A stretch of DNA of 64,000 nucleotides, from contig CAVVKJ010000007.1 of the NCBI GenBank assembly GCA_963748815.1, positions 46,941 to 110,940 on the forward strand. Reading direction: 5' to 3'. The translations under genes and the position numbers were made by a program. The notes below the pieces were generated by a model, which saw only the letters and a program-made list of their open reading frames with translations, ran no database searches and was not told where the DNA came from. The stretch comes from an uncultured Gemmatimonadales bacterium (lineage in GTDB: Bacteria > Gemmatimonadota > Gemmatimonadetes > Gemmatimonadales > GWC2-71-9). Every line of letters begins with the position of its first letter. Positions within the stretch are counted from its first letter, which is position 1. Positions 1 to 64,000 of the stretch are shown piece after piece.

Positions 1-885
1 CGCACGCGCCCCCACGATGGCCCCCGTTACCGCCGGCCACGCGAGCACCCAGGCGATGGCAATTTCGCCGGTGGACACGCCGTGCCGCTCCGCAACAGGA
101 CGCAGCCCGTCACGCAGGGTCAGGTTGGCGGCGAACCGCGGCCCCGTGAACTCCGAGCCGCGATGGCGGTAGTCGTCGGGGGGTAGGGCGGCGAGTCGCG
201 CCGCGGAGAACCGATCGGTCAGCAGGCCTGACTGCATCGGGCTATACGCGATGACGCCGACATCGTGCGCGCGGCACCAGGGGAGCTCCGCGGCCGCGAC
301 CTTGCGCCGGATGAGCGAGAACGGGGGCTGGAGCGACGCCACCGGCCCGCGCGCGGCGCACCGGTCGAGGAGCGGCACGTCGAAATTGCAGACGCCTGCC
401 CACCGGACCTTCCCCTCAGCGATCAGCCGCAGCATCGTCTCCCACGAGTCCTCGACGGCGGTGCCCGTCTCGTCGGGCCAGTGGAACTGGTACAGGTCGA
501 TGCGCTCCACGCCGAGCCGGCCCAGCGACGCCTCGCACTCCTGCCGGATGGAGGCGGGCCGGAGGACGCGCCGTGGCTCCGCCATGCGATCGCCTGGATC
601 CCAGACGAGGCCGCACTTGGTGAAGAGGAGGGGACGCTCGGCCAACGGCAGCGACGCCACCGCCCGCCCCACCACTTCCTCGGAGTGGCCGAGGCCATAC
701 ACGGCGGCAGTGTCGATCCAGTTGATGCCCAGCTCGACCGCGCGGTGAATGGCGCCCACCGATGCCTCGTCGTCCTGCGGCCCCCATCCGAAGGCCCAGG
801 GGCCGCCGATTGCCCAGGTGCCCAGGCCGAGCGCCGTGATGTCCAGATCGGTCCGCCCAAGGCGGCGACGCGGCAGTGCGGCCAT
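1..885 (-). CDS. Aldo/keto reductase (3' end runs off the window)
   Basis: Own translation from ATG 885: MAALPRRRLGRTDLDITALGLGTWAIGGPWAFGWG...INWIDTAAVYG...IDLYQFHWPD, which are AKR motifs; start overlaps the upstream stop (TGATG). Confidence 0.9.
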   Translation of the reverse strand, partial: MAALPRRRLGRTDLDITALGLGTWAIGGPWAFGWGPQDDEASVGAIHRAVELGINWIDTAAVYGLGHSEEVVGRAVASLPLAERPLLFTKCGLVWDPGDRMAEPRRVLRPASIRQECEASLGRLGVERIDLYQFHWPDETGTAVEDSWETMLRLIAEGKVRWAGVCNFDVPLLDRCAARGPVASLQPPFSLIRRKVAAAELPWCRAHDVGVIAYSPMQSGLLTDRFSAARLAALPPDDYRHRGSEFTGPRFAANLTLRDGLRPVAERHGVSTGEIAIAWVLAWPAVTGAIVGARA

Positions 886-1448
886 CAGTAGATCACCCCG
901 CCCGCGGCCTGGTACGCGGTGAAGAGCGCCCGCGCCTCCTCCCGCATCACGTTCCGCCGGACCGTGACACCCTTCCGCTCCAGGTGGGCATAGCTCTCCG
1001 GGAAGACGGGGCCTTCGTCGTACCCGATGGCCTCGGCGTCTCCCTTGGTGGCGCCGGTCACCAGGGAGGCGGCACCGCTCCAGAAGACGGCGCCGAGGCA
1101 CATCGCGCACGGTTCGCAGGAGGAGACCAGCTCGTGGGGCGGCATTCCCTCCGCACCCAACGAGTGACTGTGCAGCCGGGCCCCCGCCATCATGAGGGCG
1201 ACGACTTCCGCATGGAGCACGCAGTTGTGGGAGGGGACGGCCATGTTCACGCCAACGGCCACGAGTCGTCCGCCATCGCGCTCGAAGACCGCCGCGGCGA
1301 ACGGGCCGCCGGTCGCGCGGCGCACCTGTTCATGCCCCAGCGCGATGACGAGAGCCATCCGGTCCTCGACCCGCGCGTACCGGCGCTGCCAGTCGACGAG
1401 CCCGTCGACCCAGGAAGGGAGTTCGATTTGCAGTCGGGGAGATGGCAT
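885..1448 (-). CDS. Nucleoside/guanine deaminase (cytidine-deaminase-like Zn fold)
   Basis: GGPFAA, HAE and EPCAMC zinc motifs; likely start MPSPRL at 1448. Confidence 0.88.
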   Translation of the reverse strand: MPSPRLQIELPSWVDGLVDWQRRYARVEDRMALVIALGHEQVRRATGGPFAAAVFERDGGRLVAVGVNMAVPSHNCVLHAEVVALMMAGARLHSHSLGAEGMPPHELVSSCEPCAMCLGAVFWSGAASLVTGATKGDAEAIGYDEGPVFPESYAHLERKGVTVRRNVMREEARALFTAYQAAGGVIY

Positions 1449-1485
1449 GGAGTCGTCCTCTCGCGTGGCACGGTGCAGGTCGTGT

Positions 1486-2403
1486 TCAGGTGCCCGGGCG
1501 CATCCGTGTCGTGGTGATGAGTCCAACAGCGAAGAGAATCACCGCCGCCGCGATGAGGATGCGGAGGCTCAACGCCTCGCCCGCCAGGGCCCACCCGAGG
1601 ATGACCGCCACGAGCGGGTTGACATAGGAGATGGTCGCGAGCCGGTCCGGCGTGGTGTGCCGGATGAGCCAGAAGTAGGCCGAATAGGAGATCAGCGAGC
1701 CAAAAATGGCGAGGTACAGGTAGGCCGTGGCCGAGCTGGCGGAGACGCCCGCCCAGGTGAAGTGCTGGAAGTCACCGGCCAGCGCCGCAATCACGAGGAG
1801 CGTCACCCCCGCCACGATCATCTGCTGGGACACGAAGAGCGTGGGGTATTTCGGGCGGGCCAGCTTGATGGCGTAGATCGAGCCGACTGACCAGCTCAGC
1901 GCGGCCCCCGTGAGGACGATGGCACCGATCGGATCGACGTGCTCGCTGCCCGCGAAGTTGCCCGGGACGACCAGGAGGGCGACGCCCCCGAATCCGGTGA
2001 TGAGTCCCGCCACGGTGCGGGCGCCCGGGCGCCGGGCGCCGAGCCAGAGCCAGTTGAGGAGGACGAGCCAAAGGGCTGAAGTGCAGACGATCAGGGCGGT
2101 CAGCCCGCTCGGGACGAGCTGTTCGGCCCAGGTGGTGGCGCCGTTGGCGGTCACCAGCATGAGGACGCCGAGGCCGGCGGCGCGAATCCAGTCCTGTCGC
2201 GACGGGCTCGGCACCCCCTGTCGCACCCTGCTCCAGGCAAAGAGCAGGAGGCCGGCGAGCAGGTGCCGCGACCCCGCCATCAGGAAGGGCGGGATCGACT
2301 CGATGGCGAACCGGATGCCGAGGTAGGTGGACCCCCAGATGAGGTAGACGGCCGCCCATGCCAGCACGAGCCGACTGGTCGCGGGGCGCTCCAGGTCGGT
2401 CAA
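1486..2403 (-). CDS. EamA/DMT family transporter (YedA-like)
   Basis: VYLIWGSTYLGIR, YLAIFGS, SYVNPLVAV; about 10 hydrophobic segments. Confidence 0.9.
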   Translation of the reverse strand: MTDLERPATSRLVLAWAAVYLIWGSTYLGIRFAIESIPPFLMAGSRHLLAGLLLFAWSRVRQGVPSPSRQDWIRAAGLGVLMLVTANGATTWAEQLVPSGLTALIVCTSALWLVLLNWLWLGARRPGARTVAGLITGFGGVALLVVPGNFAGSEHVDPIGAIVLTGAALSWSVGSIYAIKLARPKYPTLFVSQQMIVAGVTLLVIAALAGDFQHFTWAGVSASSATAYLYLAIFGSLISYSAYFWLIRHTTPDRLATISYVNPLVAVILGWALAGEALSLRILIAAAVILFAVGLITTTRMRPGT

Positions 2404-3428
2404 GCGGCTGGCGACGGCGGCGCGGGCGCGTCGCCGCTGAGGCTCACGTACTCCTCGTTGTACATCCGGACCAGTTCAAAGAAGTAGGAGAGCGCGAGCG
2501 GGCCGATCAGCAATCCCAGCAACCCGAGGTAGCGAACGCCGGCGAACGCACCGAGGATGGTGATGAGGGGATGCGTCTGGGCCCAGCGACGGAAGACGAT
2601 GGGCCGGATGACGTTATCGACGTTGCCGACGATCAGCGCGCCGAAGGCCAGCATCCCGAGAGCGGCGAGGTGCGAACCTTCCAGGTAGAGGACGACCGCC
2701 GCCGGAATCCAGACGAGCCCGCTGCCGACCACGGGGAGGATGGCGAAGACGATGGTCACCACACCCCAGAACGCCGCGTTGGGGAGGCCGGCCAGCGCGA
2801 TGGCCACGCCCACCATGAGGCCCTGGATGCTGGCCGTCACGCCGGTTCCGATGACGGTCGAAATCGTCACGGCCCGAAACCGCTCGCGCAGCAGTTCGGC
2901 GCTGGCGGCGCTGAACGGGATATAGGGACGGATGGCGAGCCAGGCCGTGCCTTCCGTGACCAGCATGAAGTACAGCACGAAGAACGCGATGGCCAGATTG
3001 AAGCCCATGAGCGTGACGGTCCCCACCGCGGCGAACGCGCCGCGCCCAATGCCGCCGATCACCGTCTGGCCCACCTTGACGAGTTCGGGACCCACCGCGT
3101 ATCCGGCCACCGTGAGCGACCGCAGCTTGGCCAGCGAGGGGTTCTGCACCAGGTGGGACACCACATCCTGGGCCTGCCCGACGATCATCGTGAGGAGCCA
3201 GGAACCGGGGACGATGATGAGCAGGACCGCCACGAGCACGGTCAGTCCCGACGCCAGCGCCGGGCTCAGGCGCCTGGTGAACCGCTTGTAGACCGGCTCG
3301 AAGATGACGTAGAAGACCGGCGCGGCGAGGAGTCCGGAGACAAACGGCGCCAGCGCCACGAGGATGCCGACGCCCAGCAACAGGATCAGAATCGCGGCTC
3401 GTCCCTGACGGGTACTGACGTTGATCAT
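2400..3428 (-). CDS. AI-2E family transporter (YdiK/TqsA-like)
   Basis: ILPVVGSGLVWIPA, DNVIRP, HPLITILGAFAG, GLLIGP motifs. Confidence 0.88.
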   Translation of the reverse strand: MINVSTRQGRAAILILLLGVGILVALAPFVSGLLAAPVFYVIFEPVYKRFTRRLSPALASGLTVLVAVLLIIVPGSWLLTMIVGQAQDVVSHLVQNPSLAKLRSLTVAGYAVGPELVKVGQTVIGGIGRGAFAAVGTVTLMGFNLAIAFFVLYFMLVTEGTAWLAIRPYIPFSAASAELLRERFRAVTISTVIGTGVTASIQGLMVGVAIALAGLPNAAFWGVVTIVFAILPVVGSGLVWIPAAVVLYLEGSHLAALGMLAFGALIVGNVDNVIRPIVFRRWAQTHPLITILGAFAGVRYLGLLGLLIGPLALSYFFELVRMYNEEYVSLSGDAPAPPSPAA

Positions 3429-3464
3429 CGCAAGGCTCCCTGGGGCTCGGCGGAACAAGGCCGT

Positions 3465-3513
3465 AATCTAGCGCCACGTTCCGTGGCCTGCCCACCCGGT
3501 GGGGCGGTATCTT
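3465..3513. promoter_or_regulatory. Back-to-back -10 elements: TAGATT (- strand, 3465-3470) and TATCTT (+ strand, 3508-3513)
   Basis: TAnnnT hexamers in the short divergent spacer; the + strand hexamer lies 6 nt before ATG 3520. Confidence 0.45.
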
Positions 3514-3519
3514 ACCGAG

Positions 3520-4809
3520 ATGACACGCACGCCCGGGCGCGTCCTCCTTGTCGCCATCGCCATGATGGCCGGCGCCGTGCCCGCCGCCTCGGCGCAGCGC
3601 GGCGGCACCGTCGAACTCGTTCCGCTCGGCCGCTACGCCTTCTTTCCCGACTCCCTGGCGCTCACGAGCGGCTTCGGCGTCGGCGCCGAGGTCGGTCTCT
3701 TCGTCACCAAGAAGCTGAGCCTGGAGATCGGCGGCAGCTTCGCCGCCACGAGCCTCCCCGACTCGACCACCGTGCAGGTGCGTTCGCTGACCGGTCGGTT
3801 CCTGGTTCACCTTCCCCTGCAGGGAGGGACCAGCGCGCTGTTCGGCCTCGGGTACACGCGCACCCGCTACGCCCAGGGGCTCGATCTCGACCAGGAGGGC
3901 GCGGGCGGGCTGGTCGGATTCCGCTTCGGCCTCGGACCGCGGCTGGGACTCCGGGTGGAGGCGACCGCCGACTACGTCGCCCCGCCCGGCGCACAGAACG
4001 ACCGGGAATGGGACCTGGCGCTGCAGGTGGGGCTGTCGATGTTCGCCGGCCCCCTCGGTGCGCGGGACAGCGATCGTGACGGCGTGCCCAACAAGGAGGA
4101 CCGCTGTCCGGGAACTTCCGCGGGCGAGCCCGTCGATCCGACCGGGTGCCCGCTCGCGAAAGACGCCGATGCCGACGGGGTGCTCGACGGTGGGGATCGC
4201 TGCCCCGGAACACCGCGGGGGCAGCGGGTGGACCTGACCGGCTGCAACGCAGACCTCGACGGGGACGGCGTGGCGAACGCCATCGACAGGTGCCCCGCGA
4301 CGCCCCCCGGCACCGCGGCCGACCAGTTCGGGTGCCCCCCACCGGCCGCCCCCTCCGACTCCGACCTCGACGGCGTGCCCGACATGCGGGACCGCTGCCC
4401 GGGGACTCCCGCGGGGACTCCGGTCGACGCCCTCGGCTGTCCGACGCCCGCCGTCGTGAGGGACACCACACCTCGCCTGATCCTGCACGGCGTGACCTTC
4501 GCGACGGGGAGCGCCACGCTCACGCCGGGGGCGCAGTCATCCCTTCGCGTCACGGCGGCGTCGCTGCTCGGCCAACCGGCCGTGCGCCTCGAGGTGGCCG
4601 GGTACACGGATGACACCGGCTCACGCGCCGTGAACGAGCGCCTGTCGCAGGCCCGCGCGGAATCGGTACGCGCCTTTCTCGTCTCGTCGGGTGTCCCGTC
4701 GGACCGGTTGACGGCACGCGGATACGGCCCAGCCGATCCGCTCGCGAGCAACGCCACCGCCGAAGGGAGAGCACTCAACCGGCGCGTGGAATTGCGCCGC
4801 CTCGACTGA
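3520..4809 (+). CDS. OmpA-family outer membrane protein with four thrombospondin type-3 repeats
   Basis: Signal peptide, beta-barrel-like N-terminal half, four DxDxDGV..DRCPxT repeats, OmpA C-domain (GYTD...NERLSQARAESV...NRRVE). Confidence 0.92.
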   Translation: MTRTPGRVLLVAIAMMAGAVPAASAQRGGTVELVPLGRYAFFPDSLALTSGFGVGAEVGLFVTKKLSLEIGGSFAATSLPDSTTVQVRSLTGRFLVHLPLQGGTSALFGLGYTRTRYAQGLDLDQEGAGGLVGFRFGLGPRLGLRVEATADYVAPPGAQNDREWDLALQVGLSMFAGPLGARDSDRDGVPNKEDRCPGTSAGEPVDPTGCPLAKDADADGVLDGGDRCPGTPRGQRVDLTGCNADLDGDGVANAIDRCPATPPGTAADQFGCPPPAAPSDSDLDGVPDMRDRCPGTPAGTPVDALGCPTPAVVRDTTPRLILHGVTFATGSATLTPGAQSSLRVTAASLLGQPAVRLEVAGYTDDTGSRAVNERLSQARAESVRAFLVSSGVPSDRLTARGYGPADPLASNATAEGRALNRRVELRRLD

Positions 4810-4959
4810 CCGGGCCGCGGGCCACACCGCTCCCGCAGGAGATTTCTTCAACTCGCGTTCCGTTTCCCTTCATAGTTGGTAGGCAATTCTTCGCCAGTGG
4901 TCTGCGGCGTTCCCCTGCGGGGCCGCCGGCACGACGCCTGAAACTTCAGGAGGAAGACG

Positions 4960-6165
4960 ATGTCAGTTCGCACTGCCTCGCTCGCTGGCGCCTTCGTGGC
5001 GGTCCTCGCCCTTTCTCTGCCCAGCGAGGCCTCGGCCATCCCCGCATTCGCCCGCAAGTACCGGGTGAGCTGCAGCCTCTGCCACAATCCCTTCCCCGCC
5101 CTGACGGCGTTCGGGGAGCAGTTTGCCGGCAACGGATTCCGGATGGCCATCGACGAGGAACCGAGGGATACGATCGCCACCGGCGACGACCTCCTGACGC
5201 TGCCCTCCAGCCTCCCCCTCGCGCTGCGACTGGACGCCTACGCCCAGCTCTACTCCGACGGCAAGGCGGCCACCGACTTCCAGATGCCGTGGAACCTGAA
5301 GCTGCTCTCCGGCGGAACGCTCGGGAAGAAGCTGTCATACTACGTCTACTTCCTGCTGGCTGAGCGGGGAGAGGTGGCGGGCGTCGAGGACGCGTTCATC
5401 TACTGGAATGACATCGGCGGCGCGCCGGTGGACCTCGCGGTCGGACAGTTCCAGGTCTCCGACCCGATGTTCAAGCGGGAGCTCCGGCTGGAAGTCATGG
5501 ACTACGCCATCTACAAGGTGCTTGTCGGCCTGCAGCCCGCGAACCTGACCTACGACCGCGGCTTCATGGCCTCGGCGGACCTGGCGGGGTTCACGATCAC
5601 CGGCACCCTGGTGAACGGGGACGGCATTCCGGCCATCAATCCGGCGTTCAAGTACGACAACGACGCGAACAAGAATCTCTTCGGGCACATCTCCCGCGAC
5701 CTCGGCAGCCACGCCCGCCTCGGCCTGATGGGGTACACCGGGCGGCAGAACGGCGACATCTACGGATTCCCGGACCAGAACAACGACATCTCGATGTGGG
5801 GAGCGGACGCGACCTTTGGCGCGGGCATCTTCCAGCTCAACCTCCAGTACGTCGCCAGGACGGACACGGAGGCGGAGTTCATCCCCGATGAGCCGACGGT
5901 GGACACCAAGGGGGGGTTCGCCGAGGTCCTGGTGCGGCCGGTGGGAAGCCGCTGGTACGGGTATGGGCTGTACAACTACATCGAGGCCAACGCGCCGGTC
6001 CTGAACGTCAAGATGTTCGTGCCGATCGACGTGTCCGAGTACGAGTCGATCGCGGTCGGCGGCGGCTACCTGGTCTACCGGAACTTCAGGGTGTACGGCG
6101 AGTACGGGTATGACTTCAACAACGAGCTCAATCGGTTGACCGCCGGTTTCACCACGGCATTCTGA
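4960..6165 (+). CDS. Cyc2-like fused monoheme cytochrome c-porin (outer membrane)
   Basis: Signal peptide ...ASA, then IPAFARKYRVSCSLCHNPFPALTAFGEQFAGNGFR (Cyc2/Cyt572-type N-terminal motif); aromatic-rich beta-strand pattern; C-terminal Phe; RBS AGGAGG. Confidence 0.8.
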   Translation: MSVRTASLAGAFVAVLALSLPSEASAIPAFARKYRVSCSLCHNPFPALTAFGEQFAGNGFRMAIDEEPRDTIATGDDLLTLPSSLPLALRLDAYAQLYSDGKAATDFQMPWNLKLLSGGTLGKKLSYYVYFLLAERGEVAGVEDAFIYWNDIGGAPVDLAVGQFQVSDPMFKRELRLEVMDYAIYKVLVGLQPANLTYDRGFMASADLAGFTITGTLVNGDGIPAINPAFKYDNDANKNLFGHISRDLGSHARLGLMGYTGRQNGDIYGFPDQNNDISMWGADATFGAGIFQLNLQYVARTDTEAEFIPDEPTVDTKGGFAEVLVRPVGSRWYGYGLYNYIEANAPVLNVKMFVPIDVSEYESIAVGGGYLVYRNFRVYGEYGYDFNNELNRLTAGFTTAF

Positions 6166-6176
6166 GGAAGGGCCAC

Positions 6177-6581
6177 ATGTCTACCTATCGCGCCATCGGT
6201 GCCGCGGCCATCCTCCTGGGATGCACCGCCATCCGCGCCGGTGCGCAGGCCCAGGCACCGACACCGACACCGCTCCCCGAAGGCGTCACGCCGGCCATGG
6301 TCACCCAGGGCGCCTCGATCTTCAAAGGCCCGGGGATGTGTTCTGTCTGTCACGGGATCGACGGGAAGGGAGGAGTGGGACCCAACCTCACTGATACCAC
6401 GTGGATTCATTCGAAGGGAAGCTACGAGGAGATCGTCCAGCAGATCACGACCGGTGTCCCGACCAAGGAATCGAAGAGCGGGATTCCCATGCCGCCCAAG
6501 GGGGGCAGTGGGATCAATGAGTCGCAGGTGAAGGCGGTGGCCGCGTACGTCTGGACGCTGAGCCATCCGGGCGCGAAGTAG
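6177..6581 (+). CDS. Periplasmic class I monoheme cytochrome c
   Basis: Signal peptide, CSVCH, GPNL, distal PMP Met ligand. Confidence 0.9.
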   Translation: MSTYRAIGAAAILLGCTAIRAGAQAQAPTPTPLPEGVTPAMVTQGASIFKGPGMCSVCHGIDGKGGVGPNLTDTTWIHSKGSYEEIVQQITTGVPTKESKSGIPMPPKGGSGINESQVKAVAAYVWTLSHPGAK

Positions 6582-6584
6582 GCA

Positions 6585-7742
6585 CTACCGCACCTGCCTG
6601 CGCCCGCCGAACCAGAGAACTCCCCCGAGCGCGATGCCCAGGATGCCGAGCGCCGAGGGCCAGTACGGCGTGCGGCGGGGCTCTGGCAATCCCGCGTCGC
6701 GGATCTGCCGCCGCAGCTGCCCCTGAAACCACGCGCCCAGCGACATCCCGGCCACTGCCTGAAAGGCCTCCGGGACGGGGCGGGTGCTCGTCCAGAACTC
6801 GGCAAAGCGCGCCGCCCCGAGGTCCTCCAACATCATCGCGAGAAGGCCCTGCACCGCCATGCTGGGAAGGTCGAACTGGCCCTCAATCCCCCGCCGCATC
6901 ACCCATTCATTGCCGACCACCCCACTCGGCAGCCAGTTGGAGGCTTCGGCCGGCGCCTCCAGGAACACCGCCTCACAGAGCTGCGGCCGATCGAAGACGC
7001 AGGCCTCGAGCATCATCGATTCGCCGTAAAACGAGCCGCGCATTTGCCCGAGGAGGCGATACTGCCATCCCGGCGCCTCCACCGCGTCCGGCAACGAGAT
7101 GAGCGGCTGGTAGTTGGGCGGGACGCTGGCCGCCACGTCCCAGAGGCGGGCGTCGAGCCAGGCGCGTACCTTCGGCCCCGGCGCCCCGAAGCGCGATTGG
7201 AACCAGCACGGACCCACGGCGCCAAGCCAGGGCGCCTGCCTCCAGGTGAACTGCTCGTAGCGGTTGAGCGCACTGTCCCCGGGCGAGACGATGTGCACTG
7301 TGGTGCAGACTTCTTCCGCATCACGGCGCGAAAAGAGCGCAAAGGAGGACAATGTTCCGGTGGGGAGGCTGGAGTCGTTCGGCCACTGGATGACCGCGAG
7401 GCGCACGGGAGCCCCCTGGAGTGCCGGTTCGGTGAGGGTGGAAAAGAGACTCTCCGCCACCTCGACCGCTGCCGACGCGCCCTCACCGAGAATGAGGACC
7501 GCGGGCGCAGCACCGACGGGATAGGTCGCGAACGCGGAATCGACTCTGTCCCGCAATGCACCTGTCCGCACCTGCCACCCGAGGTGCCGGATGGAGTCCC
7601 TGAGCTCCCTTTGTGCCGTCCTGTCCGCCGCCAGCAGTCGGCGGGCGCGGCGGCTGCCGACGTTGCCACCGAAGACGGACCAGGCGGAGAGCACGACGGC
7701 CATCGCCGCGAGCGTGCCGAGCACGCGATTGCTCACCGCCAT
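6585..7742 (-). CDS. Hypothetical exported protein with C-terminal membrane anchor
   Basis: Start MAVSNRVLG at 7742; hydrophobic segments at both termini; last gene of the GntR/ABC operon. Confidence 0.7.
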   Translation of the reverse strand: MAVSNRVLGTLAAMAVVLSAWSVFGGNVGSRRARRLLAADRTAQRELRDSIRHLGWQVRTGALRDRVDSAFATYPVGAAPAVLILGEGASAAVEVAESLFSTLTEPALQGAPVRLAVIQWPNDSSLPTGTLSSFALFSRRDAEEVCTTVHIVSPGDSALNRYEQFTWRQAPWLGAVGPCWFQSRFGAPGPKVRAWLDARLWDVAASVPPNYQPLISLPDAVEAPGWQYRLLGQMRGSFYGESMMLEACVFDRPQLCEAVFLEAPAEASNWLPSGVVGNEWVMRRGIEGQFDLPSMAVQGLLAMMLEDLGAARFAEFWTSTRPVPEAFQAVAGMSLGAWFQGQLRRQIRDAGLPEPRRTPYWPSALGILGIALGGVLWFGGRRQVR

Positions 7743-8770
7743 CGGGGGCCTCGCAGGAGGAGGATCAGAATCGACGCCGACCAGAGCAGGCTGATCAGGA
7801 GTTCCGACGACGGATGGAGCGGACCGCGCGGCGAGGCATGCCGGACCTCGGCGATCCAGCGAACGAGCAGGGCGTCGAGCGGCACCCCAGCGGCCGCGGC
7901 GAGGCGGGATTCGAGCGGGAGTGACCGGTCGCGGACGAGCCGCTGAAAGGCGGAATCGCCGCCGGCGTCCAGCGCCAGCTCGACCAGGTACCTCCGCCCC
8001 TCGGCTCCGACGGGAGGAAGCAGCCGGAGGGGAGTCAACACCGCGCGACACGCCGACAAGTCGTTGCGACTCATGCACGACTGGCGATTCGCCAGGTCCG
8101 CCCCGTTGAGTTCTCCCTCGATCAGTTCCGCCAGCCGCGGCCAGGTGGAGGCGGAATACCACTCCCCGAGCGTGTCGGCCGCCAGGCCAAGCCCGATCGA
8201 GACGGCACACTTCGATGCGACACCCTCGAGACACGCCACATTGGAGCGCGCCGGCCGTCGGGCGAGCTGGACCACGACGTCCTTCAGGGCGCCTCTATCG
8301 ACAAGGAGCCCGGGCACGTTGCCCCGCAGCCAGCCGGTGAGGACAGGGTCCTCGTGCTGCCAGATGGCGCGGGCGCTCGTCCGCATGAACATGCCCGCAA
8401 GCTCGCGCACCGCCGAGGAATCGCTGCGCGTCGTTCCGGTGGGACCCCATTGCACCACCGGCACGTCGACCGATCCCACCACGGCAATCCCGAACTGCGC
8501 AATGAGCCCGCGCCACGCTTCCTCCGCCGCCTGCTGTACCAGCGGGCGATACGGCGCCGAGGTGGCGACGCGCAACCCTCCGACCACCACCGTGTCATTG
8601 GTCCTGGCTCGGCTGGCCGCGCTCTCGCGCGCGGCAATGGCGCGGTTGAGCGAATCGAGCCGGACCTCCATCCGCGCCAGGTTGGCGGCCGGATCCTGGG
8701 CGGCGGCCGGCGTCGTACCGGCCAGCCCCACCAGCAGAGCGATCCATCCGCGACGTCCCTTACACATCAA
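7733..8770 (-). CDS. Hypothetical exported protein with C-terminal membrane anchor
   Basis: Signal peptide (...TPAAA-QD), paired Cys, C-terminal TM; overlaps both neighbours. Confidence 0.7.
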   Translation of the reverse strand: MMCKGRRGWIALLVGLAGTTPAAAQDPAANLARMEVRLDSLNRAIAARESAASRARTNDTVVVGGLRVATSAPYRPLVQQAAEEAWRGLIAQFGIAVVGSVDVPVVQWGPTGTTRSDSSAVRELAGMFMRTSARAIWQHEDPVLTGWLRGNVPGLLVDRGALKDVVVQLARRPARSNVACLEGVASKCAVSIGLGLAADTLGEWYSASTWPRLAELIEGELNGADLANRQSCMSRNDLSACRAVLTPLRLLPPVGAEGRRYLVELALDAGGDSAFQRLVRDRSLPLESRLAAAAGVPLDALLVRWIAEVRHASPRGPLHPSSELLISLLWSASILILLLRGPRWR

Positions 8771-9416
8771 TCAGCATCCAGCGAGACCGAAAGATGGCCA
8801 GCGGGCTGTAGGGGCTGAGGAGGGCATCCGCGACCGCCCCCATGGGACTCCACCCCAGCGAGACGAGGTCCGCGAGCAGGGAGGCCACGATCAGCAGCAG
8901 GAACAGCGCGACGACGCCTCGCGCGGCGCGCGGGGTCAGTCCGTTGAGCGCAAAGAGAATGGTGTATGCCGAGAGTCCGGCGAGGAAGAACCGGAGGCTG
9001 ATCCCGAAGGGATAGCCGTGCAGCAACGGCGGCAGGGAGAGGCGGCTCGTGGCGACCAGCGCCGACAGGTTCATCGCCACGGTCACGACGAGGAGGAGGC
9101 ACACCCCGGCCGCGTAGCGGAGCAACAGGTAGCGGTGGCGCGCAATCGGCAGGGTCAGGGCGTAAACATGCCTGGTGCGGTGGTCGGGCCACCATGCTCC
9201 CGCCGAGAGCAGCAGGGCCGCGAGCAACGCGATGATCGGATACGCTGCACCCCACTGGGCTGTCGACGCGAGGAGCTCCCAGGCGGCCCACGGGTTGCCC
9301 GGCGACCAGCTCCCCCGCAGCGAGAGGAGCGGGACGGCAACGGCCGCTGCCGCCAGGACCAGCACGGCCAGGCGGCTCTCGCGCCACTGGGTGAAGAGCA
9401 TCATCCGGAACATCAT
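8760..9416 (-). CDS. ABC-2 type permease
   Basis: Multi-TM; YALTLPIARHRYLLLRY motif; ATGA overlap with the ATPase stop. Confidence 0.75.
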   Translation of the reverse strand: MMFRMMLFTQWRESRLAVLVLAAAAVAVPLLSLRGSWSPGNPWAAWELLASTAQWGAAYPIIALLAALLLSAGAWWPDHRTRHVYALTLPIARHRYLLLRYAAGVCLLLVVTVAMNLSALVATSRLSLPPLLHGYPFGISLRFFLAGLSAYTILFALNGLTPRAARGVVALFLLLIVASLLADLVSLGWSPMGAVADALLSPYSPLAIFRSRWMLIDV

Positions 9417-10309
9417 GCCTCCCGGTCTGAGGGGTGGCGAGCGCTGCGCAGCAGTTCCACGAAAGCCTCCTCGAGGTCCAGGTCCACGACCTCCCTGAGC
9501 GGGTGGGCTTCGCCAAACCAGGAGGACATTTCGGGCTGCCATCCGCGCACGGTCCACACCTCGCCGCCGAGGCCGGCGTCGCCCCGCGCAATCACGGAGA
9601 AGGGCGCTGCCGCCGACGACGCCCCCGCGGTCACCCGCAGGCGCTTGAGCCCCGACTTGAATTCCTGCATCGGCAGCTGGGCCACGACGGTGCCCTGGTC
9701 GAGGACGCCGATCCAGTCACAAAACCGTTCGAGTTCGTGCACCAGGTGGCTCGAGATGAGCACGGTCGCGCCCGATTCGGTCACGTAGTCGAGGATCGCG
9801 TGCAGCGCCTCCCGCCGCACCACCGGGTCGAGACCGTCGGTCGGCTCGTCGAGGAGAAGCAGGTCGGGCCGTTGCGCCAGCGCGAGCAGGATCATCGCCT
9901 TGCCCATCTCTCCTTTCGAGAGCCGGGAGAGCAGGCGGTTCATCGGCAGCCCGAACCGGTTGGCGAGTTCCCCGGACATTGCGTGGTCGAAGCGATGGTG
10001 GAAGGCGGCGTGAAGACTGATTGCCTCGGCCACCGTGAGATTGGGGTAGAGCTGCGGCCGTTCGGGGACGTAGCCGACCCGGCCAAGGATCGACACGATG
10101 TCGGCCGGAACGTCCTCGCCGAGCACCTGGATCGACCCACCGGACGGGCGGAGGAGTCCGAGGAGCAGCCGGATGGTCGTCGTCTTGCCGGCGCCGTTGG
10201 GGCCGAGGAAGCCGTAGACCGCACCGGCGGGCACGGAGAGGTTCAGGTCGCGGAGTGCGAACCCCTCAATGTCGTATGAGAGTTCCCGGATGTGGATCGC
10301 GTCGGTCAT
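9413..10309 (-). CDS. ABC transporter ATP-binding protein (YtrB-like)
   Basis: GPNGAGKTT, LSKGE, LLLLDEPTDGLDP, SSH. Confidence 0.93.
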   Translation of the reverse strand: MTDAIHIRELSYDIEGFALRDLNLSVPAGAVYGFLGPNGAGKTTTIRLLLGLLRPSGGSIQVLGEDVPADIVSILGRVGYVPERPQLYPNLTVAEAISLHAAFHHRFDHAMSGELANRFGLPMNRLLSRLSKGEMGKAMILLALAQRPDLLLLDEPTDGLDPVVRREALHAILDYVTESGATVLISSHLVHELERFCDWIGVLDQGTVVAQLPMQEFKSGLKRLRVTAGASSAAAPFSVIARGDAGLGGEVWTVRGWQPEMSSWFGEAHPLREVVDLDLEEAFVELLRSARHPSDREA

Positions 10310-10686
10310 GACCGTGCCTCCCCAAGCGCGTTTCGCAGTGCACTGAGCAGATCCTCACCCGTCAATCCCAATCCGACGGCGCGCGCGAGCATCTCGTTGG
10401 CCAGGCGAGTGCTCACCGCCGCCTGTTCCTCCGCCCGCCGACTCGTGGTGAGCTCGCGGACGTAGGTGCCAGAGCCTTGCCGGAGTTCCACCAGGCCGCT
10501 CCGCTCGAGGTCCCGATAGGCCTGGACCACCGTCCCCGGATTGAGCCGCAGCTTCACGGCGAGCTGCCGCACCGAAGGGAGCGCCTCGCCCGGGGCGAGG
10601 TCGCCGGCCGCAATGGCGGCGCGAAGCCGCTCCGCGAGCTGGGCGTACAGCGGGGTTGGAAGTGCCGGATCAAGGTGTTCGAACAT
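10306..10686 (-). CDS. GntR family regulator, YtrA subfamily
   Basis: PLYAQL...LPSVRQLA...NPGTVVQAYRDLE...GSGTYV; about 126 aa with a short C-domain; first gene of the ABC operon. Confidence 0.92.
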   Translation of the reverse strand: MFEHLDPALPTPLYAQLAERLRAAIAAGDLAPGEALPSVRQLAVKLRLNPGTVVQAYRDLERSGLVELRQGSGTYVRELTTSRRAEEQAAVSTRLANEMLARAVGLGLTGEDLLSALRNALGEARS

Positions 10687-10691
10687 GGCCC

Positions 10692-10740
10692 TAGTGTGTT
10701 GGTGTTGCAATACACTAAGTCTTTGGTCGGCTACTGTCAA
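10692..10740 (-). promoter_or_regulatory. Sigma70 promoter TTGACA-N17-TAGTGT overlapped by inverted repeat TAGTGTGTT-N8-AATACACTA (probable YtrA operator)
   Basis: -35 at 10740-10735, -10 at 10717-10712; palindrome arms 10692-10700 and 10709-10717 with 1 mismatch. Confidence 0.75.
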
Positions 10741-10784
10741 TAGGTCGACAGCCGACCCGCCGGCGGCCACCTTCCCTGGGCGGT

Positions 10785-10812
10785 CCAAACCCTCAACCCT
10801 CGAGCGGCGTCT
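10785..10812 (+). promoter_or_regulatory. Candidate ECF-type promoter (AAAC-N17-CGTC) upstream of the ECF sigma gene
   Basis: AAAC 10787-10790 and CGTC 10808-10811 fit the general AAC/CGT ECF pattern. Confidence 0.45.
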
Positions 10813-10821
10813 GAGCCTGCA

Positions 10822-11337
10822 GTGACCGACCCCATTCAGCGCGCCAAAGCTGGCGACCCGGATGCCTTTCGCATCCTGTACGAAGGCCACGTGGGGCGCA
10901 TCTACGCCCTCTGCCTTCGGCTTGCCGGTGACCCGGGCAAGGCGGAGGAACTGGTGCAGGACACCTTCATTCTGGCGTGGGAAAAGCTGCCGGGATTTCG
11001 AGGGGAGAGCGCCTTCGGCACCTGGATCTTCCGGATCGCCGTCAACGTGGCCCTCTCCGACCGCCGGGCGACCGGCCGCCGCGAGGCTCGGCTCGCGCCG
11101 ATTGCCGACCCCGGGGCATTGCCCGTTTCGGGGCGGCCGGCCGACCCCGGAGACCGGATGGACATGGAGGACGCGATCGCCGGCCTGCCGCCGAAGGCAC
11201 GGGCGGTGTTCCTCCTCTACGATGTCGAGGGGTACCAGCACGCCGAAATCGCCGAGATGACCGGCATCGCCGAGGGGACCTCCAAGACGCAACTCTTTCG
11301 AGCCCGCCGACTGCTGCGGGAGGCATTGTCCCGATGA
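10822..11337 (+). CDS. ECF RNA polymerase sigma factor
   Basis: AEELVQDTF, FRGESAFGTWIFRIAVN, EIAEMTGIAEGTSKTQLFRAR. Confidence 0.95.
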   Translation: MTDPIQRAKAGDPDAFRILYEGHVGRIYALCLRLAGDPGKAEELVQDTFILAWEKLPGFRGESAFGTWIFRIAVNVALSDRRATGRREARLAPIADPGALPVSGRPADPGDRMDMEDAIAGLPPKARAVFLLYDVEGYQHAEIAEMTGIAEGTSKTQLFRARRLLREALSR

Positions 11338-11975
11338 CCTGCGACCAATTCGATCAGTGGCTCGACGCCTACCTGGATGGGGGACTCACCTCCGTCCAGC
11401 AGGGGAGCATGGACGCGCACCTGGCGGAGTGCGCTGCATGCCGCACCCACGCAGGGGAGATGCGCACCGTCCTCGCGGCGGCGACGTCGCTCCCCCGCAG
11501 CGTGGCCCCACCTCGGGACCTCTGGCCGGACATCGCGGCGCGGCTTCCAGCCCGGCGCCCGATCGCCGCCGTCCGGCCCGCCGCCTGGGCTCGGTGGGCG
11601 CCGCTGGCGGCGGCAGCGCTGGTCCTGGTGACGGTGACGGCCACCGTCACCTATCGGCTCTCCCGTCCGCGGGGACCCGACCCCGTCGTGGCCGTCGCGG
11701 AGCCTGCTCCCCTCGTCGGCTTCGCCGCCGATCGCGAGTACGTGCTCGCCGCGGCGGACCTCGAGCGGGTGCTCGCAGAGGGTCGCGCGCACCTGGCACC
11801 GGCCACCGTCGCGATCATCGAACAGAACCTGGCGGTCATTGACGCCGCCATCGCCGAAGCGCGCGCCGCCCTCGCCGCCGATCCAGCCAACGCCGACCTT
11901 CGCGCGCTGCTCTGGGGCGCACACCGACAGAAACTCGACCTGCTCGACCGGGCCACGCGCCTGACACGGAGCTGA
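11334..11975 (+). CDS. Zinc-binding (zf-HC2) transmembrane anti-sigma factor
   Basis: MTC...YLDG...HLAECAAC, one TM; ATGA overlap with the sigma gene. Confidence 0.88.
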   Translation: MTCDQFDQWLDAYLDGGLTSVQQGSMDAHLAECAACRTHAGEMRTVLAAATSLPRSVAPPRDLWPDIAARLPARRPIAAVRPAAWARWAPLAAAALVLVTVTATVTYRLSRPRGPDPVVAVAEPAPLVGFAADREYVLAAADLERVLAEGRAHLAPATVAIIEQNLAVIDAAIAEARAALAADPANADLRALLWGAHRQKLDLLDRATRLTRS

Positions 11976-11978
11976 CGC

Positions 11979-12869
11979 ATGCGACGACTTGCCCTCCACC
12001 TCTTTCTCCTCGGACTCGCCCTCCCCTCCAGCGGGCGCGCCCAGGCGCCGGCCCACTACGGCCGTGCCATCGCGCCGGACGCCTCGATCCGGATCTTCAA
12101 CCTCGCCGGCACCGTCCGCGTCACAGGCTGGGACCGCGACAGCGTCGACGTCTCCGCGATCGTTCCCGACGGGGGCGGCCGCCTCGTCTTCGGGGGCGGA
12201 TCGATGGGGGTCAAGCTGGGCATCGACCCGCCGCCGGCGGCCACCAACTATCCCGGATCGCTGGTGGAGGTTCGCGTCTCGGCCCGGGCGCGCGTCTGGA
12301 TCAAGACGGAGAGCGCCGAGATTCTCGTGACCGGACTCACCTCCTCGGCGGATGTGTCGAGCGTGAGCGGCCGTGTCGTGGTGACGGGGGAGATTGCCCA
12401 GCTCTCCGCGGAATCGATGGACGGCGGCATCGACGTCGAGGTCAACGCCGGCATCGTCCGGTTGAAGACGGCGGGGGGCGCCATCGCGCTGCGCGGGACC
12501 GCGACTGACGCGACCCTGAGCACGGTGAGCGGCGCGGCGACGATGGTGGTTGCCGGCACGGAGCGCGCCCGGATGGAAACGGTCAGCGGGCACCTCACCT
12601 TCGATGCGGCGCTCCTCCCCGGCGGCAACTACACGCTCGAGAGCCATTCGGGCGACATCAGCATCCGCCTGCCCGCTGACTTCAATGGAGCGATCCAGTT
12701 GACCGCGCTCGAAGGCCGCGTGACCAACCGACTCACCAAGAGTCCCGTCAACCGCACCAACCAGGGACGGGGGGAGCTGCTCGCGACGGGTGGCGGGAGG
12801 ACGACGGCGGAGCTGGTGGCCCGGACGTTCAAGGGGGCGATCGTGCTGGAGGCCCAAACCAAACGGTAG
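11979..12869 (+). CDS. DUF4097/adhesin-like beta-repeat exported protein
   Basis: Signal peptide; repeated S/T-V-S-G-x-I/V motifs; typical third gene of ECF cassettes. Confidence 0.8.
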   Translation: MRRLALHLFLLGLALPSSGRAQAPAHYGRAIAPDASIRIFNLAGTVRVTGWDRDSVDVSAIVPDGGGRLVFGGGSMGVKLGIDPPPAATNYPGSLVEVRVSARARVWIKTESAEILVTGLTSSADVSSVSGRVVVTGEIAQLSAESMDGGIDVEVNAGIVRLKTAGGAIALRGTATDATLSTVSGAATMVVAGTERARMETVSGHLTFDAALLPGGNYTLESHSGDISIRLPADFNGAIQLTALEGRVTNRLTKSPVNRTNQGRGELLATGGGRTTAELVARTFKGAIVLEAQTKR

Positions 12870-12929
12870 GACGCGGCATCGAAGGTGGCGTGACCGCAAT
12901 GCACGCCACTCCCAACGAAGGAGCTTTTC

Positions 12930-13511
12930 ATGCCCAGCCACCGCCTCCTCGCCGCCGCCGTCCTCGTCCTCTCCGCCTCCGCAGGGTCGGCCGCCCCGGC
13001 GTACGCCGGACCACCCTGGATTTCCATCGAGCTGCCGGCCAATCCGCTCGACCCGACCACGCGGGGCGCCTTCCTCCTGGTGCACACTTTCCATCATGAC
13101 GATGCCGTGGCCGAGGCGCTCACCGGCCGGGCCGAGGGGCTGGTGAACGGCCGTCGCCAGACGATTGCGCTCACCTTCGAGAGCACCTCGCGGTCCGGGG
13201 TGCGGGCGCTCCGCAAGTCGTGGCCGGACGGCGGCACGTGGGTGCTCGTGCTCACGACCGGACAGCACGGCGAGGCCACCGCGCTGGTCGGCATCGGGAG
13301 CGACGGCACCGTCCACTCCATCCAGGTGCCGAGCGAGCGCCGGGACGGCCACACCATCCCAAGCAAGGTGTCGCAGCGAGATGTGGATGCGCTCCTCTCG
13401 CGACTCGCCTCCAGAGGCAGCGGCACGACATTCCTGCCCGAGCTGGCGCTGGCGCTCGGCGGGCTGCTCGTATTCCCGGCCGGCCTGTTCGCCTTTCGCC
13501 GCCGCGGCTGA
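12930..13511 (+). CDS. Hypothetical exported protein with C-terminal TM and basic tail
   Basis: RBS AAGGAG, signal peptide, C-terminus LPELALALGGLLVFPAGLFAFRRRG. Confidence 0.75.
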   Translation: MPSHRLLAAAVLVLSASAGSAAPAYAGPPWISIELPANPLDPTTRGAFLLVHTFHHDDAVAEALTGRAEGLVNGRRQTIALTFESTSRSGVRALRKSWPDGGTWVLVLTTGQHGEATALVGIGSDGTVHSIQVPSERRDGHTIPSKVSQRDVDALLSRLASRGSGTTFLPELALALGGLLVFPAGLFAFRRRG

Positions 13512-13664
13512 CCCTCCCTCACCTCCACGGCGCCGCCTCCCGCCCGGGTGGCGGCGCTGCCGCCGTCCAGGCAGCCGCTTGACGCGCTCCCCGGCAGCCT
13601 CAACATTATCCGAATCCCCTGAACACTCCCGAGTCAGCGTTCCTCACGACTCTCCCGAGGCGTC

Positions 13665-16503
13665 TTGGACGACCCACTGCTGGAACGTTTGCGGCGGGCC
13701 CTGGCACCCGAATTCGACGTGGACCGCCGGCTCGCCGTCGGCGGAATGGGCATCGTCTTTCGGGGACGAGAAGTTGCGCTCGACCGGCCGGTCGCTATCA
13801 AGGTGTTGCGTCCCGAATTGGCCACCGCCTCGGCCCGCGAACGGTTTCTCCGCGAGGCGCGCCTGCTCGCCCGCCATCAGCACCCGAACATCGTGCCGGT
13901 GCACCGGGCCGCCGAGCGCGACGGACTCTCCTACTATGTCATGGACTTTATCGAGGGGCAGACCCTCGCCGATAGGCTGGCCACCGGTCGGTTGCCCGCC
14001 GAGCAGGTCCTCCGCCTCGCGCGCGACCTGATCGAAGCGCTCGCGGCGGCCCACGCCGACGGGATCATCCACCGCGACGTGAAACCTCACAACATCTTCT
14101 TCATCGGACATCGCGCGCTCCTCGGCGATTTCGGCATCGCCCACGATGCCTCCAGCGACGCGCTCGAGCTCACCGAAGAGGGGGCACTGATCGGGACGCG
14201 GGGCTACATGGCCCCGGAGCAGCTGCGGGGCGAACCGGCGACCGAACGATCCGACCAGTACTCGGCCGCGGCCGTCCTGTTCGAGGCGGCGACCGGTCGG
14301 CGCTGGAAGGCGGTCGACGCGCCGGCGGACGCCAACTGGCGCGGCATCCCAAGGCCGATGGTCCACCTGCTGCGGCGTGGGCTCGCGATTGATCCCGCCA
14401 GACGCTGGAGTTCCATGCGGGAGGCGCGCCGCGTTTTCGACCGGGCGCGATTCCGCCGCCAGCGCCTCCTTCCGGCGGTTGGACTGGTTGCCGCGGCCGT
14501 CCTGCTCGGCAGGGTCGTGTGGTGGGGTCTCCTCACGCCGGCGCTCCCTGTCCAGCAGTACGCGCTTGCCATCCTCCCCTTCACCGCGGTCCTGCCGGCC
14601 GACGACTCGCTCGGCATCCAGGTCGCCGAGGTCACGAGCATCGCGCTCTCCGCCTACCCGTCGTTTCCCCAGGCGCCCTTTCTGCGATCGGCCGCCTGGC
14701 ATCGAGACCACCGGACAGATGCCACGGCCGCCGCTTTGGTGGAGCTGAATGCGCGCCGGGTGATCTCGGGTCGTCTCGAACGGCGGGGCCCAGTCGTGCG
14801 GCTGCATCTCGACCTGACCGATTCGGCCGGCAGCACGCCACTGCGGCCCATCGAGATCGATACCGCGGGCGCAGAGCCGGGAGCGCTCGGCGACTCTGCC
14901 GCCTTCGTGATCGCCATCCGGCTTGGCCGCCGACCCGGGACCGACCTCGGCAACCTGGCGAGCCGGAGCCCGGATGCGTTTCTCCCCTTCCTGCAGGGCG
15001 AGCTGTACTTCGCCGACGACGCCTGGGAGGCCGCGGCGGAACAGTACGCCAAGGCGGTCGCCGCCGATTCGACCTTTGTGCTCGCCCGGTGGCGCCAGCT
15101 GGTCGCGCAGATCTGGTCGCGGGACTTCTCCTGGGATTCGGCGATCGCGTTGGCCTCCTGCTGCGCCGACCGCCTGCAACCCCTCGATGCCGGCCTCCTC
15201 CGGGCGATGGGCGACACCAACCTGCCCCGGCGCTTCGCCGCGTTTGACGCACTGCACGCGCGCTTCGGCGAGACGGGGCTCCTCCCCCTCCTCTTTGCCA
15301 GCGACCTCTTTCACCGGGGACCGCTGGTCGGGAGGGGATTGCCGGTGTCGCTCGCCATGTTCGAGGAGGCCATCCACGCAAGTCCTGGTGGCATACCGGC
15401 GCCGGCCTACGATCAGACCGTCTGGGGAAAGACCCGCCTTGGAGAGCGCGCCGAGGCGAAACGGTGGCTCCGCGACCGCAAACGGCTCGAGACGGATCAG
15501 CAGGGCGACCTGATCGTGCAATTCCTGCAGCTCGGCTACGACCTCCGCTGGGTCCACTGGCGGGCCCGCCTCAAGCTCTGGTATTTCGAACGCTTCGAGA
15601 GCGACGAGTCCATCAGGGAGCTCGCCAAGTTCTATCGCTTCAGCGCGGCGTGGGACCTGCCATGGGGCCAGAACGCCGTCGGCAGCGTCATCGCGTCGCG
15701 GCTGCTCGCCGACGACCGGGCGAACGGGCTGGAGGCGCAGGGACTCGCCCACTTCACGTGGGGCCGCGCGACCGAGGGGCTGGCCTTCATCGATTCCGCG
15801 GCGAAGTACTTCGGCACGGACGAGGCGCAGCTGCAGCGCCGGCAATGGCGCCTGCTGCTGCCGCTCCTGGGGGCGGGGCGGGTGGGCGAACCGGAGGAGG
15901 CGTCGGCGCGACTCTGGCTCGAGGAACGGGCCGCCGTCGAACCGTACGCCGCGCGGGCGCGCTGGACGCTGGCCCTCGACGCGCTGCGTCGGGCCGACAC
16001 CGCCGCCGCCATGGGCTGGATCGATGCGCTCGCGCAGCTTCGGACGGCGGACAGCGCCTCGGCCCGGCTGGCCGTGCTGGCCACGGCGATCGTCGAGGGA
16101 GGGCGCGACCCTCGCGGCGCGCTCGCGACCACCGAGCCGCTCCTGCGGTTCGACTCTCCGGCCCCGGGCCAGGACATTTTCACCCGCAGCCTGCTGCACC
16201 TCTCGCGAGCGCACTGGTTCGAGGCATCCGGCGACCCCGACGGCGCCCAGCGCGAAATCCTCTGGTACGAAAACTCCGACACCTACGCATTTCCGGTCCG
16301 GGAGGCGCAGAAGATGGAGGTCGACGCCGTCGCGAGCGTGGCGGCCCGCGTGACCCGTGCCCGCCTCCTCCTCGACGCCGGGAGACCCCGAGGTCGCCTG
16401 CCGCATGCTGGCCCGGGTGCGGCAGCTCTGGGGCAGGGCGGACGCCTCGCTCCGATCCGCGCAGGATCGCGCGGACTCCCTGTACCGCGTGGGGTGCCGA
16501 TGA
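13665..16503 (+). CDS. Hanks-type Ser/Thr protein kinase with TM and TolB-N/TPR-like extracytoplasmic region (+1 frameshift near 16386-16389)
   Basis: GGMGIVF, VAIK, HRDVKPHN, DFG, GTRGYMAPE; removing one C gives the ending PEVACRML...YRVGCR* at TGA 16501-16503, overlapping the next ATG. Confidence 0.88.
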
Positions 16504-18403
16504 TTGCCCTCCGACTGCTCGGCGTGGTGGAGGTGACGGTGGACGGCGGTGCGCCGCCTGCCGAGCTCCTGTGGAAGAAGAACCTCGCCCTGCTCGTGTA
16601 CCTCGCGCTCTCGCCGCGGCACACCCGCACGCGGGAGCACCTGACCGGCCTCCTCTGGGGCGACAAGCCGGAATCGGCCGCGCGCCACTCCCTGAACGAG
16701 GCGCTGCGCATCCTGCGTCGCGCCCTCGGCGAGGAGGCGCTCCAGACCGATGCCGCCTCCGTCCGGCTCGATGCCAGCGCGGTCGCGCTCGACGTAGAGG
16801 CGTTCGCGCGACACGAATCCGCCAGGGAATGGACGCCGGCGGCGGCGCTGGTCGGCGGCAGCTTCCTGGAGGGCTTCGCGGTACCCGGCGAGTCGGAGTT
16901 CGAAGACTGGCTGGTGGCGGAACGCAGCCAGTGGGAACGCCGGTCGGTGGCCGCGCTGGTACAGGCCGCGGAATCGGAACTGGCACGGGGTGAGGTGGCG
17001 GCCACGCTCACCGCCGCGGAACGCGCCGTGGCCCTGGCGCCCACCTCGGGGCCGGCGATCGCCGTGCTGCTCCGCGCGCTGGCCCTCTCGGGCAACCGGG
17101 CCGCGGCGCTGAGCCGGTATGCGGAGTACGTGGAGACGCTTCACGCACGGCTCGACCTCGCGCCGGAACCCGCCGTCGCCGCGCTTGCCGACCGGATCCG
17201 GAAGAACCGGGTCGAACCGCCGGCGGAGAGCGTGGCGGCGAAGGTGGCGGCGACGCGGCGGCTGCCCCTGTACGGTCGTGCCGCCGCGATGGCGACGCTC
17301 ACCGAGGCATGGACCGTGTGCTGTCACGGAGCGAACGACAGGCATCGTGGTGGTCCTCGGAGATGCCGGGCTTGGCAAGACGCGCCTCGTGGAGGAGCTG
17401 GTCGCGCGGGCGACGCTCGAAGGCGCCGTCGCGCTCAACGTCCGCGGCGTCGAGGCGGACCGGACGTCTCCCTGGGCGGGATTGCTCGGCATCGGGCGGG
17501 GCGGGCTGCTCGAGGCGCGTGGCATCGCCTCGGCACCGGCGCCCGCCCACGCGGCGTTTGCCGAGCACATCACCGAGTGGGGAGACCGGTACCGCGGCGC
17601 AGGCGGGGCCACCGCGGCGCCGACTGCCGAGGGCGTTCACCGAACTGGTGCGCTCAGCGGCGGAGGAACAGCCGATCCTGCTGGTGGCGGACGACTGTCA
17701 TCTCCTGGATGCCGAGTCACTCCAGAGCCTGGCCTCCCTTCCCCGCGACCTGCCAGGGGCTCCCGTGCTCCTCCTGCTCACCGCGGAGCCGACCGCCGTT
17801 CCCGAAGCGGTCGACACCCTCCGGAGTCACTTCGGCCGCGACATTCGCGGCGGGGTGATCGAACTCGGCGCCCTCGCCGGCGACGCGCTGGGCGAGATGG
17901 CACGCGCCGTCTTCCCGCATTTTGACGACACGGCGATCGACCGGCTGGCGCGGCGCGTGGCCGCCGACACCGCCGGCGTCCCGCTGCTCGCGGTCGAATT
18001 TCTGCACGCCGTCTCGTCGGGGCTCGCCTGGGAAGAGGAGTCAGGCGCCTGGCCGGCGCCCTATCACACGCTCACGCAGACGACGCCCGGCGACCTTCCC
18101 GACTCGATCATCTCCGCGGTGCGCATCGGGTACCGGCGGCTTTCCGAACCGGCGCAGCGCGCGCTGGCCGCGGCGGCGGCCCTTGGCGGCCGGCTCGGCG
18201 CCGGCGAGGTCGGTCGCGCCGCCGGGCTGGCCCCCCCGCTGCTGGACGCCGCCCTCGACGAGCTCGAGTGGCAGCGCTGGCTGGTCGCGGACGGCCGGGG
18301 CTACGGCTTCGTCGCCGGCATCGTCGAGCGCATCGTCGAGCGCGACATGCTGACCCCGGGCCAGCGGCGGCGGATGCGCGAGGCGGTGCACCGTCCGGCG
18401 TGA
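16500..18403 (+). CDS. SARP-family regulator: winged helix + BTAD + AAA/STAND ATPase (+1 frameshifts near 17320 and 17620)
   Basis: MIALRLLG...LALLVYLAL...REHLTGLLW...FLEGF...FEDWL; Walker A GDAGLGKT and Walker B LLVADD lie in successive frames. Confidence 0.85.
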
Positions 18404-18458
18404 CGCCCGGCTTCCCTTCGGTGTAAAATTGGGGTGCCACCCGCCGCCCTCACCCTGG

Positions 18459-21400
18459 ATGCGAATGACCGCTCCCTTCCGTGCGCTCATCATCGACGAC
18501 AACGAACACGAGCGAACGCTCCTCGCCGCCGCCCTGGCGGAGGCCGGAGGGTTCGAGGTGGTCGCCCCGGCCGGGGCCCTGGCCTTCGTGGACCTCCCCG
18601 CGACGCACCGCTTCGACGGGGTGCTGCTCGCCCTCGAGTTCGCCGAGTGCGGCTGGGCCGACCTGCTGCCGGCGGTGCGTGAGCGTTGGCCGGAGGCAGC
18701 CATCGTGGTCCTGGCCGATGGGGCGGACACCGAGACGATTGCGGAGGCCATGCGGGCCGGCGCCGACGACTATCTGCTGCGGCACGCCGACGACACGCGC
18801 CGGGTGGGCCTGGCCTTGCGGGCCGCCCTGGACTGGGCCCGCGAGCGAAGTCAGTCGCAGCAGCTGCAGGGCCGGCTGCGGCGCCTGCTGGACGACACCC
18901 ATGTCGGCGTCTTCCGCTCCGACCTGCGGGGCCGCCCCGTCGAGGCGAACGCGGCCACCCTCCACATCCTCGGCTACGCCTCCCTCGAAGAGATGCAGCG
19001 CACGCCGATCGAGCAGCGGTACGAGCGCCCCGAGGACCGTGAGCAGATGATCGCCCAGATCCGCCAATTCGGGGGGGTTCGCGACTTCGAGGTGGGCATG
19101 CTCCGGGCGGACGGGACGCCGATGCGGGTCTCGCTCAGCATCCGCCTCGACGGCCCGGAGATGATGGACGGGCTCGTGGAGGACGTGACCGAGCGGCACC
19201 GGGCGCAGGAATCGCTCCGGCGCTCCGAGGCGGAGATGCGGGCGCTGCTGACAGCGCTGCCCGATCTCGTCATGATGTTCGATCGCCACGGGCGGTATCT
19301 CCAGATCGCCCCCAACCATCCCGAGCTCCTGGTCCGCCCCGCGACCGAGATGCTCGGCAGGAACGTACGGGAGTTCCTCCCATCCGACCTCGCCGAGCTG
19401 GCGATTCGGCTCATCGGCGAAGCGCTCGCCGCCGGCACGACCGTCTCGCACGACTATCACCTCGATCTCGACGGGGAGACGCGCTGGTTCCACGGCTCGT
19501 TCACGCCGGTGGGACCCGACAGCGTGCTCGTCGTCGCCCGCGACATCACGACGGAGCGGGCGGCGCGGCGCCAGCGCGAGGCGGACGAGGAGCGGTTCCG
19601 CGCCCTGATCGAGAACAGCCGCGACGCGATCACCCTCCTGAGCGCCGACGGGACGGTCGTCTTTCAGTCCCCGTCGGCGACCCGGATCACCGGATACGAA
19701 CCGGCGGACGTCGTCGGGGTCAGCGCCTTCTCGCTGATTCACCCCGAGGATCTTCCCGCGGCGCTCGCCACCCTCCAGCAGGCGCTTGATGCGCCGGGCC
19801 AGGCGGTGCGCGTGACGCATCGCATCCGCCACAAGCACGACGGCTGGCGCGATTACGAAGTCGATGGCGTCAACTGGCTCGCGCATCCGTCCATCGGCGC
19901 GCTCGTCCTCAATTACCGCGATGTCACGGAGCGAATCGCGAGCGAGCGGGCGGCGCGGGAGAGCGCCGAGCGGCTCGACCTGGCGCTGGAGGCGGCGGGC
20001 GGCGCCGCCTGGGACTGGGACCTCAGTTCGGGCGAGGTCGCGTTCACGCCGCGCTGGGCGCTCCTCCTCGGCTTCGAGCCGGGGGAAATCGGCAACGACC
20101 TCACTGAGTGGGAACGCCGGCTCCATCCGGACGACGAGGGCGCCGTCGCGCGTGCGCGCGAGGCGCACGTCGGCGGGCTGAAGCCGGTCTACGAAGTCGA
20201 GCACCGACTCCGTGCCCGGGACGGGAGCTGGACCTGGGTGCTGGACCGGGGCCGGGTCGTCGAGTGGGACGCGGAGGGGCGCCCGCGCCGGATGGTCGGG
20301 ATCATGACCGACCTCTCGGAGCGCAAGCGCCTCGAGGCCCAGCTCGCCCAGGCGCAGAAGATGGAGGCGGTCGGGCAGCTGGCAGGCGGCATCGCCCACG
20401 ACTTCAACAACGTGCTGACCGCCATCCTGAGCACCAGCGAACTGATCCTGCTCGAACTCGACCCGACGGACCCGCACCGGGAAGACCTCGAGGAGATCAA
20501 ACGGTCGGCCAACCGGGCCGCGGCGCTGACGCGGCAGCTGCTGGCGTATTCTCGCCGGCAGGTGCTGCAACCACGGGTGACTGACCTCAACAGCGTCGTC
20601 GCCAACGTGGACCGGATGCTCCGCCGGCTTCTCGGCGAACAGGTGACGCTCGTCCAGTCTCTCGACCCGGAGCTCGGCCGCGTCCGGGCGGACCGGGGAC
20701 AGATCGAGCAGATCCTCGTCAACCTCACCATGAACGCCAGCGACGCGATGCCGGCTGGCGGAAAGCTCACGATCGCCACCGCCAACGCCGACGTCGTCCT
20801 CGACGATGCCGGCCCGGCCGTGACGGGGCCCTACGTCATGCTGGGGGTGAGCGACACCGGCATCGGCATGGACGACGCCACGCGGAACCACATCTTCGAG
20901 CCGTTCTTCACCACGAAGGGCCGCGGCCAGGGGCACGGGACTGGGCCTCGCCACGGTGTACGGCATCGTGCGCCAGAGCGGTGGCGTGATCCGCGTGACC
21001 AGCGAGCCCGGCGCCGGGGCCACGTTCCGGATCTTCCTCCCCAGGGTGGAGGACGAGATCGAACCGGAGACCCCGCTCCCCGCCGCGGGGCTCGAGACCG
21101 CCAGCCGCGGACCCGCCGGCACGATCCTGCTCGTCGAGGACGAGGAGGCGGTGCGTCGGCTCGGCAAGCGCATCCTCGAGCAGGAGGGGTATTCGGTCCT
21201 CGTGGCGGAGCACGCGACGGAAGCGATGGCCGTGGCCGCGGCCCACCACGGGCCCGATCGAACTCCTGGTCACCGACGTCGTCATGCCGGGGCGCTCGGG
21301 GGTGGAGCTGGCGCGAGATCTCGACGCGGTGCGCCCCGGCATCCCCGTCCTCTTCACCAGCGGGTATCCGGAAACCACCCGGGGCCGGTGGCAGCCACCG

Positions 21401-21493
21401 GAAGGATGGGGTGCCTTCCTGCAGAAGCCGTTCACTCCCACCGAACTGGTGGAAGCCGTCCGCGCGGTCACCCACGCCGCGAAATCCGCCTGA
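18459..21493 (+). CDS. Hybrid sensor histidine kinase REC-(PAS)x4-HisKA-HATPase-REC (+1 frameshifts near 20930 and 21254)
   Basis: QKMEAVGQLAGGIAHDFNN, NASDAM, DTGIG, FEPFFTTK, GLGLATVYG, ILLVEDE, TDVVMPG, FLQKPF. Confidence 0.92.
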
Positions 21494-22455
21494 TGGACAA
21501 TCTCTGCCATACGCTGGTCGGCGCCGCCCTCGCGCAGTCCGGACTCAAGAAGTGCTCCGCGCTCGGCACCGCCACGCTGCTCATCGCCGCCAACCTGCCG
21601 GATGTGGATGCCTTCAGCCTGCTCTGGGGCAGGACGGCGGGCTTCGCGTTCCGGCGCGGGATCACCCATGGCGTGGTGGCGATGGCCCTGTGGCCGTTCC
21701 TGCTTGCGGCGCTCATGGTGGCGTTCGACCGGCTGGGGAAGCGGCGAGGCGCGCACTTCTGGCCGCTGGCGGGGCTCGCGGCGATCGGGGTGATCAGTCA
21801 CCCCCTCCTCGACCTGCTGAACACCTACGGCGTCCGATGGTTGATGCCGTTTTCGGACCGGTGGTACTACGGCGACACGCTCTTCATCATCGATGTCTGG
21901 GTGTGGCTGATGCTGGGGGCGGGAGTCCTGTTCAGCGTGCGCCGCGAGCGTCGTGGCGCCGCGAACTGGAGCATGCCGGCACGGGCCGCGCTCGGAGCCG
22001 CCACGGCGTACACGGCCGGGATGTTTGTGCTGGGCCGCCTCGCGGTGTCCCAGGTCCGATTCGAGCTTGCCGCCGCCGGGGTGCCGGTCCGGCGCGTCCT
22101 GGCCTCGCCGATACCGGTGACACCAGCCGTCCGGGATGTCGTCGCGGATGAGGGCGACGGGTATGTGGTGGGGCGCATCGGGGTCGGCGGCAACTTCGTC
22201 CCGGCGGGGCATTGGCCGAAGCGGGATCCCCTCGACGACGAGGCCGACCCCGGCATCTCGATCGCCGCCTCGACGCCGGCCGCAGTGACCTTCCTCCAGT
22301 GGGCGCGGTATCCGACCTACGTCGTCGATCGGCGAGGGGGCGGCGTGGTCGTGCACTTCATCGACCTGCGCTATGCGAGGAGTCCCGACGCCGGGTTCGG
22401 AACTCTCAGCGTGCCGGTTCCCACCGGCCAGCTGGCGGCGGCGCCCCTGCCCTGA
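21493..22455 (+). CDS. Membrane-bound metal-dependent hydrolase (YdjM/DUF457-like)
   Basis: MDNLCHTLVG, ANLPDVD, RRGITH, SHPLLDLLNTYG; TGATG coupling. Confidence 0.85.
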   Translation: MDNLCHTLVGAALAQSGLKKCSALGTATLLIAANLPDVDAFSLLWGRTAGFAFRRGITHGVVAMALWPFLLAALMVAFDRLGKRRGAHFWPLAGLAAIGVISHPLLDLLNTYGVRWLMPFSDRWYYGDTLFIIDVWVWLMLGAGVLFSVRRERRGAANWSMPARAALGAATAYTAGMFVLGRLAVSQVRFELAAAGVPVRRVLASPIPVTPAVRDVVADEGDGYVVGRIGVGGNFVPAGHWPKRDPLDDEADPGISIAASTPAAVTFLQWARYPTYVVDRRGGGVVVHFIDLRYARSPDAGFGTLSVPVPTGQLAAAPLP

Positions 22456-22473
22456 GCGCGAGGCGCTCCGGCG

Positions 22474-23169
22474 TCATCGTCCCGCCCGTTCCTCCAGCAC
22501 CGGCCGCAGCGCCGTCCAGACCAGCGCCGCCACCCGGCGCTGACCCGCCGCGGTCGGGTGAATTCCGTCCGCCTGGTTGAGGGAGTCGATCCCCCCTACC
22601 CCCTCCAGCAGGAACGGCACCAGCGGCACGTCGAGCTCGGCGGACACCTCCTGGTACACGGCGCGGAATCGGGTGGTGTACTCCGCCCCGAGGTTGGGGG
22701 GCGCCTCCATGCCGAGGAGCAGGATGGCCGGCGGAGGGTTCTGCTGCCGAGCGCGGAGGATGATCGCCTCGATGTTGGCCCGGACCGAATCGGGGGTGAG
22801 GCCCCGGAGACCGTCGTTGGCCCCGGTCTCGACGATCAGCACCGCGACCGGCTGCCGCAGCAGCCAGTCCACCCGTTGCCGGGCGCCGGCAGAGGTCTCA
22901 CCGCTCACGCCCCGATTCTCCACCCGATAGTGCAGGCCCGCCGAGTCGATCATCTGCTGCAATACCGCGGGGTAGGCGTCGTCGGGATCGAGCCCGAGGC
23001 CCGCCGTCAGGCTGGTGCCCACGACCAGCACCAGCGGCACGGTCGGAACGTTCGTCGCGACGCCGTCGGCTGGCTTCGGCGTCTCGGGACCGCCGCATCC
23101 CGCGAGTGAGGCGAGCAGGAGCACACCGGCCGCCGAGTGGAGTATCATTCGGGAAATCGACATCGTCAT
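22474..23169 (-). CDS. tesA: Arylesterase/acyl-CoA thioesterase I (SGNH family), probable lipoprotein
   Basis: GTSLTAG, GVSGETS, GANDGLRG, DGIHP; lipobox LAGC; divergent from the ybbA/ybbP-like ABC pair as in E. coli. Confidence 0.85.
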   Translation of the reverse strand: MTMSISRMILHSAAGVLLLASLAGCGGPETPKPADGVATNVPTVPLVLVVGTSLTAGLGLDPDDAYPAVLQQMIDSAGLHYRVENRGVSGETSAGARQRVDWLLRQPVAVLIVETGANDGLRGLTPDSVRANIEAIILRARQQNPPPAILLLGMEAPPNLGAEYTTRFRAVYQEVSAELDVPLVPFLLEGVGGIDSLNQADGIHPTAAGQRRVAALVWTALRPVLEERAGR

Positions 23170-23179
23170 TGGAGTCCAG

Positions 23180-23848
23180 ATGCTGCGTTGTGAAAACCTG
23201 ACCCAGTCGTACCGATCGGGCGCCGGTGCGCTGACGGTGCTGCAAGATATCAGCTTCGCGGTGACGGCCGGCGAGTTCGTCGCCATCGTGGGCCCGTCGG
23301 GAAGCGGCAAGACGACGCTGCTCGGGCTCCTCGCCGGGCTGGACCGGCCCGCGGCCGGCGAGGTCTGGCTGGACGGCGAGCGCCTGAGCGTGCTCGACGA
23401 AGACCAGCGCGCCGCGCTCCGCGGCGCCAAGGTCGGGTTCGTCTTCCAGGCCTACCAGCTGATTCCGACTCTCACGGCGCTCGAGAATGTGCAGGTCCCG
23501 CTGGAACTCCGGGGGGAGTCCGATCCGGCCCGGGCCCGGGCGCTTCTGGAGCGGGTGGGCCTCGGCGACCGCACCGGGCACTACCCGGCCCAGCTCTCCG
23601 GCGGTGAGCAGCAGCGGGTGGCGCTGGCGCGGGCGTTCTGCACCCGACCGAAGATTCTCTTCGCGGACGAACCGACCGGCAACCTCGACCAGCGCACCGG
23701 CGCGGGGATCATCGACCTGATGACTGACCTCAACCGCGAGGCGGGCACGACGCTCGTGCTGGTCACGCACGACCCGGACCTGGCCGGGCGGGCCCGGCGC
23801 ATCCTCCGGCTCGCCGACGGCCGCCTCGTCTCGGACGCGCCCGCGTGA
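23180..23848 (+). CDS. ybbA: ABC transporter ATP-binding protein (YbbA/LolD-like)
   Basis: GPSGSGKTT, LSGGEQQRVALARA, ADEPTGNLD, VTHD. Confidence 0.88.
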   Translation: MLRCENLTQSYRSGAGALTVLQDISFAVTAGEFVAIVGPSGSGKTTLLGLLAGLDRPAAGEVWLDGERLSVLDEDQRAALRGAKVGFVFQAYQLIPTLTALENVQVPLELRGESDPARARALLERVGLGDRTGHYPAQLSGGEQQRVALARAFCTRPKILFADEPTGNLDQRTGAGIIDLMTDLNREAGTTLVLVTHDPDLAGRARRILRLADGRLVSDAPA

Positions 23849-26409
23849 CCCTGCGCGCTTTCCTGCGACTGGCCTGGCGCGAGGGGCGCGCCTCCCGGCG
23901 CCGCATGCTCCTCCTGGTGGCCGCCATCGCCACCGGCACGGCGGCGCTGGTGGCCATCAACTCCTTCACGGCCAATCTCCGGACCTCGGTGGCCGGCGAA
24001 GCCCGCAGCCTCCTCGGCGCCGACCTGACGCTGGCGTCCCGGTCGGCGCCGAGCGATTCCCTGCTCCACCTTGCCGATTCGCTCGCCTGCGGCGGCTCCC
24101 CCGCCTGCGACAGGCGCTCCGTCGTCACCACCTTCGGGTCCATGGGGTACGTGCCCTCGCGGTCCGGCGTGCGCCTGGTGCGAGTCACCGCCGTCGAGGG
24201 AAGCTGGCCGTACTTCGGGAAGATCACGACGTCGCCCGCGGACGCGTGGCCCCGGCTCCAGGCGGACCGCATTGCTTTGGTCGACCCCGCTTTCCTGACG
24301 GCGCTCGGCGCCACGGTCGGGGACACACTCGCGCTCGGGAGCCTGCGCGTGCCGATCGTCGGCACGGTGGATCATGTGCCCGGCGATGTCGGGATCGCCA
24401 CCGCCTTCGGCCCGCGGGTGTTCATTCCCGGCGGACTCGTCGCTGAAACGGGGCTGCTCGGCTTCGGCGCGCGGGCGGAGTACGACATCTATCTCCAGCT
24501 GCCGGCCGGCGCCGACGCGCAGGCGATCGCCGACACTCTGAAGCCACGGCTCCGGCCCGACCGGGTGCGGGTCCGCACCGTGCAGGACGAACAGCGCAAC
24601 CTCGGCAACGCCCTGGAGCGGCTGGGCCGGTTTCTCGGCCTTGTGGCGCTCGTGGCGCTGCTGCTTGGCGGACTCGGAGTCGGCAGCGCGGTCCATGTCC
24701 TGATCCGGCAGAAGATGGACACCATCGCCGTCCTCCGATGCCTCGGCGGGAGTTCCCGGCAGGTCTTCGGACTGTTCCTGGTGCAGGCGGCGGGCATCGG
24801 CCTGCTCGGGAGCACGCTCGGGGCCGCCTTCGGACTCGCCATCCAGCAGTTGCTGCCGCGTGTCCTCGGGGAATTTCTCCCGGTGACCGTGCTCCCCACC
24901 GTGTCCTGGCCGGCACTCGCCATCGGCCTGGGGCTGGGACTCTGGACCGCGATGGCCTTCGCGCTGATTCCGCTCCTCTCGGTCAGGAAGATCTCTCCCC
25001 TGGCCACGCTGCGCCGCCCCTACGACGCGGAGCGCCGGGCACCGCGGGATCGCTGGACGATCGCCGCGGCCGTCGTGCTGATGCTGAGCGTCGTGGGCAT
25101 GGCGATGGTGCAGGCCGGGAATCCGTGGCGCGGCGCCGCCTTCGCCGCCGGCATTGGCGTGGCGCTGGTGGGACTCTGGCTCTCGGCGTTCACCCTGGTA
25201 CGCGGCCTCCGACGGTGGTTTCCCCGCCGCCTGGCGTACGTGTGGCGCCAGGGGCTCGCCAACCTCTACCGGCCCGCCAACCAGACGGTGTCGGTGGTGC
25301 TCTCGCTCGGGATTCGGCACGTTCCTGCTCGCGACGCTCCTGCTGGTGCAGCACAACCTGCTCCGGTCGCTGCGGGTGGACGGGAGTTCGAAGCGCCCCA
25401 ACCTGATTCTCTTCGACATCCAGCCCGACCAGGCGTCCGGCGTGGACTCGCTCCTCAAGGATCGCGGACTCGACCCGGCCCCCGCCGTGCCGATGGTCCC
25501 GATGCGCATTCAGTCCATCGGCGGCAAGACCGTCCAGGACTATTCTCGCGACACCACCGAGGTCGATGGCCGGCCGGCGGGGTGGGCGCTCCGGCGCGAG
25601 TACCGGTCCACCTATCGCGATTCGATCGTGTCGAGCGAGCGCATCGTGCTCGGGACGTGGTGGGAACCGGGCCTCGATTCCGCCGGCGCGCCGGTATCCA
25701 TCTCTGTCGAGGTGGGGCTGGCCGAGGAGCTCGGGGTCAGCCTCGGTGATGAGATCACCTGGGATGTGCAGGGGGTGCCGATCCCGAGCCGGGTGACCAG
25801 CCTCCGCGAAGTGGACTGGGCGCGGTTCGAGACGAATTTCTTCGTGGTATTCCGGCCGGGGGCGCTCGAGGCGGCGCCGCAGACGCTGGTGACGCTGGTC
25901 CGGGTGGACAGCGCGTCGGAACGCGGACTCATCCAGCGCGCGGTGGTCGAGCGCTACGCCAACATTTCGGCACTCGACCTCTCCACCGTGCAGCGGGCGC
26001 TCGACGACATCCTCGGCAAGGTCGGCGCGGCTATCCGGTTCATGGCGTTCTTCACCCTGGCGGCCGGGCTCGTGGTGCTGCTGGGGTCGCTCGCCACCAG
26101 CCGGGCGCAGCGGCTCCGGGAGACGGTGCTCCTCAAGACGCTCGGGGCCAGCCGGGCGCAGGTGACGCGCGTGGCGGTGTCGGAGTACCTCGCGCTCGGC
26201 GCGCTGTCGGCGCTGGCCGGGTCTGGTCCTGGCGCTGGGAAGCGGATGGGCGCTGGCGCACTGGCTCTTCGAAACCCGGTTCGCGCTCCCCGGCCTCGCC
26301 GATGCTCCTGCTCGCGGCGGGCGTCGTGGCGCTGACGGTCGGCGTGGGGCTCTGGAGCTCGGTGGACCTCTTCCGGCGCACGCCGCTGGATGCGCTGCGG
26401 AACGAATAG
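23845..26409 (+). CDS. ybbP: FtsX/MacB-type ABC permease (YbbP-like; +1 frameshifts near 25310, 26220, 26290)
   Basis: [36 protein letters not shown]...[14 protein letters not shown]; restored ending ...TPLDALRNE* at 26409. Confidence 0.85.
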
Positions 26410-26477
26410 CCGGCTTCTTACCCCGCCCTCCGGGCCGCAGTATCTTACGACCATCCTCAAACAGGTGGACTCTCCGG

Positions 26478-27392
26478 ATGCTTCCAATCGACCTGCGCGG
26501 CAAGCGCGCCTTCGTGGCCGGTGTCTCCGACGACGGCGGGTTCGGCTTCGCCATCGCCAAGTCGCTCGCCGAGGCGGGCGCCTCGGTCTGCCTCGGCTCC
26601 TGGCCCCCCGCGCTCGGCATCTTCCAGAAGCTGCTCGAACGCGGGAAGATGGACGCGTCGATGGCCCTGGCCGACGGCCGCAAGCTGGAGTTCGAACGGA
26701 TCTATCCGCTGGACGCGGCATTCGACTCGATGGCCGACGTCCCCGCCGACATCCGGGACAGCAAGCGCTACAAGGAGCACGGAGACTTCTCGATCCAGGG
26801 CGTCGTGGAGCAGTTCCGGAAGGACTTCGGCGAACGGCCGCTCGACATCGTGGTCCATTCGCTGGCCAACGGGCCCGAGGTCAAGAACCAGCTCCTCGAC
26901 ACCTCCCGGGCGGGGTACCTCGCGGCGGTGAGCGTGAGCGCCTACAGCAACGTCTCGTTCGTCCGGAACTTCGGGCCGCTGATGCGCGACGGCGGCTCGT
27001 TCCTCTCGCTCACCTACATGGCCGGAGAGCGGGCCATCCCCGGCTACGGCGGCGGGATGAGCACCGCCAAGGCGGCGCTCGAGGCCGACACCCGCACGCT
27101 CGCGTATGAGGCGGGCCGCCGGTTCGGCATCCGGATCAACACCATCTCCGCCGGCCCGTACGCGTCGCGCGCCGCGTCGGCCATCGGGTTCATCGACATG
27201 ATGATCAACTACTGCTCCAGCAACGCCCCACTCACCCGGAAGATGGAGGCGAGCGACGTCGGCAACACCGCGGCATTCCTGGCCAGCCCGATGGCGGCCG
27301 CCATTACCGGCAGCGTGGTCTACGTGGACAACGGCTACCACGCCATGGGGATGGCCGTCTCCCCTGAGGCGCTCACCACCCCCGCGGGCTGA
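26478..27392 (+). CDS. fabI: Enoyl-ACP reductase (plant/chlamydial-like FabI)
   Basis: [46 protein letters not shown]. Confidence 0.9.
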
Positions 27393-27397
27393 CCGCG

Positions 27398-28067
27398 ATG
27401 TTCATCGGTCACTACGGACTGGCGCTCGCGCTCAAACGCGCGGAACCGAAGATTTCGCTCGGCACGCTGTTCGTCGCGACCCAACTGGTCGATATCGCCT
27501 GGGGCGCCACGATCCTCCTCGGCTGGGAACGGGTCAGCATCCATCCGGGCTGGACCGCCGCCACGCCACTCCAGTTTGTGTCCTACCCCATCACGCACAG
27601 CCTCCTGGCGGCCGGCCTCTGGGCCGCCGCCGCGGCCATCGCCTGGTACACCTGGCCCACCAAGGACTCCAGCGGGCACGGCCGGGCCGCCCTGATCGTC
27701 GCGCTCGCCGTCGCCTCGCACTGGTTCCTCGACGCGGTGGTCCACATTCCCGACCTTCCGATCACCAACGACGAGTCCCTGAAGGTCGGACTCGGTATCT
27801 GGAACAGCATCCCGCTGACGTTCACGATCGAACTCGCGCTCCTCGGGCTGGGCCTCGCCCTCTACCTGAGCGGGGGGAGCCGGAACCACCCGGTGCGGCG
27901 CTGGTGGGCGGTCGGGTTCGCCGTGGTCCTCGCCGCGGCCTACATCGCCACGACGCTGGGGCCGCCACCGCCGAGCGTCCGCGCCGTCGGCATCGGCGCC
28001 ATCGCCTCGCTCCTGATCCTCGCCGCGCTGGGCGGCTGGATCGACCGCGGCCGCGCGAGCCCGCTAG
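27398..28067 (+). CDS. Integral membrane protein, metal-dependent-hydrolase-like (probable +1 frameshift near 28049)
   Basis: MFIGH, YPITHSL, SHWFLDAVVHIPDL, GLGIWN; TAG at 28065-28067 is one frame off, just before the next gene. Confidence 0.75.
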
Positions 28068-28076
28068 GAACGCTTC

Positions 28077-28448
28077 GTGTCACCGCGATTCTTCCGACTC
28101 GGCGCGCTGTCAGCGTTTCTTGCCGTCGGCGCGGGCGCCTTCGGCGCCCACGCCCTCCGCGCCCGGCTCGATCCGGGGATGTTGCTGGTGTTCGAAACGG
28201 GGGCGCGGTACCAGATGTACCACGCCCTCGGACTGCTGGCCGTCGCGTGGGCGGTGGCGCAGTGGCCGGGCCGGCTCGCGACGGCGGCCGGCTGGTGTTT
28301 CGTCGCGGGCACCGTGCTCTTTTCGGGGAGTCTCTACGCCATGGCCCTCACGGGCGAGCGCGCCCTCGGCGCGATCACGCCGCTGGGTGGAGTCGCCTTC
28401 CTCGCCGGTTGGCTCTGCCTGGCGCTCGCGGCGCGCCGCGAGGGATGA
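28077..28448 (+). CDS. DUF423 (YgdD/TMEM256) small membrane protein
   Basis: GAFGAH, FETGARYQMYH, LFSGSLY, GAITPLGG. Confidence 0.92.
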   Translation: MSPRFFRLGALSAFLAVGAGAFGAHALRARLDPGMLLVFETGARYQMYHALGLLAVAWAVAQWPGRLATAAGWCFVAGTVLFSGSLYAMALTGERALGAITPLGGVAFLAGWLCLALAARREG

Positions 28449-29080
28449 ACTCCGCCGCCGTTCGCTATCGCACCCTCCTCGAAACGCTCGACGCCTGGAC
28501 CGCCGCCGCCCATCGACGGCATCCCGGCGTCATTCCCTGTGCCCGTGGCTGTACCTCCTGCTGCCACGGCCCTTTCGACATTTCCGTCGCCGACCTGCTC
28601 CTCCTGCGGGAGACCGTCGCCGACCTGCCTCCCGGTCCGCGCGCGGCCCTGCGCGCCCGCGCCGAGGCTGCCGCGGCACGGCAACTGGCGCTGGCACCCG
28701 ACTGGGAGGCACCCTACGACGTCCGGATGCTGGGTGAGGCGCGGTTCGACGCCCTTTGCGAATCGCTGGCCGCGGAGCCCTGCCCCTGCCTGGAAGACGG
28801 CGCCTGCGTGGTCTACGAAGGGCGGCCGGCGGTCTGTCGGATGATGGGGCTGGGCCTCGAGGCGCCGGATGACCGGAGGCTGGCCAACGGATGCCCCATT
28901 CAATCGGAGTTTCCCGCCTACGCCGCGCTTCCAGCACAGCCCTTTGACCTGCCAGCCTTCGAGGAAACGGAAGAGGCCTGCCTCGTGGAGGCAGGCCTCA
29001 TGCTGTTTGATTCGGTGGAGGCGACCGGCCATGAAACGACCATCGCCCTGGCGCTCGGGAGTCAGATTCCCCGATCGTGA
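28445..29080 (+). CDS. YkgJ family cysteine-cluster protein
   Basis: CARGCTSCC...CPCL...CVVYEGRPAVCR; ATGA overlap. Confidence 0.85.
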   Translation: MNSAAVRYRTLLETLDAWTAAAHRRHPGVIPCARGCTSCCHGPFDISVADLLLLRETVADLPPGPRAALRARAEAAAARQLALAPDWEAPYDVRMLGEARFDALCESLAAEPCPCLEDGACVVYEGRPAVCRMMGLGLEAPDDRRLANGCPIQSEFPAYAALPAQPFDLPAFEETEEACLVEAGLMLFDSVEATGHETTIALALGSQIPRS

Positions 29081-29388
29081 AAGGTCGTCAACCGCGCGGG
29101 CAGGTTTCTCGGCTCAGTCTGCACCAGGCGGCCAAGGGGCGACACCCAGATCGTGACCGACTTCGCCCCGGGGATGACGGTCGGCCCGAAAGTGAATCTC
29201 CACACCACGGGATGGTCCCGCAGTTCCGGAGCCCCCTGCCACAGCAACTCCGCCGACCGCTCTCCCATCTTGGGCGGAGGCGCACCGAGCAGCCTGCCGA
29301 CGGCGGAATAGGCCGCCGCATACGATGCGCCGACGAGCATCGCGCCGATGAAGGCGGTGACGATGAGGTACCAGAGCAGGCGTGCCAT
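29062..29388 (-). CDS. Hypothetical protein with N-terminal TM
   Basis: RBS GGAGG, hydrophobic N-terminus, fills the gap between recognisable genes. Confidence 0.65.
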   Translation of the reverse strand: MARLLWYLIVTAFIGAMLVGASYAAAYSAVGRLLGAPPPKMGERSAELLWQGAPELRDHPVVWRFTFGPTVIPGAKSVTIWVSPLGRLVQTEPRNLPARLTTFHDRGI

Positions 29389-29426
29389 CGAACCTCCCGG
29401 GCGGGGGTTGCTCGGCCGCCAGCCGA

Positions 29427-30821
29427 TTATCGGGCCAGCTGCTCCACAATGCGGTAATAGAACTCCACCCCGAACCTAACCTCAGGGACCGGGACCCGCT
29501 CGTCGTTGCCGTGGACCGTGGCGGCGACGTCGTCCGTCGTGCGCCAGGCGTCGATGCCGTAGGCGTCGATGCCGAGCGCGCGGTAATCGTAGCTGTCGGT
29601 GTAGCCGGTCAGCATCTTCGGCAGCACCAGGGCGCCGGGATCCATCGCCTCCACCGCGTCCGCAAAGGCGGCGGGTACCGGCCCCGTGACGGGCGAGGAA
29701 CGCGCGGCACGGAGCTTGGACAGCGGCGTGAGCTGCACGGTGGTGTCCTGGATGACCGCCCGCAGTTGCGCCACGAAATCCTCCGGTCGCTGGCCCGGGA
29801 GGAGCCGCACATCGATTTCGGCGGACGCCTCGGCGGGAATCACGTTGGTGTTGGTCGAGCCGTGCAGCACGGTGATGGTGACCGTGTTCCTCAGAATCGC
29901 GTTCTGGTAGCGGTCGGCGGTGAGCCAGGCCGCGGCGGCGGAATCGCGCAGCGCGGCGGCGGGGTCCGCCAGCCAGGCACGATGGGTCGGGTTGGTCTCC
30001 CTCGTGGCAAGCGCCTTGAGGTACGCCTCGGCCGGAGGGGTCAGGATCAATGGTGTCTGCCAGTCGGCGATTCGTCCGAGGACGCGGGAGAGGCGCAGGG
30101 CGGCGTTCCCCTCGGTCGGCCGACTTCCGTGGCCCGGCTCCCCGCGCACCGTCAGCCGCAACCAGTAGGGCACCTTCTCGGTGGCGTCGAGGCCGTAGGA
30201 GACAGCCCTTCCGTCGTTGCCCATTTCGTTGTCGCCCCCCTCGTTCAGCAGGAATTCCGCCTGCCGGACCAGGTCGGCCTTGTGCTCGGTGAACCAGAGC
30301 GACCCGGTGGAGCCAAGCTCCTCGTCGGCGTTGGCCACCAGGAGCAGGTCGCGACTGAGCGGCACGCCCCGCCGCTTCAGTGCCACGATGGTGGCCAGCT
30401 GAATGATCCCCAACCCCTTGGTATCCTGGGCCCCGCGGCCCCAAACGGCATCTTCCGCGATCATGCCGCTGAACGGCGGATACCGCCACCGGGCGGAGTC
30501 GGCCGGGACCACGTCGATGTGATGCAGCAGCACCATCGGCCGCGCCGCCCCGGTGCCGGGCAGCCGGGCGTAGAGGTTGCCACGCCCTGGGGCAGACTCG
30601 AAAATCTCCGCCGCGATGCCCTCCCGGGCCAGCACCGACTGGAGGAACTTCGCCCCCTCGGTCTCGTTGCCCGGTGGATTGACCGTGCGAATGCGCAGGT
30701 ACTCCTGGAGCCACATGGTCGCCTCGGCGGCGAGCGCGTCGAAGTCGGGCGGGCGGGTGCCCTGCGCCCGGAGCGGCGGGGCGACGACGAGGAGCAGGAG
30801 GGTGATGACTCGGAAACGCAT
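29427..30821 (-). CDS. Exported M20/M25/M40 family metallopeptidase
   Basis: Signal peptide; HIDVV, GRGAQDTKG, ADEE, NEGG, HGNDER. Confidence 0.9.
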   Translation of the reverse strand: MRFRVITLLLLVVAPPLRAQGTRPPDFDALAAEATMWLQEYLRIRTVNPPGNETEGAKFLQSVLAREGIAAEIFESAPGRGNLYARLPGTGAARPMVLLHHIDVVPADSARWRYPPFSGMIAEDAVWGRGAQDTKGLGIIQLATIVALKRRGVPLSRDLLLVANADEELGSTGSLWFTEHKADLVRQAEFLLNEGGDNEMGNDGRAVSYGLDATEKVPYWLRLTVRGEPGHGSRPTEGNAALRLSRVLGRIADWQTPLILTPPAEAYLKALATRETNPTHRAWLADPAAALRDSAAAAWLTADRYQNAILRNTVTITVLHGSTNTNVIPAEASAEIDVRLLPGQRPEDFVAQLRAVIQDTTVQLTPLSKLRAARSSPVTGPVPAAFADAVEAMDPGALVLPKMLTGYTDSYDYRALGIDAYGIDAWRTTDDVAATVHGNDERVPVPEVRFGVEFYYRIVEQLAR

Positions 30822-30892
30822 GGGGCCTCTGGGACGGAAGGCGAAACGGCCCCGCCGAAGCAGGGCCGCCGGAACCACGGACGCGCCGCCGG

Positions 30893-31240
30893 TTACCCCA
30901 CCGGGTGCAGGCTGCGCAGGTACGAGAAGAGGAGGAGGAGCGCCCCGATCAGGATCGTGGCGATGATCAGCGGGAAGACGAAGAGCCCGCTGAAGATCTT
31001 GCTGTCCTGCTTCAGGTGCATGTAGAACATCGCGACCAGGGCGAACTTGGCCGCGGAGAGGATGATGAGGATCTCGTTGAGGAGCGGCTCGACCAGCCCG
31101 TGCAGCGGCCAGCCGGCGCGGTGCGAGACCTCGAAGGCGAGCACCTCGAGGGCGGTCATCACAAAGAGGATGACGGCGATCCTGAGGTAGAGTGCCGGGC
31201 CCGGATGGGCGTGGTCGTGCGTGGCGGCTTGGGCGTCCAT
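30893..31240 (-). CDS. ctaF: Cytochrome c oxidase subunit IV (caa3-type)
   Basis: KFALVAMFYMHLK; start MDAQAATH at 31240; last gene of the cox operon. Confidence 0.85.
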   Translation of the reverse strand: MDAQAATHDHAHPGPALYLRIAVILFVMTALEVLAFEVSHRAGWPLHGLVEPLLNEILIILSAAKFALVAMFYMHLKQDSKIFSGLFVFPLIIATILIGALLLLFSYLRSLHPVG

Positions 31241-31245
31241 GCCGG

Positions 31246-31884
31246 TCACCTCATCAGGTAGACGACGGGGAAGATCACGATCCAGACGACGTCCACGAAG
31301 TGCCAGTAGAGCGCGGCGATCTCGAGGTTGAGCGCCTTCTCGGGCGGCACCTTGCCGCGGATGGCCAGCACCAGCACCGTGGCCAGCCAGATGACCCCGA
31401 TCGTGACGTGAGTGCCGTGGAACCCCGTCAGGGTGTAGAAGGACGACCCGAAGAGGTTCGTGGTGTAGCCGAGCCCCTTGTGGAAGAAGTGGTAGAACTC
31501 GTACACCTGCATCCCGATGAAGAAGAGGCCGCAAATGACCGTGGCCGTGAGCCAGCCGATCAGCTGCTTGCGGTTCCCCTTCTGGGCGCCGTGAAGGGCG
31601 AGCACCACGAAGAACGAGCTGAACAGGAGCACGGCCGTGCCGAAGGTGACCAGCGGGATCTCGAAGATCGGCTGACAGGTGGCCATTTCGCCGTGCAGCA
31701 TGCACTGCGACGTCTCGTGCGGGAGCGGGCCGACGAGGCTCTTGCCCTTGTAGACCAGGTAGTTCGAGATCAGCGTCGCGAAGAAGAGGCATTCCGACCC
31801 GATGAACGTCCAGATGGCCAGCTTCCGGGTGTCGAGCCCGGTGGCCGTCGGGGGATGCATCGCGTGTGCGGTGTCGTGCGCCAA
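31246..31884 (-). CDS. ctaE: Cytochrome c oxidase subunit III
   Basis: FIGSE, FYTLTGFHGTHV, LYWHFVDVVW. Confidence 0.95.
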   Translation of the reverse strand: MAHDTAHAMHPPTATGLDTRKLAIWTFIGSECLFFATLISNYLVYKGKSLVGPLPHETSQCMLHGEMATCQPIFEIPLVTFGTAVLLFSSFFVVLALHGAQKGNRKQLIGWLTATVICGLFFIGMQVYEFYHFFHKGLGYTTNLFGSSFYTLTGFHGTHVTIGVIWLATVLVLAIRGKVPPEKALNLEIAALYWHFVDVVWIVIFPVVYLMR

Positions 31885-31912
31885 GGGACCGTCCGTCGCA
31901 GTCGTGAGAAGT

Positions 31913-33745
31913 CTAGTGGTCGGCGGGCTCGAAGGCCCACGAGAAGATGCCGAGCATGGTGATCGCCAGCCCGAGCAGGATGACCCAGAGCGTGACGTGC
32001 ATCAGGAAGCCCACCATGGTCAGGGCGGTCCCGAACGCGGTCACGAACGGCCAGTACGACGGGCTGGGAAGGTGAATCCCCTTGCCGCTCACCAGCGCCG
32101 GCTCCGGAAGGGTGCCGCCGCTGGCGCGCCGCAGTTCCCACAGCGGGTCGCGGCTGTCGACCGTCGGCTCCACCGCGAAGTTCCACTCCTGCGGCGGCGA
32201 CGGGATCGACCATTCCAGCGTGGCGCCGTGCCAGGGGTCGGCCGGGGCCACCGCGCCGCTCTTGAGCGACTTCAGGATGTTCCAGATGAAGACCAGGAAC
32301 GAGAAGCCGAGGATCAGCGAGCCGGCTGTCTCGACGGCGTTCCAGAACTCGAAGCCCATCCCGGCGGAGTAGGTGTACACCCGGCGCGGCATGCCGTTGA
32401 GTCCGAGGATGTGCATCGGCGCGAAGGTCAGGTTGAAGCCGATGAACATGAGCCAGAAGTGGACCTTGCCGAGGCCCTCGCTCAGCATCCGGCCGGTCAT
32501 CTTCGGGAACCAGTAGTAGGCGCCGGCGACCAGCGCGAAGATGCTGCCGCCGAAGAGCACGTAGTGGAAGTGCGCCACGATGAAGTAGCTGTCGGTCTGC
32601 TGCAGGTCGGCCGGGGGCGAGGCGTGCATGACGCCCGACAGGCCGCCGATGATGAACATCGCCACAAAGCCGAGGGCGAAGTACATCGGCGTCTTGTACT
32701 GGATCGACCCGCCCCAGACGGTGCCGATCCAGTTGAAGATCTTCACGCCGGTCGGAATGGCGATCAGCATGGTGCCGACCGAGAAGACCGTGTCCGCCAT
32801 CGGGCCCATGCCGGTGGAGAACATGTGGTGGCTCCACACGCCGAACCCGAGGAAGGCGATGAAGCAGCCCGAGAAGACCATCGCGGCGTAGCCGAAGAGC
32901 GGCTTCCGCGAGAAGACCGGCAGGATCTCGGACACGATGCCGAAGGCCGGCAGGATCAGGATGTACACCTCGGGGTGGCCGAAGAGCCAGAAGAGGTGCT
33001 GCCAGAGGACCGGGTCGCCGCCGCCGGAGGGGACGAAGAAGTGGGTCCCGAAGTTCCGGTCGAGCATCAGGAGGACGAGCGCCACCGTGATGATCGGGAA
33101 GGCCAGCAGGAGGAGCACCTGCGTGATGAGGCTCATCCAGACGAACATCGGCATCCGCATCATCTTCATGCCGGGCGCGCGCAGGTTGATGATGGTCACG
33201 AAGAAGTTCACCGCGGCCGCCAGCGAGGCGACGCCGAGGATCTGCAGGCCGATGATCCAGAAGTCGACGTTCAGGCCCGGGCTGTACTGCTTGGAGGTGA
33301 GGTTGGCGTAGGCGAACCACCCCATGTCCGGCGCGGCGTTGAAGAGGAAGCTCGAGTTCAGCACCAGGCCGCCGAACAGGAACACCCAGTAGCTGTAGGC
33401 GTTCAGCCGGGGGAAGGCGACGTCGCGGGCGCCGATCTGCAGCGGTATGAAATAGTTGAAGAACATCGCCGAGAGCGGCATCACCCCGAGGAAGATCATC
33501 GTGGTGCCGTGCATCGTGAACAGCTGGTTGTACGCCTCGGGCGAGAGGAAGGTCTTGTCCGGCGCCCCGAGCTGCCAGCGAATGAGCAGCGCCTCGAGCC
33601 CGCCGATCAGGAAGAAGAGGAAGGCCGTGACGCCGTAGAGGATCCCGATCCGCTTGTGATCGACGGTGGTGATCCAGCTCCAGAGGCCGGTCTTCTGGGC
33701 GGGAGCCGCGTCGGTCCCGGCGTGCCCCATTGCAGTCGTGGACAT
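31913..33745 (-). CDS. ctaD: Cytochrome c oxidase subunit I (A1-type)
   Basis: TVDHKRIG, TMHGTTM, FGHPEVY, WSHHM, AHFHYV. Confidence 0.97.
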   Translation of the reverse strand: MSTTAMGHAGTDAAPAQKTGLWSWITTVDHKRIGILYGVTAFLFFLIGGLEALLIRWQLGAPDKTFLSPEAYNQLFTMHGTTMIFLGVMPLSAMFFNYFIPLQIGARDVAFPRLNAYSYWVFLFGGLVLNSSFLFNAAPDMGWFAYANLTSKQYSPGLNVDFWIIGLQILGVASLAAAVNFFVTIINLRAPGMKMMRMPMFVWMSLITQVLLLLAFPIITVALVLLMLDRNFGTHFFVPSGGGDPVLWQHLFWLFGHPEVYILILPAFGIVSEILPVFSRKPLFGYAAMVFSGCFIAFLGFGVWSHHMFSTGMGPMADTVFSVGTMLIAIPTGVKIFNWIGTVWGGSIQYKTPMYFALGFVAMFIIGGLSGVMHASPPADLQQTDSYFIVAHFHYVLFGGSIFALVAGAYYWFPKMTGRMLSEGLGKVHFWLMFIGFNLTFAPMHILGLNGMPRRVYTYSAGMGFEFWNAVETAGSLILGFSFLVFIWNILKSLKSGAVAPADPWHGATLEWSIPSPPQEWNFAVEPTVDSRDPLWELRRASGGTLPEPALVSGKGIHLPSPSYWPFVTAFGTALTMVGFLMHVTLWVILLGLAITMLGIFSWAFEPADH

Positions 33746-33759
33746 CGCGTACCCTCTCG

Positions 33760-34854
33760 TCAGTTCCCGGCGGCGGTCACGGCGACCGCCCCCGGCGCAG
33801 GCACGACGCTGAGCGACCGCAGGTACGCGATCAGCGCCGTGACTTCTTCATCGGTGAGCCCGAGGTTGGGCATCAGCACCCCCGACTTGACCTCCTGGGG
33901 GTTCTTCAGCCAGCGGGCCAGATTTTCGTCGGTGTTGGGCAGCCAGCCGGAGGCGATATCCTTGCGGCTGCCGATCCCGGCCAGGTTCGGGCCGACCATG
34001 GTCGGTGCGCCGATCGCCGTCACCGCGTGACAGCCGACGCACGCCTTGGTGGCAAAGAGCTGCTGGCCCTGCGCCACCAGCGGCGCGGGAGCCGGCGCGC
34101 CGGAATCCGCAGGGGCACCCACCGCGGCCATGCCGACGCGCCAGGCGTCGAAGTCGGCCGGGGCCTGCGCGACGACCTGGAAGGCCATCCGGGCATGCTG
34201 GGTGCCGCAGAACTCGGCGCACTGGCCCGGGTAGGTGCCGGGCGTCTCGGTCTTGAACCAGAGCCGGTTGTCGCGCCCCGGGAAGACGTCGCGCTTGCCG
34301 GCCAGCTGCGGCGTCCAGAAGCTGTGCACCACGTCGCCCGTCGTCATCCGGAGGTCGACCGTCCGGCCGGTGGGGACGTGCATGTCACCGGCCGTCACGA
34401 GGTTGTATTCCGGATACCGGAACTCCCACCACCACTGGTGCCCCGTCACCTCGATGACGAGCGGATTGTCGGTCGGCGTCTCGGCCGTCTTGAAGATCGT
34501 CTGGATGGTGGGAACGGCGATGAAGACAAGGATCACCGCGGGAATGGCGGTCCACACCACTTCGAGCATCGTATTGCCGTGGTTCTGCTCCGGCTCGGCG
34601 TCGCCCGGCTTCCCGCGGAAGCGGAAGAGTGCCCAGACCAGTGCCCCCTCCACCAGGAAGAAGACGATCGTCGCCAGCTGGAAGGACCGGCGATACACCT
34701 GGTCGAGAAGTTCCGCGAAGTCCGCCTTGGGAGCCAGCGTGGTCTGCGGGTACCCATCCGTGGCGCAACCAGCCAGCGCAAGCATGGCCAGCGTGACGCA
34801 CAGTGCGGGCACCCACCGGGCGACTCGCCGGAGGGAGGGAATCCTGAGGGCCAT
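33760..34854 (-). CDS. ctaC: Cytochrome c oxidase subunit II with fused cytochrome c (caa3)
   Basis: Lipobox LAGC, GHQWWW, DVVHSF, CAEFCGTQHARM (CuA), C-terminal CVGCH...MP. Confidence 0.95.
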   Translation of the reverse strand: MALRIPSLRRVARWVPALCVTLAMLALAGCATDGYPQTTLAPKADFAELLDQVYRRSFQLATIVFFLVEGALVWALFRFRGKPGDAEPEQNHGNTMLEVVWTAIPAVILVFIAVPTIQTIFKTAETPTDNPLVIEVTGHQWWWEFRYPEYNLVTAGDMHVPTGRTVDLRMTTGDVVHSFWTPQLAGKRDVFPGRDNRLWFKTETPGTYPGQCAEFCGTQHARMAFQVVAQAPADFDAWRVGMAAVGAPADSGAPAPAPLVAQGQQLFATKACVGCHAVTAIGAPTMVGPNLAGIGSRKDIASGWLPNTDENLARWLKNPQEVKSGVLMPNLGLTDEEVTALIAYLRSLSVVPAPGAVAVTAAGN

Positions 34855-34908
34855 TCCGTTCGTCCTGTTCAGCGAAGAATGCGGGAGATGAGTGGCCAAG
34901 CAGCCAGC

Positions 34909-34937
34909 ATTTTACCGTCCGAAGGCCCCCGCGTCAA
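34909..34937 (-). promoter_or_regulatory. Sigma70 promoter of the cox operon, TTGACG-N17-TAAAAT
   Basis: -35 at 34937-34932, -10 at 34914-34909, about 55 nt upstream of the ctaC start. Confidence 0.75.
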
Positions 34938-35053
34938 TGAATCCGGTCCCCCGAATCCCGGCGCCGGAAGTCGCCGTTGTGGCGTTTCAGGACATATTGC
35001 ACATGGACGGACGAGCGACCGTCGAGGACCCGACCTCTGCCGAGGAGCGCCCC

Positions 35054-35539
35054 GTGACCCCCGCCGAGCGAAACGACTGCATCCGCCGATACGCCGAAGG
35101 CCCCGCCCTCCTGGCCGAGGCCCTCGCCGCCGTCCCCGAGGCCGCCCTCCAGTGGCGTCCTGCCCCCGGCAAGTGGTCGGTCCACGAAGTCATCGTCCAT
35201 TGCGCCGACAGCGAGGCCAACGCCCACATGCGTATCCGGTACCTCGTCGGCGAGCCGAATCCGGTCATCCAGGGGTACGACGAGGCGCATTGGGCTCGGG
35301 AGATGGACTACCACGCCCACCCGCTCGACCTGGCGCTCGCCACGGTGGTCGCGGTCCGGGCCAACACCGTGCCCCTGCTCCGTCGGCTGAGCGCGGCCGA
35401 CTGGGCGAAACGGGGGCGGCATACCGAGACGGGGGAATACGGCGCAGAAGACTGGCTGCGATCATATGCGGAGCACCTCGAGGTCCACACGCGGCAGATC
35501 AAGCGGAATCTCGAGGCGTGGCGGGCGAGAAAGGACTGA
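35054..35539 (+). CDS. DinB/YfiT family protein
   Basis: RBS GAGGAG + GTG; KWSVHEVIVHCADSE...GYDE...HLEVH. Confidence 0.85.
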   Translation: MTPAERNDCIRRYAEGPALLAEALAAVPEAALQWRPAPGKWSVHEVIVHCADSEANAHMRIRYLVGEPNPVIQGYDEAHWAREMDYHAHPLDLALATVVAVRANTVPLLRRLSAADWAKRGRHTETGEYGAEDWLRSYAEHLEVHTRQIKRNLEAWRARKD

Positions 35540-35587
35540 GGACTGAGGACTGAGGGTTGCGGATCCGTCCTCAGTCCTCAGCCCTCA
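35532..35587. terminator. Hairpin of inverted heptamer tandem repeats, (AGGACTG)3 ... (GTCCTCA)2GCCCTCA, between convergent genes
   Basis: Read directly; lies between the DinB stop and the pepP stop. Confidence 0.55.
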
Positions 35588-35590
35588 TAC

Positions 35591-36928
35591 CTATTTGTTC
35601 TTCATGGCCTTTTCGACGTCGGCCGCGGTGCGGGGGGCTCCGCCGGAAAGGAGTTGGTACCCCGTGGGTGTGACGACGACGTCATCCTCGATCCGGATGC
35701 CCAGTTTCTCCTCGGGGATGTAGATCCCCGGTTCCACCGTGAAGACCATGTTCGGGGCCAGCGGCGTCATGTAGCTGCCGACGTCGTGGACGTCCATTCC
35801 CAGCCAGTGGCTGAGGCCGTGGATGAAGTAGCGGTCGCAGGTGCCTGGAGCGCAGAGCTCGCCCGAGTGATCCTTCATGTAGGTGCGGGCGATCTGTCCC
35901 AGCCGACTCAGGGTCATGCCGGGCTGGATGGAATCGAGCGCCGCCTGCTGGGTGGCGAGGACCAGGTTATAGAGGTCGAGCTGCCGGGGGGTAAACTTGC
36001 CGCTCGCGGGAATGGTCCGCGTAATATCCGCCGCGTAGAACCCGTACTCCGCCCCCATGTCCATGACCACGAGTTCCCCCGCCTGCAGCTGGCCCCGGCT
36101 GCGGTCATAGTGCAGCGTCGTCGCGTTGATCCCCGTCCCCACGATGCTCGGATACGCCAGGCGCTCCGCGCCCAGGCTCCGGAAGGTCCCTTCGGCGGCT
36201 CCCTCCAGCTCGTATTCCCAGGCGCCCGGATGCGCGGCACGCATCGCGGCCACATGCCCCTTGGCGCTGATCTCGGCGGCCATCCGCATCCGCCGCATCT
36301 CGTCGGCGTCCTTGACGAGCCGCATGGCGGCCAGCAGGGGCCTGAGGTCCGTCACCCCGGCGCCGCTGCCCAGCACCAGCTGCTGGTAGAAGGTGTCACT
36401 CACCGCCTCCTTCCCCAGCAAGAGGTACAGCTTGCCGCCCTGCGCGGTGCGCGACCGCACATACCCCCGGATCTGCTTTTCGGCCAGGTCGGCGGCGCGC
36501 GTCTCCTCGATGCCCGTCAGTGCCGACGCCTCCGCGCCGGGGCCGAGCCGGGCGCCGGTCCAGCGCTCGGCCATGGAGTCGCGCGCGGGGAGGTAGAGGT
36601 AGACCTGCGGGGCGAGGGTATCGCGGGCAATGAGCACCAGCCAGCTCGACGGTGTCTCCAGCCCGGTCAGGTAGAAGAAATCGTTGTTCTCCCGGTAGTC
36701 GCTGTCCTGCGGATAGTCCTCCTCGATGTTCCGCTGTTCGGAGGACCGGATGATCGCGATGCCGTTCCCCATCCGCTTCAGCAGGTCCGCGCGGCGCGCG
36801 GCGAGGTACTCCACCGGCACCGGCCCCGCCGGGGAGCCGACCTGGGCGGGAGCGAGGGCGGGCAGGGTGGCGAAAAGCGCGACCACCAGCGCGAGACGAG
36901 CGACACGGGACATGGCGGATTCCGTCAT
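35591..36928 (-). CDS. pepP: Exported Xaa-Pro aminopeptidase (M24B)
   Basis: DFFYLTG, TTLHY, DMGAEY..YAADITRT, HGLSHWLGMDVHD, TVEPGIY, GIRIEDD; signal peptide; start 36928 or 36913. Confidence 0.9.
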   Translation of the reverse strand: MTESAMSRVARLALVVALFATLPALAPAQVGSPAGPVPVEYLAARRADLLKRMGNGIAIIRSSEQRNIEEDYPQDSDYRENNDFFYLTGLETPSSWLVLIARDTLAPQVYLYLPARDSMAERWTGARLGPGAEASALTGIEETRAADLAEKQIRGYVRSRTAQGGKLYLLLGKEAVSDTFYQQLVLGSGAGVTDLRPLLAAMRLVKDADEMRRMRMAAEISAKGHVAAMRAAHPGAWEYELEGAAEGTFRSLGAERLAYPSIVGTGINATTLHYDRSRGQLQAGELVVMDMGAEYGFYAADITRTIPASGKFTPRQLDLYNLVLATQQAALDSIQPGMTLSRLGQIARTYMKDHSGELCAPGTCDRYFIHGLSHWLGMDVHDVGSYMTPLAPNMVFTVEPGIYIPEEKLGIRIEDDVVVTPTGYQLLSGGAPRTAADVEKAMKNK

Positions 36929-37609
36929 TGAGAGGTGGGCGGAGCGGCGCGAATCACGAGGTCGAAGGGAACCGGGTCCTCGACGACGATCGAAAAGTGC
37001 CACCACTCCATCGAGTAGTTGGTGAAGCCTTCCAGGGCCATCACCTCTACGAGATGGTCTCGCGACTGTTTCACCGCGCCGGTGGCGTTGGCCGTGTGCG
37101 CCGCGTCCCCGAAGGTGTCGAACGGCGTGCCCATCGGGCACCTCGACCCCGGAGTGGAGGTCCACCAGGGTCAGGTCCACCGCCACCCCCTGGTTGTGCC
37201 GGCTCCGCCGCGCGATGTACCCCGAGTCGAGGAGCCAGGTCTGGTTGGTCCGCTCGGTCCAGGCGACCATCGCCTGGGTGGCACGGACCGGCCGGTAGCC
37301 GTCCCAGATCTTGAGACCGAGTCCATCGGCCGCGAGGCGCTGCTGCACCCGGGCCAGCGCCTCCGCCGCCTCGCGGCGCAGCAGCGCCCGGTTGGCGTTG
37401 TATCCGGGAAGGGTGGCGCCGGTGAAGTTGTCCGGCCCGGCATAGCGGGCGTCGACCCGGATGGTGCTGTCGAGGGACCGGACGTCGACGAGGAGTTGCT
37501 CCGCGAGGACGTCGGGGGCGACCACCTGCGCGTCGGCGTTGGCCACGGCGGCCTGGGCGCCGAGCCCCGCAGGCCACCCGAACAGGAATAGGAGAAGCAT
37601 CTTTCGCAT
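36925..37609 (-). CDS. Exported D-Ala-D-Ala dipeptidase (M15D, VanX/DdpX family; +1 frameshift near 37137)
   Basis: YAGPDNFTG, IWDGYRP, SRHNQGVAVDLTL, then MGTPFD...EWWHF in the next frame. Confidence 0.88.
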
Positions 37610-37709
37610 CCGGGGAGAGTAAGCCCGGCACCCCCGCACCGGGAGAGGGGGGTCTTGCGGAGGAAGGGTCCCGGCCCGATTGTGGATCATCCCTCACCCT
37701 TGGTGCCCC

Positions 37710-38999
37710 GTGACGACTCGCCGCTCCTTCCTCGGATTCCTGTCGCTGCCATTGGCCGCTTCGGTCGCCCTCCCCCGCTTCGGCACCCCTCGTCCGATCG
37801 AGCCGCGCGGGCTGATGCCCAGCGACCTGGGCGCACTGGACGATGAGGCGTACTGGCGGGCACTCCGCACCCAGTTCACCATCCCGCCCGACGAGGCGTT
37901 CTTCAACACCGCCACCCTGGGCTCCAGCCCCCGCGCGGTCCAGGAGACGGTCATCGCGAGCATCCAGCACGTCAATCGCGACATCGCCGAGTGGGACTAC
38001 AAGGCGGGCCATGAGAACTTCTTCACCGGGTACTACCCGGAACTGCCGAGCCGGGACAAGGTGGCCACCACGCTGAACTGCACCGGACACGACGTCGCGC
38101 TCACCATGAATGCCACCTTCGGAATGAACTTCGTGGCCAACGGACTCGACCTGAAGCCGGGGGACGAGGTCATCGTGACCGACCAGGCCCATCCCGGCGG
38201 CCGGATGGGCTACGACCTCCGCGCCAAGCGCGACGGGATCGTGGTCAAGGTGGTCACCGTGCCGACCCCTCCCCAGTCACCCGACCAGCTGATCCAGCTC
38301 TACCTCGACGCCACGACGCCGCGCACCCGGGTGTGGGCCATCCCGCACATCTCGAGCTCCCGCGCCATCCGCTATCCCGTCAACCAGCTCTGCGCCCTCG
38401 CCCGCGAGCGGAACATCTGGAGCGCGATCGACGGGGCGCAGTCGCTCGGCCACGTCGCCATCGATGTGCAGGCGATGGGGTGCGACGCCTTCTTCGCGTC
38501 GCCACACAAGTGGATGCTCGCCCCCAAGGGCACGGGACTCCTCTATGTGCGACCCGAACGACAGAAGGAGCTCTGGGCGACCATCGCCTCCAGCGCCTGG
38601 GACGACCAGGCCGACCCGATGTTCCGGCTGATGCAGTATGGCACCGGCAACTTGAGCCTCCTCCTCGGCCTCGGCGTGGCGGTCGACTTTCACAATCAGA
38701 TCGGTTCCGGAAAGATCGAGCAGCGCGACTTCGCCCTCGCCAATCGTCTTCGTGCCGGCCTGGCAAGCGTGCCGGGCGCCACCTTCGTCTCACCGACGCA
38801 CCCCGACCTCACCTGCGGTACGACCGTCTACGGTCTCACGAACAAGACCGGGGCCGAAATCCAGGACTACCTCTGGGAGCGGGGAAAGGTCCGGGTCCGC
38901 AGCATGGGCGACATCGGCGTGCGCCACTCCTGCCACATCTACAACTCGCCCGACGAAGTGGACAAGGCGTTGGCATTGCTGAAGGAGATGTCGGCGTAG
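37710..38999 (+). CDS. Tat-exported class V PLP enzyme (isopenicillin N epimerase/cysteine desulfurase-like)
   Basis: TRRSFL Tat motif from GTG 37710; DGAQ; SPHKW (PLP lysine). Confidence 0.85.
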   Translation: MTTRRSFLGFLSLPLAASVALPRFGTPRPIEPRGLMPSDLGALDDEAYWRALRTQFTIPPDEAFFNTATLGSSPRAVQETVIASIQHVNRDIAEWDYKAGHENFFTGYYPELPSRDKVATTLNCTGHDVALTMNATFGMNFVANGLDLKPGDEVIVTDQAHPGGRMGYDLRAKRDGIVVKVVTVPTPPQSPDQLIQLYLDATTPRTRVWAIPHISSSRAIRYPVNQLCALARERNIWSAIDGAQSLGHVAIDVQAMGCDAFFASPHKWMLAPKGTGLLYVRPERQKELWATIASSAWDDQADPMFRLMQYGTGNLSLLLGLGVAVDFHNQIGSGKIEQRDFALANRLRAGLASVPGATFVSPTHPDLTCGTTVYGLTNKTGAEIQDYLWERGKVRVRSMGDIGVRHSCHIYNSPDEVDKALALLKEMSA

Positions 39000-39000
39000 G

Positions 39001-39056
39001 AAGCGGGGAAGCGGGGAAGCGGGGAAGCGGGGAAGCGGGGAAGCGGGGAAGCGGGG
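39001..39056 (+). repeat. Perfect tandem repeat (AAGCGGGG)x7
   Basis: Seven exact 8-bp units immediately after the stop codon. Confidence 0.95.
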
Positions 39057-39072
39057 CGGACGCTGGCCACCA

Positions 39073-39141
39073 CGTCATTCCCGCGCAAGCGGGAATCCAG
39101 GGCTCATGGCACAATGGACCCCCGCTTGCGCGGGGGTGACG
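39073..39141. repeat. REP-like double palindrome (ATTCCC-N8-GGGAAT, dRS3/RPE-like core) in inverted pair
   Basis: Left arm CGTCATTCCCGCGCAAGCGGGAATCCA, right arm TGGACCCCCGCTTGCGCGGGGGTGACG. Confidence 0.8.
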
Positions 39142-39240
39142 GCTGCGGGACACGGCCAACGCATTGAAACACATACGGTTACCACCGCACCTGTCCAAAA
39201 TCGCCCGAGCATCGCATCTTAAAGGACGTGAATGCTGAGA

Positions 39241-39284
39241 GTGCCCGATGAGAGAATCCTTCTCTCGGGCACGTCCTTTTTTTT
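39241..39284 (+). terminator. Intrinsic-terminator-like hairpin + T8 in the greA leader
   Basis: GTGCCC/GGGCAC and GAGAGAA/TTCTCTC stems, then GTCC-TTTTTTTT ending 13 nt before the ATG. Confidence 0.65.
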
Positions 39285-39297
39285 GTCGGAACCGCCC

Positions 39298-39765
39298 ATG
39301 ATCACCGAAATGCGCGAGAAGCTCGGCCGGGAGATCGAAGCCCTGACGCACGAGCTCACCATCACCCTTCCCCAGGCCATTGCCCAGGCCGTGGAGATGG
39401 GCGACCTGCGCGAGAACTCCGAGTACAAGGCGGCGCTCGAGCGGCAGCAGTTCGTGCAGGCCCGGCTCGGGCAACTGCACCAGCGGCTGAGCCAGCTGAG
39501 CGACCTCGCCGGCACCGAGACGCCCACCGACCGGGTGGGACTCGGATCGCGGGTGACAGTGCTCGACCTCGACAGCAAGGAAACCGACACCTATATGCTG
39601 GTCCTCGCCGAGATGATGGATCTCGAGGACGGGCACGTCTCGTTCGCCTCGCCGCTTGGACGGGCCCTGGTGGACCGGCGGGTGGGCGACGAAGTGGAGC
39701 TTCGCCTGCCGCGGATGACGCGGCGGCTGCGGGTGATGGAGTTGGTGACGGCGCACCAGGCGTAA
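39298..39765 (+). CDS. greA: Transcription elongation factor GreA/GreB family
   Basis: GDLRENSEYKAA, VSFASPLGRAL. Confidence 0.85.
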   Translation: MITEMREKLGREIEALTHELTITLPQAIAQAVEMGDLRENSEYKAALERQQFVQARLGQLHQRLSQLSDLAGTETPTDRVGLGSRVTVLDLDSKETDTYMLVLAEMMDLEDGHVSFASPLGRALVDRRVGDEVELRLPRMTRRLRVMELVTAHQA

Positions 39766-39785
39766 TTCACGCCCAGGGAGTGATC

Positions 39786-40157
39786 ATGGAATTCCCCAAG
39801 AAGCAGTTACTGGTGGTCGGCGACCGGGTGCTCATCACCCCCGAGGAGGGGGAAGAGCGCACGCGGGTCGGACTCTACCTGCCCGCGTCGGCCATGGAGG
39901 GCCAGCAGGTGCAGGCGGGGCTGATCGTGGCCACCGGCCCCGGGGAGCCGATGCCGGATTTCAGCACCCTCGATGAGGAGCCCTGGAAGACCTCGAAACG
40001 GGAGCAGACTCGCCACCGCCCAATGCAGGCGCGGGTCGGCGACACCGCCATCTTCTTCCGGAAGGCGGCGGTCGAAATCACGTTCGAGGAACGGAAGTAT
40101 CTCGTCGTCCCCCTCGCGGCGATTCTCGTGCTGGTGCGCGAGGACCTGCCCCTCTAG
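39786..40157 (+). CDS. GroES-family co-chaperonin (orphan, with insertion)
   Basis: VGDRVLI, GLYLP, IVATGPG, VGD, YLVV; no groEL adjacent. Confidence 0.8.
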   Translation: MEFPKKQLLVVGDRVLITPEEGEERTRVGLYLPASAMEGQQVQAGLIVATGPGEPMPDFSTLDEEPWKTSKREQTRHRPMQARVGDTAIFFRKAAVEITFEERKYLVVPLAAILVLVREDLPL

Positions 40158-40167
40158 CCGCGCCGTC

Positions 40168-40539
40168 ATGCCCTCCTCGCAGCATCATGCGCTGGTCCGC
40201 CTGGCGGGCGTCGCCGCCGCCGCCTCGCTCGTCATCGCCGTCGCCGGTTTCCGTCGCATCGTTCCGGAAGATTTCGCCTTCATCGGATTGGGATTGTTCG
40301 TCGCCTTCCTGGTGCTGATTGCCGCCCTCGCCTGGCGATCGCGGCAGCAGGTCCTGGCCCAGCGCGACATCGTCGAACGCGGGCAGATGATCGTGATCCT
40401 GGCGGCACAGCTCCGGGATGAAGACTCCGCCGCCCTCGAGCAGAGGGTCCGGCGCGGCGGGTCGGCGGGGGAGGCCGCCGCGCTTATTCTTCAAGGGAGG
40501 GCGGAGCGCCAGCGGCGCCACCCCGGGTCGGCGCCCTGA
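40168..40539 (+). CDS. Hypothetical two-TM membrane protein
   Basis: Two hydrophobic helices; co-oriented with neighbours. Confidence 0.6.
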   Translation: MPSSQHHALVRLAGVAAAASLVIAVAGFRRIVPEDFAFIGLGLFVAFLVLIAALAWRSRQQVLAQRDIVERGQMIVILAAQLRDEDSAALEQRVRRGGSAGEAAALILQGRAERQRRHPGSAP

Positions 40540-40581
40540 CCGCCGTTCGCTCCCCGCACGTCTCGCTTCCACTGGACCACC

Positions 40582-41109
40582 ATGTGCTTCTTCCTCTACA
40601 TCGCCAGTCCGCTCACGCTGAGCGAAGTGCGCTCGATGCTCCCCCCCGGGCTGACGGCGGACCTGCTGCCGCCGACGGAACAGGGGGAATTGCGCGCGCT
40701 TTTCCCCGAGGCCCAGACCACCGCCCGGGTGCTCCGGGGCGGCTGCTCCTGCGACCTGGTGACCGAACGGAAAGCGGCCAGTGAGGATGAAGCGCGCCTG
40801 CGTGTGCGCTATCGCAACCTCGGGTACAGCCGGGACCAGGTGGTCCGCGCCCTCGGTATTCACCGCCGGGCGCTCGAACAGCGCACGCGGCCGGCAGGAC
40901 ACTGGCCGAAGGCGTTCGCGGCGTTTGTCGCCGAGCATGCGCGGAACGCCGGCCCGACGCTCTTCTACCTCCAGTTCGGGCACGAGGGGCTGCAGCGGGT
41001 CGGGGCGGACCCTCCCCGCCCGATCCTGACCGCCGATGTGCGAGCGTTCCCGGGAGTCTGGCTCCCGGAAGACGCGCCGATCCTGGTGGTGCGGGACGAC
41101 GCCGAGTGA
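40582..41109 (+). CDS. Hypothetical protein (MCFFLY..., GGCSCDL motif)
   Basis: ATG start, GTGA overlap with the next gene, globular composition. Confidence 0.65.
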   Translation: MCFFLYIASPLTLSEVRSMLPPGLTADLLPPTEQGELRALFPEAQTTARVLRGGCSCDLVTERKAASEDEARLRVRYRNLGYSRDQVVRALGIHRRALEQRTRPAGHWPKAFAAFVAEHARNAGPTLFYLQFGHEGLQRVGADPPRPILTADVRAFPGVWLPEDAPILVVRDDAE

Positions 41110-41510
41110 ACGGCTGGCGGATGTTCCTGCGGGCACTTCGACTGCGGTGTCCGGCCTGCGGCGGCGGTCCCGTCTTCCTCTCCTGGTTTCGGCTCGCTCC
41201 GAGTTGTCCGACCTGCGGACTGCGGTTCGAGCGGGGTGAGGAGGGATACTGGGTCGGCTCCTATATGTTCAACATCGTGGCGTCGGAGCTGTTCTTTGCC
41301 GCGGCCGCAGTCGCCGTGGCGGTCGCCACCTGGCCGACGCCGCCCTGGACGTTGATCACGGCTGGCGGCGTCACGCTGATGATCCTGGCGCCGCTGGCGT
41401 TCCTTCCCTTTTCGAAGGTGCTCTTCCTGGCGTTCGACCTGTTCTTCCGTCCCCCGGTGGAGTCGGATTTCGCCGCGCCATCGGAACCCGCCGCAGGCCG
41501 GCGGGTGTGA
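41106..41510 (+). CDS. DUF983 family zinc-ribbon membrane protein
   Basis: RCPACGGG...CPTCG, two TMs, PFSK. Confidence 0.85.
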   Translation: MNGWRMFLRALRLRCPACGGGPVFLSWFRLAPSCPTCGLRFERGEEGYWVGSYMFNIVASELFFAAAAVAVAVATWPTPPWTLITAGGVTLMILAPLAFLPFSKVLFLAFDLFFRPPVESDFAAPSEPAAGRRV

Positions 41511-41530
41511 CCCAACGCCCCGGAGTCCCG

Positions 41531-42623
41531 ATGCAACCCTCCCGATTCGTTTTTGCCGCGGTGTCTGGCCTCGTCGCTGGCCTGCTCCTCCTCATCGCCA
41601 GCTCCGGACGCGATCAGTCCCGCCGCCATGCCGCGGCCGACCCTCACCACCCAGACGGTGGACACCCGCCAGTTGCTGCAGGCGGTCAGCGTGGTCAACA
41701 ACGACGTCGTCTGGGTGAGCGGACATGGCGGCACGTGGGCGCGGACCGAGGACGGCGGCACCACCTGGACCACCGGCGTCGTGCCGGGCCACGACTCGCT
41801 GCAGTTTCGCGACCTCCACGCGCTCGACGCGAAGCGGGCCTGGCTCATGAGCGCCGGCAATGGGGCCGCGTCCCAGATCTGGTACTCGGGCGACGGCGGG
41901 AAGAACTGGACCCAGCAGTTCCGGAACGGAAGTTCGAAGGCGTTCTACGACTGCATGGGCTTCTGGGACGACAAGCACGGCATCGCGCTCAGTGACGGCG
42001 TGGACGGCATCTTTCCCGTCCTCGCCACCCGGAACGGCAAGAGCTGGATGCTCCTGTCGGAGGCGGCGAGCCCCCAGGCCCGTCCGGGCGAGGGCTCCTT
42101 CGCCGCCAGCGGGACCTGCCTCGCGACCCGGGGCGACCAGCGCGCCTGGTTCGGCACCGGCGCCGCCGTGGAGGGGTACGCGCGGGTGATTCGAACGACC
42201 GACGAGGGACGGAGCTGGAAGAGCGCCGAGACGCCGATCGTCACCAGCGCGTCGGCCGGTATCGCCACGGTGGCGTTTCGCGATGACATGCACGGCGTGG
42301 CGATGGGGGGCAACATCGCCAAGCCGGACACCTTCACGATGAACGTCGCCGTCACCTCCGACGGAGGCGCCACCTGGGAGGCGGGCACGCCTGTCCCCTT
42401 CCCCGGCGCGGTCTACGGGTCCGCCTACTCGGCGGACAACGGCCGGTCGATCCTTGTCGCCGTCGGTCCGAAGGGGGCGGCCGTCTCCTGGGACGACGCC
42501 CGGACGTGGGTCCTGATCGACGCCGGCAACTACTGGAGTGTCGGGATGGGCAAGGGGGGGCGGGGGTGGCTGGTGGGTCCCGGGGGAAAGATTCGCCGGC
42601 TGGACCCGGGCACCGCGCCCTAG
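41531..42623 (+). CDS. BNR/Asp-box beta-propeller lipoprotein (+1 frameshift near 41560)
   Basis: Repeated T/SxDGGxxW; FAASGTC; removing one G gives the signal MQPSRFVFAACLASSLA-C. Confidence 0.85.
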
Positions 42624-43117
42624 TCGTCGTCGTCCTCCCCACCTCCGCCGCCACCGCCCGGGGCGTTACCGGAAATCTGGAGCGTGCCGGCTGCGGGATC
42701 GTACACGGTGTTCAACTCGAAAAGGTTGCTGGTCTTCTGACCGCCGGTCCACACGCCGGTCACGGCGAAGGTGGCGCCGTGATTGGGGCAGTGGAATCCG
42801 CTCCCCTGGATGGTGACGGTGGTCCCGGCGTGCGGGCACACCATCGAATAGGCGCGGTAGGCGTCCACGCCGCTGTGATAGACCGCCACCGGCGTCCCTG
42901 AATTGCCGTCCACCCGGGCCACCCCTCCCACGGAGGCGAGCGGCGGGAAGCTGTTGACGTCGATCGAAAGATTCACCACCCCGCCTGGCCCGAGTGCGCC
43001 CCCGAAGACTCCATCACCGCACGCCGCGACGAGCACCGCGGCGACCGCCGCCATCGACGTGTCGGCCAGGAAGGCCCGACGCGAGAGTTCGCGTCGGCCG
43101 CATGATCCGTCACACAT
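42620..43117 (-). CDS. Tat-exported Rieske [2Fe-2S] lipoprotein
   Basis: SRRAFL, lipobox VAAC, CPH...CPNH. Confidence 0.88.
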   Translation of the reverse strand: MCDGSCGRRELSRRAFLADTSMAAVAAVLVAACGDGVFGGALGPGGVVNLSIDVNSFPPLASVGGVARVDGNSGTPVAVYHSGVDAYRAYSMVCPHAGTTVTIQGSGFHCPNHGATFAVTGVWTGGQKTSNLFELNTVYDPAAGTLQISGNAPGGGGGGGEDDDD

Positions 43118-43132
43118 GCCGTCTCCTCTCCC

Positions 43133-43636
43133 TCAGCCGAGGGGGATCTTGGCCGCGGCCCATCCCGCGGGGTCCTTGTCCTCTTCGAACATCACGTCCA
43201 CGTCGACCACCACCGTCTCCCCCTCCCGCCGAATGGCCAGGCGGTCCATCCCGCGGGTCGCCCGACCTGAGATGAAGGTGCCGTCGGGCTGGTACTTCGA
43301 TTTGTGCTTGGGGCACTGAAAGCGCTGGTCGGCGGGCAACCACTTGAGGGCGGTGTTCTGGTGGGGGCAGGAGAGGTTGAAGGCGTACACCATCCCCTCG
43401 AACCGCACCAGGATGACCTGTTCCTGCTTGTCGATGGTGGCGCCGTCGGCCGCGGGAATGGGGTAGGTGACGCTGGCCCCACGGACCCGCAGGGCACGTC
43501 CGCTTCGCACCGTCATCGCCTCGGCGGTCTCGGCGGAGGCACCAAGCGCCGCGAACGTGAGCAGCAGCGAGGCCGCCGCGCGCAGGAAGTCCCGGCGCCC
43601 TTCCAGTTCGCAACGACCGCACTCGTCGCGGCTCAC
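43133..43636 (-). CDS. Tat-exported Rieske [2Fe-2S] protein
   Basis: GTG start 43636 (GTGA overlap); GRRDFL; CPH...CPKH. Confidence 0.88.
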   Translation of the reverse strand: MSRDECGRCELEGRRDFLRAAASLLLTFAALGASAETAEAMTVRSGRALRVRGASVTYPIPAADGATIDKQEQVILVRFEGMVYAFNLSCPHQNTALKWLPADQRFQCPKHKSKYQPDGTFISGRATRGMDRLAIRREGETVVVDVDVMFEEDKDPAGWAAAKIPLG

Positions 43637-44127
43637 AGGTTCACCAGCATGACGCCGGTCAGCACCGCGACCAGCCAGAGGAGGGAACTGGCCGCTGCGG
43701 AACGCCGGAGTGCCTGCCAGGCGCGCTCCGTCATGTCTCCCGCTGCCAGCCGATGACCGGTTCTCCTCAACGCGGCCCCGTTCAGGAGCAACGCCGCCAG
43801 GAAGCCCATCTTGATCCAAAAGACGGGAGTCGTGGCGAAGGTCGAGACATCGGCAAAGAAGAGGAGGAACCCGCTCACGAACGAAAGGCCGAGGCCGATC
43901 ACGACGGGCGTGTGGATGGCGTTGAGCTCGGCCACGTGCACCCGACGGACCGACGCGTCGGCGTGGGTGGCCCGGAACACGGAGCGATCCGCGGCGAGCG
44001 CCAGTCCGCCGGCCACGAGAAACCCGCCGATGTGACTGAACATCACGCCGTTCATGAGCAGCGTGGAGTTGTCGTACAGGGTGGCCCAGGGTTCCGCGAG
44101 GTGCGCGAGCGATTCGACGAGTGACAT
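43633..44127 (-). CDS. DUF6644/DUF2214-like 4-TM membrane protein
   Basis: H..G....G....D, SGFLLF, FWIKM pattern; four hydrophobic helices. Confidence 0.65.
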   Translation of the reverse strand: MSLVESLAHLAEPWATLYDNSTLLMNGVMFSHIGGFLVAGGLALAADRSVFRATHADASVRRVHVAELNAIHTPVVIGLGLSFVSGFLLFFADVSTFATTPVFWIKMGFLAALLLNGAALRRTGHRLAAGDMTERAWQALRRSAAASSLLWLVAVLTGVMLVNL

Positions 44128-44130
44128 CGT

Positions 44131-44760
44131 TCAGTCCTTCCAGATGAGCATCATGAGCCAACTCGCGGTGGCCACGCTCATCGACGCGATCGCCACGTTC
44201 TGGTGCTGCTGCCGTGCATCGTACGACGACTCAGCCTGGCTGGAGAGCACGCCGGTGTAGACGAACCCAGCGTCGGCGATGAACATCAACGCGGAGTGGA
44301 TGTATCGGCGGGTGCGCCCGGCGGGGTCCTTCCGGCTGTCCCAGAGATTCCACGCACCGGTGACCGTGTTCACGGCGAACACGGCGGCCAGCGCGGTAGC
44401 GGTCGGGCCGTGGATGTCCTTGGCCCAACTGGGCGCGGCGTCGCCGTACTCCATCACCTGGGTGCCGCTGGCATACTGCAGGGCAAAGAGCGGAAGCATC
44501 GTCCAGCTGAGGATCTTGTGGATCTTCAGCCGGGTGTAGTACCCGTCGCTGTACTCCACCGCCGTCGCCCTCCGCTTGGTCGTGTCCTGCCAGGATTCCG
44601 GACCGGACCCGAGCCCGATCGCATCGGGAAGGAGCGCAGCCGGGATCAGGACCGGGGCGACGATGGGAGCCGGCGCGGCTTGTACCGTATCCGTGGCAGG
44701 AGCAGAGAGTGCGGTCGGGAGTGTGAGGAGAAGAAGCGCCACGACATCCTGCATAGGCAT
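44131..44760 (-). CDS. Hypothetical membrane protein with signal peptide and four His-bearing helices (possible heme-b binder)
   Basis: KIHKIL, DIHGP, YIHSAL, QQHQN each precede a hydrophobic helix. Confidence 0.65.
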   Translation of the reverse strand: MPMQDVVALLLLTLPTALSAPATDTVQAAPAPIVAPVLIPAALLPDAIGLGSGPESWQDTTKRRATAVEYSDGYYTRLKIHKILSWTMLPLFALQYASGTQVMEYGDAAPSWAKDIHGPTATALAAVFAVNTVTGAWNLWDSRKDPAGRTRRYIHSALMFIADAGFVYTGVLSSQAESSYDARQQHQNVAIASMSVATASWLMMLIWKD

Positions 44761-44787
44761 CCGGGAGAATGGGATGCCCAGAGGAGG

Positions 44788-44802
44788 GCAACCGGAGTGC
44801 CA
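44788..44802 (-). promoter_or_regulatory. Sigma54 (-24/-12) promoter TGGCAC-TCCGG-TTGC
   Basis: Exact TGGCAC-N5-TTGC consensus, 27 nt upstream of the 44760 start. Confidence 0.8.
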
Positions 44803-44809
44803 TCTGGTT

Positions 44810-45097
44810 GCTACGACTTATGTTGTTGTTTTGTAACCACTTACTGATTGTCGCGAGGACGGTTCAGTGGTACGTCCCGATCCATCTGCATCGGTGCGAT
44901 ACATACAATCCGTTCCACCACCCCAACCGACTGAATGACCAGCCCCGAAGATGTGTCTGCCGGCTCACTCAAATCAATGTGAGCAAGTGCTCATTTCTTA
45001 GCCTGTTCGACCATCATCTGTCGCTGGCTACCAGCCAGGATCGAAATGCCTCCATAAGAGGTAGAACAATTAAATAACTATACATCAACAACTTACG
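44810..45097. promoter_or_regulatory. AT-rich upstream region with IHF-like sites
   Basis: ATCAA-CAAC-TTA near 45084-45095 preceded by an AT tract; related CTACGACTTA and TAACCACTTA at 44811-44843. Confidence 0.5.
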
Positions 45098-45174
45098 CCT
45101 GATTACCTGATGTGTGTTATTAGACATTAAGCAAGTGAGCATACACTCGCATACACCAAGAGGTCGATATCGAC

Positions 45175-46272
45175 TCATTTCGATGGTGGACTGCCCCCAC
45201 TGGATGGATCCGTCACGGGGCGCAGTTCGAATTCGGTGTCACCCATCCTGAAGGTGAGCTTGGCCGGTCGTCCATCGCTTCCCTCGCCGACCGTGAGCGT
45301 CGCGGCGGTGCTGGCAAACGCGTACTCAGTGAGAGAGAGCGGAATCAGCGCCTGCCATCGACCCTCGGGCAGGTTCACCCGGAGCGCACCGGCCACCTTC
45401 GAGATGACCAAGACAAACCCGCCGTTTGCGTAGGTGCCGAGCAGCTTGTCCAAGACCCCAGCAGGCACCTTCGCTGCGGTCGGGGAGGGAGGGGGCGCAG
45501 CCACCGGCGTCTCCGTCAGTTCCCGGACCCAGATGTTCCGGTACCGGACCGGATTGCCGTGGTCCTGCAGCCCGATCGGACCCTTCGGGGCACCGACAAC
45601 GTAGGGATTCGCCTGCAGCCAGTTGGTCGGCCCCCAGAATACGGCGTTGTCCTGGATCAGGACCCCATTCTGAAAAGCCGTCATCCGTGCGGGATTCAGA
45701 AGCACGCCTGCCGAGTCGAACCGCGGGCGGTGGAAGATGATGTCGTAGGACTGCCAGATCGCCGGGGGCAGAGAAGCGTTCACCAGCGGCGGGTACTGGC
45801 CATACGCCGCCCCCGCCTGACCATCCGGATAGGTGTCGTTGTGGTAGGAGTCGAGCACCTGCAACTCATAGCTGCCCATGAGGAACACGCCGCTGTTCCC
45901 CCGGCCCTGCCCCGTGTCCTTCGGGGGAGTCGGTGCCGCCCATTCCACGTGCAGCTGGACGTCGCCGAACTCCTGTCGCGAGAACACATACCCCGCCCCC
46001 GGAACGGCCTCCATCGCGCCGTCGCGCACCACCCACCCTGCCGGTTCACCGTTGCCGTTCCGCCAGGCGCCGACCCCCGAGCCATCGAAGAGCACCACGG
46101 CGTCGGAGGGTGGGGGCAGAGGCACGGCCGCCTGTCCCGGCGTCACGACAGGGGGGCGCGGCCGGGTGAGATCGTGGGCCCGCCAGCCGGAAGGGGTCTG
46201 GGCAAGGACGAGCGACGGAATACCGAGCGCCGTCAGTGCCGCCAGGGACGGGAACAGGGACCGGGTCATCAT
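45175..46272 (-). CDS. DUF1080 (3-keto-disaccharide hydrolase-like) exported protein with C-terminal extra domain
   Basis: VVLFDG, GNSGVFL, YELQVLDS, WQSYDI, LQDHGNPVRYRNIWVREL. Confidence 0.88.
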   Translation of the reverse strand: MMTRSLFPSLAALTALGIPSLVLAQTPSGWRAHDLTRPRPPVVTPGQAAVPLPPPSDAVVLFDGSGVGAWRNGNGEPAGWVVRDGAMEAVPGAGYVFSRQEFGDVQLHVEWAAPTPPKDTGQGRGNSGVFLMGSYELQVLDSYHNDTYPDGQAGAAYGQYPPLVNASLPPAIWQSYDIIFHRPRFDSAGVLLNPARMTAFQNGVLIQDNAVFWGPTNWLQANPYVVGAPKGPIGLQDHGNPVRYRNIWVRELTETPVAAPPPSPTAAKVPAGVLDKLLGTYANGGFVLVISKVAGALRVNLPEGRWQALIPLSLTEYAFASTAATLTVGEGSDGRPAKLTFRMGDTEFELRPVTDPSSGGSPPSK

Positions 46273-46722
46273 GATTCCTCCGCGGGACGTCGGGCAATCA
46301 GCTCCACGAACTCTCCCTCCTGCACCACTTCACCCCGCTGGTTCTTCAACTCGGCGGCCAGCGTGACCAGTCCGCGCGCCGGGTTGCCAGTCGCCCGTCG
46401 GGAGGCCACCCGAAGGTGGAGGGTCACGCGGTCCCCATAGTAGATGGCCCCCCGAAACCGCCACGAGATTCCGACCAGCGCGACGAGTGTCCCCCTGGTG
46501 AGCTCCAACTGATTGGCGAGGCCGGTCGCCACGGACAGTCCCAGCGCCCCGTGGGCAATCGGGCCCTCGAACCCCGCCCTCATCGGCCGCTTCCCGGTCC
46601 AGGTGAATCGGATTTCGGTCGCCCGAGACCTCCGCGAAGGCCCTCACGTCAGCCTCGGAAACGACCCGGGCGGAGGTCACGAACTCCCCCGCCTCCTCAA
46701 AGTCCTCGAAATACATCCCCAT
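46269..46722 (-). CDS. MaoC-family (R)-specific enoyl-CoA hydratase/dehydratase (+1 frameshift near 46586)
   Basis: MYFEDF...FAEVSGDRNPIH, then GPIAHG...IYYGD in the next frame. Confidence 0.85.
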
Positions 46723-46764
46723 CGATGTCTCCTGGCGTCAGGATCTGCTGTACGCTTTGCGGCC

Positions 46765-46824
46765 TTGACAGGACAAGTATGTCACTGCATTATCGTTCGT
46801 AGCAAGAGTGTTATATGTCACTCT
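46765..46824 (+). promoter_or_regulatory. Sigma70 promoter TTGACA-N17-CATTAT with flanking palindromes (candidate operators)
   Basis: -35 46765-46770, -10 46788-46793; TGACA-N9-TGTCA 46766-46784; AGAGTG-N8-CACTCT 46805-46824; TATGTCACT repeated at 46778 and 46814. Confidence 0.6.
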
Positions 46825-46843
46825 CCACACGGGCGTTTCCAAT

Positions 46844-47731
46844 ATGGCACGTAGGTCGGCTCCCAGCCTTCGCTCCCAGGATCTCGTCTTCACCCTCTTC
46901 GGCGACTACTTGCTGGAGCGGGAGCGCCCCGTCTGGACTGGGGGGCTGATCACCCTCCTCGGCGAGCTCGGGCTTTCCCCGATGGCGGTGCGGACGGTCC
47001 TCTCCCGAATGACCCGAAAGGGCTGGCTCACCGCCGAGCGCCTGGGAACCCGGAGCTGGTACGGGTTGACGGCCAAGGGGAGGAAACTGCTCGAGTCTGG
47101 CCGCGAGCGCATCTACCACCCCGCCTCGGACGCGGCCTGGGACGGCGACTGGTCTGTCGTGGTCTTTTCGGTGCCGGAAGCCCGCCGCCGGCTTCGCGAC
47201 GCCCTTCGGGTCCGGCTGGCCTGGCTCGGGTGCGGTCCGCTCACCAGCGGTGTGTGGATCACGCCCCACGACGTGCGCGCAGAAATCCTCGAGATTGCGG
47301 CGGACCTCAAGCTCGGGAAGAATCTCGAGATTTTCCGGGGCGCCCACCTGGCCCACTCGACCCCCGAGCGGCTGGTCGCGCAGTGCTGGGACCTGGCGGA
47401 GCTCGATCGCCGCTACGCCGCGTTCATCGCCCGCTGGAGCCGTGAGTTCGAGCACTGCCGCCAGTGCGGCATGACCGGGGCCAAGGCGGGGATCCACACG
47501 CCGTGCACCGCGCCCGCCGACTGCTTCCGGCGGCGGTTCCTCCTGGTGCACGAGTACCGGGCCTTCCCGCTCGAGGACCCCTACCTCCCGAGCGCCCTCC
47601 TGCCCGCCGGCTGGCATGGGGAGAAGGCGGCGCGGCTCTTCGAAAGCTATCACGATGTGCTGGCGGGCCCCGCCGAGGGGTACGTGGCCGGCGTGTGCGC
47701 CGAAGGCGACGAAATCGTCGCCGCCGCCTGA
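46844..47731 (+). CDS. PaaX-family transcriptional regulator with Cys-rich insertion
   Basis: VFTLFGDY, VRTVLSRM, WDGDW, VPEARR..RDALR..LAWLG, QCWDL, DPYLPSALLPAGW. Confidence 0.9.
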   Translation: MARRSAPSLRSQDLVFTLFGDYLLERERPVWTGGLITLLGELGLSPMAVRTVLSRMTRKGWLTAERLGTRSWYGLTAKGRKLLESGRERIYHPASDAAWDGDWSVVVFSVPEARRRLRDALRVRLAWLGCGPLTSGVWITPHDVRAEILEIAADLKLGKNLEIFRGAHLAHSTPERLVAQCWDLAELDRRYAAFIARWSREFEHCRQCGMTGAKAGIHTPCTAPADCFRRRFLLVHEYRAFPLEDPYLPSALLPAGWHGEKAARLFESYHDVLAGPAEGYVAGVCAEGDEIVAAA

Positions 47732-47761
47732 CGCTGCGATTCATCCACCGAGGACAAGCCG

Positions 47762-48808
47762 ATGCGTGAATTCGATTCCCGGGACGCCGCTTCGTTCGAC
47801 TTCGCCGAGGTAGGGTACCACAAGGCGGACTGGGTGGCCACCGTCACCATCAACCGTCCGCACAACTACAACGCGTACAGCACCGCCGCGCTCCGTGAGC
47901 TGGCCACCGCGGTCCAGGACGCCTCCTTCGATGACGCCATCGGCGTCATCGTGGTCACCGGCGCCGGCACCTCCGCCTTTTGCACCGGTGGCGACGTCAA
48001 GGAATATGAGGAAGCGTACACCAGCCGTCCGCGCGACTACTGGAAGTACATGGGACTCTTCCGCGCCTGGATCGAGAGCCTGGTCAACGCGGGGAAGCCG
48101 GTCATCGCCCGGATCAACGGCATGGCGGCCGGCGGCGGCAACGAGTCGCAGCTGGCCTGCGACCTCGCCGTCATGGCGGAGCATGCCTGGATCGGGCAGG
48201 TGGGCACCCGGGTCGGGAGCGTGGCGGCCGGCGGCGCCACGCAGTGGCTGCCGATCCACATCGGCGACCGCCGCGCCCGCGAAATGCTCCTGCTGAACAA
48301 CCGGATCCCCTCCGATAAATGCCTCGAGTGGGGGCTCGTCAACCGCGTGGTGCCGTCGGTGACGAAGGACGGGACGTTCATCACCGGCGCCACGCCGGAA
48401 CAGGTGGCGTTGGCGCAGAAGGGGAAGGACGGGTACGCCATCGACCTCTCCCGACTCGACGCCTCGGTCCAGGACCTCGTGGCGCAGCTCCTCAAGCAGT
48501 TCCCGGAATGCCAGCGCTACACCAAGCAGCAGGTCAACTTCTGGAAGGAGCTGGCGTGGCACCAGACGATCGGCCACGCGCGGGACTGGCTCTCCACCCA
48601 CTACACCAGCGTCGAGCCGTGGGAGGGAATGCGGGCCTTCGTCGAGAAGCGGCCGGCAGACTACCTCGGCCTCCGCGAGAAGGCCGCCAAGGGGGGATCG
48701 AGCGAGTTCCTCTGGGGGCCGTACGCCTCCGATTGTCCCGCTTGCGGCGCCAAGGGAATCCCCTCGGCCTTCGCCTTCTGCGGCGCGTGCGGTGGAGCGA
48801 TGCGCTGA
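47762..48808 (+). CDS. oah: 6-oxocyclohex-1-ene-1-carbonyl-CoA hydrolase-like crotonase (Oah/BamA/BzdY) with C-terminal zinc ribbon
   Basis: YNAYST, AFCTGGDVKEY, Y..YM.LF, VVP....G.F, IDLS.LD, FPEC, AR.WL match Oah as I recall it; gene context. Confidence 0.8.
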   Translation: MREFDSRDAASFDFAEVGYHKADWVATVTINRPHNYNAYSTAALRELATAVQDASFDDAIGVIVVTGAGTSAFCTGGDVKEYEEAYTSRPRDYWKYMGLFRAWIESLVNAGKPVIARINGMAAGGGNESQLACDLAVMAEHAWIGQVGTRVGSVAAGGATQWLPIHIGDRRAREMLLLNNRIPSDKCLEWGLVNRVVPSVTKDGTFITGATPEQVALAQKGKDGYAIDLSRLDASVQDLVAQLLKQFPECQRYTKQQVNFWKELAWHQTIGHARDWLSTHYTSVEPWEGMRAFVEKRPADYLGLREKAAKGGSSEFLWGPYASDCPACGAKGIPSAFAFCGACGGAMR

Positions 48809-49584
48809 TGCCGGCCACGGCGAGCACCGCGCGCTACACTCGCGAGGGGGGCATCGGGCGACTGGTGCTGGACCGGCCCCCCGTCAACGTGCTCAATCTC
48901 GAGGGCATGGAGGCGCTGCAATCGGCGCTGGCAGAGGCCGCCGCCGACCCACGGCTCAAGGTTCTGGCCCTGTCGGGCGCCGGCCGGGCGTTCTCCGCCG
49001 GGGTGGACGTCGCCGACCACACCGCCGACCGGGTGGCTCGGATGCTGGCGTTGTTCCACGGCGCGATCCGGCAGTTGATGGCGCTCGAGGTGCCGGTCGT
49101 GGCCCTCGTCCATGGCGCGGCGCTCGGTGGCGGATGCGAGCTCGCCATCGCGTGCGACATGATCTTCGCGCGCGACGACCTGAAGCTTGGCCAGCCGGAG
49201 ATCCAGCTTGCCGTCTTCCCGCCCGTGGCCGCCGCCCTCCTCCCGAAGCTGATTGGACGGCAACGGGCGCTCGACCTGGTCCTGACCGGCCGGACCATCG
49301 GCGCCGCCGAAGCGCTGCGCATGGGACTCGTGAGCCGCGTCTTCTCCGCCGCTGACTTCGACACAGGAACGGACGCCGCACTCGCCGAGATCGCCTCGCG
49401 CTCCGGGCCGGCGCTGCGGCTGGCCAAGCGGGCGGTGCTGGATGGCATCGACCGTTCGTTCGCCCCCGCGCTCCAGCGGGCGGAGGAGCTCTACCTGCAC
49501 GAACTCATGCAGCTCGCCGACGTGCATGAGGGGCTCGCCGCCTTCATGGAGAAGCGGGCGCCGGTCTGGGAGGATCCCGCATGA
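48808..49584 (+). CDS. dch: Cyclohexa-1,5-diene-1-carbonyl-CoA hydratase-like crotonase
   Basis: FSAGVDVADH, LGGGCEL, LGQPEIQLAVFPP, ELYLHELM...EGLAAF; gene context. Confidence 0.8.
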   Translation: MPATASTARYTREGGIGRLVLDRPPVNVLNLEGMEALQSALAEAAADPRLKVLALSGAGRAFSAGVDVADHTADRVARMLALFHGAIRQLMALEVPVVALVHGAALGGGCELAIACDMIFARDDLKLGQPEIQLAVFPPVAAALLPKLIGRQRALDLVLTGRTIGAAEALRMGLVSRVFSAADFDTGTDAALAEIASRSGPALRLAKRAVLDGIDRSFAPALQRAEELYLHELMQLADVHEGLAAFMEKRAPVWEDPA

Positions 49585-50759
49585 GCGCCACGGCCACCGC
49601 CTTCGACGCCGCCGCCGTCGCGGCACTCCCGCTCGACGCCGCCCTCGGCGAGTGCCGGGACCTGCTGGAAGATCCGGCATTCCCCACGGTGCATGCGTGG
49701 AAGGAGTCGGGCGGCAAGGTGCTGGGGCATTTCCAGGTCTACTTCCCCGAAGAGCTGGTCCACGCGGCCGGCATGCTGCCCGTCAAGGTGCGCGGCGCCC
49801 CGGTGGAAATGCGGCAGGCCGACTCCCACTTCGGCTCGTATCTCTGTTCCATCATCCGGAGTTCGCTCGAAGTCTGTCTCGACGGCCGGTTGCCGCTCGA
49901 CATGTTCGTGACACACCCGATCTGCGACGCGGCACGCAACCTGGCCGGTGTGTGGGCACGGAACCTCCCCTACCCGGCGCAGATCCTCTACCTGCCCCAG
50001 AACGTCAATTCCTCCGGGTCTGCCGCCTATCTTCGCGACGAGTATGCGCGGATGCTGGGCGACATCGAAGCGGTGGCCGGCCGCCGGGTCACCGACGCTG
50101 ACCTGCGGCGCTCCATCGCCGTCTTCAACGAGAACCGGCGGCTCCTCCGCGAGGTCTACGCCATCAAGCGGGAGACGCCCTGGCTCCTGCCGGTGGACCA
50201 GGCCTACGTGATGATCGCGCTGGGCGCCGTGCTCCGCCGCGAGGACCACAACACCCTGCTGCACGCGATGATCCCGCAGATCCGGCGGCGGACGGACAAG
50301 TCCCAGGACAAGATCCGGATCGTGCTGGAGGGGGGGTTCTGCGAGCAGCCACCCCTCGACCTGCTGGCCGTCATCGGGCAGTCGTGCTACGTGGTGGACG
50401 ACGACCTGCTGATCGGCCTCCGCTTCCTCGTGCAGGACGTCGACACGCAGGGCGATCCCCTCGCCGCGCTGGCCGACGGCTACCTCAACGGATCCTCGTA
50501 CAGCCCCGTCCAGCACGACACCCGCAAGCCCAAGGAGCAGATGCTGCTGGACCGGCTGCACGGCGCCAGAGCGCAGGCTGCCATCCTGGCCGCGGCCAAG
50601 ATGTGCGAGCCGGGGCTGGATGAGCAGGTCGCCTACACCAAGGCGCTGGACGAGGCGCACATCCCCTACTTCGTGACCGAGTTCGAGGAGAAGATGTCGG
50701 GCTTCGACCAGATGCAACTCCAGCTCGAGACGTTCATCGAAAGCATCCTGTTCGACTAG
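49581..50759 (+). CDS. bcrC: Class I benzoyl-CoA reductase subunit C
   Basis: ELVHAAGMLP, SYLCSIIRS, ICDAARNL, LPQN, NENR, FCEQPPLDL, CYVVDDD match Thauera-type BcrC as I recall it. Confidence 0.85.
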   Translation: MSATATAFDAAAVAALPLDAALGECRDLLEDPAFPTVHAWKESGGKVLGHFQVYFPEELVHAAGMLPVKVRGAPVEMRQADSHFGSYLCSIIRSSLEVCLDGRLPLDMFVTHPICDAARNLAGVWARNLPYPAQILYLPQNVNSSGSAAYLRDEYARMLGDIEAVAGRRVTDADLRRSIAVFNENRRLLREVYAIKRETPWLLPVDQAYVMIALGAVLRREDHNTLLHAMIPQIRRRTDKSQDKIRIVLEGGFCEQPPLDLLAVIGQSCYVVDDDLLIGLRFLVQDVDTQGDPLAALADGYLNGSSYSPVQHDTRKPKEQMLLDRLHGARAQAAILAAAKMCEPGLDEQVAYTKALDEAHIPYFVTEFEEKMSGFDQMQLQLETFIESILFD

Positions 50760-50768
50760 GGAGGAACC

Positions 50769-52070
50769 ATGATCACGGAACAGGAGATCGTCGGCCGGGG
50801 CGCCCTCGAGGGCGCCAAGCTGATGCGCGACTGGTTTGCGCGGCTGGACCAGGCCGCCGAGCGGAAGGAAACCGCCGCCTACGTCTTCGTGATGGGGAGC
50901 CTGGCGGAGGTCCTGCGCGCCTTCGACATGCACCTGGTCTTCCCGGAGATCAACTCCCTCCAGACGGCCGTGCGTCACGTGGCGCACGAGTACCTCGGCA
51001 TGGCCGAGGACTACGGCTACTCGCCCGACGTCTGCGGCTACGTGAAGGCCGATGTCGCCATGCAGCTCCAGGACGGCAAACACTCCATGGGCCGCCTCCC
51101 GAAGCCGGCGCTCGCCATTGCCACCAATGCCTGTAACACCTACGTGAAGTGGGCCGAGTTCTGGGAGCGCTACTACAAGATTCCCATGGTCACCCTCGAC
51201 ATCCCCGGATCGCGGACCGCCGCGGGCGGCGCGCCCGTCGGGTCGGCCTCCTTCGAGAGCGACCGCCGCTACCTCGAAGTCCAGCTCCGCGAGTTGATCG
51301 CGGAATGCGAGCGGCTGACCGGTTCGACGCTCGACATGGACCGGCTGCGGGAGGTGCTCGACTACACCAACCGGATGGCGGCCGCGTGGAAGCGGGTGCT
51401 TGAGCTCAACCAGCGCCGCCCGGCCATGTTCAACGCGCTGGTGGACGGCACGATCTACCTCGGCGTCCTGAACGCGCTGCGCGGCACCCGGGAAGGGGCG
51501 GAGTACTTCGAACGGCTGGTCGAGGAGATGGAGTACAAGGCCGCGCACCGGCTGGGCACCATCGAAGACGAGAAGTACCGGCTGCTCTTCGTGGGCGTGC
51601 CCTGCTACCCGATCTTCCGGCGTTTCCACGAGATGTTCGCCGACCAGGGGGGCGTCTTCGTCGCGTCGAGTTACCTCTGGTTCGCCGCCGGGGGCCTCGA
51701 CCTGGGTTTCCAGTACGACCTGGAACGGCCCATCGAGAGCCTGGCCGAAGGGGTCCTCGTCGGGGTCCGCCACGCCGGCGACGCGATGCTCTTCCACGAC
51801 CAGTCGCTGATCGAGCAGGTCGACCAGTTCGAGGCCGACGGCGTCGTGTACCACCCTGTGAAGAGCTGCCGGACCGTGTCCACCAGCCTGGCCGGCAGCC
51901 GGAAGGCGCTGATGAAGGCCCGCGACGTCCAGTGCCTCTTCATCGAGTCGGACATGATGGACCGCCGGGTGGTGTCCGAGGCACAGCTCAAGAACCGGAT
52001 CGACGCCTTTTTCGAGGGCCTTGGCTCGCAGCGGCTTCGCGCCACCGCGGCCACGGCCCGATCGGAGTGA
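50769..52070 (+). CDS. bcrB: Class I benzoyl-CoA reductase subunit B
   Basis: [54 protein letters not shown]. Confidence 0.85.
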
Positions 52071-52072
52071 TC

Positions 52073-52885
52073 ATGCGATACAGCGGCGGTGTGGACGTCG
52101 GCTCCACCCAGACCAAGGCGGTCGTCATCGACGAGGCGCGCCGGATCGTGGGGCGGTCGCTCATCATGACCGGCGCCAACGTGGTCGTGGCGGCGCAGGA
52201 GGCGTTCCAGGCGGCGCTCGACGACGGGGTCGTGCGTGAAGCCGACGTGGGGTACGTGATCGGGACGGGCTACGGCCGGTACAAGGTGTCATTCGGCAAC
52301 GATCAGGTGACCGAAATCAGCTGCCACGCCCGGGGGGCCGCGCACCTCTTTCCCGGCACCCGCACGGTGCTCGACATGGGGGGCCAGGACACGAAGGCCA
52401 TCCGCGTCACCGAAACCGGCGACGTCCTCGACTTCTGCATGAACGACAAGTGCGCGGCCGGCACCGGCCGCTTCTTGCAGGCGGCGAGCTTTGCGCTTGA
52501 GATCCCGCTCGGCGAGCTCGGCGGCGTGGCGCAGCGGGCCACGCGGCCCGTGAAGATTTCGACGACCTGCACCGTCTTTGCAGAATCGGAAGTGCTGGGC
52601 TGGGCCGCGAAGGGGAAGAAGATCGAGGACATCCTGATGGGGGTGCATCGATCCATCGCCGCGCGCTCGGTCTCGCTGCTGCGACGGGTCGGCGTCGAGG
52701 AACGGATCACCTTCACCGGCGGGGTCGCCCGCAACGAAGCGATGGTGGCGGTGCTGAACGAGCTCCTCGGCACGCCACTCCAGGTCGGGGAGGACTCGCA
52801 TTACATGGGGGCGCTGGGCGCGGCGCTCTTCGCCATGGATCGCATCGTCGCCGGGCAGGCCGCCCCGGCAGGAGCCGCCTCATGA
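52073..52885 (+). CDS. ASKHA ATPase [4Fe-4S] activation subunit (BcrA/BcrD/HgdC family), copy 1
   Basis: [49 protein letters not shown]; about 270 aa. Confidence 0.88.
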
Positions 52886-53697
52886 CCGACCTGACCGCCG
52901 GCATCGACGTCGGCTCGACGTACACCAAGGCCGCGCTGCTGAACGGCGCGGGCACGCTGGTGGCCACCGCCATGATCCCGACAGGGTTTCGTCTCGACGT
53001 CGCGGCCAACGAGGCGTACGCCACCCTGCTCCGCCACGCCGACGTGCCGCGGGAGGCCGTGGCCTATGTGGTCAGCACCGGTGCCGGGAGGTACCAGGTG
53101 CCGTTCCGGGACCTCCACGCCACCGACCTGACGGCGCAGGGACGCGGGACGCGCCACTTCTTTCCCCACACCCGTACCGTCCTCGACGTCGGCGGCCAGA
53201 CCATGAAGGCCAGCCGGCTCGACGACCGGGGCCGTGTGGCGGCGTTCCGGCTGAACGACAAGTGCGCTGCCGGCACCGGGGCGTTTCTTGAAAAGACCGC
53301 CCGCTATCTCGGCTTCGGGACGGAACAGATCGGCGCCATCGCGGCGGCCTCGGCCGAGGCGGCGTCCATTTCGGGAGTGTGCGCCGTCTTCGCCGAGTCC
53401 GAAGTGATCAACCACGTCTCGAGCGGACGTGCGCCGGGCGACATCCTGCACGGCGCCGTGGTGTCGCTCGTGGCGCGGTCGGTCCAGTTGATGAAGCGGG
53501 TGCGCCTGGAACCGGAAATCACCCTCGTGGGCGGGATCATGCGGTTTCCCACCATGGTGCGGGTGCTCCGGGAGGAACTCGGGCAGGAGGTCAACGTGCC
53601 GCCGGAGCCGCTGGCGCAGTTCACCGCCGCCATCGGCGCGGCGGTGCTCGGGCAGCAGCGGCTGGCCAAGCGCGCCGCCGAGCACGTGGCGGCCTGA
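52882..53697 (+). CDS. ASKHA ATPase [4Fe-4S] activation subunit (BcrA/BcrD/HgdC family), copy 2
   Basis: [37 protein letters not shown]; 271 aa. Confidence 0.88.
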
Positions 53698-53942
53698 TGG
53701 GCAGGGCGCTCCCGGTCCTCGAGCCGGGCGGTGACGCGCCCGACCCGCTGGTCGAGAAGGGCTGGGAGCGCCGTTTCATTGCCGTCGGCGCGCGCCTGGA
53801 GGAGTCCGTGGCACTCTACAAGGAACTCGGATTCGAGATCCGGCTCGAGCTTCCCACCGCCCTGGATCTGCGGGAGGAATGTGGCGACTGCCACGCCGCG
53901 CTCCAACTCTATCGTGTCCTGTACACCAGGAGACCTGGATGA
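53697..53942 (+). CDS. Small hypothetical protein (81 aa) with CxxC(H), inside the bcr operon
   Basis: TGATG and ATGA overlaps at both ends; GWERRF...LYKELGFEI...CGDCH...LYTR. Confidence 0.75.
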   Translation: MGRALPVLEPGGDAPDPLVEKGWERRFIAVGARLEESVALYKELGFEIRLELPTALDLREECGDCHAALQLYRVLYTRRPG

Positions 53943-54961
53943 AGGCTGCTGTCTTCCACGCCGCGCACCAGCCACTCGAACTGGCCGATGTCCCCACCCC
54001 TGAACCGAAGGCGGGCGAGGTCCTGGTGAAGGTGGCCGGGTGCGGTGTCTGCCACACGGACCTCCACTACCTCGATCACGGCACGCCGACCTTCAAGCCA
54101 CCCCCGATCATCCTGGGACACGAGGTGGCCGGCACCGTTGCCGAGGTCGGGCCGGGCGTCACGGCGCTTGCCGCGGGCGCCCGGGTGCTGATTCCCGCGG
54201 TGCTCTCCTGCGGGCACTGCACCCTCTGCCGCTCGGGCCGCGAGAACATCTGCGAAAACAGCCAGATGCTCGGCAACCACATCGACGGCGGCTACGCGGA
54301 GTTCGTGGCCGTGCCGGCGAAGGACGTGGTCCCGATGCCGGATGACGTCCCGCTCATCGAGGGTTCGATCATCGCCGACGCCGTCACCACGCCGTATCAC
54401 GCGGTCGTCCGCCGCGGCAAGGTGACCCCGGGCGACTGGGTGGTGGTGTTCGGCTGCGGCGGGGTGGGTCTCTCGCTGGTCCAGGTCGCCGCCGCGGTCG
54501 GGGCCCGGGTCATCGCGGTGGACGTGAAGGATGCCAAGCTGGCGACGGCCACACGATTCGGCGCCACCGCGGTGTTCAATGCGGCGACGACCAAGAGACT
54601 GGACAAGGAGATTCGAGGCCTCAGCGGCGGCGGCGTCGACGTGGCGTTTGAGGCGGTCGGCAAGGCCGCCACCCAGGAAGCGGCGCTGAACTGCCTGACC
54701 ACCGGCGGCCGGCTGGTGCTGGTCGGGTACAGCCCCGAGACGCTGCCGCTCAACGCCGGCCGCGTGATGTTCCGGGAGATCGAGGTGATCGGCTCGCTGG
54801 GGTGCCGCCCGGTGGACTATCCACGCGCCATTGAACTGGTGCGCCAGGGCCACGTCCGGCTGATGGATCTCGTGACCCATCGCTTTCCACTCGAACAGAT
54901 TGCGGACGCGCTCGACACCCTCCGGGGCGGCGACGCCATCCGCGTGGTGGTGACCCCATGA
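53939..54961 (+). CDS. had: 6-hydroxycyclohex-1-ene-1-carbonyl-CoA dehydrogenase-like Zn alcohol dehydrogenase
   Basis: GCGVCHTDL, LGHE, IPAVLSCGHCTLC...IC, ADAVTTPY, GCGGVG; gene context. Confidence 0.8.
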   Translation: MKAAVFHAAHQPLELADVPTPEPKAGEVLVKVAGCGVCHTDLHYLDHGTPTFKPPPIILGHEVAGTVAEVGPGVTALAAGARVLIPAVLSCGHCTLCRSGRENICENSQMLGNHIDGGYAEFVAVPAKDVVPMPDDVPLIEGSIIADAVTTPYHAVVRRGKVTPGDWVVVFGCGGVGLSLVQVAAAVGARVIAVDVKDAKLATATRFGATAVFNAATTKRLDKEIRGLSGGGVDVAFEAVGKAATQEAALNCLTTGGRLVLVGYSPETLPLNAGRVMFREIEVIGSLGCRPVDYPRAIELVRQGHVRLMDLVTHRFPLEQIADALDTLRGGDAIRVVVTP

Positions 54962-55407
54962 AGATTACCGACGCCCTCCTCGGTGAGCATGGCGCCTTCT
55001 ACGCGCAGTTCGACCGGCTCGAGGAGACCCTGCCGCACACTACCTCGGTCGGCGAAATCCGGGAACAGGCGGCACTCCTTGCCGCGGCGCTGGTGTCCCA
55101 CGCCCAACTGGAGGACACCCTGCTCTTCGAGCGGATGCGTGCCGCGGGCGGCGACGAAGGACTCCTGAGCACCATGGAGGCGGAGCACACCGAAATTGCC
55201 GGGATGCTGACCCGCGCCCAAGGATCCAAGGAGGTTTCCGTGGCCCGGGAGGAACTGCTCGAGGCGGTGGCACTGGCCCGGGACCACTTTGCCAAGGAGG
55301 AGCAGATCGCCTTTCCGCTGGCCGAGAATATTCTCGGCGCGGTGGGGCTCACAGCCCTGGGAGCGCGCTGGTCGGCGCGCCGGGAGGTGTTTCTCGGGGA
55401 CGGTTAG
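54958..55407 (+). CDS. Hemerythrin-like (HHE) domain protein
   Basis: EH...HAQLED.LLF...EH...HFAKEE; ATGA overlap with had. Confidence 0.82.
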   Translation: MKITDALLGEHGAFYAQFDRLEETLPHTTSVGEIREQAALLAAALVSHAQLEDTLLFERMRAAGGDEGLLSTMEAEHTEIAGMLTRAQGSKEVSVAREELLEAVALARDHFAKEEQIAFPLAENILGAVGLTALGARWSARREVFLGDG

Positions 55408-56516
55408 CCCGCGTCACCCGCCGACATCTTGTGCGCCTTCCGCCCGCCGCGCGGCGTCCGCTCCGTACCTTGCCCCGCCGCCACCAGCGCCGACGCCTTG
55501 GCGACCGTGCGTGCCGCCAGCTCCCGCGCCCCCTCGTGCAACTCCTCGCTCTCCTGCACCACGGCGACGTTTCGCTCCATGTCCTCCGCCGACCATCCTC
55601 GGCTGTGGGCGATGAACGGGAATTGCGGGAAGTCGAAACCGAGCTCTGCAAAGAACATCAGCATCTGTCCCGCCACCGCCTGCACGTTGTCCTGCCCCCC
55701 CGTGATGATGAATGCGGCCGCCTTGTTCCGGATCAGCACCCGGTCGCGGATGGTGACCTGATTCTGGATGCAGTTCATCCGCTCGATCAGCTTGAAGTAA
55801 AGCGAGCTGGCGCTTCCCCACCGGATGGGGGAGGCCAGGATGACCGCATCGGCCCAGAAGACGAGTCCCTCGTACACCTCGACCATCTGGTCCTTCGAGT
55901 CCATCTGGGTAATGGAGCAGGGCCAGGTGCAGGCGTGCGCACTCTTCGAGTAGTACCCCTCGCAATTCCGGACACGCAGGTCGTTGGCCTTGATCAATTT
56001 TGTCTCAGCGCCGAGCGTCCCGGCGTGCGCCAGCGCAATCTGGAGTAGCGCATCAGAGGTCGAATACCGGGGAAACTTTGCGTCCATCGCCGTGGTGGAC
56101 AGGCCGAGGACACGGATCGGTCCGGGCTCCCGCACGACGGGGCGTTCGAGCGGATGTCGCTCGTGCGGCGCCTTGTGCCGCTTCGTGGCCGGCACAGGGT
56201 TGAGCAGGAGCCTCCCGGCCTCCTCCCGCAGCTCGTGGCGCGGGACACAATCATCTTCATACCCCGGTTCGCCCTCACCCGTGGCGCGATGGAATTTCCA
56301 GTGGTGCCAGGGACAGACGATGTAGTCCCCGTCGAGGGTGCCATCGCCGAGCGGGCCCGCGGCGTGGTTGCACACCCCTGACACCGCACCGAACACCCCG
56401 TTCTGATAGCTGAGCGCGATCTTGAGCTTCCCGTGCGTGACCTGCCGGAGCGGGACGCCCTTCAGCTCCTCGACCGGACCGAGGTCGACCCAGCCAGAAT
56501 CACCCGTACCCTTCAT
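55404..56516 (-). CDS. Rieske ferredoxin fused to flavodoxin-like NADPH-dependent FMN reductase
   Basis: CNH...CPWH, then CEGYYS...CTWPC, ADAVILASPIRWG; start MKGTG at 56516. Confidence 0.85.
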   Translation of the reverse strand: MKGTGDSGWVDLGPVEELKGVPLRQVTHGKLKIALSYQNGVFGAVSGVCNHAAGPLGDGTLDGDYIVCPWHHWKFHRATGEGEPGYEDDCVPRHELREEAGRLLLNPVPATKRHKAPHERHPLERPVVREPGPIRVLGLSTTAMDAKFPRYSTSDALLQIALAHAGTLGAETKLIKANDLRVRNCEGYYSKSAHACTWPCSITQMDSKDQMVEVYEGLVFWADAVILASPIRWGSASSLYFKLIERMNCIQNQVTIRDRVLIRNKAAAFIITGGQDNVQAVAGQMLMFFAELGFDFPQFPFIAHSRGWSAEDMERNVAVVQESEELHEGARELAARTVAKASALVAAGQGTERTPRGGRKAHKMSAGDAG

Positions 56517-57616
56517 GGGCCCGTCCCTGCCGCGGCGTACCAGCCCACCACTCTTCCGGCGAGGGCATTCAGCCCCCCCTTGTCGGTGTTGACCGTAATC
56601 GCGACCACCAGGTCCTGGTCGGGATAGAGCGCAAGGAGGGATACCCCGCCGATGGAGCCGCCGGTGTGCGCAATCCGCCGCCGCCCCTGCGCGTCGGCAT
56701 CGACGCCCCACCCGATGCCGTAGGTCGTGGCGGTGCCGTCGCGCAGCGGCATTGGCGTCCACATCATCTCCCGCGTGGCAGCGGTCAGCAGCTTTCCGTC
56801 GAGCAACGCCTGCCCAAACCGCGCGAGGTCCTCGGTCGTGGAGAGAAATCCGCCGCTCGGCCATTTGTAGCTGTTGTCCACGTAGGGCGCGTTGCGGAGC
56901 GGGCTCCCACTGTCGGGGCCGGCATAGAAGCTGGTCCGGCCCGGGATGATGCTGTCGGGATAGTCGGCCACCGTGGCGTTCATGCCCAGCGGCGCGAAGA
57001 CCCGGTCATGCATGAACCGCAGGTAGGGCACCCCCGACGCCCCCTCGATGACGGCGCCCAGGAGGTTGTACCCGAAGGACGAGTAGCCGAACCGCGTCCC
57101 CGGCTCGAAGAGGAGCGAATCGTCCTCGAACATGCGGAGGCCGTCGCGGAGCGTCGGGTAGTACCGCTGATTCTCGAACTCACCCTCCTTGTAGTGCCGG
57201 ATGCCGGCCTGGTGACCGGCCAGCTGCCGGACGGTGACGGGCCAGGGCTTGCGGGGGAAGGTGGGGACGTACCGCTGTACCTCCGCGTCCAGGTCAAGCC
57301 GACCCTCATCGACCAGGAGGCCAAGTGCCACCGCCGTGAAGGGCTTTGCGATCGACCCGACGCGGTAGCGGGTGGACGCTCGGGCGGGCGCTGCCAACTC
57401 GACGTCTGCCATGCCAAACCCGCGGCTCAAGACGACCTTGCCGCCGCGTATCACCGTCACGGAGGCTCCGGGTATGCCGAGCTCCCGCATGCGCGCCGGG
57501 AACACAGCCTCGACAGAATCGCGGGGGACAACGCGTGCGGCGCCCGTGGTCGCCTGGGCGTCGAGCACCGCCGGCACCACCAGGAGGAAGAGGGCGATCG
57601 GCCAAGCCCGTCGCAT
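56513..57616 (-). CDS. Exported serine hydrolase (AmpC/beta-lactamase-related family)
   Basis: Signal peptide; SIAK, YSS, HTG motifs. Confidence 0.88.
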   Translation of the reverse strand: MRRAWPIALFLLVVPAVLDAQATTGAARVVPRDSVEAVFPARMRELGIPGASVTVIRGGKVVLSRGFGMADVELAAPARASTRYRVGSIAKPFTAVALGLLVDEGRLDLDAEVQRYVPTFPRKPWPVTVRQLAGHQAGIRHYKEGEFENQRYYPTLRDGLRMFEDDSLLFEPGTRFGYSSFGYNLLGAVIEGASGVPYLRFMHDRVFAPLGMNATVADYPDSIIPGRTSFYAGPDSGSPLRNAPYVDNSYKWPSGGFLSTTEDLARFGQALLDGKLLTAATREMMWTPMPLRDGTATTYGIGWGVDADAQGRRRIAHTGGSIGGVSLLALYPDQDLVVAITVNTDKGGLNALAGRVVGWYAAAGTGP

Positions 57617-57625
57617 GCGTGCTCC

Positions 57626-58990
57626 TCAGTTCAGTTGGACCAGGATTTCCTTGCCGCTCTCATCCACGGTGGCGTTCTTGAATTCAGCGAGGAATCCGGG
57701 GCCGCGAATGACCGTGGTGGTCGCGGTGCGTTCCACCACGGGGCGCACCGACAGGACGACCTCGACCCACGAGATGCCGTTGAAGATCGGATGTGGCCCG
57801 ATCCCGACCGTCCGCGCCTCGATGTCGGCGCCTGTCTCATCGAGCGCGCTCAGCTGTCCGGCGTCGTTCCCGAGCTTCAAGAACCTGGTGTGGATCAGCC
57901 CGCCGTCGACGCGGTCGATGTTGAGCGGGTCGAAACCCTGCGGCCAGAGCGGTCGGCCAGGCGCCGACTGGATGACCACCCGCGCCCCCTCCCTCGTTTC
58001 GAACGCCCGCTGCCGCTTTCCCCACCCCGCGGCGACCTCGGCGGCATCGATCCGCGCGTCCCGCTTGGCGGCGCCGATTTCCACCGGGGTGAAGGCGCAG
58101 GGCGCCGACGCCGCGGCGTCGCTCCCGGTGACCGCCGCCTCGAGGAGGGCATCGAGCGATTGCGTGTCGGCGGCGTTGAGCGCCTCCTGCCACCCGGGCC
58201 GGAGCCGGTCGAGGAGGATCGCCAGGGCGGGGCCGATGACGTAGGTCCGGTAGCGCACCGCCTCCGGCAGGAATTCCGCGACAGGAATGGCCACCGTCGA
58301 GCCACCGCCGGCCCGCAGCTGGATGTACGCCGCGAGCCCCTCGTTGAGTTCGGTCAGTCGCTCGTACGCGACGAAGGCCGAGTCCATTGCGGCGAATCGC
58401 TCACCGCGATACGTCAGCGCCACCCGCGTCCAGCAGGCGGCGCCGGCATTCTCGACGTTGGCCAGCGCGCGCCGGAGCGCCTCCGCCTCGAGGCGGCGCG
58501 CCGCAAGCAGGTCGGCGTTCGCGACCGGGTAGACGAGGAGGTCTCCCTCGTTGCCGGACCATCCGGGGTGATGGGTTCGCTGATAGACGTGGAACGCCTC
58601 GTGCAACGCGACGGCGGCGAGTTCCGCAGGCGGCCTGCGCTCCCGCGTCCCGGCGCCGAAGAGCGTGGCCGTCGTGACGCCCCCGATGTCCGCGCTGGAG
58701 TTGGAGGTGACGGCGGGGAACCGGCCCGGGAAAGCGACCGCCGCGGGGGCGCTGCCGGGCACCGGGACAAATCCGGCGGGCGGTTTCGGGTGGCGATACA
58801 GCCAGGTGCGCTCACCATCGAAGATGGCGAGCGGAATCGCGAGCGGCGCAAAGCCCGGCCAGAACGCCTGGCTCCCGGCCATCCGCTCGACCTCGCGCTC
58901 GATGGCCGGCGCTCCCGTGGTATCCTGCGCGGCCGCCGCCGCAGTCGTCACCAGCAGGGCCACCCCGGCGGCGGCCAGCGCTAGCCTCAC
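57626..58990 (-). CDS. Exported hypothetical protein with HExxH, probable zinc metallopeptidase
   Basis: Signal peptide; LHEAFH and downstream NEGLA. Confidence 0.65.
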   Translation of the reverse strand: MRLALAAAGVALLVTTAAAAAQDTTGAPAIEREVERMAGSQAFWPGFAPLAIPLAIFDGERTWLYRHPKPPAGFVPVPGSAPAAVAFPGRFPAVTSNSSADIGGVTTATLFGAGTRERRPPAELAAVALHEAFHVYQRTHHPGWSGNEGDLLVYPVANADLLAARRLEAEALRRALANVENAGAACWTRVALTYRGERFAAMDSAFVAYERLTELNEGLAAYIQLRAGGGSTVAIPVAEFLPEAVRYRTYVIGPALAILLDRLRPGWQEALNAADTQSLDALLEAAVTGSDAAASAPCAFTPVEIGAAKRDARIDAAEVAAGWGKRQRAFETREGARVVIQSAPGRPLWPQGFDPLNIDRVDGGLIHTRFLKLGNDAGQLSALDETGADIEARTVGIGPHPIFNGISWVEVVLSVRPVVERTATTTVIRGPGFLAEFKNATVDESGKEILVQLN

Positions 58991-58993
58991 CCG

Positions 58994-60109
58994 TTACGCC
59001 GAACCGGCAAAGCGCACAGCGTAGACCGGCGGGAGGTGCTCCGAGATCGCCTTCCAGGAATCGCCCTGGTCCTCCGTGATCCAGAGCGACCCGGTGGTGG
59101 TCCCGAAGGCGAGCCGGTCGCCGCTGGCGTCGATGTCGAGCCCATGCCGGTAGGTGATGTCGTACGCCTGACGCTGCGGCAGCCCCTTGGTGAGCGCCTC
59201 GAAGGTCCGCCCGCCGTCCCGCGTCCGATTCACGATGACCCGCCCATCCACCGGGATGCGCCGCTGGTCGCTCATGCCGGGCACGAACCACGCGGTGCCG
59301 CCGTCCCGTGGATGCACCACCACCGCAAACCCGAACGAGGAGGGCGCCACCTCGAGTTCGCGCCACGACGCGGCATCATCGGTGGAGCGGAAGATCCCGT
59401 TGTGGTGTTGCACCCACCAGTGCGCCGGCTGGGCCGGGCATTGCACGAGCCGGTGCACATCCTGCACGTGCGGATCGTTCGCCTGCTCGGGTGGGAAGTA
59501 GTCCGCGCGCATGCCGTGACTGCTGATGGTCCAGGTGGCGCCGCCGTCGGTCGTGAGCCAGACCCCTCCGGTCGAGACGCCCACCGCCACTCGCCGCGGA
59601 TCGCGCGGATCGACGCTCACCGAGTGGATGCCCGGGTAGTCCGCCCCGCCACCCATCCACTCGAGCCGCTTCGGATGGTCCCAGAGGGCGGTGTTGAGCT
59701 GCCAGCTCGTCCCCGCGTCATCGGAACGGAAGAGACCGCCGGGAATCGTCCCGCACCAGAGCGAGCCCGGCCGCGCGGGGTCCGCTGGCTCGAGCGCCCA
59801 GGTCAGCTGCACGCTGTCCGGAATCGTGCGCCCCATCGGGTCCATGCGCGGCGCGGTGCCCTCGGGGCGCGCCGGAAGTGCTGGCGTGGCAATCTCCTCC
59901 CACTTGCGCGCCCCCTGGCGCAACCGGTGGAGCTTCACGCCGAAGTGCCCGTGGCCGAGGGCCACATACACGGTACCGTCGCGCGGGTCGGGCAGGACCA
60001 TCGTGGCGTTGTCGCCGAGAAAGTGGATCTTCTTGATCGTCCATCTCGACTTGCCGCGTTCGACCTGGAAGAGGCCCTTGCGGGTGGCAACGAAAAGGCG
60101 CGTGCTCAT
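58994..60109 (-). CDS. Cytoplasmic BNR/Asp-box (sialidase-like) beta-propeller
   Basis: Start MSTRLFVATRKGLF at 60109; repeated SxDxGxxW; QHHNG; no signal peptide. Confidence 0.85.
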   Translation of the reverse strand: MSTRLFVATRKGLFQVERGKSRWTIKKIHFLGDNATMVLPDPRDGTVYVALGHGHFGVKLHRLRQGARKWEEIATPALPARPEGTAPRMDPMGRTIPDSVQLTWALEPADPARPGSLWCGTIPGGLFRSDDAGTSWQLNTALWDHPKRLEWMGGGADYPGIHSVSVDPRDPRRVAVGVSTGGVWLTTDGGATWTISSHGMRADYFPPEQANDPHVQDVHRLVQCPAQPAHWWVQHHNGIFRSTDDAASWRELEVAPSSFGFAVVVHPRDGGTAWFVPGMSDQRRIPVDGRVIVNRTRDGGRTFEALTKGLPQRQAYDITYRHGLDIDASGDRLAFGTTTGSLWITEDQGDSWKAISEHLPPVYAVRFAGSA

Positions 60110-60135
60110 CGGGTGGTTCCTCCGTCCCTGTGGGA

Positions 60136-60405
60136 TCAGCCCCCGGAGAGGGCCTGCATGACATACAGCTTGGAATCGGGCTGGACTGCGTCGCTGAGCC
60201 GCGCGCGGTCGAGGATCATCCGGCCATCGAGGAAGATGGCCATGTGCTTGCGGAGCTCCCCCTGCTCGTCGAGGACGTAGCCGCGGGCCTGCGGGTTTCC
60301 GGCAAACACCGCATCGAGGACCTCGCGCACGGTCCGACCCGGCACTGCCGTGGGCGGGCACGCCACGTGACGCTGGATGTTGTCCGTAAACGCTACCGTC
60401 GGCAT
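60136..60405 (-). CDS. MoaD/ThiS ubiquitin-like protein
   Basis: 89 aa, TVREVL, C-terminal ALSGG. Confidence 0.88.
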   Translation of the reverse strand: MPTVAFTDNIQRHVACPPTAVPGRTVREVLDAVFAGNPQARGYVLDEQGELRKHMAIFLDGRMILDRARLSDAVQPDSKLYVMQALSGG

Positions 60406-60417
60406 GCGTGGCCCTCC

Positions 60418-62127
60418 CTAGAATCCGCCGCCACCACCACCACCACCGCCACCCCCCGACGACCCGCCGCCGCCGAACCCCGACCCGCCCGAGCTGCGTG
60501 GTGACGAGCTCATGGTGCTTCCGGCCCGGGTCGACAGCGAGGACATCCGCGCGGAGAAGGTGCGGGAGTTGAACCCGGACATGTTGGTCCCGACGTACCA
60601 CGTCGGGGGCTCCCGGTAGATCTCCTCGAATGCCCGGGCCCACTTCGCCTCTACCCCAAACGCCATCGCATACGGCAGGAACGTCTCGAACATTTCCGGC
60701 GTCTTGACGATCCGGGCGTACCGGTCGCTGTCCACCCGGTGGAGGAACTCCTCGAACCCGCGGGTGTCCTCGTAGGCGCGGGCGCCGGCCACCGTGCGGG
60801 CCGGCATGATGTACCCGAAGATCGTCACGATGACGCCGCTCAGCACGGCCGCCACGATGAACGTGACCGGCGACATGCCGAACTTGTCGCCGATCACCGC
60901 CCCCACCAGCGCCATCGGAAAGGTGAGGAAGACGGCCCCGACCATCCACCCTGCCCGCACGCGGTCCGGCCGTGACCGGTACAGCCCTCGTTCCACGAGC
61001 CGATCGAAGGTGGAATTCTTGATCCGGGACAGGTATGTGTAGAACTCGTTCTCGAGGTCGGAGAGTTCGACCGTGCGCCTCCCGTGCCGGAACATCCCGT
61101 CCAGGACAAACTCCTCGTGCCGTTCGAGCGGACGCGCCTCCGGCTTCGGCTCCAGCCGGTGGAACACGTACTCCTGGTGTTTGAAGAGTCCGAAGAGGAC
61201 TTTCTCCTCCTTCTCTTCGATCTTGAGGTGCCCCTGCACCGCCAGGTGGACGATGGTCGCGGTGATGTCGCGCATGTCGACCTTCTCGTCGATCATCGTC
61301 CCCGCCTCGGCGGGCGTCAGCCCCTTCGGCGGCTCATAGCGCACGCCGATCGGCCGCTCCTCCGGGTCGCGACCCACCCTGCGCCAGAGCGTGTACATCC
61401 CGAGGAAGACGAGGACGGGGAGGCCAAGGGGCCAGTTGCTGGCCAGAAAGCCGGCGGCCTGCTCGACCGATGTCGGCTCGGTCACGGCGCCCTTGTTCCA
61501 GCCGACGACCGCCGTCACCCCCTCGTGAAAGCCAAGCGGTTGGGCCATCGTCACCGAGACCGTCGCGCCGTCGATGGCGACATCCGCGTTCTGCGAGGTG
61601 GAGCCGTAGGCGCCATCGAACGCGATGGCCCGCACCCCCGAGACGCCGGACGGCAGGTCGATCCGGGCCGTGACCGACTCGATCGGCACATCCCATTCAT
61701 CGCCGGTCACGTTCCAGTAGAGCTCGTCGTGGTCCTCGAAGAACCGGAGCCCGTTGGCGGCCCGATAGTGCAGGACCACCGTCCGGGTGGCGTTGTTCGC
61801 GCCCGGCACCCACAGTTTCAGCTTCAGGTAGTGGCGTTCGCGTGAGCGCTCCACCTTGAGCGGCGTCCCCTCGCCGTCGGTCGCGCGGATGTCGTCCAGC
61901 CGCAACGTCCACGAGAAGCCCTGCGGCGTCCGGTACTCCACTGGCACGGTCCGGTAGACGCCGTTCCACTGTCCGCTGAACTCCACCCGGATCTGTTCGG
62001 TGACGTCGATGCTGCCATCAGTGTTGACGGTGATCCGCGCGTCGAACTGCTTGATGGCCAGCGACCGCTGCGCCGCGGCGGGCGCCGCGGCGAGGCAGAG
62101 CGCCAGGACGAGCGCCAGCCGCCTCAC
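60418..62127 (-). CDS. DUF2207 (YciQ-like) membrane protein
   Basis: ELYWNVTG, PPKGLTPAEAG, LPYAMAFG, Gly/Ser-rich tail; downstream of lemA. Confidence 0.9.
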   Translation of the reverse strand: MRRLALVLALCLAAAPAAAQRSLAIKQFDARITVNTDGSIDVTEQIRVEFSGQWNGVYRTVPVEYRTPQGFSWTLRLDDIRATDGEGTPLKVERSRERHYLKLKLWVPGANNATRTVVLHYRAANGLRFFEDHDELYWNVTGDEWDVPIESVTARIDLPSGVSGVRAIAFDGAYGSTSQNADVAIDGATVSVTMAQPLGFHEGVTAVVGWNKGAVTEPTSVEQAAGFLASNWPLGLPVLVFLGMYTLWRRVGRDPEERPIGVRYEPPKGLTPAEAGTMIDEKVDMRDITATIVHLAVQGHLKIEEKEEKVLFGLFKHQEYVFHRLEPKPEARPLERHEEFVLDGMFRHGRRTVELSDLENEFYTYLSRIKNSTFDRLVERGLYRSRPDRVRAGWMVGAVFLTFPMALVGAVIGDKFGMSPVTFIVAAVLSGVIVTIFGYIMPARTVAGARAYEDTRGFEEFLHRVDSDRYARIVKTPEMFETFLPYAMAFGVEAKWARAFEEIYREPPTWYVGTNMSGFNSRTFSARMSSLSTRAGSTMSSSPRSSGGSGFGGGGSSGGGGGGGGGGGF

Positions 62128-62681
62128 GACGTGCCCTCGAGGTCGATGACCGGCACGGCGCCTTCGTTCCGGTCGCTCAGGCCGAAGAATTCCGCCTCAC
62201 GGAACTTGAACAGTCCCGCCACGAGGTTCGAGGGGAATTGCTGGACCTTGGTGTTGCGGTCGCGGACCACGGCGTTGTAGTAGCGACGTGCGTTCTGGAT
62301 GTGATCCTCGATGTCCGTCAGGTTCTTCTGCAGGGCGAGGTAGCTCTCGCCGGCCTGGAGTTCGGGATACGCCTCGGCCAGGACGAAGATCTGCCGCACC
62401 GCGCTGGCCAGCACCCGTTCCGCCTCCCCCGCCGCGGCTGGCCCACCGGCGTGCACGGCTCGATTGCGCGCCTCCACCACCGCCTCAAGCGTCCCCCGTT
62501 CGTACCCGGCGTGGCCTTTCACCGTGGCCACGAGCGACGGAATGAGATCGTGACGCCGTTTGAGTTGCACGTCGATGTCGGCCCAGGCGTTGTCGGTGAG
62601 CTGGCGGAGCCGGGTCAGGGCGTTGAAGGTGAAGACTGCGTACACCGTCGCCGCCAGGAGCAGGAGGAGGACGAGTCCCAT
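62124..62681 (-). CDS. lemA: LemA family protein
   Basis: AWADIDVQLKRRHDLIP, EAYPEL, RRYYNAVV, FPSNLVA. Confidence 0.93.
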   Translation of the reverse strand: MGLVLLLLLAATVYAVFTFNALTRLRQLTDNAWADIDVQLKRRHDLIPSLVATVKGHAGYERGTLEAVVEARNRAVHAGGPAAAGEAERVLASAVRQIFVLAEAYPELQAGESYLALQKNLTDIEDHIQNARRYYNAVVRDRNTKVQQFPSNLVAGLFKFREAEFFGLSDRNEGAVPVIDLEGTS

Positions 62682-62686
62682 GGTGA

Positions 62687-63100
62687 TCAGCCTTTCGCTG
62701 GGCGGGGAGCGCCGCGCGGCCGGGCAGCCACAACCGTCACGCCGACGATGCCAGCCACGCCGACCACCGCCACCCACACCGGATGCGGAATGGTCCAGAG
62801 GTTGTACACGGTGGCCGCCAGGATGACGCCTCCCACCAGGAGCCCCGGCCACCGCTGGCCGCTCCGGGCGACCCGCATGGCGGTGGTGACACCGGCGCCG
62901 GCCCCGAGAATCCATGCGGCGAGCAGGAACAGGAACGACCCGACGGGCATCTGTGACATTGCGGCGGCGATAGACGCCGGGTTGGTCGGGTCCATCCCGG
63001 GCGGCGGGGGAATCAGCCGCATGCCGAGCGTCTCGACCAGCCCGACCACCACGATCCCGACAGCGACACCGGCAAAGACTCCGAGAATCGAGCGGCCCAT
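62687..63100 (-). CDS. Hypothetical 4-TM membrane protein
   Basis: Hydrophobic, IPHPVW motif, co-oriented with neighbours. Confidence 0.7.
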   Translation of the reverse strand: MGRSILGVFAGVAVGIVVVGLVETLGMRLIPPPPGMDPTNPASIAAAMSQMPVGSFLFLLAAWILGAGAGVTTAMRVARSGQRWPGLLVGGVILAATVYNLWTIPHPVWVAVVGVAGIVGVTVVAARPRGAPRPAKG

Positions 63101-63119
63101 GGGCGCCTCTTGAGCGAGA

Positions 63120-64000
63120 TCAGTGATCGCGGCGGGAAGTCGCCAGCCATGCCAGCCCGCCGAGTGCCAGCACGACCGTCAGTTGTATGATATCCCCGCG
63201 GGGCCGGGACGCCAGCAACCCCAGGCAGACCAACACGCAGGCGATCGCCAGGAGGGAACCTGCGGGGGCGCGGAAGGACGCCGGCGACCGCGCGCCGTCG
63301 CGGCGCAGCACCGGGAGCGCCGCACAGGTCACGATGTAGACGATGACGCGCAGCCCGACCGTGATTGAGACGGCCGTGGTAAACGTCGTCACCACCGTGA
63401 AAACGAGCATGCCGGCGGCGGACACCAGCAGGCCGACGTGCGGGGTCCGATGGCGCGGGTGGATCGCCGCGATGCCCTTGGGCAGCTGCCCCCGCTCGGC
63501 CATCGCGAAGGGCATCCGCCCGGCGCCCAGCAGGATCGCATGCGCCACGCCGAACGTCGAGAGGAGCGCGCCCGTGACCATCACCAGCGCTCCCCTCCGG
63601 CCAAAGATCTGTTCGGCGGCATCGGCCAGCGGCCGGGTAGACGATCCGAGGTCGGCCAGCGTGCCGACGGCCACGACCTGGACCCCCACGTACACCAGCG
63701 CGACAATCGACAGCCCCGCCAGGAGGGCAAATGGCACCGTCCGGTCCGGGTCCCGTACCTCGCCGCTTGGCACGCCCAGGACCTCGAACCCGCTGAACGC
63801 GTAGATGGCCAGGAGCACCGCGCTGGCGAACGCCGCGGTCGCAGGCGCCGCCGTCGGCGCCAGGCGCGCCGGCTCGATGTAGAACAGCCCGATCCCGACG
63901 AAGAGGGCGAGCGGGACCAGCTTGGCGACCGTGAACAGGTTGTTCACCGTGCCCGCGCGTCGGACGCCGAGCAGATTGGCGGCGGAAAGCGCCACGACGA
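63120..64000 (-). CDS. APC-family amino acid permease (5' end outside the window)
   Basis: AKLVPL, YAFSGFE, GEVRDP, HPRHRTP. Confidence 0.88.
   Translation of the reverse strand, partial: VVALSAANLLGVRRAGTVNNLFTVAKLVPLALFVGIGLFYIEPARLAPTAAPATAAFASAVLLAIYAFSGFEVLGVPSGEVRDPDRTVPFALLAGLSIVALVYVGVQVVAVGTLADLGSSTRPLADAAEQIFGRRGALVMVTGALLSTFGVAHAILLGAGRMPFAMAERGQLPKGIAAIHPRHRTPHVGLLVSAAGMLVFTVVTTFTTAVSITVGLRVIVYIVTCAALPVLRRDGARSPASFRAPAGSLLAIACVLVCLGLLASRPRGDIIQLTVVLALGGLAWLATSRRDH

What the first reader, a model, noticed from the sequence alone, without database searches (positions are those of the whole stretch)
46844..55407. Self-contained anaerobic benzoyl-CoA dearomatisation operon with non-canonical architecture in an aerobically equipped bacterium
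Seen: ten co-oriented genes, mostly with overlapping stop/start codons: PaaX regulator, oah, dch, bcrC, bcrB, two ATPase subunits, small CxxC gene, had, hemerythrin. Established: BcrBC plus ATPase subunits, Dch, Had and Oah form the upper Thauera-type pathway from benzoyl-CoA to 3-hydroxypimeloyl-CoA, characterised mainly in Proteobacteria and Ferroglobus. Inference: this organism (probably Gemmatimonadota, with a caa3 oxidase 12 kb away) can reduce aromatic rings. The gene order, regulator and accessory genes differ from the bcr/bad/bzd/mbd clusters I know. The cluster has no benzoate-CoA ligase and no 2x[4Fe-4S] ferredoxin.
Basis: partly seen in the sequence, partly recalled or inferred. Interest (0 to 1): 0.88.

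Follow-up and report, generated by a model that had tools for sequence, protein, structure and literature searches.

The report
Gemmatimonadales ATP-driven aromatic ring-reduction operon
An uncultured Gemmatimonadales bacterium carries a real ten-gene operon that likely breaks aromatic rings without oxygen, using a close relative of a known ATP-driven enzyme; the operon is common in its phylum, and only its regulator and a few helper genes are unusual.

Summary
In detail: ten co-oriented, tightly packed genes at 46844-55407. All four reductase subunits are closest to the solved 3-methylbenzoyl-CoA reductase MbdONQP of Thauera chlorobenzoica (O-subunit model TM 0.95, 49% identity), so this is an MBR-type class I reductase. 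The two short ATPases are normal for that type, and oah-dch-C-B-A-D is the Thauera gene run. The host is an uncultured Gemmatimonadales; 48 of 301 phylum genomes carry the same type, as do Chloroflexota, Acidobacteriota and Planctomycetota. The ligase and electron-supply genes missing from the cluster lie elsewhere in the genome, which also encodes nosZ and a cbb3 oxidase, so an 'aerobic' host is no paradox. The small CxxC gene tracks the reductase (44 of 48 genomes versus 1 of 253) and is homologous to the gene in the bzdS slot of a bzd operon. Activity, substrate and expression are untested. This scan has reported the same operon in other Gemmatimonadota genomes.

The parts
46269..46722 (-). 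Divergent MaoC-like (R)-specific enoyl-CoA hydratase gene, split over two frames here by one extra base (assembly error or recent break); role in the pathway unknown
   Evidence: PF01575 hit; one base longer than all 11 relatives aligned; present in 17 of 80 loci and co-oriented behind dch in 5 Chloroflexota loci
46765..46793 (+). Sigma-70-like promoter, TTGACA-17-CATTAT (predicted)
   Evidence: Only promoter-like site in 46200-56600, shuffle mean 0.4; TTGAC conserved in 11 close relatives
46778..46850 (+). Candidate operator: TATGTCAC at 46778 and 46814, TATGGCAC at 46843, inverted repeat AGAGTG-N8-CACTCT at 46805-46824 (inferred PaaX sites)
   Evidence: Conserved in close relatives; 7-mer core upstream of paaX in 11 of 11 close Gemmatimonadales loci but in few Chloroflexota loci
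46844..47731 (+). PaaX-family repressor, 295 aa, with a CxxC-x12-C-x5-C insert (C205, C208, C221, C227)
   Evidence: Three PaaX Pfam domains; TIGR02277 215 bits, cut-off 265; insert in the window and 11 closest relatives, absent from 18 other cluster PaaX rows and E. coli PaaX, 1 row unusable
47762..48808 (+). Oah-like ring-opening hydrolase, 348 aa, with a C-terminal zinc ribbon (C325, C328, C340, C343)
   Evidence: TIGR03200 best hit, 198 bits, cut-off 464; sister clade to canonical Oah to the exclusion of BadI/MenB, FastTree support 96-98
48808..49584 (+). Dch-like dienoyl-CoA hydratase, 258 aa
   Evidence: TIGR03189 best hit, 179 bits, cut-off 293; in a 64-row clade (support 95) with over-cut-off Dch
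49581..50759 (+). Reductase subunit MbdN/BcrC-like, 392 aa
   Evidence: 532 bits to MbdN (9g87_B) versus 140 HadC and 102 BzdN; tree
50769..52070 (+). Catalytic reductase subunit MbdO/BcrB-like, 433 aa; E60, C89, C122, C367
   Evidence: 478 bits to MbdO versus 100 HadB and 81 BzdO; model TM 0.95, rmsd 1.3, 49% identity to 9g87_A; residues
52073..52885 (+). ATPase subunit MbdQ-like, 270 aa; C127, C166
   Evidence: 394 bits to MbdQ (269 aa) versus 218 to the Had activator; cysteines
52882..53697 (+). ATPase subunit MbdP-like, 271 aa; C128, C167
   Evidence: 280 bits to MbdP (273 aa) versus 197 MbdQ and 166 Had activator
53697..53942 (+). Small conserved CxxC protein, 81 aa, homologous to the gene in the bzdS position of a bzd operon
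   Evidence: Invariant G22 W23 E36 Y41 G45 C62 C65 T77 R78 in 38 sequences; co-occurrence; HHalign 96%, E 1.4e-9 to the L187 gene
53939..54961 (+). Had-like zinc alcohol dehydrogenase, 340 aa, outside the canonical Had clade
   Evidence: TIGR03201 best hit, 271 bits, cut-off 339, next family 212; tree; canonical rows over cut-off
54958..55407 (+). Hemerythrin-like (HHE) protein, 149 aa, with H11, H48/E52, H77, H110/E114
   Evidence: PF01814; residues read from the translation; in 17 of 80 loci by tblastn

Best explanation
The operon encodes a four-subunit, MBR-type class I aryl-CoA reductase with three follow-up enzymes that would likely convert benzoyl-CoA, or a ring-substituted benzoyl-CoA, to 3-hydroxypimeloyl-CoA when oxygen is low or absent. 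Shown: gene content, order, homology, conserved catalytic residues, distribution. Inferred from the known enzymes: MbdQ/P-like subunits hold a bridging [4Fe-4S] cluster and use ATP to pass low-potential electrons to the N/O dimer; the O subunit reduces the ring to cyclohexa-1,5-diene-1-carbonyl-CoA; Dch hydrates it, the Had-like enzyme oxidises it and the Oah-like enzyme opens the ring. Inferred from the genome: the unlinked benzoate-CoA-ligase-family enzyme (C8) supplies the thioester; Kor, PFOR or Rnf reduce a ferredoxin (C5); shared beta-oxidation genes, a glutaryl-CoA-dehydrogenase-like gene and ETF finish the job; N2O, nitrite or traces of O2 are the acceptors. PaaX would repress the upstream promoter until an aryl-CoA binds. 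The CxxC protein and the hemerythrin are most likely dispensable helpers that protect or repair the oxygen-labile Fe-S clusters (speculative, about 0.3).
For: All four subunits hit MbdONQP first by wide margins. Trees place O and N in one clade (support 100) sister to over-cut-off BcrB/BcrC (99), with BzdO/N and dehydratase-like rows outside. E60, C89, C122 and C367 align with BzdO E65, C95, C128 and C380 (PMC11971306). Two different ATPases rather than one. Oah, Dch and Had are the best family hits and flank the reductase across phyla; canonical Oah/Had take the place of the window's types beside the same reductase in L077, L095, L133, L139 and L145. Ligase over cut-off in 4 of 5 genomes of the genus, the fifth in two pieces. 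Kor alpha and RnfC over cut-off; PFOR-like, BoxB-like, clade II nosZ (split), nirK-like and NiFe hydrogenase genes present; cbb3 oxidase over cut-off in 4 of 4 relatives.
Against: No activity or expression data. Every equivalog score in the operon is below cut-off. Identity to the characterised MbdO is only 49%, and MbdO itself is not in my trees. The Had-like protein is outside the canonical Had clade (support 100) and its position is unresolved. BzdO His131 is Tyr here (Phe in MbdO). The only small ferredoxin found is FdxA-like, probably 7Fe, not 2x[4Fe-4S] (genome 86% complete). No Nar or Nap was found in 5 genomes. The ligase sits in a salicylyl/anthraniloyl-CoA monooxygenase-type cluster and may serve that aerobic route. 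The HcrCAB-like genes are below cut-off and occur in 101 of 253 genomes without this reductase, so they are weak support.
Confidence: 0.82

Rival explanations
1. The reductase acts on a different cyclic CoA ester (a bicyclic, heteroaromatic or partly reduced ring), and the divergent Oah, Had and MaoC form a ring-opening route other than the 3-hydroxypimeloyl-CoA one.
For: Oah and Had form their own clades. MaoC travels with the cluster in 17 of 80 loci, and an SDR lies between oah and dch in 9 of the G-genome loci with this reductase (L130 not among them). L083 and L105 carry an over-cut-off Bzd reductase next to this one, which hints at a different substrate.
Against: Canonical Oah and Had flank the same reductase clade in other genomes. 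The window-type Oah also sits in canonical bcr clusters (L126, L128). G000 has only this one reductase.
Confidence: 0.11
2. The four genes encode a 2-hydroxyacyl-CoA dehydratase with its activator, as some database names for the homologues say, for amino-acid fermentation.
For: Same Pfam family. NCBI names several homologues '2-hydroxyacyl-CoA dehydratase'. HadB/HadC are second-rank structural hits, TM 0.83.
Against: HadB and HadC score 100 and 140 bits against 478 and 532 for MbdO and MbdN. There are two different ATPases. Dehydratase-like rows fall outside the clade. There is no CoA-transferase in the cluster, and ring-cleavage genes are its neighbours.
Confidence: 0.04
3. The operon is a silent or decaying acquisition in an aerobe.
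For: The MaoC gene is frameshifted here.
Against: All ten genes are intact, GC matches the genome, order and promoter are conserved across the genus, and nosZ and ccoN are also split in this assembly while ccoN is whole in 4 relatives, which points to assembly indels.
Confidence: 0.03

Closest known systems
3-Methylbenzoyl-CoA reductase MbdONQP (MBR-type class I BCR) of Thauera chlorobenzoica (PDB 9g87, 9gai, 9gal, 9gba) and the mbd cluster of Azoarcus/Aromatoleum sp. CIB (PMC4424350)
   Same: Four subunits, each the top solved-structure hit; two short ATPases of about 270 aa; same fold (TM 0.95) and catalytic Glu/Cys set; Dch, Had and Oah-type partners.
   Different: 49% identity in the O subunit; N precedes O here, while the mbd operon starts with mbdO; PaaX instead of TetR-type MbdR; no ferredoxin MbdM, ligase MbdA, ABC transporter or lower-pathway genes in the cluster; hemerythrin and small CxxC gene present. 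Whether mbd clusters have the same Oah/Had types or a CxxC gene could not be tested.
Thauera-type bcr cluster, had-oah-dch-bcrCBAD-fdx (PMC6449761 passage)
   Same: The run oah-dch-C-B-A-D is the same; BcrB/C are the sister clade (support 99).
   Different: About 33-36% identity, below TIGR02260/02263 cut-offs; no long BcrA; had moved to the back; no fdx or korAB alongside. True Bcr clusters also occur in Gemmatimonadota (L126, L128, L140-L142) and lacked the CxxC gene in all 14 such genomes.
bzd operon bzdNOPQMSTUVWXYZA of Azoarcus/Aromatoleum (PMC5658619, PMC6678401)
   Same: N-before-O order, short ATPases, and a homologue of the small CxxC gene behind the ATPase and ferredoxin genes (bzdS position, L187).
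   Different: Catalytic subunits only 21-29% identical; BzdR regulator; ferredoxin, NADPH oxidoreductase and ligase inside the operon.
PaaX of the E. coli paa cluster (PDB 8a39)
   Same: Same three domains; aryl-CoA-responsive repressor family (112 bits).
   Different: Heads an anaerobic reductase operon; four-cysteine insert; different upstream repeats.

Membership tests
MBR-type class I benzoyl-CoA reductase | Two HGD-D catalytic subunits plus two different ATPase subunits, adjacent | tested here: met
MBR-type class I benzoyl-CoA reductase | Each subunit closer to MbdO/N/Q/P than to Bcr, Bzd or Had proteins | tested here: met
   49% to MbdO versus 32-35% to over-cut-off BcrB
MBR-type class I benzoyl-CoA reductase | Catalytic Glu and three Cys ligands in O; two Cys per ATPase | tested here: met
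   E60, C89, C122, C367; C127/C166 and C128/C167
MBR-type class I benzoyl-CoA reductase | One clade with the characterised MbdO in a tree | tested here: inconclusive
   MbdO was not available as a stored sequence; the clade is coherent (support 100) and reaches a 55%-identical proteobacterial row, L182
MBR-type class I benzoyl-CoA reductase | ATP-dependent reduction of (methyl/halo)benzoyl-CoA | not testable with these tools
   needs an assay
mbd gene cluster (Azoarcus sp. CIB) | TetR regulator MbdR, ferredoxin MbdM, ligase MbdA and ABC transporter in the cluster | tested here: not met
   PMC4424350 passages
Thauera-type BcrCBAD | TIGR02260/02263/02259/02261 cut-offs, long BcrA, BcrB clade | tested here: not met
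   215/487, 258/421, 212/578, 140/313 bits; sister clade only
BZD-type BzdNOPQ | TIGR03190/03191/03192 cut-offs and clade | tested here: not met
   102/454, 89/449, 195/380 bits
2-hydroxyacyl-CoA dehydratase (HadBC/HgdAB) | Single homodimeric activator; HadB/HadC family scores; dehydratase clade | tested here: not met
   two different ATPases; 139/750 and 169/700 bits
Oah (TIGR03200) | Equivalog cut-off | tested here: not met
   198/464 bits; works-like claim rests on sister position, support 96-98
Dch (TIGR03189) | Equivalog cut-off and clade with canonical Dch | tested here: inconclusive
   179/293 bits, but in one clade with over-cut-off rows, support 95
Had (TIGR03201) | Equivalog cut-off and canonical clade | tested here: not met
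   271/339 bits; outside the 12-row canonical clade
BzdS | Homology to the gene between bzdM and bzdT | tested here: inconclusive
   Homologous to the gene in that slot of an unnamed bzd cluster; no database names it BzdS and the CIB protein was not available
PaaX | PaaX, PaaX_M and PaaX_C domains | tested here: met
   the TIGR02277 cut-off for paa-operon PaaX is not reached

The most novel reading that the evidence does not exclude
This is the main, database-mislabelled class I reductase lineage of uncultured soil and sediment bacteria, and it comes with an oxygen-management kit: a BzdS-family CxxC protein that binds the ATPase module to shield or rebuild its [4Fe-4S] cluster, a hemerythrin that buffers O2 or NO, and a PaaX whose four-cysteine insert senses oxygen as well as aryl-CoA. 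That would let N2O-respiring or microaerobic Gemmatimonadales switch between Box-type and reductive ring cleavage, and would give the long-unexplained bzdS a function.
Probability: 0.15. Interest if true: 0.7.

Novelty: new variant of a known kind. Interest (0 to 1): 0.36.

Why it matters
About one in six sampled Gemmatimonadota genomes (48 of 301) carries this reductase type, yet it falls below curated family cut-offs and is often named a dehydratase, so marker surveys may undercount anaerobic aromatic degraders in soil. A link to clade II nosZ would couple aromatic oxidation to N2O removal. The small CxxC family ties two reductase types together and turns bzdS, a gene of unknown function in a model operon, into a simple knockout or binding test. 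The chemistry itself is known.

Tried and rejected
Rfam scan of the window: 0 hits. Small protein: no Pfam, NCBIfam, PDB-sequence or plasmid hit; Atlas gave only 'hypothetical' clusters at 0.87-0.88; model pLDDT 78 with no clear fold match (best Z 4.1; Foldseek E >= 1.6). Complex prediction of the small protein with both ATPases gave no verdict. No RNA holder was listed. Hcr-like genes as specific support: rejected, since they occur in 146 of 301 genomes, 45 of 48 with and 101 of 253 without this reductase. A genome-wide PaaX regulon: TATGTCAC occurs 21 times and none lies at the ligase, box-like or hcr-like clusters. The first BcrB tree did not finish its careful search and had long-branch joins; I rely on the smaller FastTree runs without the five double-cubane rows and L159. 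Attempts to reach Thauera/Aromatoleum mbd clusters through family searches around G607, G501, G437 and G385 did not deliver one. Tiedt 2018 and Lopez Barragan 2004 are not held. Plasmid hits of 22-30% were other HGD-D proteins. Lateral island: rejected, GC 67-70% like the rest.
Full report
Observation. The ten genes are real, intact and co-oriented at 46844-55407, with gaps of +30, -1, -4, +9, +2, -4, -1, -4, -4. Family scans give PaaX, Oah, Dch, BcrC, BcrB, two CoA-activase ATPases, no hit for the 81-aa gene, Had and hemerythrin; all equivalog scores are below cut-off. The caa3 oxidase genes lie 12.0 kb upstream. A divergent MaoC gene at 46269-46722 has one base more than all 11 relatives aligned. 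Other genes of this assembly are also split (nosZ, ccoN), so an assembly error is likely. GC is like the rest of the window.

What the reductase is. Against solved structures all four subunits hit MbdONQP first: O 478 bits (HadB 100, BzdO 81), N 532 (HadC 140, BzdN 102), Q 394, P 280. The O-subunit model (pLDDT 89) matches 9g87_A of Thauera chlorobenzoica at TM 0.95, rmsd 1.3, 49% identity, against 22% for HadB and 21% for BzdO. PMC11971306 (parts 1-2 of 8 and passages read) names BCR, MBR and BZD types of class I enzymes, says they are common in facultative anaerobes, and gives BzdO E65, C95, C128 and C380 as catalytic residue and ligands; these align with E60, C89, C122 and C367. In FastTree runs on a chosen subset of loci (47 O rows, 38 N rows; double-cubane rows and L159 left out) the window's proteins lie in one multi-phylum clade (support 100), sister to BcrB/BcrC rows that pass their cut-offs (99), with Bzd and dehydratase-like rows outside. 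MbdO itself could not be put in the tree.

Host and spread. The nearest named loci (93-96%) are uncultured Gemmatimonadales. In 301 genomes of the phylum, 62 have a hit: 48 at 60% identity or more (this type) and 14 with only 34-37% as best hit. Three of those 14 were checked and pass the BcrB cut-off; L141 and L142 show had-oah-dch-bcrCBAD. The 80 best of 566 GTDB loci include Chloroflexota, Acidobacteriota, Planctomycetota and a few Pseudomonadota. The core N-O-Q-P order is kept wherever the contig extends; PaaX is in 30 of 80 loci, hemerythrin in 17, MaoC in 17. The 301-genome counts include G157, which is unpublished; it is a hit only.

Follow-up enzymes. The Oah-like protein belongs to a 29-row clade, most rows with a C-terminal zinc ribbon, sister to canonical Oah and apart from BadI and MenB. 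Dch groups with canonical Dch (support 95). The Had-like protein is outside the canonical Had clade and its position is unresolved, though Had is its best family by 59 bits. Canonical Oah/Had and the window's types alternate beside the same reductase, which argues for the same reactions. The Thauera order is had-oah-dch-bcrCBAD-fdx (PMC6449761, passages), so the window differs by moving had and lacking fdx.

The small CxxC gene. Nine residues are invariant in 38 homologues, including C62 and C65. The profile hits 45 of 301 genomes: 44 of the 48 with this reductase, none of the 14 with the other type, and G012, where the gene sits beside had and dch at a contig end. Kin are not independent, so this is not a statistical test. 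It is in 55 of 80 named loci; of the 25 without it, 11 end too early and 14 lack it locally, so it is dispensable. A homologue (HHalign 96%, E 1.4e-9) lies in locus L187 in the order bzdN, O, P, Q, ferredoxin-like ORF, this gene, GNAT, PHP, Fe-S flavo-oxidoreductase. That is the S slot of bzdNOPQMSTUV (PMC5658619 and PMC6678401, passages). The name BzdS rests on position only. The predicted beta-alpha-beta-loop-beta fold has no clear match.

Regulation. PaaX has a CxxC-x12-C-x5-C insert in the window and its 11 closest relatives only. The 120-bp intergenic region is conserved, with a TTGACA-17-CATTAT promoter and TATGTCAC repeats. PaaX binding is inferred. The mbd cluster uses TetR-type MbdR (PMC4424350, passages).

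Rest of the genome (86% complete). Benzoate-CoA-ligase family gene over cut-off at C8:65743, in a salicylyl/anthraniloyl-CoA monooxygenase-type cluster. An FdxA-like, probably 7Fe, ferredoxin at C5:21586 is the only small ferredoxin in my gene calls; that a 7Fe ferredoxin serves the Azoarcus reductase is recalled, not checked. Two Kor pairs, a PFOR-like gene with an Rnf cluster, a BoxB-like gene with beta-oxidation genes, an acyl-CoA dehydrogenase with ETF that I read as glutaryl-CoA dehydrogenase (54% to a gene in canonical bcr clusters), clade II nosZ, a nirK-like gene and a NiFe hydrogenase are present. No Nar or Nap was found in 5 genomes. cbb3 oxidase passes its cut-off in 4 of 4 relatives. 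This fits a facultative or microaerobic organism.

Literature. Ten searches found no paper that describes this operon, a PaaX-headed reductase cluster or a BzdS function. Passages of bioRxiv 10.1101/2023.07.10.548433, PMC11704145 and PMC8329499 report bcr genes in Krumholzibacteriota, Zixibacteria, Acidobacteriota and archaea, and mention Gemmatimonadota only in passing; their supplements were not read and may list Gemmatimonadota bcr genes. Tiedt 2018, which defined MBR, was not held and may already show such homologues. Earlier notes of this scan report the same operon in other genomes; they were read after my tests and are not evidence.

Verdict. Real, and most likely an MBR-type aryl-CoA dearomatisation operon (0.82). 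The chemistry is known and the operon is common in uncultured phyla. The regulator, the Oah/Had variants and the BzdS-like gene make it a variant worth a modest score, 0.36.

Noticed in passing
G000:C10:228843-237189 (L112): TetR-led cluster with a short BoxB-like protein (376 aa, TIGR03225 227 of 499 bits), aldehyde dehydrogenase, thiolase, PaaH-like and three crotonase genes; no BoxA-like gene seen in it. BoxB-like hit in all 5 genus genomes.
   Followed up: partly
G000:C5:88532-92809 (L119): HcrCAB-like molybdoenzyme with the four-cysteine insert in the beta subunit, below cut-off; found in 146 of 301 phylum genomes, far more than ring reductases, so it may have another substrate.
   Followed up: partly
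G000:C10:127487-141844 (L116): Rnf cluster fused in one run with a large PFOR-like gene and a Kor pair; several genes are split in this assembly.
   Followed up: partly
L083:730-11275 and L105:782-11272: Two Gemmatimonadota loci carry an over-cut-off Bzd-type reductase directly upstream of the MBR-type one.
   Followed up: partly
L126-L128 (G016, G038): Canonical bcrCBAD followed by hcr-like genes, the zinc-ribbon Oah type and two further HGD-D genes with activases, one fused to a long N-terminal part.
   Followed up: partly
window 55404-56516 (-): Rieske domain fused to a flavodoxin-like FMN reductase domain, convergent with the operon and conserved at this place in most close relatives.
   Followed up: no
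window 42620-44760 (-): Two Tat-type Rieske proteins with two membrane proteins, a possible small electron-transfer unit.
   Followed up: no
window 58994-60405 (-): BNR-repeat sialidase-like gene behind a MoaD/ThiS-like gene.
   Followed up: no
G000:C5:267517-271667 and C10:1006497-1013113: Multiheme cytochromes with 16-30 CxxCH motifs, possible extracellular electron transfer as a further anaerobic acceptor route.
   Followed up: no
L182:8547-9848 (G774): A lone MbdO-like gene (55%) with no partner subunits within the fetched stretch, deepest row of the clade.
   Followed up: no
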